Assembly: GCA_011048615.1 (NCBI GenBank)
Contig: DSDT01000399.1
Coordinates: 1-48,624 of the forward strand
Length of the DNA stretch: 48,624 bases
DNA from: Chloroflexota bacterium
GTDB lineage: Bacteria; Chloroflexota; Anaerolineae; B4-G1
Direction: 5' to 3'
Shown here: one piece after another, positions 1 to 48,624 of the stretch
Layout of the letters: the number at the start of each line of letters is the position of its first letter
Position numbering within the stretch: position 1 is the stretch's first letter
The notes under the pieces: model-generated
Told to the model about the DNA's origin: nothing
Databases searched by the model: none
The model's input: only the letters and a program-made list of their open reading frames with translations
Position numbers and translations under genes: made by a program

Positions 1-252
1 CGCCGCCGGCGGCGCAGGGCCGCGCGTCTCGAGTTCCAGCTCGGCTCGCGCCAGGGCGATGGCGATGGCTGCGACTTGCCGTTGACTGTCTGCCTCTTTC
101 CTGGCCGGCCGGTCGGCGACTGGCGGCGGCTCGCGGTCCTTGATCAGGGCGGTCATCAGGTACATCAGGCCGTAGAGCATCGCCAGCGCTGCAAAAAGCA
201 TCACCAGGCCGATGCTCGAGATGGTCAAGGCCTGAAGGATTGAACTATTCAT
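1..252 (-). CDS. OadG/MmdD-like small membrane subunit of a biotin-dependent (Na+-translocating type) decarboxylase; partial, 3' end runs off the window
   Basis: Absent from the ORF track because no stop is reached. Complement ATG at 252..250 reads MNSSILQALTISSIGLVMLFAALAMLYGLMYLMTALIKDREPP...QVAAIAIALARAELE, open to position 1. It has one N-terminal TM helix plus an Ala/Ile-rich AAIAIALA tail, as in OadG-family proteins. The start overlaps the NUDIX stop by 8 nt. Confidence 0.5.
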   Translation of the reverse strand, partial: MNSSILQALTISSIGLVMLFAALAMLYGLMYLMTALIKDREPPPVADRPARKEADSQRQVAAIAIALARAELELETRGPAPPAA

Positions 253-808
253 CCGCTCTCCTATCCTCTCGGTCGAGATGTAACAGGGCCAACGCGACGG
301 TGCTGGCCCACGGCAGCGATTTAAACGCTCCTGCTGCCAGGGCGGCTTCGATGTCGGCGCGGGAAAGCAGGAGCAGCTCTTGCTCCTCCAGGTCGTCAGC
401 GTCCGGTTCTGCCACGTGCTGCGCCCCCCGGGCCAGGAAGATGTGCGCTGCACCGGCCCCTCGGTTGCCATCCACCACATAGTCTCCCAGGAGGATCCAT
501 TCCGCCGCCTGGTAGCCCGTCTCTTCGAGCAGTTCCCGTTGGGCCGTTTCCAAGGGGTCCTCCCCCGGTTCCAGGTATCCTCCCACAGGAGCCAACGAGG
601 TGCCTTCTACGCCATACTTGGTCTGGCGGAAGCAGAGAAACCGCTGGTTCTCGGTAACGGCCAGCACGTTGATGTAATCCGGCGTGATCACCCATGTCCA
701 GTTCGGGATCACGTGCCCATCGGGCAGTTCGATGGTGTGTTCCTCGACGATGAGGTAGGGGCTGTGATCCAGTTTGGTGCGGCGGGATAGGGTCTTCCAG
801 GGTTGCAT
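245..808 (-). CDS. NUDIX hydrolase (ADP-ribose pyrophosphatase-like)
   Basis: Clear Nudix box: GGYLEPGEDPLETAQRELLEETGY. 187 aa. There is a 3-nt gap to the upstream carboxyltransferase. Confidence 0.85.
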   Translation of the reverse strand: MQPWKTLSRRTKLDHSPYLIVEEHTIELPDGHVIPNWTWVITPDYINVLAVTENQRFLCFRQTKYGVEGTSLAPVGGYLEPGEDPLETAQRELLEETGYQAAEWILLGDYVVDGNRGAGAAHIFLARGAQHVAEPDADDLEEQELLLLSRADIEAALAAGAFKSLPWASTVALALLHLDREDRRADE

Positions 809-811
809 CGC

Positions 812-2386
812 TCACAACGGAATGTTGCCGTGCTTTTTGGGCAGCGGCGTGGCCTGCTTGTCGCGCAGGAAATCCAGCGCAGCGATCAGCCTGACCCGCG
901 TCTCGCTGGGCAGGATGACGTCGTCCACGTGACCGCTGGCGGCGGCGGCATAAGGGCTGCCGAACTGGTCGCGAAACTCGGCCACGAACTGCTCCCGCAC
1001 CATTTCCGGATCCTCCACCTGGGCCAGCTTTTTCCGGTAGAGGATGTTGACCGCGCCTTCGGCCCCCATCACTGCGATCTCGGCCGTGGGCCAGGCGTAG
1101 ACCAGATCGGTGCGGGTGTACTTGCTGCTCATCACGATGTAGGCCCCGCCGTACGCTTTGCGGACGACGATGGTGATCTTGGGCACCGTCGCCTCCGAGT
1201 AGGCGTAGACGATCTTGGCCCCGTGCCGGATGATGCCGCCGTGTTCCTGCACGCTGCCGGGCATAAAGCCGGGACAATCCACAAAGGTGACGAGGGGGAT
1301 GCTGAACGCGTCGCAGAAGCGGACAAAGCGCGCGATCTTGTCCGAGGCGTTGATGTCGAGCACGCCGGCCATGTGAGCCGGCTGGTTGGCGACGATGCCC
1401 ACCACCTCACCGTGGAGACGGGCGAAACCGACCACCGCGTTGGGGGCAAAGCGGGCCTGCACCTCGAAAAAGCTGTCCCGGTCAAAGATGGTTACGAGGG
1501 CCTCCCGAACGTTGTAGGACTGGCTGCCATCGACGGGGACCAGGCTGTCCAGCGCCGGGTCGGCCCGGTGTGGGTCGTCGGTCGGTGGGATGCGGGGGGC
1601 AGGGGCGACGTTGTTCGACGGCAGGTAGTCGAGCAGCCGCCGGGTGAGGGCCAGGGCCTCGTCCTCGTCGGCGGCCACAAAGTGAGCCACCCCGCTGATG
1701 CTGGCGTGGGCCTGTGCCCCCCCCAGCGTGTCGAAATCCACCTCTTCTCCGGTCACTGTCTGGATCACTTGTGGGCCGGTGATGAACATGTGGCTGATGC
1801 CCTCGGTCATGATGATGAAATCGGTCAGACCGGGGGAGTAGACGGAGCCGCCGGCGCACGGACCCAACATCACGCTGATCTGGGGGATGACGCCGCTGGC
1901 CTGGGTATTGCGCCAGAACAACTCACTGTATCCGGCCAAACTCCACACTCCCTCCTGGATGCGCGCGCCGACCGAATCGTTCAGCGCGACAAAGGGCACG
2001 CCGGACCCGATGGCCAGGTCCAGTATCTGGCACACCTTTTGCGCCTGCACCTCGGAGAAAGAGCCGCCGATGACGGTAAAATCCTGGGCTGCGACGGCGA
2101 CCTTGCGCCCGTCCACCTGGCCGAACCCCACCACCACGCTGTCGCCGGGGAATCTCTTTTCGTCCAGTTCGAAGGCGGTGTGGCGGTGGGTGATGTAGGG
2201 GGCGACTTCTTGGAACGTGCCGGGGTCGAGCAGCCGGGCGATGCGCTCCCGGGCGGTCAGTTTCCCCTTGGTGTGCTGCTGCTGGACAGCGCGTGATCCG
2301 CCTCCTTGTTGCGTCTCGGCGCGGCGGCGGAGCAGTTCCTCGTTTGCTTGATCGGCTGGGCTGGACTGGCTCTCTTTGGTCTCCAT
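812..2386 (-). CDS. Acyl-CoA carboxylase carboxyltransferase subunit (methylmalonyl-CoA decarboxylase alpha / propionyl-CoA carboxylase beta family)
   Basis: Family-typical N-terminus (QQQHTKGKLTARERIARLLDPGTFQE) followed by two carboxyltransferase halves. I moved the start to ATG 2386 (METKESQ), which is preceded by a GAGGAG Shine-Dalgarno. The ORF itself extends to 2452. Confidence 0.9.
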   Translation of the reverse strand: METKESQSSPADQANEELLRRRAETQQGGGSRAVQQQHTKGKLTARERIARLLDPGTFQEVAPYITHRHTAFELDEKRFPGDSVVVGFGQVDGRKVAVAAQDFTVIGGSFSEVQAQKVCQILDLAIGSGVPFVALNDSVGARIQEGVWSLAGYSELFWRNTQASGVIPQISVMLGPCAGGSVYSPGLTDFIIMTEGISHMFITGPQVIQTVTGEEVDFDTLGGAQAHASISGVAHFVAADEDEALALTRRLLDYLPSNNVAPAPRIPPTDDPHRADPALDSLVPVDGSQSYNVREALVTIFDRDSFFEVQARFAPNAVVGFARLHGEVVGIVANQPAHMAGVLDINASDKIARFVRFCDAFSIPLVTFVDCPGFMPGSVQEHGGIIRHGAKIVYAYSEATVPKITIVVRKAYGGAYIVMSSKYTRTDLVYAWPTAEIAVMGAEGAVNILYRKKLAQVEDPEMVREQFVAEFRDQFGSPYAAAASGHVDDVILPSETRVRLIAALDFLRDKQATPLPKKHGNIPL

Positions 2387-2528
2387 ACCGTCTCCTCGTT
2401 GTAGAACCTTTTGGGTCTCTGCGGGTCCATCGTTGGGGCGGGTCAAGTTCAAGCTACATTATAGTAGTGAAGGGGTGACGGGTCAAGCCGAGGGGAAGCG
2501 GCACGCCTGGCGTTGGCGATTCGTCAAT

Positions 2529-2557
2529 TTGACATTGTGAGCCTAGTGGTATACAGT
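2529..2557 (+). promoter_or_regulatory. Sigma-70-like promoter: TTGACA-17 nt-TACAGT
   Basis: TTGACA at 2529..2534, 17-nt spacer, TACAGT at 2552..2557. It lies about 40 nt upstream of ATG 2599, which has an AGGAGAG SD. Confidence 0.35.
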
Positions 2558-2653
2558 ATTCGGCAGCATCGTCGGCGTTAGCTGGGTCAGGAGAGGGCAT
2601 GTCGAAAAGCGCGCGCGATCTTTTGATACGGGGCAAGGCGGCGGCCAAGGCCG

Positions 2654-3025
2654 GTGAACGGGTTCGATCTGGACGGACTGGTGGTCTACGATTCGCGCTA
2701 TCTGGCCGATTGGCCCGCCGAGACCTACCAGATCCCGGCAGCCAATGCCTCCCTCGTCGCCCGCCGGCAGGTTTTGGAAGAGATGCGGAAACAGGTGACC
2801 TACGGCGCCTTTGGGCAGGTCAAGGATGTGAGCGTCAGCTCGGCCGGCCTGATCGTTGAATACTTCAAGCTGGTGCTGCTGCCGCTGTGGATCGGGCGAT
2901 ATCGCGAGGCGGATGAGGAGAGGGAGTACACCGTCGTCGTCAACGGTCAGACCGGGGGCGTCACCGGGGAAAGGCCAGCGCGGGGCCTGCGCCGGCTGTG
3001 GTCGTGGTTGATGGGGGAGGAGTGA
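2654..3025 (+). CDS. Hypothetical protein; resembles only the C-terminal domain of a larger Chloroflexi-type protein (possible gene remnant, see findings)
   Basis: 123-aa ORF with good codon bias (YLADWPAETYQIP...VVVNGQTGGVTGERP). The promoter and SD-served ATG at 2599 are in a different frame. Confidence 0.45.
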   Translation: MNGFDLDGLVVYDSRYLADWPAETYQIPAANASLVARRQVLEEMRKQVTYGAFGQVKDVSVSSAGLIVEYFKLVLLPLWIGRYREADEEREYTVVVNGQTGGVTGERPARGLRRLWSWLMGEE

Positions 3026-3036
3026 GGAGTCTGGAA

Positions 3037-4206
3037 TTGGAAACTGGAGCAGATGTGGTGATCATTGGCGCGGGCGTCATCGGCTGCAGCACGGCCTACC
3101 ACCTGGCCCGCATGGGGATAACAGACGTTGTCATCGTCGAGATGGAGCAGGTGGGCGCCGGTACGTCCAGCAAATCCGCCTCCATGCTGAGCTTGCAGTT
3201 TTGTGGCGCCGAGCTGGTAGCGCGCATGACGCGCTATTGCTACGATCGGTATATGCAGTTCGAGGAGGAGCTGGGCACGCCCATTGATTTCACCCCGATC
3301 GGCTGGCTGTCATTGGCGACCGAGGAGACCGCCGACCACCTGCGCCAGACGGCCGAGATGCTCCAGTCTCTCGACATCGAGACCGAGATCCTGACGCCGG
3401 AGGAGATCGCATACCGGTATCCCGCTATCCGGGTTGATGACCTGGTGCTGGGCACCTGGGGGCCGGGTGACGGGCCGTTGGACCCGCACATGGTGATGTG
3501 GGGGTACGTCGGGCGGGCGCGGGAGATGGGGGTCAGGTTGCGCCAGGGGGTGCGCGCCACCGGCATCCGCGTGGTGGGCGGGCGAGTGGTCGGCGTCGAG
3601 ACCGACGCGGGATTCGTGGCGACGGGGACGGTGGTCAACGCTGGCGGTCCTTGGGCCATCGAGATCGGCCGCTGGCTCGGCCTCGAGATCCCGATCATCA
3701 ACGCCGCCCGCAGCATCCTGGTCACCGGGCCGTTTCCAGACATTCCGTCCGACTGGCCGTTCGTGGAGGACGTGACCGTGGAGTGGTACGTCCGCCCCGA
3801 GGGGCCGGGTCTGTTGATGGGGATGGGAGTCACGCCCACCGATCAGTTGGACATCCCCTTCCGCATGGAGGTGGCATACGAGATGATAGACACGGCGGTC
3901 CATCGGGTGCCCGTATTGGAGCACGCGCCCTTTATGACCGGCTGGACGGGCGTCCGCCCCATGACGCTGGACGACCTGCCGATCCTGGGCCCGGTCCACG
4001 AGGTGGAGGGGGTGGTGTTGAACTGTGGATGGGGCGGCACGGGCATCATCCACGCTCCTCTCGCGGGACAACTGGCGGCCGAGTACGTCGCCCAGGGGCG
4101 GACGCAGACGCTGGACCTGCACCCGTTTCGGATGGAGCGGTTTGCAGGGGTGAACGTGCGAGAGGTGGCCGACCTGCGGGTCCATAGCCGGCAGGCTGGG
4201 GCCTAG
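3037..4206 (+). CDS. FAD-dependent oxidoreductase (DAO / sarcosine oxidase beta / glycine oxidase-like)
   Basis: N-terminal dinucleotide-binding fold: DVVIIGAGVIGCSTAYHLARMG. DAO-family length. The start is uncertain: the ORF opens at GTG 2998, and I prefer TTG 3037, which lies 7 nt after GAGGAG. Confidence 0.8.
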   Translation: METGADVVIIGAGVIGCSTAYHLARMGITDVVIVEMEQVGAGTSSKSASMLSLQFCGAELVARMTRYCYDRYMQFEEELGTPIDFTPIGWLSLATEETADHLRQTAEMLQSLDIETEILTPEEIAYRYPAIRVDDLVLGTWGPGDGPLDPHMVMWGYVGRAREMGVRLRQGVRATGIRVVGGRVVGVETDAGFVATGTVVNAGGPWAIEIGRWLGLEIPIINAARSILVTGPFPDIPSDWPFVEDVTVEWYVRPEGPGLLMGMGVTPTDQLDIPFRMEVAYEMIDTAVHRVPVLEHAPFMTGWTGVRPMTLDDLPILGPVHEVEGVVLNCGWGGTGIIHAPLAGQLAAEYVAQGRTQTLDLHPFRMERFAGVNVREVADLRVHSRQAGA

Positions 4207-4250
4207 GAACGCCAGCATCTTGCTGGCATCAACAGTCAGGAGGTGAAAAC

Positions 4251-5153
4251 GTGCTGGCGAGACCGGGATTCCCAAGTTTCGATTACGTGAGGGCTGATAC
4301 CCCTGCCCAGGTGGTCCGCTTGCTGGAGGAACATGGGGAGGCGGCGCGGTTGTTGATGGGCGGCACCGATCTCTTGGTGCGCATGCGGGATGGCGTGATC
4401 CGGCCACGGCTGGTGGTGGACGTCAAGCACTTGCCCGGCATGGACGACGTGGTCTGCGCCGCACAGGGTGATCTCACAGCAGGGGCGGCTGTCACGATGA
4501 ATCAGTTGGCCGCACACCCCGACGTGCGGGCGCGCTATCCTGGGCTGGCCGAGGCGGCCAGATCCGTCGCCTCGTATCAACTGCGCAACCGGGCCACGTT
4601 GGGGGGCAACCTGTGCAATGGCTCCCCGGCCGCCGACACCGGGCCGGCCGTACTGGTGCTGGAAGGGCGGATGATCCTCTATGGCAACCACGCGCCATCT
4701 CCTGTGCGGGAGGTGCCGGCGGGCGAGTTTTTCCTCGGCCCGGGCCGGACGGCGCTCCAGGCCGGGGAGTTGATGGTGGGGGTGCGGTTTCCGCCTCCAC
4801 CGGCCGGGAGCGTGGGGCGGTATCTCAAGCTGGGCCGCAACCGGGCCGGCGACCTGGCGGTCGTCGGGGTGGCCGTGCTCGGTTTTCCCGACGACACGGC
4901 TCCTTCCGGCTATCGCTTCCGCATCGGGCTGGCGTCGGTGTCGCCGACGGTGATACGGGCGTGGGAGGCGGAGGAGGTGCTGGCGGAGGGTCCACCGGGA
5001 GAGGCCACCTTTGTCCGGGCGGCGGAGCAGGCCATGGAGGCGGCCCGTCCCATTGATGATGTGCGGGCCAGCGCTGCCTACCGCGCGGCCATGGTGCGGA
5101 ACTTGACGCTGCGCGGCCTGCGCCAGGTGTGGGAACGGTTGTGTGAGATATGA
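4251..5153 (+). CDS. Xanthine dehydrogenase family, FAD-binding (medium, CoxM/CutM-like) subunit
   Basis: About 300 aa with LLMGGTDLLVRMR and ATLGGNLCNGSPAADT motifs of molybdopterin-dehydrogenase FAD-binding domains. GTG start follows an AGGAGGTG SD. Confidence 0.85.
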   Translation: MLARPGFPSFDYVRADTPAQVVRLLEEHGEAARLLMGGTDLLVRMRDGVIRPRLVVDVKHLPGMDDVVCAAQGDLTAGAAVTMNQLAAHPDVRARYPGLAEAARSVASYQLRNRATLGGNLCNGSPAADTGPAVLVLEGRMILYGNHAPSPVREVPAGEFFLGPGRTALQAGELMVGVRFPPPPAGSVGRYLKLGRNRAGDLAVVGVAVLGFPDDTAPSGYRFRIGLASVSPTVIRAWEAEEVLAEGPPGEATFVRAAEQAMEAARPIDDVRASAAYRAAMVRNLTLRGLRQVWERLCEI

Positions 5154-5161
5154 GGTGAGCG

Positions 5162-5632
5162 ATGAGTAGACATACAATTTCTGTGACGGTCAACGGGAGC
5201 GCAGAGTACGTGGACGTTCCTTCCAACATGACGCTGCTCCAGATGCTGCGGGAGAAGCTGGCACTGACGGGCACCAAGAACGGCTGCGAGGCGGGCGAGT
5301 GCGGTGCGTGCACGGTGCTGTTGGACGGCGAACCGGTCAACGCCTGCATGGTGTTGGCCGTCGAAGTTGATGGCCGGGAGGTGACTACCGTCGAGGGGCT
5401 GGCGCACGACGGTCAACTGGATGTGGTTCAGCAGGCGTTCGTGGAGGAGGGCGGGGTGCAGTGTGGGTTCTGCACGCCCGGCATGCTCATCTCGGCTCAC
5501 TCTCTGCTGGACCGGAACCCCCACCCCACCGAGGAAGAGATTCGCCAGGCGTTGGTGGGCAATCTGTGCCGCTGCACCGGCTACACTCGCATCGTGCGGG
5601 CAGTGCAGAAAGCGGCGCGAGGGAGGGTGTGA
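5162..5632 (+). CDS. Xanthine dehydrogenase family, [2Fe-2S]-binding small (CoxS-like) subunit
   Basis: Two Fe-S cysteine clusters: GCEAGECGACTV and CGFCTPGM...CRCTGY. 156 aa. Confidence 0.9.
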   Translation: MSRHTISVTVNGSAEYVDVPSNMTLLQMLREKLALTGTKNGCEAGECGACTVLLDGEPVNACMVLAVEVDGREVTTVEGLAHDGQLDVVQQAFVEEGGVQCGFCTPGMLISAHSLLDRNPHPTEEEIRQALVGNLCRCTGYTRIVRAVQKAARGRV

Positions 5633-5633
5633 C

Positions 5634-8012
5634 ATGGCGAAGGATACGCAAACTGTCGATCCCGTGGGCAAGAGCGTGCCCCGGCTGGACGCTTTCGACA
5701 AGGTGACCGGAGCGGCGCAGTTCACCGACGATCTCCAGTTTGGGCCGGGACTGCTCCACGGGCGGGTGGTGCGCAGTCCCCATCCCCACGCCCTGATCCG
5801 GCGGGTGGATGGGGGCCGGGCGCTGGCGGTTCCAGGGGTCAAGGCGGTCGTCACCGGAGAGGATACTCCTGGCTTCATCGGCCTCTATTTGAAGGACCGG
5901 CACATCTTTTGTACCGACCGGGTGCGGTACGTGGGCGACCCGGTGGCGGGGGTGATCGCCGTCAGCGAGGAGATTGCCGAGGATGCGGCCCGGCTGGTCG
6001 AGGTCGAGTACGAGGTGCTGGAGGGCGTCTTTGATCCCCTGACCGCCTTTCAACCCGACGCCCCACTTCTGCACCCCGATCTGGGGTCCTACGAGGTGGT
6101 GCCGTTCATCTTTCCCCGGCCCGGCAGCAACGTCTCCAACGTCTTTCGAGTGCGCAAGGGAGACGTGGATGCGGCCTGGGCGGAGTGTGACTGTATCATC
6201 GAGGAGACCTACCGCGTGCCCCACATCCAGCACGTGCCCATCGAGCCGCACGTGGCGGTCGCTCGCTGGGATGCGTCGGGGGAGGTGACGCTGTGGAGCT
6301 CGACCCAATCCCCGTTCGCGCAGCGGGATCTGATCGCCCAGACGCTGGGGGTCTCGCAGGGGGATATGCGGGTGATCGGGAATTACATCGGCGGCGGCTT
6401 TGGCTCCAAGGCTGGGGTCTCGATGGAGGCATTAGCCGTGGCGATGGCCCGGCGGGTGATCGGCCGTCCGGTCAAGGTCCGCCTGACCCGCGAGGAAGAG
6501 TTTTGCTGTGCTTTTGTGCGGCAGGGGTTGGTGGCCAAGGTCAAAATCGGTGGTACCAAGGCGGGACAGATCCTCGCGCTGGCGGTCGAGTATTACTGGG
6601 ATGCCGGGGCGTATACCGAGTACGGCGTCAACATCACCCGGGCGGCGGGTTACTCCTCCACCGGACCGTACACCATCCCCAACGTCAAGACCGACTCTTA
6701 CTGCCTGTACACCAACCACCCGGTCGGCGGGCCGATGCGCGGTTTCGGGATGCCGGAAATTCACTGGTCCATCGAGCAGTCGGTGGACCGGCTGGCAGAG
6801 GCGCTGGATTGGGACCCGGTCCAGTTTAGGCTCAGGAACTGTGTGCAGGGCGGCGACAAGATTGTCACCGGCATGGTGATGCATCCGGTGGGGCTGTCCG
6901 AGTGTATCGAGCGGGCGGCGCGGGCGGTTGAGTGGGGGAAGCAAGAACCACCCACGGCCCCGCACAAGAGGCGTGGGAAGGGGATCGCCATCTGCTGGAA
7001 GGCCCCGGCTATGCCGCCCAACCCCGGCTCTGAGGCGTGGGTGCGCTTCAACGAGGACGGGACCGTCAGCGTGGGCGTGGGGGGACAGGAGTTGGGGCAG
7101 GGAGTCTTTACCGTCGCCGCGCAGATGGCGGCCCAGGCATTGGGTGTGCCCTACGAGTGGGTGCGCATCTCCCACCCGGTGGACACCAAGTACAGCCCCT
7201 ACGAGTGGCAGACGGTTGCCAGCCGCATCACCTGGTCTATGGGTAATGCCATCAAGGCGGCGGCCGAGGACGCCCGGCAGCAGATTCTAGAGATCGTAGC
7301 CCGGCATTGGGACGAATCGCCCGATGAACTGGACATCCGGGGCGGTGAGGTGATCTCGTATCGGAGCGAGCGGTCGCTTCCTCTCGCGTCTATGGTGGTC
7401 TACGGCCTGCCCCGGCCGGACGATCAGGGCTGGATCGGCGGGCCGATCATAGGACGGGGCAGCTTTATGCCTACCTATGTGACGGGTTTGGACCCAGAAA
7501 CCGGTCAGGGCGAGCGGGCGGTGGTCCATTATACCACCGGCGCCCAGGCAGTCGAGGTGGAGGTGGACACGGAGACGGGGCAGATCGAGATTTTGCGCCT
7601 GGCGGCGGTCTATGACGTGGGCAAGGCGATCAACCCGAACCAGGTGCAGGCTCAACTGGAGGGCGGCGTGGTGCAGGGGGCCAGCTCAGCCTTGTTCGAG
7701 GCGCTCCTGTTCGAGGAGGGGCGACCGTTGAATCCCTCCTTCGTGGACTATCGCATCGTGACGGCGGTGGATGCGCCGCGCCAGATCGTTGGCGGGTACG
7801 TCGAGGTGCCACAGGATGACGGCCCGTGGGGCGCGCGGGGGGTGGGGGAGCATCCTATGATCGCCACGGCCCCGGCCATCGCTAACGCGGTCTACGATGC
7901 GCTGGGTCTGCGTTTCAACGACTTGCCGCTGACGGCGGAGCGGGTGTTCATGGCCCTGCGAGAGTGCGAGGGGAACAAGGGCTCGCGTGGATTCCTGCGG
8001 GCGCGGGAATGA
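5634..8012 (+). CDS. Xanthine dehydrogenase family molybdopterin-binding large subunit (aldehyde oxidoreductase-like)
   Basis: Start refined to ATG 5634 (MAKDTQTVDPVGKSVPRLDAFDKVTGAAQFTDD), 1 nt after the small-subunit stop. GGGFGSK, GGPMRGFGMPE and a C-terminal GVGEHPM motif are present. Confidence 0.9.
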   Translation: MAKDTQTVDPVGKSVPRLDAFDKVTGAAQFTDDLQFGPGLLHGRVVRSPHPHALIRRVDGGRALAVPGVKAVVTGEDTPGFIGLYLKDRHIFCTDRVRYVGDPVAGVIAVSEEIAEDAARLVEVEYEVLEGVFDPLTAFQPDAPLLHPDLGSYEVVPFIFPRPGSNVSNVFRVRKGDVDAAWAECDCIIEETYRVPHIQHVPIEPHVAVARWDASGEVTLWSSTQSPFAQRDLIAQTLGVSQGDMRVIGNYIGGGFGSKAGVSMEALAVAMARRVIGRPVKVRLTREEEFCCAFVRQGLVAKVKIGGTKAGQILALAVEYYWDAGAYTEYGVNITRAAGYSSTGPYTIPNVKTDSYCLYTNHPVGGPMRGFGMPEIHWSIEQSVDRLAEALDWDPVQFRLRNCVQGGDKIVTGMVMHPVGLSECIERAARAVEWGKQEPPTAPHKRRGKGIAICWKAPAMPPNPGSEAWVRFNEDGTVSVGVGGQELGQGVFTVAAQMAAQALGVPYEWVRISHPVDTKYSPYEWQTVASRITWSMGNAIKAAAEDARQQILEIVARHWDESPDELDIRGGEVISYRSERSLPLASMVVYGLPRPDDQGWIGGPIIGRGSFMPTYVTGLDPETGQGERAVVHYTTGAQAVEVEVDTETGQIEILRLAAVYDVGKAINPNQVQAQLEGGVVQGASSALFEALLFEEGRPLNPSFVDYRIVTAVDAPRQIVGGYVEVPQDDGPWGARGVGEHPMIATAPAIANAVYDALGLRFNDLPLTAERVFMALRECEGNKGSRGFLRARE

Positions 8013-8161
8013 CAGTGGGAATGATGGGCTTGTAGCAGCGTAGGATGAGCAGTTATCTCAAATAGATTGAAAAGGAGGGCAAGTTAGGCTCTAGGCCGAA
8101 AACGGGGTAAGCCCGCCTTGGGCGTAGGATGAGCAATGATGGCCTGGACATGTAAAGCGAG

Positions 8162-9430
8162 CTATGGCACCTGAATGCGCAGGTGAACTGGATCCACGTG
8201 ATAATTGACTAGCGAGATCTCGACGTCTTCGTGGATCAGGGAGGCGTAGCAGTACTGGGGATTGCGGGCCGCGACATAGTCCACGAAGCGGATGCCGCCA
8301 GTGATCACCGCTCGCGCGCCGGCTGGCAGGTAGACGTATTCGCTCCCCTCTCTCTCTATCGTGACCAGGTCATCCGGGCCGCCAATCGCCCAACGCCAGG
8401 GGTGGTCTATGGGGCTTGTCTCGCAGTGAATGGCCACCCGGAAGGCCCCCGACTGCTCGTATTCACCTAGCGAGGCATAGTTCTGGTCGCTCTGGTACAC
8501 GGTGCCGGGCGGGGGACCGCTGGTGCGGATGGGCACTGTACTATCGTTTTCGACGGTCAGGGTAAAATAGAGGGTATCGTTCAGGGGGATGGATCCGCTG
8601 GACCATTCCACCTCGCCGTTGAGGATGTAGGCCCGGGGCACACCGCCGTCCTCGATAGTCAGCGTGCCGGTCGCTCTGGTCCACTGTCCCACGCTGTCCC
8701 GGGCCTCCATGATCACGGTGTACGTGCCGTCGGGGGGCGGGTCTGCGCCCAAGTCCACGCCGGCGTCATAGTCGAACTGGTGCCAGCCGGCCTCGTTGAT
8801 CGGCGTCGCCATCTCTTTTTCCCTCACGTGATACCGCGTGCCGGCATCGTCCATCAGGTAGACGTTCAGCTCCTCGACGTCTTTTTTGAGGTCCACGTTG
8901 ATGGTCACGCGGTCGCGGATGCTGTCGCGGTTGGGACTAAAGACGGGGGGATGGATGCTGAATCCACGCAGTTCTGGCAAGGTCGTGTCGGCGTCGGCGA
9001 TGGTGAGCGAGCCGGTGGCCCGCTCGGTGACGCCCTGGGCGTCGGTCGCCTCCACTGTCCAGGTGTAGTGACCGTTCTGGAGCACCCGTCTCTCCACCAT
9101 AAATCCCTCAAACGTCTCGCCAGGCAGGGTGTATCCCGCGACCACGCCAGCAAAGTGGAGCTGGTATGGCTCCTCGACGGAGGGGGCGTGGTGGATGTGA
9201 TCGCGGAAATAGTAGCGCTGACCGGTTCCGTCCTCAAAGTAAATCGAAATGGCAGCGCTGCGATTCAGTTGGTACGTAATCACCAGGACATCGTTGTCGT
9301 GGTCGGCGTTGGGCGTGATCTGATCTGTTGAAAAAGAGACATCGGTCAGGAGGGGTTTTTCTCCACAGGCGGTCAGGGTGAGAGCCAGCAGGCCGAGCAG
9401 GGTCGCAGCGATGATGTGCCGGATTTGCAA
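8162..9430 (-). CDS. Secreted lipoprotein with duplicated FlgD-Ig-like (F/I-x-PN-x-D) plus beta-domain modules
   Basis: Signal peptide with lipobox: LLALTLTAC. There is an internal duplication. ITPNADHDNDVLVITY...GHYTWTVEATDAQGVTERATGSLTIAD is repeated as FSPNRDSIRDRVTINV...DGTYTVIMEARDSVGQWTRATGTLTIED. Confidence 0.7.
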   Translation of the reverse strand: MQIRHIIAATLLGLLALTLTACGEKPLLTDVSFSTDQITPNADHDNDVLVITYQLNRSAAISIYFEDGTGQRYYFRDHIHHAPSVEEPYQLHFAGVVAGYTLPGETFEGFMVERRVLQNGHYTWTVEATDAQGVTERATGSLTIADADTTLPELRGFSIHPPVFSPNRDSIRDRVTINVDLKKDVEELNVYLMDDAGTRYHVREKEMATPINEAGWHQFDYDAGVDLGADPPPDGTYTVIMEARDSVGQWTRATGTLTIEDGGVPRAYILNGEVEWSSGSIPLNDTLYFTLTVENDSTVPIRTSGPPPGTVYQSDQNYASLGEYEQSGAFRVAIHCETSPIDHPWRWAIGGPDDLVTIEREGSEYVYLPAGARAVITGGIRFVDYVAARNPQYCYASLIHEDVEISLVNYHVDPVHLRIQVP

Positions 9431-9518
9431 AATAAACCTCCCTGGTTAGAATAGGAGAACTCGGTGACAGTATACCATCAATGGTCTAATTTACCAGTCT
9501 GACCAATCCCGGGCGGAC

Positions 9519-9546
9519 TTGCAATTCCTCGGAAAAAGAGTACAAT
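9519..9546 (+). promoter_or_regulatory. Sigma-70-like promoter: TTGCAA-16 nt-TACAAT
   Basis: TTGCAA at 9519..9524 and TACAAT at 9541..9546, directly upstream of folC. Confidence 0.35.
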
Positions 9547-9565
9547 CCGCACCCACTTGCGAACC

Positions 9566-10933
9566 ATGGACTATTTAGAAACTATTGCCTATCTCCATAG
9601 CCTCACGGACTATGAAAAGACGCGCATCGAGCGGTATACGCCCGAGACGCTTGACCTGTCGCGGGTCGAGCGGCTGCTCGCGCGGTTAGGCGATCCGCAC
9701 ACCCGTTTTCCGGCGATCCACATTGCCGGGACGAAGGGAAAAGGGTCCAGCGCGGCGTTGTGCGAGTCCTGTCTACGAGCGGCAGGTTACCGGACTGGGT
9801 TCTACACGTCGCCCCATCTTCATACCTTCCGGGAGCGAATTCAGGTGGCCGGGCGAAAAATTTCGCAGGACGAGGTAGTGGCCCTGGTGGACGAGCTGCG
9901 GCCCCTGATGGAGCAGGTGCCCGGCGTGACCACGTTCGAGGCTATCACGGTCATCGGGTTGCTCTGTTTCGCCCGGGCTGAGGTGGACATAGCGGTAGTC
10001 GAGGTGGGATTGGGAGGGCGGCTGGACGCCACCAACGTGTTGCAGCCGGAGGTATCCGTCATCACCTCCCTCAGCCTCGATCATACGTATCTGTTGGGGG
10101 ATACGCTGGCGGAAATTGCACGGGAAAAGGCCGGCATCATCAAACCGGGAGTGCCGGTGGTGAGCGCGCCTCAGCGGGCTGAGGCGATCAGGGTGGTCGA
10201 GGACATCAGTAAGAGGCGGCAGGCTCCTCTGTTGGAGGTTGGTCGGGACTGGGATTACAGGCCGGGGTTGGCCGATCTGGAGGGGCAGGTGTTTACCGTG
10301 CAGCGCATCGCCGATGGGGGATCGGACCTGGATGGCGCGTACTGGATCCCGCTGTTGGGTCGCCACCAGTTGGAGAACGCGGCTAATGCTATTGCGGCGT
10401 TGGACGTTTTGCATCGGCGGGGGTTCCAGATTTCGGCCGGGGCGGTGCGGGAGGGACTGCGCACGGTGCGGTGGCCGGGACGTCTGGAGATTCTCAGCCG
10501 GAACCCGCTGGTGGTCGTGGACTGTGCACACAATTCCTACTCGGCCCAAGTGCTGCGGGAGGCGCTGGCGGAATGGTTCCCAGGTCGTCAATGGGTGCTG
10601 CTCTTTGGCGCATCGGCCGACAAAGACATCGCTGGGATTTTGGAGGCCCTGTTGCCGATCAGTGAGTACGTCATCGTCACTCGCTCCGATCATCCCCGGG
10701 CGGCAACGCCGATTGAATTGGCCGACGTCGTCGCCTCTGGGGGAGGGGGAGCAGAGGTATGCGTGAACGTGAGAAAATCGCTTCGTCGGGGACTGGCGAT
10801 GATGGATCCGGGCAGTGGGTTGTTAGCGACGGGATCCATCTTTTTGGTGGCCGATGTGCGTGAGGAGTGGGCTTTTCGCACTGGAGCGCCGGTACCAGAT
10901 AACGATGCTGCGCGAGATATAGGGGTAAGGTAA
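9566..10933 (+). CDS. folC: Bifunctional folylpolyglutamate synthase / dihydrofolate synthase
   Basis: Mur-ligase P-loop HIAGTKGKGS. FolC-typical N-terminus (YLHSLTDYEKTR) and length. Start is ATG 9566; TTG 9557 is also in frame. Confidence 0.9.
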   Translation: MDYLETIAYLHSLTDYEKTRIERYTPETLDLSRVERLLARLGDPHTRFPAIHIAGTKGKGSSAALCESCLRAAGYRTGFYTSPHLHTFRERIQVAGRKISQDEVVALVDELRPLMEQVPGVTTFEAITVIGLLCFARAEVDIAVVEVGLGGRLDATNVLQPEVSVITSLSLDHTYLLGDTLAEIAREKAGIIKPGVPVVSAPQRAEAIRVVEDISKRRQAPLLEVGRDWDYRPGLADLEGQVFTVQRIADGGSDLDGAYWIPLLGRHQLENAANAIAALDVLHRRGFQISAGAVREGLRTVRWPGRLEILSRNPLVVVDCAHNSYSAQVLREALAEWFPGRQWVLLFGASADKDIAGILEALLPISEYVIVTRSDHPRAATPIELADVVASGGGGAEVCVNVRKSLRRGLAMMDPGSGLLATGSIFLVADVREEWAFRTGAPVPDNDAARDIGVR

Positions 10934-10940
10934 AGAAGGT

Positions 10941-13415
10941 ATGAGAGACAGAATGTTTCACGATTGGTGGTCGCAGATGGGATGGTCCCAGGGAATCCCT
11001 TTTTCCATAAATGACATGGATTTCATCGGCGAGGGGGGATTGCAGACCGCTCCTGGTGGGGTTATCGAGGCGCCCCTCCTCCCCTTGCGCGACATGGTGA
11101 TGTTTCCGCGCATGGTCACCCCCTTGTTCGTAGGGCGGGATTTTTCGATCGAGGCGATCGAAGCGGCTCAGGAGCTGGGGGAGCCCCTCATCACGGTCGC
11201 CCAGCGGGATGTCGAGATGGTCGAGCCAGGGCCCGAGGATCTCTTTACCATCGGCACCGAGGCCGAGATCGGGCGTATGCTGCGTATGCCGGACGGGACC
11301 ATCAGCGTGCTCAGCCAGGGTATCCAACGGGTGCAGGTCCTCGAGTACATCCACCTGGAGCCCTACATTCGCGTGCGCGCTTTGCCCATCTATGAAACGT
11401 CGGACAAGACTGCTCTGACCGAGGCCCTGATGCGGGCGGTGCTGGCGCTCTTTGAGAAGGTGGTGCAGCTCAACCGCAATCTATCCGAAGAGGCCTATGT
11501 ATTTGCCATCAACATCCAGGATCCGGGTTGGCTGGCCGACTTGATGGCGCAGGCGTTGGATTTGGAGATTTCCAAGCGGCAAGAGGTCCTGGAGACGCTG
11601 GATGTGGCCGAGCGGTTGCAGCGGGTGAGCGTGTTGTTGGCCCAGGAGCTGGATGTGTTGGAGCTGGAGGATCACATTCACTCCCAGGTGCAGCAAGAAC
11701 TGGACAAGGCCCAGCGGGAATACTTTTTGCGGGAGCAGATGAAGGTCATCCAGACCGAGTTGGGCGAGTCGGACATTTACACACAAGAGGTCAACGAGCT
11801 GCGTGAGCGGATCGCCGAGATGGACCTGCCAGAGGAGGTCGAGGCGCGGGTGGAGAAGGAGTTGGACCGGTTGGGCTCGATGCCGCCTATGTCGCCTGAG
11901 ACCGGCATGATCCGTACCTACCTGGATTGGCTGATCGAGCTACCGTGGACTGAGACCACCGAGGACAACCTGGACGTTGCCCACGTGGAGGAGGTGCTCG
12001 AATCCTGTCACTATGGACTGCCCAAGGCAAAGGAGCGGATTCTGGAATATATCGCAGTGCGCCGTCTGGCGGCCAACAAGATGCGCAGTCCGATTCTCTG
12101 CTTCGTGGGGCCGCCCGGGACGGGCAAAACCTCGCTGGGACAATCCATTGCCGACGCTCTGGGGCGCAAGTTCGTCCGGGTGAGCTTGGGTGGAGTGCGG
12201 GACGAGGCCGAGATTCGCGGTCATCGCCGCACCTACATCGGCTCGCTGCCGGGCCGCATCATCCAGACGATGCGCCGGGCCGGCACGGTCAACCCGCTGT
12301 TTATGCTCGATGAAGTGGACAAGCTGGGGCTTGATTTTCGAGGCGATCCATCGGCGGCTCTGCTGGAAGTGCTGGACCCCGAGCAGAATTACGCCTTCTC
12401 CGACCATTATCTCGAAGTGCCCTACGATCTTTCCAAGGTTCTCTTTATCACCACAGCCAATATCCTGGACCCCATTCCCCCGGCCTTGCAGGATCGGATG
12501 GAGGTGATCGAGTTTCCCGGTTACGTGGACGAGGAAAAGCTCGAGATCGCACGGCGGTTTTTGATCCCCCGCCAGTTGGAGGAGCACGGGCTGGACGAGT
12601 ACGTCATCAATTTTACCGAGGGGACGCTGCGGACGATCATCCGCGAGTACACCTACGAGGCCGGGGTGCGCAATCTGGATCGCAAGATCGCCATGGTTTG
12701 TCGCAAGATCGCTCGCCACCTGGCAGAGGGAAAGTCGCCGCCCCAGCGTGTCACGGCCCGCTCTCTGAGCACTCATCTGGGCCCACCACAGTTTACCCAT
12801 GGACTGGCGGAGAAACAGGACGATGTGGGAATCGCTACCGGGGTAGCGTGGACCGAGGCCGGGGGGGATTTGATGCTCGTCGAGGTGGTCCTGATGCCGG
12901 GCAAGGGGAATCTGACGTTGACAGGCCAGTTGGGGGATGTGCTGCAAGAGTCGGCCCAGGCGGCTCTGAGTTACGCCCGCGCTCGCAGTGAGGATCTGGG
13001 CATGGACGAGGATCTGTTCGACAAGACGGACATCCACATCCACCTGCCAGAGGGCGCTATTCCGAAGGATGGCCCCTCGGCCGGGATTACGATTGCGACG
13101 GCGCTTATCTCTGCTCTCACCGGTCGCGCTGTACACCACGACGTGGGAATGACGGGGGAGATCACGCTGCGAGGGCGGGTGCTACCCATCGGCGGTCTGC
13201 GGGAAAAGATGCTGACGGCCCATCGCTCTGGCCTCAAGACCATCATTATTCCCGAGCGCAACAAGAAGGACCTGGTCGAGATTCCCCGGAAGGTGAAGCG
13301 GGGGATTCGCACGGTCCTGGTCGAGCAGATGGACGAGGTGTTGGAGGTGGCGCTGCTGCCACCGGAATCGTCCCGCTCGTCCTCCCGGCTGCGGCGGCGC
13401 AGAGCGACCCACTGA
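10941..13415 (+). CDS. lon: ATP-dependent Lon protease (LonA)
   Basis: LON N-domain (PLLPLRDMVMFP), AAA+ Walker A (GPPGTGKTS) and a protease domain with catalytic Ser (KDGPSAGI). The start is ambiguous among several in-frame ATGs between 10941 and 11016. Confidence 0.95.
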   Translation: MRDRMFHDWWSQMGWSQGIPFSINDMDFIGEGGLQTAPGGVIEAPLLPLRDMVMFPRMVTPLFVGRDFSIEAIEAAQELGEPLITVAQRDVEMVEPGPEDLFTIGTEAEIGRMLRMPDGTISVLSQGIQRVQVLEYIHLEPYIRVRALPIYETSDKTALTEALMRAVLALFEKVVQLNRNLSEEAYVFAINIQDPGWLADLMAQALDLEISKRQEVLETLDVAERLQRVSVLLAQELDVLELEDHIHSQVQQELDKAQREYFLREQMKVIQTELGESDIYTQEVNELRERIAEMDLPEEVEARVEKELDRLGSMPPMSPETGMIRTYLDWLIELPWTETTEDNLDVAHVEEVLESCHYGLPKAKERILEYIAVRRLAANKMRSPILCFVGPPGTGKTSLGQSIADALGRKFVRVSLGGVRDEAEIRGHRRTYIGSLPGRIIQTMRRAGTVNPLFMLDEVDKLGLDFRGDPSAALLEVLDPEQNYAFSDHYLEVPYDLSKVLFITTANILDPIPPALQDRMEVIEFPGYVDEEKLEIARRFLIPRQLEEHGLDEYVINFTEGTLRTIIREYTYEAGVRNLDRKIAMVCRKIARHLAEGKSPPQRVTARSLSTHLGPPQFTHGLAEKQDDVGIATGVAWTEAGGDLMLVEVVLMPGKGNLTLTGQLGDVLQESAQAALSYARARSEDLGMDEDLFDKTDIHIHLPEGAIPKDGPSAGITIATALISALTGRAVHHDVGMTGEITLRGRVLPIGGLREKMLTAHRSGLKTIIIPERNKKDLVEIPRKVKRGIRTVLVEQMDEVLEVALLPPESSRSSSRLRRRRATH

Positions 13416-14310
13416 GCAAGAACCCCGCCAACCCGTCGGCCCCGGAGGTCGCGCCGTGAGCCAGAAGGTGCTGCACGGCGGCCGCGATGCGATCTGGGGC
13501 GTGGCTCAGGGCCGTCAACAGCCTGTGCCAGTCCGCGCTGCATTCCCCTCGGGCCGCGGCCCGCAGAAACGCGGCCGAGAGGGTCGTGGTGCGGGGGACG
13601 GCTACCTCGACGATGGTGCGGCCGAGACGTTCAGGGGTGGGGTGGAAGAGCCACAGTCCGATCATTCCTCCCACCAGCAGATCATCGCCGGCCGGGGTCA
13701 GTCCGTTCCCCAGCCCCGCCAACTGCTCGACGGATGCGCGCAAGCGGGCATCATCTTTCCCTTTTTCCATCGTCAGCAGGTGTATGGCCGTCCGCGCGGT
13801 CGAGGAGATGCGGGCGGCGAGCAGAGAGGGGGGATGGTCGCCGGAGGGCTCGTATAACAGGGTCAGGAGACTATCCTCCGGCGCGCAGCGCTGGCACAGA
13901 TCGTGTAGGAGCGGCAGTCGGGCAGCGATGTCTGCCCGTCGAGACCGCAGTTCGTTCCAGTCGGGGTGGGGTTCCCATGGCGTCGCACAGCCCAGCTCGA
14001 CGCCCAGGTCACCGATGCGGAGATGCGTTCCCTCCATTCTCACGACGGTGCCGACGTCGAGAGGGGTGAACAGGCCCGCTTTCCCCTCGATCACGATGTT
14101 GAGGGGGCCGTCGCCGACCGGAGGGAGCACCACAGCGATCACGTCGCCGGCGGCGGTGACCAGGTTGCAGGCCTGTCGGAAGACGGCCAGCACGTGGGCG
14201 GTCTCCAGGCGGCACAACTGCTCGCTCACCGGGCGACTGATGGATCGGGCGGTCGTCCACCGGAGCCCTGAATATCCGCGCTGGACAAAACGTTCAAAAT
14301 CCTGTATCAT
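13246..14310 (-). CDS. DUF2877 (AllH-like) domain protein
   Basis: N-terminal and central regions resemble the DUF2877 family (GDGPLNIVIEG..., LAGLGNGLTPAGDDLLVGGMIG). The last ~56 codons are low-complexity and lie antisense to the lon 3' end, so the true C-terminus is uncertain. Confidence 0.6.
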   Translation of the reverse strand: MIQDFERFVQRGYSGLRWTTARSISRPVSEQLCRLETAHVLAVFRQACNLVTAAGDVIAVVLPPVGDGPLNIVIEGKAGLFTPLDVGTVVRMEGTHLRIGDLGVELGCATPWEPHPDWNELRSRRADIAARLPLLHDLCQRCAPEDSLLTLLYEPSGDHPPSLLAARISSTARTAIHLLTMEKGKDDARLRASVEQLAGLGNGLTPAGDDLLVGGMIGLWLFHPTPERLGRTIVEVAVPRTTTLSAAFLRAAARGECSADWHRLLTALSHAPDRIAAAVQHLLAHGATSGADGLAGFLLSGSLCAAAAGRTSGTIPVAAAPPPTPRPSARPGPCESPASPSGESRPGPSCCARE

Positions 14311-14420
14311 TTCAGCACTCGATTTTTCTTACGCTTTGCAGGGTGGGAAAGGCGCGCGTATGACGGGCGGAGCTGCTCTCCCCTTTTGATAAGGGTACAC
14401 CAGGAAGGATAAAAGTTCAA

Positions 14421-15485
14421 GTGGATCACACACAAGCGTTGTTAAAAGAGTTGACCGAGGCGCACGGCGTCTCTGGGTACGAGGTCGAGGTGCGGGCTAT
14501 CGTGCGCCATCACGTCGAGTCCCTGGGTTTCATCGAGCAGGACCGGATCGGCAGCTTGATCTGCCGTCAAGGGGAGACGGGCCCCCGGGTGATGCTGGCA
14601 GGGCACATGGACGAGATTGGGTTCATGGTGCATTACGTCACCAAGGAGGGATTCCTCAAGTTCCATCCCCTGGGCGGCTGGTGGGACCAGGTGCTGCTGG
14701 GCCAGCAGGTCATCGTCAAGACCCACCAGGGGGACGTGATGGGGATCATCGGGGCCAAGCCACCGCACCACCTTTCGGCCGACGAACGGAAAAAGGTGGT
14801 GGAGAAGAAGGACATGTACGTCGACATCGGCGCCACCTCGAAGGAGGAGGTGGAGGAGGCCGGCGTGCGCTTGGGGGATCCGATTGTGCCGGCCAGCGCG
14901 TTCCAGGTGTTGGCCAACGGTAAATCCTACATGTGCAAGGCGCTCGACGACCGGGTGGGGGTGGCGTTGATGATTGACGCGCTGGCTCATTTTTCCAAGA
15001 CGCCCGGCCCCAACGTGCTGTACGGGGTCGCCACAGTGATGGAGGAGGTCGGGACGCGGGGGGCCAAGACCAGCGTCGAGGTGGTGGATCCAGACGTGGC
15101 GATCATCCTGGAGGTGGACATCTGCGGCGACGTGCCCGGCATCGAGCCGGAGGAATCGGACGTCAAGTTGGGCGGCGGGCCCAGTCTCTCGCTGCTGGAC
15201 GCCCGCATGATCCCCAATCTCAAGCTGCGGGACCTGGTGATTGAGACGGCGCAGGAACTAGAGATTCCGCTCCAATTTGCCACCATGCTCGGCGGCGCAA
15301 CGGACGGCTCGCAGGTTCACCTGCACCGCATCGGGGTGCCCACGGTGGTGCTGAGCGTGCCGACCCGTCATATTCACAGCCACGCCGCGATCATGCACCG
15401 GGACGATTACGACCGGACGCTGCAATTGCTGGTGGCGGTCATAGGCAAGCTGGACGCCGAGACGGTGGCGGGGCTGGTCCCCTAG
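14421..15485 (+). CDS. M42 family metallopeptidase (glutamyl aminopeptidase / FrvX-like)
   Basis: LLKELTEAHGVSGYE, GHMDEIGFMV and ALDDRVG motifs. 354 aa. GTG start. Confidence 0.9.
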   Translation: MDHTQALLKELTEAHGVSGYEVEVRAIVRHHVESLGFIEQDRIGSLICRQGETGPRVMLAGHMDEIGFMVHYVTKEGFLKFHPLGGWWDQVLLGQQVIVKTHQGDVMGIIGAKPPHHLSADERKKVVEKKDMYVDIGATSKEEVEEAGVRLGDPIVPASAFQVLANGKSYMCKALDDRVGVALMIDALAHFSKTPGPNVLYGVATVMEEVGTRGAKTSVEVVDPDVAIILEVDICGDVPGIEPEESDVKLGGGPSLSLLDARMIPNLKLRDLVIETAQELEIPLQFATMLGGATDGSQVHLHRIGVPTVVLSVPTRHIHSHAAIMHRDDYDRTLQLLVAVIGKLDAETVAGLVP

Positions 15486-16093
15486 ACCCACGTCACGTCG
15501 CCGCACAGATCGGCGGTCCGGGGGCGGGCCAGGAAAGCCTGGAAGGCGGGCCGTTCCTGTCCTACGGTGGTGTGCTCGCCGTGACCGGGATAGAGCAGCG
15601 TGGCGTCGGGCCAAGCGAATACCACGCGCTGTAGACTGAGCAGCAGGGTCTGCAGCGCGTTTGGCGTCTGGGTGTGGCCGGGCCCGCCAGGAAAGATGGC
15701 ATCTCCCACGATGGCGCGCTGATCGAAGCACACCGCCACGCTGCCGGGCGTGTGTCCGGGCAGGTGGACCACCCGCACGTAACGCCGCCCGACTCCCAGC
15801 CGCATGCCGTCTTGCAGCTCCAGGTCGGCTTGTATCCCGTACTCGGTCCCATCGGCCGGGTGGATTGCCACAGGGACCTGGAGCGTCGCCCGCACGGGGT
15901 CCAGCGCCAGGGTGTGATCAAAGTGGCCGTGGGTCAGCAGGATGCGGGTGACTTGCCAGCCCTGGCACAGTCTCAATACGTTCTCTGCGTCTCCGCCGGG
16001 ATCCACCAGCAGCGCCTTGCCAGTGTCTGGACAGGTCAGCAGGTAGCAGTTGGTCCCGTACTCGCCCACGGGCAGAGTCCACAATTTGAGCAT
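15482..16093 (-). CDS. MBL-fold metallo-hydrolase (glyoxalase II / YcbL-like)
   Basis: THGHFDH metal motif, HLPGHTPGS, 203 aa. Confidence 0.85.
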   Translation of the reverse strand: MLKLWTLPVGEYGTNCYLLTCPDTGKALLVDPGGDAENVLRLCQGWQVTRILLTHGHFDHTLALDPVRATLQVPVAIHPADGTEYGIQADLELQDGMRLGVGRRYVRVVHLPGHTPGSVAVCFDQRAIVGDAIFPGGPGHTQTPNALQTLLLSLQRVVFAWPDATLLYPGHGEHTTVGQERPAFQAFLARPRTADLCGDVTWV

Positions 16094-16124
16094 GTCTTTC
16101 CTCCATCCGATGGTTCGTTGCCGT

Positions 16125-17162
16125 TCAGCGCGTCTCGGTCACTTTGGTCAGTCCCCGGGGGTGGTCGGGATCGTATCCCTTGGACAGGGTGAGGTGGAGT
16201 GCTAACAGTTGTCCGGGCACGACGCACGTAAACGGCGAGAGCCACTCTGGCAGGACGGTCGGCAGTCGCAGTGGGGTGCGGGCCAGTCCCAGCAGCTCGC
16301 TCTGCTCCGAGATGACGATCAACTCGGCCTCACGGGCGATCAGGTCGCGGGCCAGGGCCAGCACGTCGGGGTAGACGACGCCGTGCGGCGCAACGACGAT
16401 GGCGGGAAAGCCGCGTTCGACGATGGCGACCGGGCCGTGGCGAAAGTCGGCCGAGGAGTAGGGGTCGGCGACGATGTAGGTCAGTTCCTTCAGTTTGAGC
16501 GCGATTTCAAAGGCGGTGGCATAGTTGTAGCCCCGGCCCAGGACGATGCACTCGGTGGCGTAGGTGTATCGCTGGGCGGCCAGCGCGATCGTCTCTTCCA
16601 GCCGCAGTGTCTCGGCGACCGCCTGCGGTGTGGACCGCAGGGCGGTCAGCATGTCGTCATCCTGGCTCAACTGGGCGGTCAGCAGGGCCAGAGCTGCCAG
16701 TTGGGCAGTGTAGGTCTTGGTGGCGGCCACAGCCCGCTCCTGGTCGGCGTTCAGGAGCAGGACGTGAGCGGCGGAGCGGGCCAGCGGGGAGTTGGGCGCA
16801 TTGGTCACGGCGATGGTCAGCGCGCCCTGGCGTTGGCCTTCCTCGACCACGGCTACGATGTCGGGGGATTGGCCGGATTGAGAGATGCCCAGCACCAGCG
16901 CGTCGCGCAGTTGGGGAGGCGTGTGGTAGATGGAGAAGAGCGAGGGGGTTGCCAGGGCCACAGGCAGGCCGGCCAGCGCGCCGAACAGGTATTGGGCGTA
17001 GCGGGCGGCGTTATCGGAGGTGCCGCGCGCGGCCAGGACGGCGTAGCGCACGTCCCGAGCGCGGACGGCGGCGGCGATTCGGGCGGCAGTCGCGGCCTGC
17101 TCGTCCAGCAGGCGGGCCAGGACGGCGGGCTGTTCGTGAATTTCGCGCCTCAGGTGGCTCAT
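16125..17162 (-). CDS. SIS-domain sugar-phosphate isomerase/aminotransferase-like protein (GlmS isomerase half; FrlB/AgaS-like)
   Basis: Two SIS repeats (GTSDNAA..., ISQSGQSPD) and a GlmS-like C-terminus (GLTKVTETR). There is no glutaminase domain. Confidence 0.8.
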   Translation of the reverse strand: MSHLRREIHEQPAVLARLLDEQAATAARIAAAVRARDVRYAVLAARGTSDNAARYAQYLFGALAGLPVALATPSLFSIYHTPPQLRDALVLGISQSGQSPDIVAVVEEGQRQGALTIAVTNAPNSPLARSAAHVLLLNADQERAVAATKTYTAQLAALALLTAQLSQDDDMLTALRSTPQAVAETLRLEETIALAAQRYTYATECIVLGRGYNYATAFEIALKLKELTYIVADPYSSADFRHGPVAIVERGFPAIVVAPHGVVYPDVLALARDLIAREAELIVISEQSELLGLARTPLRLPTVLPEWLSPFTCVVPGQLLALHLTLSKGYDPDHPRGLTKVTETR

Positions 17163-17168
17163 ATCGCT

Positions 17169-19556
17169 TTACGGCTCCAATCGCAGCCGGGTTTCCGCTT
17201 CCTGCTCCACTTGCTCCCGGGTCCAGAGCATGGGCTGGTATTCGCCGTTCAACCACGGTTCGATCAGGTCATCGTAGTGGGGGCTGCCCAGGTGGCCGGA
17301 TTGGCCCGGCGGGAAGGAGAGCACCGAGCGGGACAGGTCTCCCATGTCCACGATTTGGCGGTAGGAGGGGGCCCAGGCCGTCACGTGGTACGGCTCTCGT
17401 GGGCGATAGGCTGTCTGGCAGGGGGTGTCGGTGTCACCGCCGATGGGGTACGGCCCCCGGTTAAAGACCCGGTCCAAGGGCGGTTGGATGCCCAGGGTGT
17501 GGGGGAAGACGGCTCCGTGGAGGCGGCCCCACTGCCATTGGTCCATTTGCATACCCAGGGTCTCGCGCAGCCAGACGATGGCCTCCTCCAGGCTGCGCAT
17601 CAGGAGGGCTTCCTTGCCGCCGGCTTCCTGCACCCAGGGGTCGTCCGGATCGTCCAGCATGCGCAGGGTGGTCACGGTGGAATGGCCGTAGAACTCGGTG
17701 GTGGGGCAGAGGAGGGGGTGGGGGCCCTCGCCCAGCAGTTGGTAGAGGAGGTCCGGTCCCAGGGTTGGGGCGTACAGGTTGTGCAGCAGCCGATGGCGGG
17801 TCACTTCGTACAGCGTGCCGGCGACGCTCTCGGCCGAAAGGTCGCCGTTCCAGGCGCGCAGGTGGTTCAGGGCAGCTTGTACGTCGAGATCGGAGGAGGA
17901 GAGCCCCTGGAGGTGAGCGGCGAACTCGCGGCCGGGGATGCAGTGGAAATCGACGTGCAGCCCGCGCATGTCGGCGTGAGATAGGGCGCCTTGCTCTTGA
18001 AGGGTTTGTTCAAAGACATCCACGATGCGGCGGGCGCGGTAGCCGTTCATCCAGATAGAGCCCAGGTAGTAGGGGTAGTCGTCGGGGATGATACGATGGT
18101 TGCAGGTGACGACGTAGCCCTGCTCCGGGTTGAGGGCGTGGGGCATGTGCTCGAAGGGCACCTCGCCGGTCCACTCATACTCGCCGGTCCAGCCGGGAAC
18201 TGGCACAAGACCCTGTCCCTTGGCCCGCAGCGGCACTCGTCCTGTGACCCAGTAGCCGATGTTGCCGTCCACGTCGGCGTAGGGGACGTTGAGCTGGGGG
18301 GCCTCGATCAACTGCATGGCTGCGACGAACTCGTCCCAATTCTGGGCCTGGTTCAGCTGCAGCCAGCCCTGGACGGCCGGGCAGGGCCGTAGGGCGGTGG
18401 ACTGGACCGCCAGCCGTTGGGCTGGCCAGGCGATCACATCGGAGATGACGGGCCCGTGGCGGGTGACGAGGACCCGCTCGATGTGTGGCTCGGCCCGCCC
18501 TTTGACGGGGATGCTCTCCTCGATGACCTGCACCTCCAGCCACTCGTCCTGGAATTTGTAGCGCGGCGGGTCATCGGGGTGGAATTGTTCTACGAACAGG
18601 TCCTCGCAATCGGTAAAGGCCAGGGTCATGCCCCAGGCGATGCGGGCGTTGTGGCCGACCATCACCAGGGGGACGCCAGGCAGGGAGACGCCGGTGACGT
18701 GAAACAGGTCGTCCTCCGGTCCGGCAGTCAGGTGGACGGCGTACCAGATGGAGGGCATTTGGAGCTGCAAGTGCATGTCGTTGCACAGGGTCGGGGCGCG
18801 GGTCCCCATCTGGCGACCAGACACGGCCCAGCCGTTGGAGCCAAAGCCCTGGCCGAGGAATGGTCCCTGAGCGGCTTGCAGCATACCATCCGGGGTGAGG
18901 CGGTTGAACTCGATAGATTGGGGCAGGGTGATGGGGTTGCGTTCCGGATAGCGGATTTCGAGGTCGGCGGCCCGCTCCGGGCCGAGTTGTTCGATCAGCC
19001 GGGCACGGGCGAGTTCGCTGGTCCATGCGTGGGAGAGGTTCCAGATCATCACCCGGACCCACGCCATGCTGTCCAACGGGCTCCACGGGTCGGGCCGATG
19101 GCGCAGCAGGGTGAACTCGACCGGCAGCCGGTCCCCGGTCCGCTCGAGGAAGGCATTGACGCCGGCAGCGTAGGCCTCTAGCACGCTGCGGACCGTTTCG
19201 TCGGCCTCGTCCAGGTCGGCCTGGGCCAGGCGGTGGAAGCCAAAGGTGCGGGTGAAACGGTCGGTGTCCAGGGCGACGGGGCCGAAAAGTTCGCTCAGGC
19301 GGCCAGCAGCGGTACGGCGGTTGACCTCCATCTGCCAGAGCCGATCCTGGGCGTGGACGAATCCTTGGGCGAAAAATAGGTCGGGTAGGTGGTGGGCATA
19401 GATGTGGGGGACGCCCCAGCGGTCGCGGATGATCTCGACCGGGGCGTGCAGCCCAGGGATGGAAAGCGAGCCGTCGGTCTGGGGCAGGCGGCGGCGGCTG
19501 AGCCAGGTCAGCCCGGCCCGCATGATGGAACCGAGGAGAGCTTGTACAGCAGACAT
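17169..19556 (-). CDS. Penicillin acylase family (S45 Ntn-hydrolase) protein
   Basis: 795 aa. IIRDRWGVPHIYA...FAQGFVHAQDRLWQM and the autoprocessing site GFGSNGWAVSG (nucleophile Ser). Confidence 0.9.
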   Translation of the reverse strand: MSAVQALLGSIMRAGLTWLSRRRLPQTDGSLSIPGLHAPVEIIRDRWGVPHIYAHHLPDLFFAQGFVHAQDRLWQMEVNRRTAAGRLSELFGPVALDTDRFTRTFGFHRLAQADLDEADETVRSVLEAYAAGVNAFLERTGDRLPVEFTLLRHRPDPWSPLDSMAWVRVMIWNLSHAWTSELARARLIEQLGPERAADLEIRYPERNPITLPQSIEFNRLTPDGMLQAAQGPFLGQGFGSNGWAVSGRQMGTRAPTLCNDMHLQLQMPSIWYAVHLTAGPEDDLFHVTGVSLPGVPLVMVGHNARIAWGMTLAFTDCEDLFVEQFHPDDPPRYKFQDEWLEVQVIEESIPVKGRAEPHIERVLVTRHGPVISDVIAWPAQRLAVQSTALRPCPAVQGWLQLNQAQNWDEFVAAMQLIEAPQLNVPYADVDGNIGYWVTGRVPLRAKGQGLVPVPGWTGEYEWTGEVPFEHMPHALNPEQGYVVTCNHRIIPDDYPYYLGSIWMNGYRARRIVDVFEQTLQEQGALSHADMRGLHVDFHCIPGREFAAHLQGLSSSDLDVQAALNHLRAWNGDLSAESVAGTLYEVTRHRLLHNLYAPTLGPDLLYQLLGEGPHPLLCPTTEFYGHSTVTTLRMLDDPDDPWVQEAGGKEALLMRSLEEAIVWLRETLGMQMDQWQWGRLHGAVFPHTLGIQPPLDRVFNRGPYPIGGDTDTPCQTAYRPREPYHVTAWAPSYRQIVDMGDLSRSVLSFPPGQSGHLGSPHYDDLIEPWLNGEYQPMLWTREQVEQEAETRLRLEP

Positions 19557-19592
19557 GGTACCTCCCTTTCAATATTCTTCCGGCTTTGGTAG

Positions 19593-19708
19593 TTCGCGTG
19601 ATCGGCTTAGCAAGCGGTCAATTTTTCGCCACGAATCACACGAATTTTCCCTAATCTTGAGATGTTTCGTGTTAATTCGTGGCCAATCTCTCACCGCGAC
19701 CACGCGAA
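19593..19708. repeat. Nested inverted-repeat array built from CACG(N)GAA / TTCG(N)GTG half sites
   Basis: Outer pair: TTCGCGTG 19593..19600 with CACGCGAA 19701..19708. Inner hairpin: GCCACGAAT-c-ACACGAA (19628..19644) with TTCGTGT-ta-ATTCGTGGC (19666..19683). Confidence 0.6.
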
Positions 19709-19752
19709 ATCAAGAACCATCCTTCCGAATGATTTCTCGTTTCTCCAATCGC

Positions 19753-21069
19753 TCATTCCAACCGCGCCAGCAGCGCTTCCAGTTCGGCCTGGGTGGTGAC
19801 GGAGGCGATGCGCGTCACAAAGGTATGCAGGTCGGGGCTGAGACGGTGCAGCCGTTGGACGGCCGGCCCGATGGGGTCCGCACCGGTGGCGCCCGGCTCG
19901 TCGGCGTAAGCGCCGTGGAAGGCAAAGTAGGCCTGGTTCAGCTTGCGGATATGGTAGCCCTGGGCGACGAATATCTGCCGTCGTTCCTCCATATACTCCT
20001 CGGCCTCCTCGATGTGTCCCCCGGCCAACAGTTCGTCCACCTGGATACGGGTCTCGCGCATTTCCTGGCGATAGTCAAAGGCGGGAGGGGGGGATGGGGC
20101 TTTTTCTGCCAGGGTCTTTTCTTCCGGTTCAGAGTCCGGTTCAGAGGGCAGGAATTCGGGATAGTAGCGGGCCACCGTGAGCCGACCGGCGTCCTGGCCC
20201 ACGATGGAGGCGACGGTCTCGTTGATGGTGCGGGTCTCAGGGGAGGCGGCATAGTCCCAACCCAGTGGTCGGGGACTGAGGTAGTGATGGGTCCACTCGT
20301 GCGCGGTCACGTTGGTCAACCAGTTGAGGGAGCTGGATTCGAGCAGCATGGCGGGGTAAGCGGACAGGCCGCCGATGTTGGTCACCAGCGAAGAGACATC
20401 TTGCGTGGCATCCACCTGTGCTTCGATCTCCTCCCGCTGGGCGGCGTTCAGCCCGTGGCGCAGTCCCAGGCTGAATATCCGTTCGATGCGGTCTCGGGGA
20501 GAGACGATGAGCAGGGTGGGTAGGGGGGTAAAGTGGACGCTGATGGGGGGCAGGATCTGCCCCAGCAGGCCGAATCCCTCGTCCACCAGCACGCAGGCGA
20601 CCTGTTCCTCCAGGATTGCTTCGGCCAGCAGCTGCCGGGCGTCCTCTTCAGCGCGCAGCTCCATCAGTCGAGCCAGCAGATCGGACGTGGCGGCTCGAGG
20701 ATCCTCCACGTCGGGGTCCGTGTATGTGCGGTGAATCTCCCTCTCGGTGTGCTGGATGGCGGAGACCAGGTCGAGGTAATCGAGCAGAAAATCACGGCGG
20801 GCTGGCTCGTCCATGTAGCGCTGGGGAGCGACCAGGGCGTGGGCGAATTTGTTCAACACGGCCTGCACCTCCCAGCCCAGAAAGTCGAACTGTTCTCCCG
20901 CCAACAGATATCGAACTTGGGTGTCGAGTTTGCCGGGCGGAGGAGCTTCGGCGGACAGGCTCAGGAGCAGCGCGACCAGCACCAGGGCCAGGTCCCATCG
21001 CTGGACAGCCCAACTCAGCCAATCTTTGAGGGCCGTGAGAACCTGGACCAGTTTTCGACGATCTGCCAT
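19753..21069 (-). CDS. Membrane-anchored putative zinc metallopeptidase (HEXXH)
   Basis: Start refined to ATG 21069 (MADRRKLVQVL...); the upstream part of the 571-aa ORF is Arg/Pro junk. One N-terminal TM (LALVLVALLLSL). HEXXH in NVTAHEWTHHYL. Confidence 0.6.
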   Translation of the reverse strand: MADRRKLVQVLTALKDWLSWAVQRWDLALVLVALLLSLSAEAPPPGKLDTQVRYLLAGEQFDFLGWEVQAVLNKFAHALVAPQRYMDEPARRDFLLDYLDLVSAIQHTEREIHRTYTDPDVEDPRAATSDLLARLMELRAEEDARQLLAEAILEEQVACVLVDEGFGLLGQILPPISVHFTPLPTLLIVSPRDRIERIFSLGLRHGLNAAQREEIEAQVDATQDVSSLVTNIGGLSAYPAMLLESSSLNWLTNVTAHEWTHHYLSPRPLGWDYAASPETRTINETVASIVGQDAGRLTVARYYPEFLPSEPDSEPEEKTLAEKAPSPPPAFDYRQEMRETRIQVDELLAGGHIEEAEEYMEERRQIFVAQGYHIRKLNQAYFAFHGAYADEPGATGADPIGPAVQRLHRLSPDLHTFVTRIASVTTQAELEALLARLE

Positions 21070-21587
21070 GTGTTCGTATCCAATACCGCTACTCCCGCAA
21101 AGGGCACTGCTTGCCATTCCTTTGTGGTCGGCCACCGGTTTTGCAGGCGGGCCAGGAAGAGGACCAGGAGCAGGCCGTGGGAGACCACGGCCAGGGTCTG
21201 GTGGGGATGGGCGGTTGCCAGGTCTTGAATGCAGTGCTGGACGCGGTCGGCGGCGTGGGAGGCGGTCTCCAGCCCTGCGATGGTGCATTCCGGTTCGGCA
21301 AAAACGCGCGCGATGGTGGCCGGATAATCTTTGACCAATCGCGGACGGCGCAGTTCGTGCAAACAGTCCACCGTTTCCAGGGGGATGTCCCAGCGGCGGG
21401 CGGCTGGTTCGGCGGTCTGTTGAGCTTTGAGCTCGGGACTGGACAGAATCCGGTCTACATGTCGCCAAAAGTCCTGTCGTGCCAGCGTGCTAGCCTCCCG
21501 ACGTCCGCGTTGGGATAGGTCCCATCGCCATGCGGCATCTCCCATCATTTGTGAGCGGGCGTGGCGGATCAGGTAAAGTTGTGCCAT
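21015..21587 (-). CDS. Histidine phosphatase family protein (phosphoglycerate mutase-like)
   Basis: N-terminal LYLIRHARS (RHG-type motif) and a later VVSHGLLL. 190 aa. Confidence 0.8.
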   Translation of the reverse strand: MAQLYLIRHARSQMMGDAAWRWDLSQRGRREASTLARQDFWRHVDRILSSPELKAQQTAEPAARRWDIPLETVDCLHELRRPRLVKDYPATIARVFAEPECTIAGLETASHAADRVQHCIQDLATAHPHQTLAVVSHGLLLVLFLARLQNRWPTTKEWQAVPFAGVAVLDTNTWQIVENWSRFSRPSKIG

Positions 21588-21649
21588 AGAGTGTCCTTGC
21601 GTGACTGTTCAATTGTATCAGACGGTGGACGCTTTGGCAAGCCGCCCAG

Positions 21650-21678
21650 TTGCATAAAATCTCTGCTGTGGGTATAAT
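21650..21678 (+). promoter_or_regulatory. Near-consensus sigma-70 promoter: TTGCAT-17 nt-TATAAT
   Basis: TTGCAT at 21650..21655 and TATAAT at 21673..21678, 44 nt upstream of ATG 21723. Confidence 0.5.
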
Positions 21679-21722
21679 GCCATTCACTGTTTGTCGTGAG
21701 GCGTGTCATCTTGGATCGCTAA

Positions 21723-22718
21723 ATGGAGATTGTTATGCATTTGAAACTGGTGGGATGGTTGGGGGTGCTGGCGTTGTTGGTCTGTTCGACTGGGTGTGGC
21801 TCGCCGTTGGTGACTGCTCCGCCCGCCACTGTGTCCCATTCGATGGGGTCCACCGTCTCTCCACCCTTGGCCGAGCCGACCGCTGCGCCTGTTTTACCAT
21901 CTCCTTCATCAACCCCGGAACCACCTCTGGCGGTGCGGGTCAATGGGCAACCCATTTATTTGGCCGACTATGAGCGGCGGTTAGGGCAGTACGAGGCGGC
22001 GTTGGCTGCCCAGGGGATAGACCCCGGCAGTGCAGAGGGACAGGAGAAATTGGCCCAGCGCCGTGACTGGATTCTCAACGTGATGATTGAGCAGGTTTTG
22101 ACCGAGCAGGCAGCCGGGGCCGCGGGAGTGATCGTCACCGATGAAGGGGTGGACGCCTATTTGCACGATATGATTGCCGAGGTGGGGGGAGATGAGGCGT
22201 TCGAAGCGATGCTGGAGGAGTGGGGGCAGACCAGGGAGGAGGCGCGGGAAGAACTGCGGGTCGAGTTGATCGGGGGGGAGATGGCGCGGCGCATCACCGA
22301 TGCGGTGCCAGAAACGGCGGAGCACGTTCGCGCCCGTCATATCCTGGTGGATACGATGGAAAAGGCGAATCATATTCTGGCTCAACTGCAAGCCAGCGCC
22401 GACTTTGCCGCTCTAGCCCGGGCTCACTCTCTCGACGTCAGCACCCGTGATAACGGCGGTGACTTGGGATTCTTCCCCCGTGGTGTCCTGGTGGCTCCTG
22501 AAGTGGAGCGGGCGGCTTTCGATTTGCAGCCTGGTCAATTCAGCGGTGTAGTGACCAGTGTGTTGGGGTATCACATCGTGCAAGTCGTCGAGCGGGATCC
22601 GGCTCGTCCCCTGAGCGAGGAGAACCGCAACATTTTGAAGGAACGGGCGTTGGCAGAGTGGGTCGAACAGTTGTGGTTAGAGGCGGATATCCAGCGCTTT
22701 GTCGAGACAGAATCTTGA
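21723..22718 (+). CDS. Parvulin-type peptidyl-prolyl isomerase lipoprotein (PrsA/SurA-like)
   Basis: Lipobox LLVCSTGCGS. SurA-N-like helical region. PpiC domain motifs: RARHILV, GGDLGFF, GYHIVQV. Confidence 0.85.
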   Translation: MEIVMHLKLVGWLGVLALLVCSTGCGSPLVTAPPATVSHSMGSTVSPPLAEPTAAPVLPSPSSTPEPPLAVRVNGQPIYLADYERRLGQYEAALAAQGIDPGSAEGQEKLAQRRDWILNVMIEQVLTEQAAGAAGVIVTDEGVDAYLHDMIAEVGGDEAFEAMLEEWGQTREEAREELRVELIGGEMARRITDAVPETAEHVRARHILVDTMEKANHILAQLQASADFAALARAHSLDVSTRDNGGDLGFFPRGVLVAPEVERAAFDLQPGQFSGVVTSVLGYHIVQVVERDPARPLSEENRNILKERALAEWVEQLWLEADIQRFVETES

Positions 22719-22734
22719 ATAAGGAGCGTGGGTT

Positions 22735-23463
22735 ATGGGGAAAAGTCAAGTCCTAAGGGCGGGAGTTGACGGAAGAACGCGAGTCTACAACGTGGTGACC
22801 GTCGTCATGCTCGTGGCTACAGTGCTCACCCTGTGCTTTTACGGCGTGGTGGGTCTCGACATTTTTAATCCGTTTGCACCATCTGTGCCTCCAACCTTGG
22901 CCGTTCTGCCTACGCCGACGATCACTCCCACATCGAGGATCCCCACCTGGACCCCGACCAGGACGCCTACCATCACCCCTACTCCCGGCCCTACCAACAC
23001 GCGCACGCCTACGTTGACACCGTCGGCCACACCTACTTTTCCGCCCACGCCTACACCGCCCTCAACAGCTACTGAAACCCCTCGGGCGACCCGCTCCCTG
23101 TGGCCCTTTACTCACGAGGTAAACCTGGGAACACCCCCGTATGGGTGTAGTTGGACCGGGGTTGCAGGTCATGTGCAGGACCTGGACGGCAATCCGCTCG
23201 TCGGGTATCCGGTGCACGTATGGGGGGGGGGCATTGATCAGGTCGTTTCTTCCGGGCAGGACGCACGATTCAACACTATCTATGGCAACCAAGCGGCCTG
23301 GGAGCAGTTCTTTGACGGGCGCGTCAAGCCCATTCAAGTACGTGTACAGCTTCACGATCCGTATCGCAGTGATCACCCGCCCATTTCCGACGAAGTTGTC
23401 ATTGATCTGCCCGGGTTCTGTGGTGGAGCCTTGGGCTATGTGGTGTTCACCCAGAATCACTAG
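22735..23463 (+). CDS. Membrane-anchored hypothetical protein with a Pro/Thr-rich linker and an unassigned C-terminal domain
   Basis: One TM (VVTVVMLVATVLTLCFYGVVGL). A ~64-aa PT linker (nt ~22888..23080). A ~130-aa C-terminal domain with no motif I recognise. Confidence 0.6.
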   Translation: MGKSQVLRAGVDGRTRVYNVVTVVMLVATVLTLCFYGVVGLDIFNPFAPSVPPTLAVLPTPTITPTSRIPTWTPTRTPTITPTPGPTNTRTPTLTPSATPTFPPTPTPPSTATETPRATRSLWPFTHEVNLGTPPYGCSWTGVAGHVQDLDGNPLVGYPVHVWGGGIDQVVSSGQDARFNTIYGNQAAWEQFFDGRVKPIQVRVQLHDPYRSDHPPISDEVVIDLPGFCGGALGYVVFTQNH

Positions 23464-23480
23464 AGCACTCGGGGGTAGAT

Positions 23481-24218
23481 GTGACAGAGAAACGAGTGGC
23501 CACAGGGATTAAAGGGCTGGACGAGATGCTGGGCGGTGGGTTTTTGCCTGGTTCGATGGCGTTGGTGCGCGGTGCTCCAGGCGCCGGCAAGACCTCGCTA
23601 GCTCTCCAATTTCTCATCCACGGTGCGACCAAACAGAACGAGATCGGTCTGTTGATCTCGTGTGAAGAGTTTCCCAACTCTTTGTATCGGGATGCAGATA
23701 CGCTAGGCTGGGATCTGAGAGGATTGGAGGCGAGTGGCAAACTCCATTTGATGTTCACGTCGCCCAAGGTCTTTCACGCCAGTCTCCAGTCTCCCGACAG
23801 CCACCTCAACAAATTGCTCCTGGAGGCGAACGTCCAGCGCCTGGTGCTGGACAGCATTTCTCACTTTGATCGCCTCACCCACGACGCGTACGAGCTGCGT
23901 CACATCTATACGTCGGTGGTCAATGGATTGCGGCGGGAGGGGATCACGGCCGTGTTGTTGGGGGAGGAAGGCCGGGCGATGTATCAGCGGGCTTTCAAAG
24001 GGGGGATTTCATTTATCGTGGATGCCATCATCATGCTGCGCTATGTCGAGGTCGAAAGCGCTATGCAGCGGGCCATCGCTGTGCTCAAGATGCGCGGTTC
24101 TGATCACGCGAAAGAAATTCGCCGTTACGAGATCAGGCATGGCGGTCTCGAGATCATGGATGTCTTTGAGGGACGTGAAGGTCTGCTGAGCGGCAGTTCT
24201 CACCGCGCTTTGCCGTAA
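23481..24218 (+). CDS. Single-domain KaiC/RadA-like RecA-superfamily ATPase
   Basis: GIKGLDEMLGGGFLPGSMALVRGAPGAGKTSLALQF (Walker A). Walker B-like RLVLDSIS. C-terminal AIAVLKMRGSDHAKEIRRYEI, as in KaiC-family proteins. GTG start. Confidence 0.8.
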   Translation: MTEKRVATGIKGLDEMLGGGFLPGSMALVRGAPGAGKTSLALQFLIHGATKQNEIGLLISCEEFPNSLYRDADTLGWDLRGLEASGKLHLMFTSPKVFHASLQSPDSHLNKLLLEANVQRLVLDSISHFDRLTHDAYELRHIYTSVVNGLRREGITAVLLGEEGRAMYQRAFKGGISFIVDAIIMLRYVEVESAMQRAIAVLKMRGSDHAKEIRRYEIRHGGLEIMDVFEGREGLLSGSSHRALP

Positions 24219-24259
24219 CTCGGGCGGACCGGCATCGTACCTGTGGTTTCAGTGTCCCC

Positions 24260-25105
24260 ATGGGCACACTTTACCTGGTTGGAACCCCAATTGGCAACCT
24301 GGAGGATCTCTCTCTCCGCGCGTTGCGGGTGCTCGAGGAAGCAGCGCTCATTGCCGCTGAGGATACCCGCCGCGCTCGCATCCTCACCCAACACTATCAG
24401 ATTGAAGCCTCGATTACCAGTTACTTTGAAGGCAACAAGCTGACAAAGCTGGACCTGGTGCTGGACGCGCTGGATGCCGGGGATGTGGCCCTGATCTCTG
24501 AGGCGGGGATGCCCGGGCTTTCTGACCCGGGCTACGAATTGATCCGCGCCGCCATCGAACGGGGATTTCACGTGACTGCCATCCCCGGCCCCTCGGCGCC
24601 GGTGACGGCGTTGGTTCTTTCCGGTTTGCCCAGTGACAGCTTTCTCTACCTGGGGTTTTTACCCCGCCGCCAACAGGAGCGTCGCAAGCTGCTGTCTCAA
24701 GTGGCTCGTCACCCCTATACCCTGATCCTGTTTGAGGTTCCCCACCGGCTGCGCAAGAGCCTGGCCGACGTCGAGACGGTGCTGGGCGACCGGCCCGTGG
24801 CTGTCTGCCGTGAGCTGACCAAGTTGTACGAGGAGGTGTGGCGGGGGACCGTCTCCGGGGCGCGGGCCTACTTTGACGAGGTCAAGCCCCGGGGCGAGTT
24901 CACCCTCGTCATCGGCGGGGCACCGGAGGAGGAGGCCTATTGGGATGTGGAGCGGGTGGAGCGGACTCTGGGAGAGCTGCTAGCCCAGGGAGTGAAGCGG
25001 TCGGACGCGGCTCGCCGCGTTGCAGCTCTCTCCGGCTGGCCCCGCTCAGAGGTCTATGCGCTGGGATTGGGCCTGGATGGGGAACGGGACAGTGAGGGGG
25101 ATTGA
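24260..25105 (+). CDS. rsmI: 16S rRNA (cytidine1402-2'-O)-methyltransferase
   Basis: GTLYLVGTPIGNLEDLSLRALRVLEEAALIAAEDTR. Tetrapyrrole-methylase fold, 281 aa. Confidence 0.9.
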   Translation: MGTLYLVGTPIGNLEDLSLRALRVLEEAALIAAEDTRRARILTQHYQIEASITSYFEGNKLTKLDLVLDALDAGDVALISEAGMPGLSDPGYELIRAAIERGFHVTAIPGPSAPVTALVLSGLPSDSFLYLGFLPRRQQERRKLLSQVARHPYTLILFEVPHRLRKSLADVETVLGDRPVAVCRELTKLYEEVWRGTVSGARAYFDEVKPRGEFTLVIGGAPEEEAYWDVERVERTLGELLAQGVKRSDAARRVAALSGWPRSEVYALGLGLDGERDSEGD

Positions 25106-26348
25106 CGGGCCGTCGCAGTGGACTGGCTCAACCGAGACGTTGGTCCTGACGGCCGAGGAACAGGCCATGCTGACCGGCGAGTTCGGTCCTGGCGTGCGGA
25201 AGGGGATGGAGATCGTCGTCGCGCTGGGCCGCATTTATGGCGCTGGGCGGTTGGTACCAGTGAGTTCCGTCCAGGTGGCAGGGGTCAGTTACCGCAACCT
25301 GGGCCAGGCCGGGTTGGAATTTCTCTCCGAGTGGGCCGCTCAGGGCGCCCAAGTGCGGGTCCCCACGACGCTGAACCCGGCCGGGATGGACCTACGACTG
25401 GGGTCGGCGTTGGGTTTTTCGGACCAGTTCGTCCGTCGTCAACGGGCGGTGATTGACGCGTTCCAGCGCCTGGGTGTGCGCCCGACCTGTACCTGTACCC
25501 CTTATCTGGTGGGCAACATCCCTCATGTTGGGGAGCATGTGGCTTGGGCGGAATCTTCGGCCGTGAGTTACGCCAATTCGGTACTGGGCGCGCGTACCAA
25601 TCGCGAGGGCGGCCCCAGCGCGCTGGCGGCGGCCATCACCGGGCGCACCGCGGCTTATGGCCTGCACCGGGACGAGAACCGGCGCGCCACGCTGCGGGTG
25701 GAGGTGCGCTGTCCCGTGAGCACCCGCGCTGATTTCGGCGCTCTGGGGTACCTGGTGGGAAAGGCGGCCCGCAATCGGGTGCCATATTTCCTGGGATTGG
25801 AGGGGGTGGATTCCAGCGCGGCCCTCAAATCGCTGGGGGCGGCGATGGCGGCCAGCGGCGCAGTAGCGCTGTACCACGTCGCCGGGGTCACGCCCGAGGC
25901 CGATGGACCGGAAATCCTGGCGACTGACCACGAGGTGATGACGGTGGATGATCTACGGCCTGCTTACGAGGCCCTCAACGCGGACGTTCGGGACATAGAT
26001 CTGGTCTGGTTTGGCTGCCCGCACGCCGGGTTGGAAGAGATCGCGGAGGTAGTGCGGCTGTTGAACGGGCGATCGGTGCGGGCGGCGCTGTGGATCACGA
26101 CGGCGCGCGAGATGCGGGAACAGGCTGAGGTGGAGGGCCTGGTGGCAGCGGTCGAGGCCAGTGGAGGGCGGGTGGTGGCCGATATGTGCGTCGTCGTCGC
26201 ACCGATGCAAGAGTTGAGCTTTCGCACATTGGCGACCTGCTCGGCCAAGGGTGGCTTTTACGCGCTGTCGCACGCCGGGCTTGTCACACGGTACGGCGCC
26301 GTCGAGCAGTGCGTGGAGGCGGCAGTGACGGGACGTTGGTCAGGGTGA
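25077..26348 (+). CDS. Aconitase X catalytic (large) subunit, DUF521 family
   Basis: LTAEEQAMLTGEFGPGVRKGMEIVVALGRIYGA, ESSAVSYANSVLGARTNREGGPSALAAAITGRT and TCSAKGGFYA. The start is uncertain: ATG 25077 overlaps rsmI by 29 nt, and TTG 25140 is an alternative. Confidence 0.8.
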   Translation: MGNGTVRGIDGPSQWTGSTETLVLTAEEQAMLTGEFGPGVRKGMEIVVALGRIYGAGRLVPVSSVQVAGVSYRNLGQAGLEFLSEWAAQGAQVRVPTTLNPAGMDLRLGSALGFSDQFVRRQRAVIDAFQRLGVRPTCTCTPYLVGNIPHVGEHVAWAESSAVSYANSVLGARTNREGGPSALAAAITGRTAAYGLHRDENRRATLRVEVRCPVSTRADFGALGYLVGKAARNRVPYFLGLEGVDSSAALKSLGAAMAASGAVALYHVAGVTPEADGPEILATDHEVMTVDDLRPAYEALNADVRDIDLVWFGCPHAGLEEIAEVVRLLNGRSVRAALWITTAREMREQAEVEGLVAAVEASGGRVVADMCVVVAPMQELSFRTLATCSAKGGFYALSHAGLVTRYGAVEQCVEAAVTGRWSG

Positions 26349-26368
26349 GAGAAGGCCTGAAATTCTAT

Positions 26369-26413
26369 TGTAACGGTTCTGTAACCCACAAAACACGTGA
26401 TGTGTTGTACATT
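26369..26413 (+). promoter_or_regulatory. Bipartite element, copy 1: TGTAAC-N5-TGTAACCCAC-N18-TACATT (phased direct repeats plus a -10-like box)
   Basis: TGTAAC at 26369..26374, TGTAACCCAC at 26380..26389, TACATT at 26408..26413. The same motif and spacing occur at 29203..29247. Confidence 0.5.
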
Positions 26414-26610
26414 GAGAGTGTCATTGACTTTTCAGGAATTGATTATACTTGCCTAACTTGACAATGCTACCTTCGGCTTCTGACCTTTTTGCTCGGCCTG
26501 GATTGCCAAATCCAGGCCAGCGGATAATGACGCACCCCTTCCGATGGGAGCGGGCGGAGTAATTTGACGTTGTCTAGCCAAGCACCAGGATCTATGTAAC
26601 GGAATGTATT

Positions 26611-27879
26611 ATGAACCATTCTGTCTCGGCTTTAGAATTTCAGGGTAAACAGGTTGACGCCAAAGAATTTCTGCGTCCAATTCTCTTTGGCTTGGAAGAA
26701 GAGGACCTGGAGGGGTTGGCCCAGGCGGCTGTGCAGCGCTATTACGAGTCTGGCGAGGTGATCATCCGAGAGGGGGATGAGGGGGACGCGGTCTACTTTA
26801 TCGTGGATGGAAGTGTCGAGGTCGTCAAGGAGTATGACGATGGGACAGAGCGCTTTCTACACACCTCTGGACCGGGGGAGCCTTTTGGAGAAATGGCACT
26901 GCTCCAGGAGGGGGGGCGCACGGCTACCGTGCGGGCCGTCGAACCTCTCACCGTCCTGGAGATCGAGCGCGATCCCTTCTTGGGGGTTCTGGGGCGCAGT
27001 CCCTCTCTGAGCGTTCGTATTCTGGTTCGGCTGACCGGTCGTCTGAAGGACTCGGATCAACAGGCGATTGAAGACTTGAGCCAGGCGAACGAAGAGTTGA
27101 GAAAAGCGCTGCGGCGCTTGGAACGCTTGGATCGGACCAAGACGGATTTCATCCAAGTGTCAGCCCACGAACTGCGCACTCCAGTTGCGGCGCTGCTGGG
27201 ATATGCCCAGATGATGCAGCAGAACGGCAAGGTGCAGGCCGATCCCCAGTTGCAGATGTTGGCTGAAGGGGTCGTGACCAGTACCAAGCGGCTTCACCGG
27301 GTGTTCAATTCCATCCTGGACGTCTCCCGATTGATGACGGGCGGATTGCAGGTCATCCGCAATCCCTTGAACGTCAGCACGATTTTTGAGGCCATCCAGT
27401 CCGAGTTTGGGGAGGCGCTGGAGAGACGGCGCTTGACCCTGGAGTTGGTAGGTTTGGACCAACTTCCTCCCTGTTCCGGCGATCCTGATCTGATCTACAA
27501 GGTGTTCTATCACCTGGTGAACAATGCCATCAAGTATACCCCGGATGGGGGGCAGATCAGCGTGATCGGCCGGACATCGGAGGCGGAAGACCTGGTTGAG
27601 TGCATTGAGGTCGTAGTTGAGGATACCGGGATCGGCATTGCGCCCCAGGATATTCATCTCATCTTTGAAAAGTTCTACCGCACCGGAGAGGTGGCGCTGC
27701 ACTCTTCGGGGACGACCAAATTCAAGGGAGGCGGGGCCGGGCTGGGATTGGCCATTGCTCACGGAATTGTGGTGGCCCACGGGGGAGAAATTTGGGCCGA
27801 AAGTCCCGGGTACGATGAGGAGACCTGCCCGGGCAGCAAGTTTGTGGTGCGTTTACCTCGTTTTGTGTCCCCAGAGTGA
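26611..27879 (+). CDS. Soluble sensor histidine kinase with an N-terminal cyclic-nucleotide-binding domain
   Basis: cNMP-binding domain: GDAVYFIVDGSVEV...FGEMALL...RTATVRA. Coiled linker. H-box SAHELRTP, N-box NNAIKYT, G-boxes DTGIGI and GGAGLGLAI. No TM segments. Confidence 0.9.
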   Translation: MNHSVSALEFQGKQVDAKEFLRPILFGLEEEDLEGLAQAAVQRYYESGEVIIREGDEGDAVYFIVDGSVEVVKEYDDGTERFLHTSGPGEPFGEMALLQEGGRTATVRAVEPLTVLEIERDPFLGVLGRSPSLSVRILVRLTGRLKDSDQQAIEDLSQANEELRKALRRLERLDRTKTDFIQVSAHELRTPVAALLGYAQMMQQNGKVQADPQLQMLAEGVVTSTKRLHRVFNSILDVSRLMTGGLQVIRNPLNVSTIFEAIQSEFGEALERRRLTLELVGLDQLPPCSGDPDLIYKVFYHLVNNAIKYTPDGGQISVIGRTSEAEDLVECIEVVVEDTGIGIAPQDIHLIFEKFYRTGEVALHSSGTTKFKGGGAGLGLAIAHGIVVAHGGEIWAESPGYDEETCPGSKFVVRLPRFVSPE

Positions 27880-27970
27880 GGACCGCAAGAGGTGTAGGAG
27901 CTTGCCCGAGTCCCTAAATCGGCCTGAAAACCTCGCGGCTGAACCCAGGCTCCGAGTCCTGGATCTCCTC

Positions 27971-29089
27971 TCAAGGGTCCACCGCTGTTAGAACGAGTTC
28001 GGCGATGACGGGGCGGTGATCCGATACGCCATCCCATGGCCCGATCTGGGCGGACGTGGCCCGCCAGTGGTGGGAGTGGAAGATATAGTCAATCCGCAAC
28101 ATCCACATGGGGACGGGGATGGGTCCCAGGCTGTATCGAGAACTGCCAGGCGAGTCGGCGCCGGGAAAGGTATGCCCTAGTCCCCACCCGGCCTCCCGCC
28201 ACGAATCTGTCAGCACCTGTGTGATGAGCGCCCACGCGGTGCTCTGATCCCCCGCGTTGAAATCCACCGGGACGATGAGCGGTCCTGAATGGGCCGTGAT
28301 ATAGTCCACCGCCGTCTGTGTCTGTCGCTCTCGTTCCCGCACCGTCCATTCGATGGCCTCCGGCGCGGAGAGCACAAAGTTGGTGGCATAGGTGTGAAAG
28401 CTCAGGACCGTGACAGATGTGTCCACGAACTCGAGGGTGAGAATCTGGGGGTTGCCCACCCACTGACCGGGCAGCGTCTCGTCGGCGGGATGCAGCGGGT
28501 AGCGGCTGATCGCCCCCGCGCCGGTCACGCCCTCCTGGGGGTCCAGCACCTGGTAGGGATATTCATCCGCCAGGTCCTGTTGAATCGCTGCGGCGACCCA
28601 GGGATTCAGTTCCTGCAGCACGACCAGGTCCACGTCGGCCGTGCGGATCGCTGCGACGACTGCCTCGGGATGCTCGTTGAATCCCAGGACGTTGTACGAC
28701 ATCACGGTGAGGGTGGGCGAGTCGAGAGGGTTCCCGGACTGCCAGAGAAAACGGGGTAGGAATAGCTCGCCATAGAGGCATGCTCCCAATGCCAGCGCGA
28801 TACCCAGGCCGGCCCAGGTCTCGCGCCGCCGCACGCTGAGAGCGATCAGAAAAACAAGCGGGAGAGGGAAAAAAAGATACACGGCAAAGGTGTTCAGTAG
28901 GAACAGCCACCACCACCGGTCGCCGAACAGCGCGTGCAGAATGGCCCAGCCGAACAACCAGGTAAAGTAGACCCGGGCCAGCGTGATCAGCCGGGCTGCA
29001 ATCCACGCCCTGGCGCGACTGTGGTGGGTTTCCTGTGGAGTTTCGTGTTGGTTCGGCCTCATTGCTCTGGCGTGATTTCGTGAGAGCAT
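27971..29089 (-). CDS. Endonuclease/exonuclease/phosphatase (EEP) family protein with N-terminal TM helices
   Basis: About 4 N-terminal TM segments, then an EEP fold: TVMSYNVLGFN, DLVVLQEL, a C-terminal RIDYIF and SDHRPV. Confidence 0.8.
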   Translation of the reverse strand: MLSRNHARAMRPNQHETPQETHHSRARAWIAARLITLARVYFTWLFGWAILHALFGDRWWWLFLLNTFAVYLFFPLPLVFLIALSVRRRETWAGLGIALALGACLYGELFLPRFLWQSGNPLDSPTLTVMSYNVLGFNEHPEAVVAAIRTADVDLVVLQELNPWVAAAIQQDLADEYPYQVLDPQEGVTGAGAISRYPLHPADETLPGQWVGNPQILTLEFVDTSVTVLSFHTYATNFVLSAPEAIEWTVRERERQTQTAVDYITAHSGPLIVPVDFNAGDQSTAWALITQVLTDSWREAGWGLGHTFPGADSPGSSRYSLGPIPVPMWMLRIDYIFHSHHWRATSAQIGPWDGVSDHRPVIAELVLTAVDP

Positions 29090-29191
29090 GTCTCGCCTTT
29101 CTTTCTCAGGCAGTTGATCGGTCCTCGAATCTAGAGCGCGAATTGTCGAGTTTGCACTCTATTACAATTCTGTCAGGTTTGAGCAACTGTT

Positions 29192-29247
29192 TGTCATGCC
29201 TCTGTAACCGATTTGTAACCCACTTGCGGCCCAAGTTGTTATACATT
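29192..29247 (+). promoter_or_regulatory. Bipartite element, copy 2, with a third phased repeat: TGTCAT-N5-TGTAAC-N5-TGTAACCCAC-N18-TACATT
   Basis: TGTCAT at 29192, TGTAAC at 29203 and TGTAACCCAC at 29214 (11-bp phasing). TACATT at 29242..29247. Confidence 0.5.
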
Positions 29248-29339
29248 TATCAAAACCATCATCAGTTCTCTGATAGATGGAGTTTGTGGGCGAGTGAACT
29301 TGCATCGTCGAATCAGGATACGATCGGAAAGGGACATCT

Positions 29340-29846
29340 GTGACCAGGGCATCGTGGGTGGCAGCTATTCTCGATTGGGCCAGGACGGTTCAGGACCGGC
29401 GCCCCGCGGAAGGGCGCCCGCCGGGCGGATATTCTCCGCTGCGCATCTTGTGGTGGGAGTGGGGAAAGCTGGTGGGAGCGGTTGGGCTGATCGTTTTGGG
29501 GATTTTGCTGATCGTCAAGCAGCAACCCCCCGCGGTGGTAGTGGCGATCATTCTCCATTTCACCATTGATTTTACCTTTCAAACGGAGGAGACGGCGCGG
29601 CGCAAAGTGGAGCGCGGCCGACACCTGGTGTTCCACTCGCTGATAGCTGGGGGGCTGCCCATGATCATGGCCGGAATCGTGGCAGGAGACCCCGTCAAGG
29701 CGCTCATTTGGATGGCAGCCGGCGTGGTGGGACATTACCTCGTGGATTGGACGAGGCGGTTCGGTCTGCGCTCGGTATTTTGGGCCGTGCTGGCGGATCA
29801 GGTGGCGCACCTGGCCATAATTTTCGGGCTGGTTTTGTTGACCTGA
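29340..29846 (+). CDS. Small polytopic membrane protein, DUF3307-like
   Basis: 4-5 TM segments. LHFTIDFTFQ fits the H-x3-DF-x2-Q signature I associate with DUF3307. GTG start. Confidence 0.55.
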   Translation: MTRASWVAAILDWARTVQDRRPAEGRPPGGYSPLRILWWEWGKLVGAVGLIVLGILLIVKQQPPAVVVAIILHFTIDFTFQTEETARRKVERGRHLVFHSLIAGGLPMIMAGIVAGDPVKALIWMAAGVVGHYLVDWTRRFGLRSVFWAVLADQVAHLAIIFGLVLLT

Positions 29847-29849
29847 TGG

Positions 29850-31835
29850 TCAGCCCGTCCCCAGCAAGGCCGCATCCTCCTCGCGGGCCACGCGGCGGCC
29901 CTCCTCGACGTTCACCCGCGTCAGCAAAAAGATGCCGATCAGGAAAAGCACGATCAGGCTGAGCACAGCCGGCCGGCTGCTGTCGAATGCGGCGGCGGCC
30001 GCCGCGAACAGCAACGGACCGACGATGGCCGAAAACTTTTCCATCACGCCGTACAGTCCAAAGAACTCGCCGCTCTTGGCCGCCGGTGACATGCTGGCGT
30101 ACAGGCTGCGGCTGAGAGCCTGACTACCTCCCTGGACGATGGACACCATCCAGGCCAACAGCCAGAACTCGATCACCGAGTTGAGAAAGTAGCCCCACAC
30201 AGCGATCACGGCATACACAATCAGGGACAGGATGATGCTGCGCCGGGTGTCGAGGGTTTCTACCAGGCCGGAGAAGAGCGGTTTCCCCAGCAGCAGCGCG
30301 AACAACACCCCGACTACTTCTACCCCGACGATGATACCGATGATGGCTCCCAAGTTGCTCTTTCGGATGGGGGGCAGGATTTTGACCTGGGCCAGGGCCG
30401 TGACCGTCCCCTGGCTGCCTGGGTCCTGGTCGCCGGTGTTGATCAGGGTGAGGGTGTGGCGGCCTGGCTGCTCGGCCTGAACAGAGCGGCGCACGCCGTA
30501 GCGGACCGTCCGGTTGTACCCATCTATCGTCAGCGGCCTGCCGGTATCCTCATCCAGCAAGGGGCGTCCGTCCACTTCGATGGCCCAGATGCCGTGATTG
30601 GGTCCGGTGCTGTAGGTCAGCTCTACTTTTTGCCCATTGAAGACCAAGTCACAGCGGGCTCCCGGCTCCGTGGTGGTGATGTATGTCACGTCAGCGTCGG
30701 CGCCGAGATTTTCCGCCGGGATCGTCTCGGTGCGCCACGCCCCCTCACAGGTCAGAGCGTCGCTCGTGACCGGGTACGTCCCCTCGCCGACGGCGTCGAG
30801 GGTGGTGGTGTAGGGCGGTAGGGGCGCGCCGGTGATCTCGCCTGGCAGTGCCCGCGCCCCGGCGATGCCGACCAGGGGCATGGCGACCAGATTGAACACG
30901 ATCAGGGCCAGGAAGAGGGGGCGGCGCTTTTCATCCTGGCTGGGCAAGCGGCCAAAGATCAGGCTGAAAGGGATGCCGACGAACTGGACCAACAGCAGCG
31001 CCAGGATCAGCTCGACGGAGCCAAAGCCCAGTTCCGCCCCGTAAATGGCCGAGACGCTGATGATGGTGCCGATGCCGTCATTATAGATGAGAAAGGCGAG
31101 CAGGTACTTGAACAGTTCGCTGTACTGTCGAATGTCCGCCAGGGTTTCCAGCAGCCGCCGGAAGCTGACGGTGACGACGTTTTCGCCAGGAATCAGCGAG
31201 GCGGTGGCGGCGGGCGGTTCGGGCACGCGAGTGAATATCGGGATCGAAAAGACGGCCCACCACACGGCAACGCTCAGGAAAGAGAGGCGCGGTCCCCACG
31301 TGCCGGGCAGGACCTGGATCATGACCACATTGATGGCCAACAACAGCCCCCCACCCAGATAACCCATCGCATAGCCGCGCGTCGAGACTCGGTCCTGATC
31401 CTCTGCCTTTGCCACGTGGGGCAGCAGCGCGTCGTAAAAGACGTTGGCGGCGGTAAAGCCCAGCCGTCCGAACAGAAACAGGATGGAGGCCAGCAGCCAG
31501 TCGCCGGTGTCCACCAGCACCAACAGCCCCGTCCCAATGACGCCCAGCCCGACAAAGAGAGCCAGGAAACGCTTTTTGCCGCGCATCACGTCGGAGACGG
31601 TGCCGAGGATCGGTGAGAGGATGGCGGCGATGAAGAGGGAGAGGCTGACACCCGTGCTCCAGTAGGCGGTAGCGCGGGCCTCGCTGGGCAGCGTCGCTCC
31701 CGCCACCTGGCTGTAATAGACGGGCAGCACCGCTGCCAGGATAGTCGTGGCGAAAGCGCTGTTCGCCCAGTCGTACATGCACCAGGCGTTGACGATCTGG
31801 TTGTAGGTACGGTCACTGTGCGATTCTGTGGACAT
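29850..31835 (-). CDS. MFS transporter, UMF1/Atg22-like family, with a large inserted extracytoplasmic domain
   Basis: Start refined to ATG 31835 ([28 protein letters not shown]), preceded by an AAGGAGGTG SD. Atg22-type motifs: YDWANSAF and [27 protein letters not shown]. 661 aa, versus roughly 450 aa that I recall as typical for the family. Confidence 0.85.
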
Positions 31836-32083
31836 AGGTTCACCTCCTTGGGTAGGATCAAGATTCAGACAGGGTCTTGGGCCGCCGATTCTCCCGATTG
31901 TACTATAACTATCCAGGAGAGCAAAATGGGCCAGAGGTGGATTGGCGGTATCTTTTCGATAAACCGGGGCGAGGTATGGAACGCCGTCATCTTGACGGCC
32001 TGGATGCCAACAGCATGTTGGCGTTCCATGCATGCGCTCCTGGCGCGCTTGTTGAGCCTCTTTATGGGGGAGAAATCCCCGCG

Positions 32084-32112
32084 TTGACTTTGAGGCCAAG
32101 TTGCAATATACT
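32084..32112 (+). promoter_or_regulatory. Sigma-70 promoter TTGACT-17 nt-TATACT, with the -10 box only 9 nt from the mobB ATG (probable leaderless or near-leaderless mRNA)
   Basis: TTGACT at 32084..32089, TATACT at 32107..32112, ATG at 32122. No SD in between. Confidence 0.45.
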
Positions 32113-32121
32113 GGCGTCACT

Positions 32122-32652
32122 ATGAACTCTGATCGAGAGAGAACGCCGATTCCCGTGGTCTCTTGCGTGGGGCGCTCCAACAGCGGCAAGACGACGGTTT
32201 TGGAACACCTGATCGCCGAGTTGAGGCGGCGTCGGCATCGCATCGCCGTCGTCAAACACTATCACCGCTCCGACGTCGAGTTTGACGTGCCAGGCAAGGA
32301 TTCATGGCGCTTTGCCCAGACGGGGGCCGAGCAGGTGATCCTGGCGGCGCAGGACCGGGTGATCCACATCCGCCGCTGCGAGCAGGCGCCAACCCTGGCC
32401 GAGGTAGTCGGCGAGATCCGGGATGTGGACCTGATCCTGGTCGAGGGGTACAAGGGGGCCGCCGTCCCCAAGATCGAGGTCAATCGGCGGGCGCGGGATC
32501 CCGAATTGGTGTGTGTGGGGGACGAGATGTTGATCGCCGTCGTGTCTGACCAATGTTTCGACCTGGACGTGCCCCAGTTCGACTTGGCGGACGCAGCGGG
32601 CCTGGCGGACCTAGTCGAGGCCCATTACTTGGGAGAGCGGCAGCGGCGATGA
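32122..32652 (+). CDS. mobB: Molybdopterin-guanine dinucleotide biosynthesis adapter protein MobB
   Basis: P-loop VGRSNSGKTTVLEHLI, IAVVKH, ILVEGYK. Start moved to ATG 32122 (MNSDRERTPIPVV). Confidence 0.85.
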   Translation: MNSDRERTPIPVVSCVGRSNSGKTTVLEHLIAELRRRRHRIAVVKHYHRSDVEFDVPGKDSWRFAQTGAEQVILAAQDRVIHIRRCEQAPTLAEVVGEIRDVDLILVEGYKGAAVPKIEVNRRARDPELVCVGDEMLIAVVSDQCFDLDVPQFDLADAAGLADLVEAHYLGERQRR

Positions 32653-34220
32653 GATGGCAGGGCGCCGACTGGAGGCGCATCCAGTCTTTTTGGCGGATCG
32701 GGCTGTTCCTGTTGGTGGGCCTCCTGGTCCGGTGGCGATTCGTGGCCCAGTCCGCCTACCCCTTGGGAGAGGGCGGCCTCTTTTATTACGTCATCCAGTA
32801 CGTCGCTGACCACGGCGCGCTGCCCGTCGAAATCCCGTACTATAGTGGCGGAATCCCCTTCGTCTATCCCCCGCTGGGATTTCTCTCCTACGGGGCGATC
32901 GTGCGGTATACGTCGCTCTCCCTCTTGACGGTGATGCGCTGGGCCAGTTTTCTCTTTTCCTCCCTCTCGTTGTTCGTCTTTGCGGCCCTGGCGCGCCGTT
33001 TTCTGCGCGAGGTGGCGTGGGAATTCGCCGTGTTGAGCTTTGCCACCTTGCCCAGCACTGTCTGGCATACCGCCGCCTCCGATAGCGTGCGCAATCTGGC
33101 GTTCGTGCTGTTGTTGGCGGGGGCTTTCTTTGCTCACGGCGCGCTGACCGAACAGCGTGGATGGCGCTGGACGGCCGCGGCCGGTCTCTTGCTGGGGCTG
33201 ACGGCGCTGGTCCATCCCCCCGCCGCGCTGGGATTGGGCTTGATCGTGGCCCTGTTCACGATCTACTATGGCGTCGAATGGGGCGGTCGCGGGTTGCTCG
33301 TCGGAGGTAGCATCGGCGGCCTCGCGGCGATCGTCATGCTGCCCTGGTTTCTCTTCTTGTACCGCAGCCACGGGCCGGGATTCGTCGCTATGTTGCGGAA
33401 TGGGTTCTTCTCCCGGCCGCACGCCACCATCTGGCTCTTTTCCCTCTTGAAATTCGGCCCCACCCGGGAACCGTTCGCTCACCTGTGGGCCGTCCTGGGC
33501 GTGGTAGGTGTGATCTGTGCGTGGGTTGCCGGGAACGGCCTTCTGGCGCTGTGGTTCCTCATCACGCCTCTCCATTGGAGCGATCACATCTACAGCCTGC
33601 CCCTGGCGCTGGGGGCCGGCTGGTCCATCGGGGAGGTCATTCTCCCCTGGATGCGGGCGCGCGTGGTCCACTCCTGGCGTGCAGTGGCAGCAGTGCTGCT
33701 CTGCGCTCTCCTGTTCTATGCGACTCTGGGGGCGACGACGCCCGCCGATTACCGCGAGATGCAGCCCCAGGTGACGAAGGCGCGGCTGGAGGCCTGGGAG
33801 TGGATGTCCGATCACCTGGCTGCCGATTCCTGGGTCACCATCGTGGGCGAGGACTCGGAGTGGGTGCCGGCCATGGCTCAGGTCTGTTCCAACATTCCCC
33901 AGGGAGCCGAGTGGACAGGTCAGTTCGTGGATTATGCCTGGATGTACAACGCGTTGGTCTCTGTGCCCACCTACGACGAGTTGCTCCGCATCCTACGTCA
34001 TTATCGTCAGCCGATTGCCTACCTGTACGTGTCCACGCCTCCCGGCTCTGGCTCTTGGGACGGCAGGGATGGAGAGTGGGTATATCATTCCGAGGGGGAA
34101 CCGCTGCGTCATCGGCAGGCGTTTCGGCGCTCTGTAGAGCAGCAGGCGTGCGTGCAGCGAGTTTACGAAAACGAGGAGGTGGTGTTGTTCGACTTGAGAG
34201 CGTGTGACCTTTCGTGGTGA
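32649..34220 (+). CDS. Large polytopic membrane protein, GT-C/ArnT-like putative glycosyltransferase
   Basis: Start ATG 32649 overlaps the mobB stop (ATGA). More than 10 TM segments, a GGIPFVYPPLGF loop, and a C-terminal soluble tail ending VYENEEVVLFDL. The functional call is by architecture only. Confidence 0.5.
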   Translation: MRWQGADWRRIQSFWRIGLFLLVGLLVRWRFVAQSAYPLGEGGLFYYVIQYVADHGALPVEIPYYSGGIPFVYPPLGFLSYGAIVRYTSLSLLTVMRWASFLFSSLSLFVFAALARRFLREVAWEFAVLSFATLPSTVWHTAASDSVRNLAFVLLLAGAFFAHGALTEQRGWRWTAAAGLLLGLTALVHPPAALGLGLIVALFTIYYGVEWGGRGLLVGGSIGGLAAIVMLPWFLFLYRSHGPGFVAMLRNGFFSRPHATIWLFSLLKFGPTREPFAHLWAVLGVVGVICAWVAGNGLLALWFLITPLHWSDHIYSLPLALGAGWSIGEVILPWMRARVVHSWRAVAAVLLCALLFYATLGATTPADYREMQPQVTKARLEAWEWMSDHLAADSWVTIVGEDSEWVPAMAQVCSNIPQGAEWTGQFVDYAWMYNALVSVPTYDELLRILRHYRQPIAYLYVSTPPGSGSWDGRDGEWVYHSEGEPLRHRQAFRRSVEQQACVQRVYENEEVVLFDLRACDLSW

Positions 34221-34455
34221 TCCTTGATGCGCGGAGCGAGTAATTGACACAAAATGTAACTGCCTAACGAAGCTAGGCCTCAAACCGACGAGGTTGAAAC
34301 TCACCGCAGAGCGCGCTGAGCCCGCTGAGAAAAACATGAGAAAACTCTGCGGTAAAATCTTGTCTCATTTGTCAAGAATTTTGGGTGTCAAGGAGTACAA
34401 GTGCGTTGCACCTTGTGATTGAGCAGTAACCACAAAATTGTAGAAAGGGGCGGAA

Positions 34456-35349
34456 ATGATGACAAAGAGAATAGCTTGGATTATCGTGGGCGTGTTGGCG
34501 CTGGTGATGCTGACCACGACGACGGCGTGGGCCAGCGACGGGGTAGCGCCGGTGGTGCAGGAGGAGATCGCGGCTGATGCCTTGTGGCTCACCCTGGCCC
34601 CGCTGATCGCGATTGCGATGTTTATCGAGCGGGCGTTGGAGGTGATCTGGGAGCGGTGGGAAAAGGCCCAGATCTGGCCGAATCCGGCCGGCGTGTCAGA
34701 TACGTCGGCCTCGGGTTATATGATGCAAAAACGGCTGCGCTCTCAGTGGCTGGGGACGGCGATCGCGTTCGCCGTCATCGGCCTGACCAACGTGCGGCTC
34801 TTTCGCCTGCTGGGTTTTGACGTGCTCTTTTCATCTCCCAACATGGTCTTGTTCGACGCGGGGATCGGGGGGATTTTCGACGCGTTTACCGTGGGCACGC
34901 TGATTGACTGGACGATGACCGCCATCATCGTCGGCTGGGGCGGCACCGAGCTGACTCACAACGTGATCGAGGGACTGGTCAAGGGGCGCGGGCTGTGGAA
35001 AGAGATGCGGAACGTCGAGGCCGGCCGCCAGTCCATCCTGGATGCCAGGTTCTTTAACGACTATATCACGCCCGAATTGGAAAAACGAGGGGTCTCGGTC
35101 GCTTCATTGCGTCAGGTGGTCGATGTGCTGAAACAGTTAGGCGTGTCGGCAGATCAGATCGTCAGTTCTATGACCACCGGCAAGGTGGACGAATTGTTGG
35201 CTCAGTTGGAGGTTCAACCGGACAAGGCGGCGGCCGCGCAGTCCTTGCGAACGTTCCTGGATGGCGTGCCTCCCGAAAAGCAGATGGAGATTCCCAACGT
35301 CCTCAACCTGTTGACCAGGGAGCAAAAGCAGCGGTTCCTGGGAGTTTGA
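34456..35349 (+). CDS. Hypothetical secreted/membrane protein (signal peptide, about 3 TM, helical C-terminal tail)
   Basis: Signal peptide ending TTAWA/SD. Hydrophobic segments follow, then a charged helical C-terminus. No motif recognised. Confidence 0.6.
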   Translation: MMTKRIAWIIVGVLALVMLTTTTAWASDGVAPVVQEEIAADALWLTLAPLIAIAMFIERALEVIWERWEKAQIWPNPAGVSDTSASGYMMQKRLRSQWLGTAIAFAVIGLTNVRLFRLLGFDVLFSSPNMVLFDAGIGGIFDAFTVGTLIDWTMTAIIVGWGGTELTHNVIEGLVKGRGLWKEMRNVEAGRQSILDARFFNDYITPELEKRGVSVASLRQVVDVLKQLGVSADQIVSSMTTGKVDELLAQLEVQPDKAAAAQSLRTFLDGVPPEKQMEIPNVLNLLTREQKQRFLGV

Positions 35350-35369
35350 ACGGTCTGGGGCTAAAAGTT

Positions 35370-35406
35370 GAGGCGGAGGCCAAGTTCTCGATTGGCCCTC
35401 CGCCTC
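35370..35406. terminator. GC-rich hairpin between convergent genes (likely copA terminator, possibly bidirectional)
   Basis: GAGGCGGAGG-CCAA / TTGG-c-CCTCCGCCTC stem (14 bp with one bulge) and an 8-nt loop. On the minus strand it is followed by CAACTTTTAG. Confidence 0.6.
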
Positions 35407-35469
35407 CCAGATATTGAAGAGACTCTTTCAACTCGCTTTGATCTCACAGGCCCGGTTTTTTGCTTGCCA

Positions 35470-37926
35470 CTACAACCTCACCCCCCGCAGCCGCAAACTG
35501 TTGCTGACGACGGTGACGGAGCTGAAAGCCATCGCGAAGGCCGCCAGCACCGGGTGAAGCTGCCGCAGGATGTCGGGGATCCAAGGCCAGGGCAGCGGCG
35601 CCAGCGCGCCCGCCGCGATCGGGATCAGGATCACGTTGTAGAAAAAGGCCCAAAACAGGTTCTGTTTGATGGTGCGCATCGTCGCCCGGCTGAGGGTCAA
35701 CGCCTGAGGTACAGAGCGTAGATCGCCTCGCATCAGCGTCACGTCGGCCGTCTCCATCGCTACGTCGGCGCCCGTGCCGAGCGCAATGCCGACGTCGGCC
35801 TGGGCCAGCGCGGGAGCGTCGTTGATGCCGTCCCCCACCATGCCGACCAGGTATCCTTCTTCTTGCAGGTGCTTGATCTGCGCGGCTTTGTCGGCGGGCA
35901 GCACCTCGGCGATGACCCGATCAATTCCCACTTGCCCGGCGATGGTCTCGGCGGTGCGTTGGTTGTCGCCGGTCAGCATCACCGTCTTCAGTCCCAGACG
36001 GTACATCTGAGCCACGGCCTCGACGGAACTATCTTTCAGCGTATCGGCGATGCCGATGACGCCGAAGGCCGCGCCGTCCACCGCGACCACGATGGCGGTT
36101 TTGGCCTCCCTCTGCAGCCGTTCGATCTCGGTCGTCAACTCATCCAGCGGGATGCCATCGGCCTCGACCCATGCAGGCTTCCCCACCACCACCGATCGCC
36201 CGTCCACCTGGGCACGGATGCCCCGGCCCGGAAGCGCCTCGAATTCCTCCGGGTCCGCCGTGGAGAGGTCCCCTTCCTCGGCGTAAGCGACGATAGCCTG
36301 TCCCAGCGGATGCTCGGAACCGCGCTCGGCCGAGGCGGTCAGGCGCAGGAGCTCGTCGCGAGTCACGCGCTCCGGGTTGGAAGCTGCGATGTCGGTGACG
36401 GTCGGTTCCCCCTTGGTGAGAGTGCCGGTCTTGTCCAGAACGACGACGTCCAGCCGGTGGGCTGTCTCCAGGGCCGCGCTGTTCTTGAACAGGATGCCTA
36501 ACGCTGCTCCCTTGCCGGTACCGACTATGATGGCGGTCGGCGTCGCCAGCCCCAGGGCGCATGGGCAGGCGATGACCAGCACCGCCACCAGGCGGATCAT
36601 CGCCGAAGTAAAGTCGCCGGCGATCCACCAGATGGCGAAGGTGAGCAGAGCGATGGTGATAACGATCGGGACGAAGACGCCGGTGACCTGGTCGGCCACT
36701 CGCTGGATGGGGGCCTTGCTTCCCTGGGCTTCCCGCACCAGGCGGATGATCTGGGCCAGCGCCGTCTCGGTGCCGACGCGGGTGGCCTCGAATTTGAGCA
36801 GTCCCTGCTTGTTGATGGTCGCGCCGATGACCTCGTCGCCGCGTTTTTTGTCCACCGGGAGCGGCTCGCCCGTCAGCATACTCTCGTCCACCGCCGAGCG
36901 GCCCTCGACGACGATGCCGTCCACCGGTATACGCTCGCCGGGCCGCACGACGACGACGTCGCCGACGCGCACCGCTTCGACCGGCACGTCCACCTCCGCG
37001 CCGTCTCGCACGACGCGGGCGGTCTTGGGGCGCAGCCCCATCAGTGTGCGGATCGCCTCGCCGGTCTGACCTTTTGCGCGAGCTTCCAACAGTTTGCCCA
37101 GTTTGATCAGCGTGATGATGACGGCCGAGGTCTCGAAATAGACGTGATGCCCGGAGCCGGGCAGGAGCAGCACAGCGATGCTGTAGACGTATGCGGCGGA
37201 CGACCCCATCGCCACCAGCACATCCATATTGGCGGTGCGGTTGCGCAGCGTGTGGTAGGAACCGACGTAGAAATCCCCACCGGTGTAGAACTGAACCGGC
37301 GTCGCCAGCGCCAGGAAGAGCCAGTTGACCCAGGCGGCGTGCGCCCAGTGGCCCAGGAGTCCAAAGTCGCGGGCCATACTGAACAGAAAGAGCGGCAGGG
37401 TGAAGATGACGCCGACCCAGAATTTGCGAGTCTGGTCGGCGATCTCGGCCTGCCGGGCCTGGGCCTCGACGTCTTCGAGGGGACGCTCGGCGTCGGCGGC
37501 GGTCTGCACCACTCCGTAACCGGCCTCCTCGATCGCCCGGATCATGTCGGCGACGGAGGCCACGCCGGGGATGTACTCGACGGTGGCCCGCTCGGTCGCC
37601 AGATTGACGCTGGCCTCGACGACGCCGGGGACTTTCAGCGTCCGCTCGATGGCAGCAGCACAGTTGGCGCAGGTCATCCCTGTAATGGGCAGCTCGACCG
37701 TGGCCGTCACGACGCCATAGCCAGCTTCTTGCACCCGCTTCACCAGGTCGGCTGGCCTCATCGCGGCCGGATCGAAGGATATCGCTGCCTGCTCGGTGGC
37801 AAAGTTCACCGCCGCATCGGAGACGCCGTCCGCCTTTTTGAGACTGCGCTCAACAGTAAAGGCGCAGTTGGCGCACGTCATCCCGGTGATGGGCAGATTG
37901 AGGTGGGTCGGTTCGGGCGTGTTCAT
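35470..37926 (-). CDS. copA: Copper-translocating P1B-type ATPase
   Basis: Two N-terminal HMA domains (GMTCANC twice), a CPC transmembrane motif (ACPCALG), DKTGTLT and GDGINDAP. Confidence 0.95.
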
Positions 37927-37929
37927 ATC

Positions 37930-38136
37930 TCACTCCGCCGGTGGATAGTTGATCTCGGCCAGCAGGGCCTTGATACCATCCCAATCGGCCGGCGCATCCC
38001 ACTCGACAGTGACCGTCTTGGTGTTCGCATCGGCATCCACACTGGTGACGCCCGCTAGTTCACCTACTTCCCGCTTGATGGTCATCACGCAGTGATTGCA
38101 ACTGATGTTTGGAACCTGGAATGTCTTGTTCGCCAT
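37930..38136 (-). CDS. copZ: Copper chaperone, HMA domain (CopZ-like)
   Basis: 68 aa with a ferredoxin-like HMA fold and CxxC as ISCNHC. It ends 3 nt upstream of the copA start. Confidence 0.85.
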   Translation of the reverse strand: MANKTFQVPNISCNHCVMTIKREVGELAGVTSVDADANTKTVTVEWDAPADWDGIKALLAEINYPPAE

Positions 38137-38243
38137 CTTGACACCTCCTAATTTAATTGATGTTTATTAACTTTACCAGCTGCAAGTGCAAAAGTCAATA
38201 CGTGGGAGGGCAACTTGGGACATTCTTATCAGGTTCTAATGAA

Positions 38244-38272
38244 TTGGTCTTGACGACAATTTGTGCTACAAT
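38244..38272 (+). promoter_or_regulatory. Extended -10 promoter (TTGGTC-17 nt-TGcTACAAT), 7 nt from ATG 38280 (probable leaderless mRNA)
   Basis: TG at 38264..38265, TACAAT at 38267..38272, ATG at 38280. No SD. Confidence 0.45.
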
Positions 38273-38279
38273 CAGGCCT

Positions 38280-39872
38280 ATGCCTGCAGAGCCTGAATCT
38301 CGAGGAGGCGTGGAGCGTAAAGAGTGGCGCTGGGTCGCGCTGGTGACGCTGGCGCTGGTCATCGTGAGCAGCCTGCCGTATGTGCTCGCCTGGGCTGCCG
38401 CGCCGGAGGACGCCCAGTTCACCGGGCTGCTGGTCAATCCCCTGGACGGCCACTCGTACATCGCCAAGATGCGCCAGGGGCTGGAAGGCTCGTGGCGCTT
38501 TCACCTGGTCTTTACGCCTGAACCACACGCGGGAGCCCCTGTCTTTCTGTTTTATTTGGTGCTGGGTCACCTGGCGCGGTGGACCGGACTGCCCCTCGTC
38601 GCCATCTACCACGCCGGCCGAGTTCTCGCGGGGGCGGCGCTGCTCGTCTTGCTCTATCGGCTCGTCACCCTGCTGATGGACGACCGCCGGCAGCGACGTT
38701 TCACGTTCTTCCTGCTGGCTCTTTCCTCCGGGTTGGGGTGGCTGGTCGCACCGCTGACGGGCTACCTGACGGCCGACCTGTGGGTCCCGGAGGCGTTCAC
38801 GTTCTACTCGATCCTATACAATCCCCACTTTCCGTTGGCCATCGGCCTGATGTTGGTCGTTTTCATCGCGTTGGCGCGCCCTGGACGGCCGCCGGGCTGG
38901 CGGGAGGGGTTCGTCGCCGTGGCCGCGTCGCTGGGTCTGGGCATAGTCCAGCCCTTTGGCGTGATCCCGGTCTATGCGACGTTGGCGGTCTGGCTGGCGC
39001 TGCGCTGGCTGCGGGACCGTCGGCTGGACAGGCGGACAGCCGGGGTGACGGCGCTGGTCGGCCTGGCGGCGGTGGCCTATCCGCTGTACGGCATGCTCGC
39101 CATCGAGGCGGACCCGGTGCTGGCGGCGTGGAACGCCCAGAACCAGACCCCCTCGCCGCCGGTGTGGGATTGGCTGCTGAGCCTGGGGGTTCTGGCGGCG
39201 TTGGCGATACCGGGGCTGGCGCTCGCCCTCCGCCGGCGCTCGGATGGAGACCTGCTGTTGGTTGCGTGGGTGCTGGCGGTCGGAGTGGGAATGTACGCCC
39301 CGCTGGCGCTCCAACGGCGGTTAGCCTTGGGGGTGCAGACGCCGGCAGCGATCCTGGCGGCGATGGGATGGTGGGAGGCAGTGCGGCCCCGTCTGCGGGC
39401 GCGCCGGCGAGGGCCGGCAGGCGGGGTGGTGCTGGGATTCTCGGCCCTGACCCACGGTTTCTTGATGGGGATGCTCGTGCTGGCGGCGCTGCAAGGGGAA
39501 CCGCGTTTCTACCTCCGCACTGGGGAGCCGCAGGCGTTCGAGTGGCTGCGGGAGCAGGTCAGTCACGACCAGGTGGTGCTATGTGCGCCGCAGAACGGAA
39601 TGTTCGTGCCGGCGTGGGCCGGTCAGCGCGTGGTCTATGGCCATCCCTTCGAGACGGTGGACGCGGAGCGGCGGGAGGTGCAGGTGGAGGCCTACTTTGC
39701 CGGCGCGATGAGTACGGCCGAGCGGGAATCGTTCTTGCAAGAGAACCGAGTGGGGTACGTGCTGGTCGGGCCGAGGGAACGGGTGCTGAAGGGCGGTGGA
39801 GTCGAGACCGGAGATTGGCCGGTGGTGTTTGAGGCTGGCGACGTGAGGATTTACCAGGTCGGTGAACGATAG
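38280..39872 (+). CDS. Large polytopic membrane protein, unassigned family 'A' (paralogue 1), GT-C-like by architecture
   Basis: Start refined to ATG 38280 (MPAEPESRGGVERKEWRWVALVTL...). It shares the signature SLPYVLAW...DGHSYIAKM...GSWRFHLVFTPEPH...FYLVLGH and the C-terminal tail ...VGPRERVL...VRIYQV with the genes at 44036 and 45652. Confidence 0.6.
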   Translation: MPAEPESRGGVERKEWRWVALVTLALVIVSSLPYVLAWAAAPEDAQFTGLLVNPLDGHSYIAKMRQGLEGSWRFHLVFTPEPHAGAPVFLFYLVLGHLARWTGLPLVAIYHAGRVLAGAALLVLLYRLVTLLMDDRRQRRFTFFLLALSSGLGWLVAPLTGYLTADLWVPEAFTFYSILYNPHFPLAIGLMLVVFIALARPGRPPGWREGFVAVAASLGLGIVQPFGVIPVYATLAVWLALRWLRDRRLDRRTAGVTALVGLAAVAYPLYGMLAIEADPVLAAWNAQNQTPSPPVWDWLLSLGVLAALAIPGLALALRRRSDGDLLLVAWVLAVGVGMYAPLALQRRLALGVQTPAAILAAMGWWEAVRPRLRARRRGPAGGVVLGFSALTHGFLMGMLVLAALQGEPRFYLRTGEPQAFEWLREQVSHDQVVLCAPQNGMFVPAWAGQRVVYGHPFETVDAERREVQVEAYFAGAMSTAERESFLQENRVGYVLVGPRERVLKGGGVETGDWPVVFEAGDVRIYQVGER

Positions 39873-41868
39873 AACGTGGGAGGATCTCCTGTGCTGCGCG
39901 CTGTTGGCTGTTCTATCCCTGGTCCTGTTGTGGCCGGTGGTGGCGCATCCGGGATGGTGGCTCTGGTCGCCGCGGGCCGAGCACCCGGACCTGGCGGTCA
40001 CTCACTGGCCGAACGCCCACCTGACGCGCCGATCGCTGTGGGATGAGGGCCGCTTTCCCCTGTGGCGGTCCACGCTGATGAGCGGGACACCCCTGGCGGC
40101 CAATCCAGTGGCCGGGTTGTACTATCCTCCCAATTGGCTGTTCCTATTTCTGCCCTGGCTGCCTCTGGAGGTGGGGTTCAACCTCTCGGCGCTGGCGCAT
40201 CTGTGGCTGGCCGGGGCGGCGATGTTCGCGCTGCTGCGGCAGGGCCTCCGCGCGGGGGCGTGGGGGGCGCTGGCGGCGGGAGTGGTGTACGAGGCGGCCC
40301 CCAAGCTGCTGGCCCACCTGGGGGCGGGGCACGTCGGCTGGATGCAGGCCTGGGGCTGGCTGCCGCTGGTGATCCTGGGTTGGATCAAGCTCGGCGACGC
40401 CGGGACGAATCGGCGGGCCGGATGGTGGATGGTGGGGGCGGCCGTGGCCCTGGCGTGCCAGTTCTGCGCGGACGTGCGGATGGCGGCGTACACATTGATC
40501 TTGGTGATGACGTGGTCGCTGGTTTCTCTCCTGCGCCGCCCGCGGGCGGCCGGGCGGTACGTGGCGCGGATCGCCGGGGTCCTCGCCCTCCTCGCGGGGC
40601 TGACGGCCTGTCAATGGCTGCCGCTGGCGGCGCTGCTGCCAGAGACGACGCGGGACGGGATGACGCTGCGTGACGCGGCAGTCTGGTCGCTGCCCTGGAG
40701 GTATCTGGCGGGCGTGTTCATCCCGGACCACGGCGGCTTTCACGAGTGGATGGTCTACGTCGGCGTGGTTCCGCTGGTGCTGGCCGGGATCGGTGCGAGG
40801 GCGGTGTGGCGCCGGCCGGGGGAGCGGTGGCTGGTCGGCTGGTTGGTGAGCGTGGGTATCGGAGCGGCCTGGTTCTCTCTGGGTGAAAACGGCGGGCTGT
40901 TCCAGCTGCTGTGGCGGCTCGTGCCGGGCCTGGGACTGCTGCGGGTGCCGCCCCGCGCCTGGGTACTGGTCCATTTTGCGGCGGCGGCGCTGGCAGGACT
41001 GGGGGTCGATGAGGTGTGGCGGGGGAGGCAGCCAGGCCGCTGGGCCGGTCCGCTGTTGCTGGCGGTCGGGACGGCCGCGCCGCTGCTGGCGGTCGGGTTC
41101 TGGCTGTCGGCGGGAGCGCTGCCCTTGAACCTGGCGCTGTTCGGTCTGCTGACGCCCCTCGTCGCGGCGCTGGTGGGGTTCGGGGCGCGAGGGCGGGCGA
41201 AACCGGGTCCGTTTTGGAGTGGCACGGCCGTCCTGCTGATCGCCATCGACCTGCTGGTGGTGGATGGGACGCTGGTGGAGGTCCGCTCGCCGGCCCAGGT
41301 GTGGGCGGATGGTCAGGCAGCGGCCGAGTGGCTGGCGGCGCAGCCCGGCGAGTTTCGCGTCTACTCGCCCAGTTACAGCCTGCCCCAACACGTGGCGGAG
41401 CGGTATGGCCTCGCCCTGGCCGACGGCGTGGATCCCCTGCAGCTGCGGGTCTATGCCGATTATCTGACCCGCGCGGCTGGACTCGATCCCCAGGCCCAGG
41501 GGTACAGCGTGACCTTGCCGCCCTTTCCCGAAGGGGCGGCCGATGTGCGCCTGGCCTTGCAGGATGTGACGCCAGACCCAGGGCTGCTGGGGGCTTTGGG
41601 CGTGCGGTACGTGGCGGCGGCTTTTCCCCTCCATCATCCCAGCTTGACCGAGGCGGCGATCCAGGACGGCGTCTACATCTATCTCAACGGCGCGGCGCAG
41701 CCGGTCATGGACGTCGAGCAGGGCATCACATTGAGTGGTGGCACGCCGCTGTTTCAGTACGATCCGACGCCGGTGTATGTGGGATGGGCGTTTTCTGGCC
41801 TGGCGGTGGGCAGTTTGCTGCTCTGGTTCCGGGCGCGGTGGAGCGATGGTGTATCCCTTGAGCGGTAG
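39862..41868 (+). CDS. YfhO-family GT-C membrane glycosyltransferase-like protein (paralogue 1)
   Basis: GTG start overlaps the upstream gene by 11 nt. N-terminal GRFPLWRSTLMSGTPLAANPVAGLYYPPNWLF pattern, typical of YfhO proteins. Many TM segments. 668 aa. Confidence 0.65.
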   Translation: MNDRTWEDLLCCALLAVLSLVLLWPVVAHPGWWLWSPRAEHPDLAVTHWPNAHLTRRSLWDEGRFPLWRSTLMSGTPLAANPVAGLYYPPNWLFLFLPWLPLEVGFNLSALAHLWLAGAAMFALLRQGLRAGAWGALAAGVVYEAAPKLLAHLGAGHVGWMQAWGWLPLVILGWIKLGDAGTNRRAGWWMVGAAVALACQFCADVRMAAYTLILVMTWSLVSLLRRPRAAGRYVARIAGVLALLAGLTACQWLPLAALLPETTRDGMTLRDAAVWSLPWRYLAGVFIPDHGGFHEWMVYVGVVPLVLAGIGARAVWRRPGERWLVGWLVSVGIGAAWFSLGENGGLFQLLWRLVPGLGLLRVPPRAWVLVHFAAAALAGLGVDEVWRGRQPGRWAGPLLLAVGTAAPLLAVGFWLSAGALPLNLALFGLLTPLVAALVGFGARGRAKPGPFWSGTAVLLIAIDLLVVDGTLVEVRSPAQVWADGQAAAEWLAAQPGEFRVYSPSYSLPQHVAERYGLALADGVDPLQLRVYADYLTRAAGLDPQAQGYSVTLPPFPEGAADVRLALQDVTPDPGLLGALGVRYVAAAFPLHHPSLTEAAIQDGVYIYLNGAAQPVMDVEQGITLSGGTPLFQYDPTPVYVGWAFSGLAVGSLLLWFRARWSDGVSLER

Positions 41869-41955
41869 TTTTTCCTCAATTCCCAGGTGGTATACTGGCC
41901 GGGATGGGGAGAGAATTACAAAGACCGAGTAAAGATGTGATTGGGAGGTGTGATA

Positions 41956-44034
41956 GTGAGATCCAAGTTTGACGTTTTTCTGCGTTGGTGGCCGTTGTTT
42001 CTGATCAGCAGCCTGGGACTTTTTTTGGAGACGGCCGTGATCCGCTGGATCGCCGGTGAGGTGCGGTTGATGGCGTACTTTAAAAACCTTCCCCTGTTGG
42101 CGGCCTTTTTGGGACTATCCATCGGTTTCGCCCTCGTGCGAAGGGGGCGAAATTACCAAGATATATTTGGCCCCACGCTGGTACTCTTTGTTGTGCTGGT
42201 CCTGGCAATTGGGCGGGTCAGCTCCCCCCGTTTCCTGGCCTATCCCGGCAGCAGCGACGAGTTTCTGTGGTATCAGGGCAGTTTTTCCTACTGGGTCGCG
42301 TTGGTCGTGTTTTTGAGCACGGTGACGATCTTTTTCCTACTGACCGTCTTTCTCTTTATTCCTCTGGGACAGGTGACCGGAAAGGAGATGGCTCGGCACG
42401 CGCCGGTGCCAGCCTATCTCGTCAACATCCTGGCCAGCCTGGCAGGAGTGTGGGCGTTCGCCCTCGTCTCTTACCTGCAGACGCCGCCGGTGGTCTGGTT
42501 CGGCGTCGGTCTCCTGGGGGTGGGGGGATATTGGGCGGCTCAAAAGTCACTGTCGCGTTCGACCTGGATCAGTTTCGTGGTGGTATTGATCGGACTGGCC
42601 GTGTTCGGACGGGGGACGATCTGGTCGCCGTACCAACGGTTGGAGGTCTCTGACCTGGTTCGTACACGGCGCAGTGACGGCGAACCGGTCAACGTGGGGT
42701 ACAACTTGCACGTTCAGCAGGTTTTTTATCAGTACGCCATTGATCTCTCGCCGGGATTCTTGGCTCGCTTGGAGGGCGAGGTCCCCGAGATGGAGGAGTG
42801 GGCTTTTTCCTACAACCTGCCCTATCGCCTCGGGCCGGAGGGAGCGCGGGTGTTGATTGTCGGCGCGGGGATGGGCAACGACGTCGCGGCAGCACTGCGG
42901 AACGGCGCAGGGTACGTGGATGCCGTGGAAATTGACCCCGTCATTCTGGATCTGGGGCGGCAACTGCATCCCGAACAACCCTACGCCGACCCGCGCGTCA
43001 ACGCGATCGTGGACGACGCGCGCTCCTTTTTCGAGACGAGTTCCGACCAGTACGACGTGGTGGCGTTTGGGCTGTTGGATTCGCATACCTTGCTTTCGGG
43101 CCTTTCCAGCGTGCGACTGGATTCCTTCGTCTACACCCTGGAAAGCTTTGAGCAGGTGCGAAACCATCTGGCCGACGACGGGGTGGTGGCGGTGACGTTT
43201 TACGTCAGCGAGACGGCGCCCTGGATCGAGCAGCGTTTGGGGCGCATGCTGATGCAAGTGTTCGGATCGGAGCGCGTGTTCGTCCACAAGGGCGAGATCG
43301 GCACGACCTTTGTGGCCGGGCCGGTGCGCCCCGATCAGTTGGCAGAGATGCAGCTCGCGGCCTGGCAGCCGGATCCCACGGCGGAGGACGTGCCGCTGAC
43401 CACCGACGATTGGCCGTACCTTTACCTGCGCACGCACACAGTGCCATCGGCCTACTGGCAGGTCTTGTTGTTGATCGGTGTGGTTTGCCTGATTCTCCTG
43501 CGGCGCTCCTTTCCGGAGGTGCTGCGTCCCAACTGGCATTTTTGGCTCCTGGGAGCGGCCTTTTTGCTCATCGAGTTCAAGTGCGTCACCGAGTTTGCGC
43601 TTCTCTTTGGCACCACCTGGCTCGTCAATGCGCTGGCCATATCCGGCGTCCTGCTGATGGCCCTGGGCGCCAATCTGGTGGTGCTGCGACTGCCCCGTCT
43701 CAACGTGCGCCTGACCTATGTCCTGCTGTTTGCCAGCCTTGTGCTCACCTATTTCTTCCCCCTGGACCTGTTGATCGGTTTTCCGGCGGCTATCCGCGCC
43801 GTGGCGAGCATGGTCTTGCTCTCCCTGCCCTTGTTCTTTGCGGGCATGATTTTCAGCGAGTCACTGCGCCGGACCGGGGAGACGGCCGTGCCTTTGGCCT
43901 CCAATCTGAGCGGATCGGTCGCGGGCGGGGTGCTCGAATATGGATCGCTGCTGTGGGGGATCAAGAGCCTGTACATCATTGGGGCCGTGGTGTATGTCGC
44001 CGCTATGCTGGCCTCGCGCCTCCAACGCCGGTGA
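41956..44034 (+). CDS. Membrane-embedded spermidine-synthase-like (class I SAM-dependent transferase fold) protein flanked by two TM domains
   Basis: About 7 TM, then VLIVGAGMGNDVAAALRNGAGYVDAVEIDPVILDLGR...VNAIVDDARSFF...YDVVAFGLLDSHT, then about 6 TM. I prefer GTG 41956, 7 nt after GGGAGG; the ORF opens at TTG 41941. A TGgTATACT extended -10 box lies at 41888..41896. Confidence 0.7.
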   Translation: MRSKFDVFLRWWPLFLISSLGLFLETAVIRWIAGEVRLMAYFKNLPLLAAFLGLSIGFALVRRGRNYQDIFGPTLVLFVVLVLAIGRVSSPRFLAYPGSSDEFLWYQGSFSYWVALVVFLSTVTIFFLLTVFLFIPLGQVTGKEMARHAPVPAYLVNILASLAGVWAFALVSYLQTPPVVWFGVGLLGVGGYWAAQKSLSRSTWISFVVVLIGLAVFGRGTIWSPYQRLEVSDLVRTRRSDGEPVNVGYNLHVQQVFYQYAIDLSPGFLARLEGEVPEMEEWAFSYNLPYRLGPEGARVLIVGAGMGNDVAAALRNGAGYVDAVEIDPVILDLGRQLHPEQPYADPRVNAIVDDARSFFETSSDQYDVVAFGLLDSHTLLSGLSSVRLDSFVYTLESFEQVRNHLADDGVVAVTFYVSETAPWIEQRLGRMLMQVFGSERVFVHKGEIGTTFVAGPVRPDQLAEMQLAAWQPDPTAEDVPLTTDDWPYLYLRTHTVPSAYWQVLLLIGVVCLILLRRSFPEVLRPNWHFWLLGAAFLLIEFKCVTEFALLFGTTWLVNALAISGVLLMALGANLVVLRLPRLNVRLTYVLLFASLVLTYFFPLDLLIGFPAAIRAVASMVLLSLPLFFAGMIFSESLRRTGETAVPLASNLSGSVAGGVLEYGSLLWGIKSLYIIGAVVYVAAMLASRLQRR

Positions 44035-44035
44035 T

Positions 44036-45655
44036 ATGAACACGGATTCGCAGTCTGCGCCGTATCAGGTCTGCATCACACGACGAGAGATGGGATGGGT
44101 CGCTCTGGTGAGCGTGACGCTGCTGGCGGTGACCAGCCTCCCTTACCTGGTGGGTTGGTGGATGGACGCGCACGACGCCGCCCACGTATTCGGCGGGTTC
44201 ATCTATGCCGTGGAGGACGGCAACTCGTACCTGGCCAAGATGCAGGTCGGCGCGGCGGGGCATTGGTTGTTCTACCTGGCCTACACCCCGGAGCCACACC
44301 AGGGGGAGCTTTTTTTCCTCTACTACATTCTGCTGGGTAAACTGAGCCGGCTGCTGGGCCTCTCGATGCTGACTGGGCTGCACCTGAGCCGTATCCTGAC
44401 CGTGCCGTTTGGCCTCTTTTGTTACTACCGCTTTATCGCGTACTGGACCTTCGACTGCGCGGTGCGCCGCTGGGGACTGGCACTGTTCGCGTTCACAGCC
44501 GGTTTGGGGTGGCTGTGGGTGGTCCTGGGGGGCGGTTCGACGTTGGGGGCCATGCCGGTCGATCTGTGGGTGCCGGACGCCTCCTACTTTTTCTCGGCCC
44601 TCTTGTTTCCTCACCTGCCCCTGGCTCAGGGACTGCTGCTTTGGTTCGTGACGGACGCCCTCGAGTTCCTCGCGGTCGGTCGTGTCCGTTCGGGCGCGAT
44701 GGCCGCCCTGGTAGGACTTTTGGTCAGCCTGATTCACCCCTACACGCTGCCGGTGATTGGTGTCGTGGTGGGGCTGTTCGCCGCCTGGCAGGTCCTGCGC
44801 CGCCGGTGGCTGTTCTGGCCGACGGTGGGCCGGCTGGCGGCGGCGATGGCGCCGACGATCCCCTACCTGGCCTACAATGGGTTCGTCTTTTGGAACAATC
44901 CGGCTTTCCAGTCTTGGCGCGAGCAGAGCCAGACCGTCTCACCGGCTCCGGTACACTACCTGTTGGGGCTGGGATTTATCCTGATATGGGCCGTGGTCGG
45001 GATAGCGCGCCGGCGAACGTGCGAGGGACGGCCTCTCGATTTCTTGATCGTCTGGGCGGCGGCAGTGCCGATCCTGATCTATCTGCCCAGCTCGATCCAG
45101 CGCCGCTTCCTGGACGGGTATCAGGCCCCCTTGACCGTATTGGCCGCCTGCGGTTTGCGGAGCGTGTTCTCTGATCTGCGCCGTCCCCAGGTCCGGCGAT
45201 TGGCGCCGGGCCTGGTCGTGGGGTTGATGATGTTGACCAACCTGCTGCTGATCGTGGGGGCGCTGGCGGTGCTCCCGGGGCGGGACGAGCCGCTCTTTCG
45301 CCCGGGCGCGGAACAGGCGGCGGCGGATTGGCTGGCCCGGCGTGCTCAAGGCGAGGTCGTGTTGAGCGGTTACGAGAGCGGCAACTATTTGCCGACCCGA
45401 GGGGCGATGCGTGTCTTTCTTGGTCACAGGCCAGAGACGATGCGCTCGGCGGAGAAGCGAGACCTGGTCGCGAGTTTCTTTTCCGGGGAGACGGACGATG
45501 CCTGGCGGCAGCGACTGCTCGCCAAGTACGACGTGCGCTGGGTGTGGTGGGGGCCGTGGGAGCGGGCGTTAGGCCCGTTCGATCCGGGGACGTGCGAGTA
45601 CCTCGACCCTGCCTACGACGTCGGCGGGTACGCCGTTTTCGAGGTGGTGCGGTGA
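44036..45655 (+). CDS. Large polytopic membrane protein, family 'A' (paralogue 2)
   Basis: ATG 44036 lies 1 nt after the upstream stop. TSLPYLVGW...DGNSYLAKM...GHWLFYLAYTPEPH...YYILLGK and a C-terminal VWWGPWERALGPFDP...YAVFEV. Confidence 0.6.
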   Translation: MNTDSQSAPYQVCITRREMGWVALVSVTLLAVTSLPYLVGWWMDAHDAAHVFGGFIYAVEDGNSYLAKMQVGAAGHWLFYLAYTPEPHQGELFFLYYILLGKLSRLLGLSMLTGLHLSRILTVPFGLFCYYRFIAYWTFDCAVRRWGLALFAFTAGLGWLWVVLGGGSTLGAMPVDLWVPDASYFFSALLFPHLPLAQGLLLWFVTDALEFLAVGRVRSGAMAALVGLLVSLIHPYTLPVIGVVVGLFAAWQVLRRRWLFWPTVGRLAAAMAPTIPYLAYNGFVFWNNPAFQSWREQSQTVSPAPVHYLLGLGFILIWAVVGIARRRTCEGRPLDFLIVWAAAVPILIYLPSSIQRRFLDGYQAPLTVLAACGLRSVFSDLRRPQVRRLAPGLVVGLMMLTNLLLIVGALAVLPGRDEPLFRPGAEQAAADWLARRAQGEVVLSGYESGNYLPTRGAMRVFLGHRPETMRSAEKRDLVASFFSGETDDAWRQRLLAKYDVRWVWWGPWERALGPFDPGTCEYLDPAYDVGGYAVFEVVR

Positions 45656-47262
45656 CAGGGTCGCCGGCGGCCCATCCGACGGTCACGCGGCGCGAGTGGC
45701 GCTGGGCGGCGCTAATGTCCCTGGCAACGCTGGTGGTCGTCAGCCTGCCCTACCTGGTGGGCTGGGTCGTGCAGACGCCGGAGCGGGTGTTCGGCGGCTG
45801 CATCCTGCTGAGCGACGATTGTTACTCCTACCTGGCCAAGATGGCCCGGGGCGCGGCGGGGGACTGGCTGTTCCGCATGCCGTATACCCCAGAGCCGCAC
45901 ACGCCGACGCTGCTCTACCTGTTCTACTTGCTGCTGGGCAAAGTGTCCGCGCTGACAGGTCTCTCGACCGAGGCGACCTATCACCTGGCGCGGGTGGCGC
46001 TGGGATGGGGGATGATGCTGGTGGTGTACCGTTTCCTGGCGGTCTTCACACCGGCGGTCCGGGTGCGCCGCCTGGCCTGGCTGATGGTCGCCTTGGGGGG
46101 TGGGTTGGGATGGCTGCTGATCCTGCTGGGGCAGCCGAACTGGCTGGGGAGCCCGCCGCTGGACGTCTACCTGCCGGAAGGATTTGCCCTGCTGGTCTTG
46201 TATGGCTTTCCTCACTTGGCGGCCGCCCAGACGCTGCTGTTGGGGGGAATGTTGAGCCTGCTGCGGGCCTGGGAGGAATGCCGAATCGCGCGCCCTGCTG
46301 CATCCCTCTGGTGGGCCGTGCTGGCTGGTCTGGCCTGGTTCGCCATGGGCTGGATCGTCCCGTTCTACGTGGCTGTGGTGTGGGCCGTGATGGGATCTGC
46401 GTGGGTTGTGCTGGCTCTCCGGCGGCGGCGCGCGCCCTGGGGCGAGGGGGTGGGGTTGGCGGCGGCGGCTCTCCTCGCCGTGGGGCCGGTGCTGTACAGT
46501 GGATGGGTGTTCACCACCGATCCGGTGTACGCTGCCTGGGCTGCCCAGAACCTGATTCTCTCTCCCCACCCACTCCACTTTTTGGCGGCCTATGGCACAC
46601 CCCTGCTGCTGGCGGCCTTTGCCGTGCGGGTGGCCTGGCGTGACGAGGGCTGGGGTTGGCTGGCGCTGGTGTGGGTCGCAGTGGCAGCGGTGCTGGCTTA
46701 CCTGCCGTTCAACTTGCAGCGCCGATTGGTGCAGGGCGTGCAGACACCGCTCTACGCCCTGGCGGCTGGCAGCGCGGTGCGGCTGTGGCGGTCGAGGGGG
46801 CGCTGGCTGGCAGCGCTGCTGCTGGCGGCCATGCTCCCCACCACCCTCATCATCCTGGCTGGCAGCGGCGCATCGCTGCTCAACCGCCCGCGCCTCGTCT
46901 TCCGCCCGGCCGGCGAGGTCGCCGCGCTGGACTGGCTGTCTGAGCGCGTCCAACCCGACGACGTGGTGCTGGCCGCCTACGACACCGGTAACTATTTGCC
47001 GGTGCGGGTAGTGGCGCGGGTGTTCGTGGGGCATGGGTTCGAGACGATGGACGCCGAGGAGAAAGAAAGACTGGTGGCCCGATTTTTCGATCCAGAAGCC
47101 GATGACGCCTGGCGGCGTGATCTGCTGACCCGCTACGGTGTGGATTACGTCTTTTGGGGGCCGGAGGAGCGGCGGCTGGGGGCCTTCGACCCGCGCGACG
47201 CCTCGTACCTGCGGGCGGTGTACGACGCCGGTGGATACACGATTCTCGAGATCGAGCGGTGA
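45652..47262 (+). CDS. Large polytopic membrane protein, family 'A' (paralogue 3)
   Basis: GTG 45652 overlaps the upstream TGA (GTGA). VSLPYLVGW...DCYSYLAKM...GDWLFRMPYTPEPH...FYLLLGK and a C-terminal VFWGPEERRLGAFDP...YTILEI. Confidence 0.6.
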   Translation: MTGSPAAHPTVTRREWRWAALMSLATLVVVSLPYLVGWVVQTPERVFGGCILLSDDCYSYLAKMARGAAGDWLFRMPYTPEPHTPTLLYLFYLLLGKVSALTGLSTEATYHLARVALGWGMMLVVYRFLAVFTPAVRVRRLAWLMVALGGGLGWLLILLGQPNWLGSPPLDVYLPEGFALLVLYGFPHLAAAQTLLLGGMLSLLRAWEECRIARPAASLWWAVLAGLAWFAMGWIVPFYVAVVWAVMGSAWVVLALRRRRAPWGEGVGLAAAALLAVGPVLYSGWVFTTDPVYAAWAAQNLILSPHPLHFLAAYGTPLLLAAFAVRVAWRDEGWGWLALVWVAVAAVLAYLPFNLQRRLVQGVQTPLYALAAGSAVRLWRSRGRWLAALLLAAMLPTTLIILAGSGASLLNRPRLVFRPAGEVAALDWLSERVQPDDVVLAAYDTGNYLPVRVVARVFVGHGFETMDAEEKERLVARFFDPEADDAWRRDLLTRYGVDYVFWGPEERRLGAFDPRDASYLRAVYDAGGYTILEIER

Positions 47263-47383
47263 TCAGCAATTCCCGTTATGGAGTTCGTAGTAGCGACTTT
47301 CGCTGTTTGCGCAATAGAAGCGACTAAAGTCGCCACTACGAACGTCAAATGTGTGACGGCGATGCTAAAATGGGAATTGCTGA
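47263..47383. mobile_element. 121-bp nested palindromic element with 12-bp terminal inverted repeats and a 7-bp flanking direct repeat (MITE-like)
   Basis: TIRs: TCAGCAATTCCC 47263..47274 and GGGAATTGCTGA 47372..47383 (12/12). Inner 18-bp inverted repeat: 47283..47300 with 47326..47343 (17/18). GCGGTGA sits directly outside both ends (47256..47262 and 47384..47390). Confidence 0.45.
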
Positions 47384-47389
47384 GCGGTG

Positions 47390-48624
47390 ATGAGAGGGGG
47401 CGAGGGGATGGGACGGGGCGCAGGATTCGAGAGGCGGGTTGACCGTCGAGAGTTGGAGGTGGTGGCCGGTCTGGCGTTGTTTGCCGTCATGCTGCTGTGG
47501 CGGCCCCTCTTGACCGGCGAGGTCTTTTTTTGGGGCACGCCGCTGCTCCAGTTCGTGCCCTGGCAGCGGATGGCGGCCTCGATGTGGCGCCAGGGTCACC
47601 TGCCGCTCTGGAACCCGTTGGTGGGCTGCGGTGCGCCGCTGGCGGCCAACTATCAGACGGCGGCCTTTTACCCCCTGAATCTGCTCTACCTGCTGCTGCC
47701 GGTCGCTGTGGCCCTGGTGTGGACCACGGCGCTGCACCTCCTGCTTACTGGTTGGGGGATGTACCGCTGGGGACGGGCGGTGGGTCTGGAACGGTTCCCG
47801 GCCTTGATAGGCGGATTGACCCTGGCGGGCAGCGCTTTCCTGGTGACCCGGATCGCCCTGTTCCCCAGCGTGGCGGTCACCTTTCCCTGGCTGGCCGTCT
47901 GGTTGTGGCGGGCCGAGGCATTGGCGCGGCGCTGGCGGCTGCGCGATGCCCTCGGGCTGGGCCTGGCCCTGGGGCTGGGGCTGCTGGCCGGCCACGCGCA
48001 GACTGCTTTCTACGGTGGCCTGCTATTGGCTGCCTACCTGCTCTTTCGGACGGTGCAGGAGGGACGGTATACCCTGCGCCAAACAGCATACGTCGGGCTG
48101 GCCCTGGCGGTGGGCGTGGGCCTGGCAGCGGTGCAACTGCTCCCCACAGCCGAGCTGATGGCCTCGTCGCAGCGCTCGGCCGGCGTGGAGTATGATTTCG
48201 CGATGACCTATTCGCTGTGGCCCTGGCGGCTGATCACGTTCGTCGCGCCCGGCTTTTTCGGCCATCCGGGCCGGGGCGATTACGCCGGCTATCCCAACTA
48301 TTGGGAGGGAGCGGGGTACGTGGGGCTGCTGCCGCTCCTTCTGGCGGTGGAGGCGGTGCTGAGCGGGTGTCGTGGGCAAGGGAAGCGGACCGGGGGCGGT
48401 CAGGTCTGGTTCTGGGTCGGCAGCGCGGCGGTGGCGTTGACGTTGGCGCTGGGCCGGAACACGCCGATTTTCCCGTTCCTGTTTCGCCACGTCCCGACCT
48501 TTGACTTGTTCCAGGCCCCGGCCCGCTGGCTGGCGGTCGTCACGGTGGCGCTGGCGGCGCTGGCAGGGTGGGGCGCGCAGGCCTGGCCGCGGGGCCACCG
48601 GGGACGGCGGCTGGGGGCCTGGAG
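47390..48624 (+). CDS. YfhO-family GT-C membrane protein (paralogue 2); partial, runs off the window
   Basis: Absent from the ORF track because no stop is reached. The frame is open from the stop at 47381..47383 to the window end. It reads ...LLWRPLLTGEVFFWGTPLLQFVPWQRMAASMWRQGHLPLWNPLVGCGAPLAANYQTAAFYPLNLLY.... Start is ATG 47390, or ATG 47408 (SD GAGAGGGGG). Confidence 0.65.
   Translation, partial: MRGGEGMGRGAGFERRVDRRELEVVAGLALFAVMLLWRPLLTGEVFFWGTPLLQFVPWQRMAASMWRQGHLPLWNPLVGCGAPLAANYQTAAFYPLNLLYLLLPVAVALVWTTALHLLLTGWGMYRWGRAVGLERFPALIGGLTLAGSAFLVTRIALFPSVAVTFPWLAVWLWRAEALARRWRLRDALGLGLALGLGLLAGHAQTAFYGGLLLAAYLLFRTVQEGRYTLRQTAYVGLALAVGVGLAAVQLLPTAELMASSQRSAGVEYDFAMTYSLWPWRLITFVAPGFFGHPGRGDYAGYPNYWEGAGYVGLLPLLLAVEAVLSGCRGQGKRTGGGQVWFWVGSAAVALTLALGRNTPIFPFLFRHVPTFDLFQAPARWLAVVTVALAALAGWGAQAWPRGHRGRRLGAW

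Follow-up and report, generated by a model that had tools for sequence, protein, structure and literature searches.

A conserved cluster of GT-C-fold membrane glycosyltransferases in Anaerolineae and its probable role in cell-surface glycan assembly

Analysis of the window (the whole 48,624-nt stretch of DNA) revealed six consecutive genes that are best read as the front of a conserved Anaerolineae cluster for glycosylating or polymerising a cell-surface glycan at the outer side of the cytoplasmic membrane; we put the probability of this reading at about 0.68. Of the six proteins, five are assigned to the GT-C type of integral membrane glycosyltransferase and fall into two families, three to family A (g1, g4 and g5) and two to the YfhO type (g2 and g6). 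An initial annotation of this DNA had proposed a role in envelope-polymer assembly or decoration, and that role is retained here. The cluster includes an uncharacterised GT-C enzyme family (A) and a travelling spermidine-synthase-like membrane protein (S, g3) without the catalytic residues of a polyamine synthase. The features are listed in Table 1.

Table 1. Genes and sequence elements of the cluster and its surroundings in the window.
Feature	Coordinates	Strand	Description
g1 (A1)	38280..39872	+	Family-A GT-C-fold membrane glycosyltransferase, 530 aa; Pfam DUF6541-type copy
g2 (Y1)	39862..41868	+	Divergent YfhO-superfamily GT-C membrane protein, 668 aa
g3 (S)	41956..44034	+	692 aa; 7 TM helices, SpeE-fold domain, 7 TM helices
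g4 (A2)	44036..45655	+	Family-A GT-C-fold membrane glycosyltransferase, 539 aa; g4-type subfamily
g5 (A3)	45652..47262	+	Family-A GT-C-fold membrane glycosyltransferase, 536 aa; the copy modelled
g6 (Y2)	47390..48624	+	N-terminal 405-411 aa of a ~810-aa YfhO-family GT-C protein, cut by the contig end
g0	32649..34220	+	Polytopic membrane protein, 523 aa; outside the cluster; distant family-A relative
Nested palindrome, 121 bp	47263..47383		Occupies the g5-g6 gap
TGcTACAAT, extended -10-like motif	38264..38272	+	7 nt 5' of the g1 ATG; direct sequence reading

All six plus-strand polytopic membrane open reading frames (ORFs) of the initial annotation were confirmed, and the public annotation of the contig matches them except for the start of g6, which is placed at 47408. 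The junctions are also as described there, with an 11-nt overlap between g1 and g2, an 87-nt gap between g2 and g3, a 1-nt gap between g3 and g4 and a GTGA overlap between g4 and g5. The tight junctions (overlaps of 11 and 4 nt and a gap of 1 nt) suggest that genes of the cluster are co-translated. The gap between g5 and g6 is 127 nt and is filled by the 121-bp palindrome; inverted repeats were found over its extent, in agreement with the earlier view that a palindromic insertion accounts for the length of this gap. Folding of the palindrome as RNA gave -57.8 kcal/mol (z = -5.9). It occurs once within the window and an Rfam search gave no match; fragments of it were found at further Anaerolineae loci. 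A hairpin inside the operon and a small repeat element are both possible readings of it. The sequence TGgTATACT, claimed to give the g2-g3 gap its own -10 box, is present, and its promoter role is a consensus match only. By pattern match, TGcTACAAT before g1 is a possible promoter of the cluster, and the g1 mRNA could be leaderless; the consensus promoter scan left this motif unscored because a proper -35 box is absent. The additional large membrane protein noted upstream of the cluster (g0) exists and is distantly related to family A by hhalign against the family-A profile (96% probability, E 4.5e-9, 341 columns); it has no match in Pfam or NCBIfam.

Comparison of g1, g4 and g5 confirmed that they are paralogues, with full-length identities of 34% for g1/g4 (E 2e-73), 35% for g1/g5 (E 6e-56) and 41% for g4/g5 (E 1e-88); the 40-50% given earlier referred to the N-terminus only. 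The description of family A as wholly unassigned has to be amended, as g1 passes Pfam DUF6541 (PF20176) with 43.5 bits against a gathering threshold of 29, although only 3 of 48 family-A members match this model and g4 and g5 had no Pfam hit, DUF6541 included. No mention of DUF6541 or AZOBR_p60025 was found in the published literature. The suggestion that the family is GT-C-like was borne out by the AlphaFold2 model of g5 (pLDDT 93.6, pTM 0.92). Foldseek comparison of this model with the PDB gave 28 significant matches (E <= 6e-6), all 28 of them GT-C enzymes, and the next match has an E-value of 0.1. STT3, AglB, PglB, DPY19, AftA, AftD and ArnT were matched with E-values from 2e-8 to 6e-6, a probability of 1.00 and TMq of 0.43-0.57; a family-A profile search against PDB sequences gave no match. 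By its modelled fold, family A is a GT-C family; it is related to DUF6541 and uncharacterised.

Among the 48 family-A members D56, E81 and D171 (g5 numbering) are invariant, and D56, K63, E81, D171, E176, R357, R358, H461 and E464 are at least 90% conserved in an alignment of 130 sequences. The conserved polar residues map to loops predicted from helix parity and K/R distribution to face outward, with D56/E81 in loop 1 and D171/E176 in loop 2; their placement in an active site follows this predicted topology and not a structural superposition. Pattern searches of g1, g4 and g5 found neither a strict DxD motif nor a WWD or W[WY]D[YWF]G pattern. Orthologues of g1 (52-69% identical) hold the first cluster position in relatives; the orthologue of g4 in locus L090 is 70% identical, and g4-type copies adjoin S in L091 and L092.

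The identification of g2 and g6 as YfhO-type paralogues also stands, the two being mutually distant. Their direct comparison revealed weak similarity (E 0.002), comparison of g2 with full-length g6-type proteins gave E 1e-17, and hhalign of the Y1 and Y2 family profiles gave 100% probability (E 1e-64, 571 columns). Against Pfam YfhO (PF09586; gathering threshold 28.5 bits) g2 scores 28.1 bits, just under the threshold, and the truncated g6 22.0 bits, while the full-length g6 orthologue in L003 (69% identical) reaches 43.6 bits; NCBI names g6 homologues 'YfhO family protein'. Identity of g6 to the full-length proteins of relatives (808-818 aa) is 69-75%, and orthologues of g2 (52-61% identical) occupy the same cluster position. 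Membership of both proteins in the YfhO superfamily is supported by these sequence comparisons. No published paper on YfhO or GT-C proteins in Chloroflexi/Anaerolineae was found.

Gene order in relatives supports the conclusion that these genes form a conserved Anaerolineae system. All 79 loci compared are from Chloroflexota; the full core A-Y1-(S)-A-(A)-Y2 is present in 33 of the 79, A-Y1-A in 38, and in 54 Y2 comes immediately after A. The order A-Y1-A-Y2 persists to identities as low as 35-40% across dozens of species-level genomes, and one protein in the database is an apparent Y1-A fusion. A and Y genes are syntenic across these loci, and S proved optional. Judged by gene order, the core is A-Y1-A-Y2, and the arrangement A-Y-S-A-A-Y is a lineage-specific elaboration.

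In relatives the order runs A-Y1-A-(A)-Y2, an optional Z, a short GT2 resembling Dol-P-Man synthase, ArnC and GtrB, and a SAM methyltransferase. The window itself contains no GT2 donor synthase, as noted earlier: tblastn with the GT2, methyltransferase and Z proteins of relatives found none in it, and Pfam analysis showed its other large ORFs to be housekeeping genes. No flippase or acceptor gene was found in the window either. The earlier view that the donor pathway is unknown nevertheless needs revision, since close relatives carry GT2 and methyltransferase genes right after Y2 and the contig ends inside g6; on this comparison the missing donor pathway is probably an artefact of truncation at the contig end. 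The 12 close relatives whose sequence extends 4.5 kb or more downstream of Y2 (L016 included) all carry GT2 and the SAM methyltransferase after it. Of 29 loci overall, 12 have a GT2 no more than 6 kb away, and in more distant relatives it is often non-adjacent.

The GT2 of relatives is a short form (~240 aa) without C-terminal TM helices. Its closest solved relative is the Dol-P-Man synthase of P. furiosus (5mlz, E 9e-33), followed by ArnC and GtrB, and its NCBIfam matches to PpgS, AglJ, ArnC and PgfS are sub-threshold. Z, which is GT87-like and often lies between Y2 and GT2, scores above the 150-bit cutoff of NF046093 'cell surface glycopolymer formation protein' (166.6 and 171.2 bits), and a Pfam GT87 protein in L091 matches Z (E 3e-13). 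PIG-V/PMT_2-like genes are also present in the clusters of relatives. No Pfam match to GtrA was found in the gene calls for L002, L003, L005, L006, L009, L010 and L090 or in the window ORFs scanned; a GtrA-type flippase could be encoded elsewhere in the genome.

Overall, the multi-GT-C cluster probably depends on a polyprenyl-phosphate-sugar donor, and the GT2 downstream in relatives makes family A a candidate user of such lipid-phosphate-linked sugars. In the mechanism we propose, GT2 would charge polyprenyl phosphate with a sugar (mannose or another hexose is possible) at the cytoplasmic face, and the lipid-linked sugar would be flipped across the membrane. Each GT-C enzyme would then transfer the sugar to an acceptor through acidic residues in outward-facing loops (in family A, D56/E81 and D171/E176). 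The presence of four to six different GT-C enzymes with one donor synthase implies several distinct linkages, which would point to stepwise extracytoplasmic glycan assembly, as in mycobacterial lipomannan/arabinan synthesis, rather than to a single decoration.

The place of S bears on a reading that we consider very improbable, namely that g3 is a true membrane-bound polyamine aminopropyltransferase and that the cluster ties polyamines to the envelope, for example in a polyamine-modified wall polymer. Its SpeE-like fold, claimed earlier, is well founded: Pfam Spermine_synth matches residues 289-413 above cutoff (34.5 bits, cutoff 22.9), and in the AlphaFold2 model (pLDDT 87) a SpeE-fold domain, made up of a beta-hairpin N-domain and a Rossmann domain, lies between two 7-helix blocks. 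The best 50 Foldseek matches are all aminopropyltransferases (TMt 0.49-0.61); the best PDB matches by sequence and by fold are all spermidine/polyamine aminopropyltransferases, the N-terminal beta-hairpin domain included, and several homologues are labelled 'spermidine synthase' by JGI. S nevertheless lacks two aminopropyltransferase hallmark residues. In comparison with T. thermophilus SpeE (1uir), GGGEG is replaced by GAGMG, with Met for the acidic residue and the glycines invariant, and DLTDP by GLLDS, so that the first Asp of D-x-x-D-P becomes Gly372, which is invariant in 47 sequences. We take the acidic residue of GGG(D/E)G to bind the dcSAM amine and the first Asp of D-x-x-D-P to be the catalytic base in SpeE. 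Scores against the NCBIfam SpeE equivalogs are 17-35 bits against cutoffs of 250-540 (PRK03612, the best, 35.2 against 472; TIGR00417, 29.7 against 249.55), and Methyltransf_25 of Pfam also gives a weak match. The loss of both hallmark residues makes it improbable that S acts as a spermidine synthase. The SpeE-fold domain retains nucleotide-binding motifs, and within the favoured reading of the cluster S may, at low confidence, be a SAM-dependent modifier or a structural/transport partner rather than a polyamine synthase. It adjoins family-A or other GT-C genes in six of the eight S loci examined and stands alone in L007 and L008. Since most cluster versions are without S, the array cannot be said to be organised around it, as had been thought; S is better seen as an accessory found repeatedly next to genes of family A and of other GT-C enzymes.

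Another alternative, in our judgement unlikely but less so than the foregoing, is protein glycosylation, in which A and/or YfhO-type enzymes would move sugars from polyprenyl-P-sugars onto secreted or surface proteins without a free polymer, on the model of actinobacterial PMT/Ppm1 O-mannosylation or of Pgf in S. mutans (the GT2 PgfS with the YfhO-like PgfM1/PgfM2). By fold, family A best matches GT-C enzymes that modify proteins (STT3, AglB, PglB and DPY19), but the Foldseek scores to the lipid- or glycan-modifying AftA, AftD and ArnT are about equal, and family A has no WWD/WWDYG-type motif and only a small C-terminal soluble domain (~127 aa in the g5 model). The NCBIfam matches of Y2 to PgfM1/PgfM2 and of GT2 to PgfS are weak and fall far under cutoff (15-49 bits against 500-1500). 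In L003 the cluster is immediately followed by giant beta-helix/CLIPPER surface proteins, and in L092 such proteins neighbour the A-S genes, though these are the only two loci inspected where they are adjacent. Five or six GT-C enzymes, moreover, exceed what known protein O-glycosylation systems contain. That the six genes are merely unrelated neighbouring membrane proteins with no functional system between them is scarcely credible: the window holds no shared cofactor or donor gene, and gaps of 87 nt (with its -10-like box) and 127 nt precede g3 and g6, but coding regions overlap, one database protein is an apparent Y1-A fusion, and the synteny across species already contradicts this idea.

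Comparison of the cluster with known systems revealed partial resemblance to each. S shares with SpeE, including the membrane-anchored PRK03612 forms, a SpeE-fold soluble domain after an N-terminal TM block, but it differs in having a second 7-helix block after that domain, in the two replaced residues and the scores far below the equivalog cutoffs, and in a neighbourhood of GT-C glycosyltransferases instead of polyamine genes. Structurally, family A comes nearest to STT3, AglB and PglB (E 2e-8; TM-score of 0.5-0.57 relative to the query), with which it shares a membrane part of ~11-13 TM helices and an extracytoplasmic domain at the C-terminal end; like these enzymes, it also has an acidic residue in what is predicted to be its first external loop. 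It differs from them in the absence of WWD(Y/W)G, in a far smaller C-terminal domain, in an identity of 9-14% and in a gene context that suggests a polyprenyl-monophosphate rather than a diphosphate-oligosaccharide donor.

The YfhO/CsbB/GtcA system is the precedent for glycosylation by YfhO, a GT2 and a flippase (PMC8035078), and transmembrane glycosylation in Firmicutes combines a CsbB/GtrB-type GT2, a GtcA/GtrA flippase and a YfhO or PMT_2 GT-C enzyme (PMC8035078, PMC5836110). As in these systems, the clusters of relatives pair a YfhO-family GT-C enzyme with a putative GT2 polyprenyl-phosphate sugar synthase, and transfer is presumed to take place outside the membrane. Where the Firmicutes systems have one GT-C enzyme, this cluster has four to six GT-C genes of two to three families per GT2; it has no GtrA-family flippase in the loci scanned, its GT2 in relatives is short (~240 aa) and nearer to Dol-P-Man synthase than to GtrB, and it adds a SAM methyltransferase and sometimes the SpeE-like membrane protein. 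We know of no teichoic acids in Chloroflexota.

Mycobacterial assembly of lipomannan, lipoarabinomannan and arabinogalactan uses the GT2 Ppm1 and the GT-C enzymes PimE, MptA-C, EmbA-C and AftA-D (PMC3485146, PMC12041525). Family A has no detectable sequence similarity to these enzymes, is much smaller than Emb/AftD, with a soluble domain of only ~127 aa, and comes from a different phylum. The genes described here lie in one compact operon, whereas the GT-C assembly genes of mycobacteria are dispersed. The likeness lies in the proposed extension of a glycan outside the membrane by several GT-C enzymes with polyprenyl-monophosphate sugars from a Ppm1/DPM1-like GT2 as donors, in the presence of AftA and AftD among the fold matches of family A, and in the GT87-like Z and PIG-V/PMT_2-like genes in the clusters of relatives.

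The initial annotation described six consecutive genes (g1 to g6) on the + strand in the order A1-Y1-S-A2-A3-Y2, in which g1, g4 and g5 form family A, g2 and g6 are YfhO-type (Y1 and Y2) and g3 is a SpeE-like membrane protein (S). All six open reading frames were recovered with the same boundaries, and the public gene calls of the source contig agree with them. The junctions were as first described: g1 and g2 overlap by 11 nt and g4 and g5 by 4 nt (GTGA), g3 and g4 are separated by 1 nt, the motif TGgTATACT is present in the 87-nt gap ahead of g3, and a 121-bp nested palindrome fills the 127-nt gap ahead of g6. A scan for promoter and terminator consensus sequences found sites no more numerous than in shuffled sequence, and hence operon structure is claimed only as far as the gene overlaps. 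The source contig (Chloroflexi/Anaerolineae MAG) stops at the 3' edge of the window, inside g6; the public record has the same last base, and no full-length protein identical to g6 was found in the protein collection.

Coordinates of the cluster and of associated features in the window and in loci of relatives (handles beginning with L)
Sequence	Position	Strand	Feature
Window	29850..32255	-	ATG22/MFS_1 transporter, unusually long (801 aa)
Window	32649..34220		Separate polytopic protein, 523 aa, no Pfam or NCBIfam match
Window	34456..35349		ORF, 297 aa, no Pfam match
Window	34456..38136		Region compared with L090 1..6181
Window	38264..38280		Region of the extended -10-like motif TGcTACAAT
Window	38280..>48624	+	Cluster, g1 to g6
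Window	47263..47383		Nested palindrome, 121 bp
L003	16067..>21674		Giant surface protein
L005	4866-4883		Recurrence of palindrome sequence
L014	14091-14115		Recurrence of palindrome sequence
L039	1696-1714		Recurrence of palindrome sequence
L090	1..6181		Copper P-type ATPase and small HMA protein upstream of cluster
L090	16111..18091		Second SpeE-like membrane family
L091	688..3057		Second SpeE-like membrane family
L092	7526..>13582		Giant surface protein

Upstream, on the opposite strand, lie genes for a copper P-type ATPase and for a small HMA protein, which sets the start of the cluster at about 38250. This copper-efflux pair beside the cluster is common to the window and at least one relative (L090), in which a homologue of the 297-aa ORF was also found (71% identity). 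The extended -10-like motif, a pattern match only, ends 7 nt ahead of the ATG of g1 and no Shine-Dalgarno-like sequence occurs between the two; judged from this sequence, a leaderless mRNA could be possible for g1. The palindrome (outer arms 15 nt, inner arms 18 nt; RNA fold -57.8 kcal/mol, z = -5.9) is present as a single copy in the window, and Rfam gave no match in the cluster region, palindrome included. Its inner arm and terminal 18 nt recur in loci of other Anaerolineae (L005, L006, L012, L014 and L039); a small dispersed repeat and a hairpin with a regulatory role are both possible.

Full-length comparison of g1, g4 and g5 bore out their proposed paralogy, with identities of 34%, 35% and 41% and E values between 2e-73 and 1e-88. 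Pfam placed g1 alone (DUF6541, 43.5 bits; cutoff 29), g4 and g5 had no match in Pfam or NCBIfam, and DUF6541 matched only three of 48 family-A members. Search with the family-A profile revealed 6,893 clusters at 50% identity (E <= 1e-3), including 2,813 with E <= 1e-30, and every named homologue is a 'hypothetical protein' from Chloroflexi. The same profile found nothing meaningful among PDB sequences and no solved structure, and the placement of the family came from fold comparison only. An AlphaFold2 model of g5 built on a 48-sequence alignment (pLDDT 93.6, pTM 0.92) gave 28 Foldseek matches in the PDB (E 2e-8 to 6e-6), which are without exception GT-C glycosyltransferases (STT3/OST, AglB, PglB, DPY19, AftA, AftD and ArnT); the next match has E 0.1. 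The initial annotation could not place family A and guessed at a GT-C-like transferase; fold comparison backs the guess and puts the family in the ordinary GT-C fold, which is established here in the model.

In the g5 model, about 11 membrane helices are followed by an alpha/beta domain of roughly 127 residues at the C-terminus. The distribution of lysine and arginine suggests that the N-terminus lies inside, and this predicted topology puts the polar residues found to be conserved in family A on the outer side, namely D56, K63 and E81 (loop 1), D171 and E176 (loop 2), R357 and R358 (loop 5) and, within the C-terminal domain, H461 and E464. Such an outward placement, as predicted, is the GT-C pattern. 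Outside the cluster, the 523-aa polytopic protein aligned with the family-A profile (hhalign 96%, E 4.5e-9, 341 columns) and is a distant relative of family A, which makes it a fourth family-A-like GT-C candidate in the window.

The proposed kinship of g2 and g6 held: their direct match is weak (E 0.002), the family profiles align at 100% probability (E 1e-64), and g2 matches full-length g6-type proteins with E 1e-17. Cut off by the contig end, g6 scored 22 bits with Pfam YfhO, under the threshold of 28.5, whereas a full-length orthologue (69% identity) scored 43.6 bits, and many g6 homologues carry the NCBI name 'YfhO family protein'. The score of g2 is slightly below the threshold (28.1 bits), and it represents a separate, shorter subfamily (630-730 aa). 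A full-length Y2 query found no match among PDB sequences. YfhO is a GT-C enzyme; its partners in the glycosylation of teichoic acids outside the membrane are CsbB, a GT2, and GtcA, a flippase of the GtrA type (PMC8035078, PMC5836110). One protein, P0362 (1391 aa), has a Y1-type N-terminal half, a low-complexity linker and a family-A C-terminal half. It appears to be a fusion, the alternative being read-through or a gene-calling artefact; a true Y1-A fusion would support A and Y as a functional pair.

S proved to belong to a conserved family, the best 120 of 4,801 matches showing 60-77% identity. Its AF2 model (pLDDT 87) places a four-strand beta-hairpin domain and then a Rossmann domain between two blocks of seven membrane helices each, and the fold and sequence matches of the soluble part are spermidine/polyamine aminopropyltransferases only. 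Compared with T. thermophilus SpeE, the acidic residue of GGGEG is replaced by methionine (GAGMG) and the first aspartic acid of D-L-T-D-P by an invariant glycine. In SpeE, the aminopropyl amine of dcSAM is bound at one of these positions, and the other supplies the catalytic base. Since these hallmark residues are replaced and S scores far under the cutoffs of all SpeE equivalog models, S is a SpeE-fold protein that probably makes no polyamines. Conservation extends to the glycine-rich loop, to E325 and D327 (acidic residues that follow strand 2) and to D353/D354, and S could therefore still bind an adenosyl cofactor. Neither membrane half of S has a Pfam match, comparison of the halves as an internal repeat or as kin of A, Y or Z (a GT87-like protein of relatives' clusters) gave no signal, and the positive-inside rule gave no decision on topology.

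S is missing from most cluster versions, but where it does occur is not random. The window, L009, L010, L017, L021, L022, L027 and L090 carry it inside an A/Y cluster; in L091 and L092 its neighbours are a g4-type copy of family A and PMT_2/GT87 genes; L007 and L008 have it on its own. GT-C gene clusters also contain a second, distinct family of SpeE-like membrane proteins, which are 789-793 aa long, share about 24% identity with S, score 42-44 bits with Pfam Spermine_synth and accompany S in L090 and L091.

A family-A profile scan of species-representative genomes gave 187 relatives, from which 79 loci were kept and mapped by tblastn. All 79 belong to Chloroflexota; most are from Anaerolineae, and Thermoflexia, Caldilineaceae and Ardenticatenales are represented as well. 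Conserved order of the A and Y genes recurs among these loci: Y2 directly follows A in 54, A-Y1-A occurs in 38 and the full core A-Y1-(S)-A-(A)-Y2 in 33. In L002, L003, L005 and L006 the order is A (g1-type), Y1 (g2-type), A (g5-type, one or two copies), Y2 (g6-type, 808-854 aa), a GT2 (240-260 aa) and a SAM methyltransferase (about 305 aa). The GT2 and methyltransferase follow Y2 in all 12 close relatives (at least 50% identity to g5 and at least 4.5 kb of DNA after Y2), and a GT2 lies within 6 kb in 12 of the 29 loci overall that have enough DNA. This GT2, a putative polyprenyl-phosphate sugar synthase, best matches the dolichol-phosphate mannose synthase of P. furiosus (5mlz, E 9e-33), then ArnC and GtrB, and is short, without C-terminal membrane helices. 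The earlier statement that no donor synthase is present is thus correct for the window, where the lack most probably reflects the contig end and not the biology; the puzzle of the donor pathway falls away once the relatives are considered.

Z, a polytopic protein of 350-390 aa, often lies between Y2 and GT2. It passes the NCBIfam model NF046093 ('AZOBR_p60025 family cell surface glycopolymer formation protein') with 166.6 and 171.2 bits (cutoff 150), and a Pfam GT87 protein of L091 matches it with E 3e-13. The L009 cluster has extra PIG-V-like and PMT_2-like genes. The ATG22-type MFS transporter was considered as a cluster partner and candidate flippase and rejected as a core part, because homologues occur upstream of the cluster in just four distinct loci (L002, L003/L016 on one contig, L024 and L026).

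The reading we prefer, with a probability of roughly 0.68, is that the cluster enzymes add a polyprenyl-phosphate-linked sugar to a surface acceptor outside the membrane. At the cytoplasmic face the GT2 would charge polyprenyl phosphate with the sugar, and the lipid-linked sugar would then reach the outer face. There the A and YfhO enzymes, with Z and others in some lineages, would each make their own linkage to the acceptor, and the methyltransferase, perhaps also S, would modify the product or carrier. The analysis itself shows the fold of family A, the family assignments, the conserved gene order and the conserved residues, while we infer what the donor and acceptor are, which way the sugar is transferred, and a polymer rather than a decoration. 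With four to six different GT-C enzymes for each donor synthase, a glycan assembled step by step is a better fit than a single decoration, and mycobacterial lipomannan/arabinan synthesis is the closest working analogy.

The main rival, that the cluster is a protein glycosylation system, draws on the OST-like and DPY19-like fold matches of family A, on weak Pgf similarities and on giant CLIPPER/beta-helix surface proteins that adjoin the cluster in L003 and L092, and we consider it unlikely. The WWD(Y/W)G motif was not found in family A, which is hence not an oligosaccharyltransferase in the strict sense. The giant proteins, from >1500 to >4200 aa long, are encoded immediately after the cluster or after the A-S genes in these two relatives and are possible glycosylation targets. 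A wider reading, which we hold to be improbable in similar degree, joins the observations into a self-contained, Wzx/Wzy- and ABC-independent machine that would polymerise an Anaerolineae surface glycan or lipoglycan wholly outside the membrane from one polyprenyl-phosphate sugar. The A-Y pairs would be two-enzyme modules, as the apparent Y1-A fusion may illustrate, and the 14-helix S, its aminopropyltransferase residues lost, would represent a novel type of partner for GT-C enzymes that might methylate or otherwise modify the lipid-linked sugar, or translocate it in place of the missing GtrA flippase; S does recur beside A-family, PMT_2 and GT87 genes.

Anaerolineae are abundant, filamentous and mostly uncultured, and their envelope chemistry is poorly known. 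Under the preferred reading of sugar transfer to a surface acceptor, a cluster conserved in many species offers a testable locus for a major Anaerolineae surface glycan. Literature searches found nothing relevant on DUF6541, GT-C enzymes in Anaerolineae, YfhO in Chloroflexi, AZOBR_p60025, spermidine synthase with GT-C or fused MFS, or a recurring SpeE-fold/GT-C association, and no paper on these families in Chloroflexota. With about 6,900 clusters at the 50% identity level, family A is a new and large addition to the GT-C enzymes that has hardly any Pfam coverage and no literature; its size and the association of S with GT-C genes are reasons to follow the cluster further.

Synthesis of a polyprenyl-phosphate sugar by a GT2 and its transfer outside by a GT-C enzyme is a well-established logic. 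The cluster would work like GT2 and GT-C transmembrane glycosylation systems but belongs to none of the characterised ones: it has no GtrA flippase gene, the GT2 of its relatives is of a different subtype, and it combines several GT-C enzymes, one family of which is without a characterised member. The principle is already established, which does not apply to family A, to the pairing of A with Y or to a SpeE-like partner, and the gain is a new family and a new architecture.

Follow-up and report, generated by a model that had tools for sequence, protein, structure and literature searches.

Among the closest described systems is Chunjie, a MITE of Geobacter uraniireducens Rf4 (Chen et al. 2008, via PMC3184786 and PMC10969869). 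As portrayed in those sources, Chunjie is small, palindromic and richer in A+T, and has terminal inverted repeats as well as direct repeats of 9 bp. Besides fragments there are dozens of copies, one of which lies within an operon without destroying the genes, and the predicted RNA structure is very stable. All of these traits recur in the element analyzed here. The Nezha MITE (about 130-170 bp) and ISNpu3 of Nostocales (Zhou et al. 2008, via PMC3184786 and PMC6042816) are similar in other respects: the sources mention a partner insertion sequence only in another species, 10-bp direct repeats, and filled and empty sites inferred from species comparison. In REP/REPIN systems (Pseudomonas, the BIMEs of E. 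coli), insertion leaves no target-site duplication, and the linked RAYT transposase gene has the same REP on its flanks.

The window, i.e. the whole stretch of 48,624 nucleotides that was analyzed, comes from a metagenome-assembled genome of the Anaerolineae. Near its 3′ end a palindromic element separates the gene of a polytopic membrane protein (paralogue A3) from a YfhO-like gene (Table 1). This element is very probably a MITE copy, inserted by a trans-supplied DDE transposase at an overlapping stop/start. The preliminary description had already proposed a non-autonomous transposable element, and the multiple copies, their varied duplications, the absence from orthologous junctions and the lack of a U-tract terminator all agree with that proposal.

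Structure and boundaries of the inserted element

Table 1. Features of the A3/YfhO junction (positions within the window).
Feature	Position	Strand	Remarks
Upstream gene (paralogue A3)	45652..47262	+	536-aa polytopic membrane protein, GTG start
Left target-site duplication copy	47255..47263		9 bp, AGCGGTGAT; upstream stop codon inside
MITE	47264..47382	+	119 bp, subfamily without AGT in left REP arm, 48% GC, non-coding
Left terminal inverted repeat	47264..47277	+	CAGCAATTCCCGTT; same sequence as the 1.7-kb insertion-sequence ends of G014 and G015
Left REP-like arm	47283..47304	+	GTTC-GTAG-TAGCGACTTTCGCT; 3-nt deletion relative to the 122-nt master copy damages the palindrome
Right REP-like arm	47319..47343	-	inverted; + strand AGCGACTAAAGTCGCCACTACGAAC, - strand GTTCGTAGTGGCGACTTTAGTCGCT
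Small side hairpin	47344..47357	+	GTCA-AATGTG-TGAC, in asymmetric right spacer
Right terminal inverted repeat	47369..47382	-	AATGGGAATTGCTG; 13/14 match to left repeat
Right target-site duplication copy	47383..47391		AGCGGTGAT; gives downstream GTG and first 2 bases of ATG
YfhO-like membrane protein gene	47387..48624	+	gene cut by contig end

The element was originally delimited as a 121-bp palindrome with perfect 12-bp terminal inverted repeats, flanked by the 7-bp duplication GCGGTGA. A direct repeat does abut both ends, and the inner 18-nt inverted repeat (47283-47300 with 47326-47343) is matched at 17 positions, as first reported, but comparison of the copies shifts the boundaries. T at 47263 and A at 47383 differ among copies and are thus both part of the duplication, which comprises 9 bp instead of 7 and leaves 119 bp for the element itself. 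The terminal repeats are present, but each is 14 nt long, with T 47263 and A 47383 outside, and they contain one mismatch, a private C-to-T change at 47371 in the right repeat of the junction copy. The outer inverted repeat, 47263-47277 with 47369-47383, spans 15 nt with 93% identity.

With a length of 119-122 bp (two subfamilies) and no transposase gene, the element has the short size of a MITE (less than about 600 bp). Its GC content is below that of the genome (62-64%). The only ORFs over it are two antisense overlaps on the minus strand (47145..47348 and 47345..47995).

Reconstituted stop and start codons

The upstream gene begins in a GTGA overlap with its preceding gene (45652-45655), and its TGA stop (47260-47262) falls within the left duplication copy, 1 nt before the stem. 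The in-frame start candidates of the YfhO-like gene are GTG 47387-47389, ATG 47390-47392 and ATG 47408, and the start codon lies 4 nt after the stem. Because the duplication rebuilt the upstream stop as well as the GTG/ATG start of the YfhO-like gene, neither reading frame is damaged, and the two now stand 128 nt further apart. The insertion thereby explains why an array of otherwise tightly coupled genes contains a gap of 128 nt, and it provides a clean natural case in which a 9-bp duplication restored both codons of an overlapping gene pair, the stop and the start. The ancestral coupling was initially reconstructed as a TGATG stop/start overlap. That reading is compatible with the data, but a GTGA overlap, which fits the sequence equally, appears more likely because GTGA is found at the neighbouring 45652-45655 junction and in orthologue L046.

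Orthologues of the upstream gene in Anaerolineae MAGs share 42-63% identity. The same gene pair occurs at 10 of the 11 orthologous loci in other genera, while L042 has a different downstream gene; the element is absent from all 11. At the ten pair-keeping loci the YfhO-like gene follows directly after the stop or within about 70 nt, and ATGA (L045) and GTGA (L046) overlaps occur. Empty junctions were seen between genera; within the species no empty allele was found, which counts against the MITE reading: a degenerate 35-nt pattern of the empty site gave 0 matches in metagenome contigs. An exact look-up of the upstream protein returned two independent ENA assemblies, both filled and 100% identical, so that all three assemblies (ERZ1742330, ERZ27245514 and this MAG) show the filled allele and no other.

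Distribution of the element

A search for multiple copies with different flanks and with duplications had been suggested as a check, and the 3.94-Mb genome does contain about 25-30 full copies and about 8 fragments. About 47 places match; at 19 of these, inside contigs or at their ends, the copy is full-length. There are two main subfamilies, of 122 nt and 119 nt; copies within each are 97-100% identical, which indicates recent spread. Perfect 9-bp duplications, whose sequences differ between copies, were distinguished in 15 cases: 9 at internal copies and 6 across contig joins, i.e. contig-end pairs linked through the element by a perfect 9-mer common to the flanks. Two further internal copies have duplications with one mismatch, and at three internal copies no clean duplication was found.

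All full copies carry the 14-nt CAGCAATTCCCGTT at either end (13/14 at the right end of the junction copy). The genome contains this 14-mer about 60 times. In six related genomes it was counted 7-29 times, compared with 0-2 times for a reversed-pattern control; the occurrence of the terminal repeat is far beyond chance. Four further genera of the family have full-length homologues with 9-bp duplications (76-80% identity). Many contigs start or stop exactly at the element, and since contigs end there, it accounts for assembly breaks at about two dozen places.

A solitary terminal repeat lies beside a LytTR-type regulator gene (C137), with no transposase. Two candidates for an insertion sequence with an ORF reading from the right end (C171-end/C300-start and G021 L040) were rejected, as they are non-coding composites in which a second small element is nested in the REP loop.

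Partner insertion sequence and its transposase

A 1685-bp insertion sequence with perfect ends CAGCAATTCCCGTTTTGG and the 9-bp duplication CCCCGCCAC was identified in a related genus (G014:C4; L054 1225-2909). A second one, of 1698 bp (G015:C96), has the same 14-nt ends, and inspection of its flanks revealed no duplication. Each contains one ORF (436-449 aa) with a weak match to the DDE domain PF01609, for which the transposase score was 15.7 bits (below the cut-off of 23); many homologues of this transposase carry a precomputed PF01609 match. None of the NCBIfam insertion-sequence family models reached its cut-off (best hits: IS1380, 14.5 bits, cut-off 180; IS1634, 14.2 bits, cut-off 100), so the named family stays "not classified yet".

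A homologue on plasmid pNPUN02 of Nostoc punctiforme, 33% identical and annotated as "ISNCY family transposase", belongs to an element with ends CAGCAATTCTCATC and a 10-bp duplication. ISNCY is also the RefSeq name of the cyanobacterial relatives of the transposase, and the terminus CAGCAATTC is common to the Nostoc element and the Anaerolineales elements. This connects a previously uncharacterized MITE family of uncultured Anaerolineales with a group of insertion sequences that is unclassified (ISNCY-annotated) and whose terminus is conserved from Cyanobacteria to Chloroflexota.

The MITE shares its ends with an autonomous insertion sequence in related genera, but not in its own assembly. No homologue of the transposase was found in the latter, which counts against the MITE reading, and a search with the G015 transposase revealed none in G000, G016 or G007. 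The DDE genes of the genome itself (PF01609; C215, C303 and C179) were dismissed as partners, as none is flanked by the terminal repeat.

REP-like core

The core of the element is composed of two inverted GTAG-plus-palindrome units (GTAGTNNCGACTNNAGTCG). The REP signature, GTAG-TAGCGACTTTAGTCGCT with an inverted partner, was found 68 times in this genome and 0 times with the reversed control, and 68 of the 70 motif occurrences are inside MITE copies. In eight related genomes the GTAG-palindrome doublet occurs 23-100 times, compared with 0 in reversed-pattern controls. Some doublets lack the outer repeats (L036-L038), and bare doublets also occur in other genera. The doublet is also located inside a different MITE family of a sister genus, which has ends C[CT]GGAGTCTGGCGAATTTTG and a 7-bp duplication. 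The genome encodes one RAYT-like Y1_Tnp protein, whose gene lies between REPs of a different family. The motif was found neither at the six best RAYT loci nor at 16 further ones in seven related genomes. A CRISPR-like reading of the 25-28-nt pieces was rejected because they are halves of REP doublets, arranged as inverted pairs about 37 nt apart.

It is conceivable, though rather unlikely, that the doublet is a module of its own, which at least two MITE families contain although their ends are unrelated and their duplications differ in length. If so, it would move by a second mechanism and repeatedly colonize MITEs, and thus be spread by two unrelated transposition systems; alternatively, doublet-bearing MITEs would be favoured, the hairpin aiding transposition or being useful to host RNA. 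A REP-like core common to different MITE backbones is the sole part of this case that could teach something new on how small repeats arise and spread.

Predicted RNA structure and probable mode of insertion

The predicted RNA fold of positions 47256-47390 has an energy of -60.3 kcal/mol (z = -6.2), and 0 of 200 shuffled sequences were as stable; the element alone reaches -54 kcal/mol. The initial view that this is no classical terminator holds: a terminator scan gave 0 sites, and what comes after the stem is AGCGGUGAUGAG and not a U-tract. A promoter scan likewise detected none. A search of Rfam 15 produced no match at gathering score, only chance hairpins of 13-24 bits (cut-offs 42-110).

Very probably, the 119-bp non-coding element was cut-and-pasted or copied by a DDE transposase acting in trans into a staggered 9-bp break. 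The target would have been the overlapping stop/start (…GAG CGG TGA / GTG ATG…) of the GT-C-like membrane protein gene and the YfhO-like gene. Repair of the staggered cut would have duplicated AGCGGTGAT, the left copy ending the upstream gene and the right copy starting the downstream one. A likely source of the transposase is the 1.7-kb insertion sequence of related Anaerolineales genera, which shares the 14-nt ends of the MITE and, like it, has a duplication of 9 bp.

As there is no terminator tail, the two genes are presumably still co-transcribed. Their mRNA would then carry, according to the predicted fold, a very stable hairpin directly between stop and start, and direct termination-reinitiation coupling would give way to coupling that depends, at best, on this structure. 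In that case, a ribosome that terminates at 47260-47262 could melt the outer stem and so make the start region at the 3′ foot of the stem accessible. For expression of the YfhO-like gene, the overall consequence is probably mildly polar or neutral.

Alternative explanations

The inverted GTAG-plus-palindrome units, their abundance in the eight related genomes (and absence from the reversed controls), the L036-L038 doublets and the single Y1_Tnp gene would fit a REPIN, in which a RAYT (HUH/Y1) and not a DDE transposase spreads the REP doublet and the outer inverted repeats are incidental. However, RAYT/IS200-type single-strand transposition makes no 9-bp duplication, whereas every clean copy in this genome has one together with 14-nt terminal repeats; for the junction copy this duplication largely refutes a REPIN origin. 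The near-confinement of the motif to MITE copies, the different REP family around the sole RAYT-like gene and the motif-free RAYT loci of the seven relatives argue in the same direction, and we consider such an origin highly improbable.

Two further explanations assign a role to the hairpin. It could be a native, selected regulatory RNA of the operon junction (a processing site, stabilizer or attenuator) and not an insertion at all, as its very stable fold, its position exactly between two genes of one array and its identity in three assemblies might suggest. The preliminary description had named a single copy and conservation in distant relatives as signs of such an RNA, and neither was seen: the element occupies about 30 unrelated loci with duplications of their own and is absent from the ten pair-keeping junctions of other genera. 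Given also its foreign base composition and the lack of a matching Rfam family, we regard a native RNA as extremely unlikely. It is less improbable, though still unlikely, that an inserted MITE has been co-opted, i.e. that its hairpin alters expression or transcript stability of the YfhO-like gene (for example, via RNase III or RNase E processing, or structure-gated translational coupling) and that the insertion was kept for this reason. The filled site being the only allele in the three assemblies and the closeness of both codons to the stem are consistent with co-option; fixation in a few related samples, however, is expected under neutrality, and the mutated terminal repeat of the junction copy and its damaged-palindrome subfamily fit passive decay. 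A MITE inserted by a transposase acting in trans remains our preferred explanation.

Comparison with known systems

Chunjie, to which the element is likened by description, differs according to the cited sources (PMC3184786, PMC10969869) in its size (178-235 bp), its 21-bp terminal repeats and its phylum. Here, moreover, the insertion lies precisely on an overlapping stop/start, and the core is a REP-like doublet.

On the side of the transposase, the N. punctiforme relative of the partner resembles Nezha/ISNpu3 in its 10-bp duplication and has the CAGCAATTC terminus. A possible connection of Nezha/ISNpu3 with the N. punctiforme element and with CAGCAATTCTCAT termini is a lead that rests on likeness to the published descriptions (PMC3184786, PMC6042816). 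The ISNCY-annotated elements of cyanobacterial plasmids (e.g. NC_010632, 174.9-176.4 kb) share with the Anaerolineales elements a transposase 29-33% identical over >90% of its length, a size of about 1.64 kb, the terminus CAGCAATTC and a 9-10-bp duplication, but the Anaerolineales elements diverge beyond base 9-13 of the terminal repeat.

As in REP/REPIN systems, the inner arms consist of GTAG followed by a short imperfect palindrome and form an inverted doublet that can fold into a hairpin. In contrast to those systems, the element ends in inverted repeats and is bordered by a target-site duplication (9 bp), none of the RAYT genes (own genome and 16 loci in seven relatives) shows a link to the motif or has the same REP on its flanks, and the motif occurs in this genome almost only within the MITE. 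The junction element is thus a member of an already known kind of event, with the REP-like palindrome pair in its core as the twist.

Structure and boundaries of the element

A repeat search of 47256-47390, between the gene of a 536-aa membrane protein and a YfhO-like gene, recovered the nested inverted repeats and the flanking direct repeat of the preliminary description (Table). The duplication as such was upheld, but not the 121-bp length or the 7-bp repeat assigned to it: alignment of internal copies with their flanks revealed that the first and last bases of the proposed terminal repeats vary by copy and match the opposite flank, so these were assigned to the duplication. The element proper is therefore 119 bp long (CAGCAATTCCCGTT…AACGGGAATTGCTG) and is bordered by a 9-bp target-site duplication. 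Its GC content is 48%, versus 62% for the genome. The suggested RNA folding of 47256-47390 gave -60.3 kcal/mol, far below the mean of shuffled sequences (-37.7 kcal/mol; z = -6.2), and the element by itself gave -54.3 (+ strand) and -52.4 kcal/mol (- strand).

Table. Features of the element, its variants and related loci. Single numbers refer to the window; C, contig (of the source genome G000 unless stated); L, extracted locus; G021, related genome.
Feature	Location	Details
Element proper	47264-47382	
Target-site duplication	47255-47263 and 47383-47391	9 bp, AGCGGTGAT; flank comparison across copies
Flanking direct repeat	47254 and 47382	10 identical bases, GAGCGGTGAT
Outer inverted repeat	47263-47277 with 47369-47383	15 nt, 93%
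Inner inverted repeat	47283-47300 with 47326-47343	18 nt, 17/18 matches
Private change of the window copy	47371	right terminal repeat
Truncated or variant pieces	C76, C19, C6, C11, C299, C54, C137, C123, C171/C300	C123: 196-bp variant
Orthologous junction	L045	ATGA overlap
Orthologous junction	L046	GTGA overlap
Orthologous junction	L047	ATG just before stop
Orthologous junctions	L043, L048, L050	run straight on
Orthologous junctions	others	spacer of up to ~70 nt
Composite element	L040 1233-1564 (G021:C73)	7-bp duplication ACTGAAA
Composite element	C171:8049-8171 with C300:1-122	duplication GCCCTACAC; split over two contigs
Second REP-like family	C405:2268-2900, C171:8120-8171, >20 other contigs	

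Copies in the source genome

The source genome (3.94 Mb, 425 contigs, 92% complete; the window is the entire contig C1) was searched with the element by BLAST, as had been proposed for finding multiple copies with different flanks. Matches lie in 47 separate places, approximately 17 internal to contigs and approximately 22 exactly at contig ends, which indicates that the assembler broke at this repeat. With left and right ends paired systematically, nine internal copies have perfect 9-bp (not 7-bp) duplications, all different (e.g. CTTGTCGTT, ACGCTAATG, ACTGAACCG, GGATCGGAT and TAGGGCTAG), two have a duplication with one mismatch and three lack a clean one. Six contig pairs can be joined through the element, since the 9-mer before its left end on one contig equals that after its right end on another; five left and five right ends at contig ends are unpaired. 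The total is ~25-30 full insertions.

Two main subfamilies were distinguished: a 122-nt master, represented by eight identical copies, and a 119-nt form without AGT in the left inner palindrome, which includes the window copy and its one private change. The near-identity within each of them points to a recent burst in this genome. A third, older subfamily shows ~79% identity (C95, C159). Insertion sites are mainly intergenic, often very near ORF ends; in C95, once more, the final three bases of the duplication are a stop codon, that of a 793-aa ORF. The copy at C377:1760-1899 (duplication AGCGGAGAA, flank ATTGAGCGGAGAAAGAG) resembles the window's ATCGAGCGGTGATGAGAG, which might be coincidental, or be due to a slight preference for such targets or to the end of a related gene. 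The 196-bp element at C123:4985-5180 shares the terminal repeats (CAGCAATTCCCGTT / CAGTAATTCCCGTT) but differs in its interior, which is made of other small palindromes; within a single genome the ends are therefore joined to more than one core.

The junction before insertion

Removal of the element and one copy of the duplication yields …CTC GAG ATC GAG CGG TGA TGA GAG GGG…, and at the preceding junction of this array the genes overlap by GTGA (…GTG CGG TGA CAG…, 45652-45655). The insert is absent from all 11 loci examined in other genera (42-63% protein identity); in 10 of them the upstream gene is directly followed by the YfhO-like gene, and in the remaining one, L042, another gene lies downstream. 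Homology is recognisable in the sequence around the stop, e.g. gtcgagcagTGAagagatcgg in L046 versus the reconstructed atcgagcggTGAtgagaggggg. Judged from the reconstruction, the neighbouring overlap and the insert-free loci, the element has inserted into a stop/start that once overlapped or abutted. Both genes are undamaged because the 9-bp duplication spans the stop and start signals.

Within the species, the empty site sought at this junction was not found: a degenerate 35-nt pattern gave no matches in JGI metagenome contigs, and in two independent ENA assemblies whose upstream protein is identical the site is filled, with identical sequence. The window contig and both ENA assemblies stop within ~25 nt of one point in the YfhO-like gene. 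The terminal stretch (48425-48624) shows weak similarity only (81-84% over 37-58 nt) to two other contigs, and a paralogue, or variation among strains, is the probable cause of the break in all three assemblies.

Homologues and the partner insertion sequence

The genes on either side of the element group the organism with uncultured Anaerolineae/Anaerolineales (Chloroflexota) MAGs. Among 40 related genomes, full-length homologues (122 nt, 76-80% identity) were identified in four further genera of this family, with 9-bp duplications of their own (L032, CTGCCAGAT; L035, ATGCAGTGG; L034, with one mismatch). The homologous copy in L033 (G016:C329, ~1501-1622) lies between direct repeats of 13-15 nt, (T[GA])CAAATACAGGCTT, not 9 bp.

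When all occurrences of the 14-nt ends in six related genomes were listed, one inverted pair 1.7 kb apart was found (G015:C96:3101-4798), enclosing a single ORF of 436-471 aa. A 65%-identical copy of its product in G014:C4 is encoded by a 1685-bp element whose ends (CAGCAATTCCCGTTTTGG) and 9-bp duplication (CCCCGCCAC) are both perfect, and an 85%-identical fragment in G011 is located at the start of a contig beginning CAGCAAATCCCGTT. By its sequence, the product is a divergent DDE transposase. Its match to PF01609 is below the cut-off (E = 0.013), and no NCBIfam insertion-sequence family model came near its own. At least 8,000 metagenomic proteins match it at E ≤ 1e-5; the best listed are ~393-481 aa long, many with a precomputed PF01609 hit and most on contigs of ~1.6-2 kb. 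The translation also contains Y-W-K-I-E-N-E-T-F-N-T-L-K, a stretch that looks typical of the third catalytic region of IS4-superfamily enzymes.

A tblastn search of plasmids revealed relatives of 29-48% identity, those in Nostoc punctiforme, Gloeothece and Acaryochloris being annotated as 'ISNCY family transposase'. Plasmid pNPUN02 of N. punctiforme PCC 73102 (NC_010632; L105 492-2132) carries a 1.64-kb element (transposase 33% identical) with ends CAGCAATTCTCATCATGAGAATG and a 10-bp duplication, CCCAACTCAG. Across phyla, this group of insertion sequences therefore shares the terminus CAGCAATTC and a duplication of 9-10 bp. The pNPUN02 element may belong to the ISNpu3 group, said to mobilise the Nezha MITE. 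No transposase homologue was found in the source assembly, nor in the MITE-rich genomes G016 and G007. Either the transposase gene dropped out during binning or assembly, or the transposase behind the burst has since been lost.

The REP-like core

Each inner arm consists of GTAG plus a short palindrome (GTAG-T-AGCGACT-TT-AGTCGCT), and the two arms are inverted, as in REP doublets (REPINs). Of the 70 occurrences of CGACTnnAGTCG in the source genome, 68 fall within copies of the MITE. The pattern GTAGTNNCGACTNNAGTCG occurs 23-100 times in each of eight related genomes, one from another family (reversed control pattern, 0), and some of these doublets appear bare (L036-L038). In genome G008 (L089-L104, e.g. 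C36:20908-21163) the same doublet lies within a different MITE-like element of ~180 bp, with ends C[CT]GGAGTCTGGCGAATTTTG…CAAAATCGCCAGTGTCCAG and 7-bp duplications (GAGTGTA, TTGTCTA, TTCCTGA). One and the same core is thus found on MITE backbones that necessarily depend on different transposases. Composites were also observed, in which a CAGCAATTCTCATT-type MITE holds, in the loop of its left REP palindrome, a second small element (~230 bp) that is bounded by inverted ends of its own (GTGAATTTTGA… / …TCAAAATTCAT).

The motif is absent beside the single Y1_Tnp gene of the source genome (C405), at the six best RAYT loci and at 16 further RAYT loci in seven relatives. Despite its REP-like core, the element does not belong to the REP/REPIN class by mechanism, given the target-site duplications and the lack of a RAYT link at these loci. 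The C405 gene is followed by a different REP-like family, GTAGCC-GGGGCACTTTATGCCCCGG, often beside GCCCGATAAATCGGGC-type palindromes. Located directly 3′ of the genome's only Y1_Tnp gene, this repeat and that RAYT-like gene form a candidate cognate REP/RAYT pair.

Proposed effect on transcript and translation

Terminator, promoter and Rfam scans detected no U-tract, sigma-70-like promoter or Rfam match at the element, in agreement with the earlier view that it is not a classical terminator; read-through transcription would therefore be expected by default. The stop codon ends 1 nt ahead of the stem, a GTG and an ATG lie 4 and 7 nt past it, and a further in-frame ATG is present at 47408. In the predicted fold, the first two starts would be poorly accessible to free ribosomes. 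A ribosome terminating at 47260-47262 would have had to open the outer stem, transiently exposing the 3′ foot of the hairpin, and for this reason some coupling may survive, now structure-dependent. Processing by double-strand- or single-strand-specific RNases is equally possible.

Classification and relation to known systems

The copies, their duplications and the partner insertion sequence in relatives bear out the original reading of a non-autonomous transposable element, with corrected boundaries. The element has the sequence-level characteristics of a bacterial MITE, and we regard it as a new family of MITEs, from a phylum that has been little studied; its partner insertion-sequence group is identified but unclassified. 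According to reviews, the lack of the transposase from the host assembly has a counterpart in Nezha and ISNpu3 (PMC3184786). The element resembles Chunjie in its 9-bp direct repeats and operon insertion, and Nezha in that the partner insertion sequence sits in another species (PMC3184786, PMC10969869).
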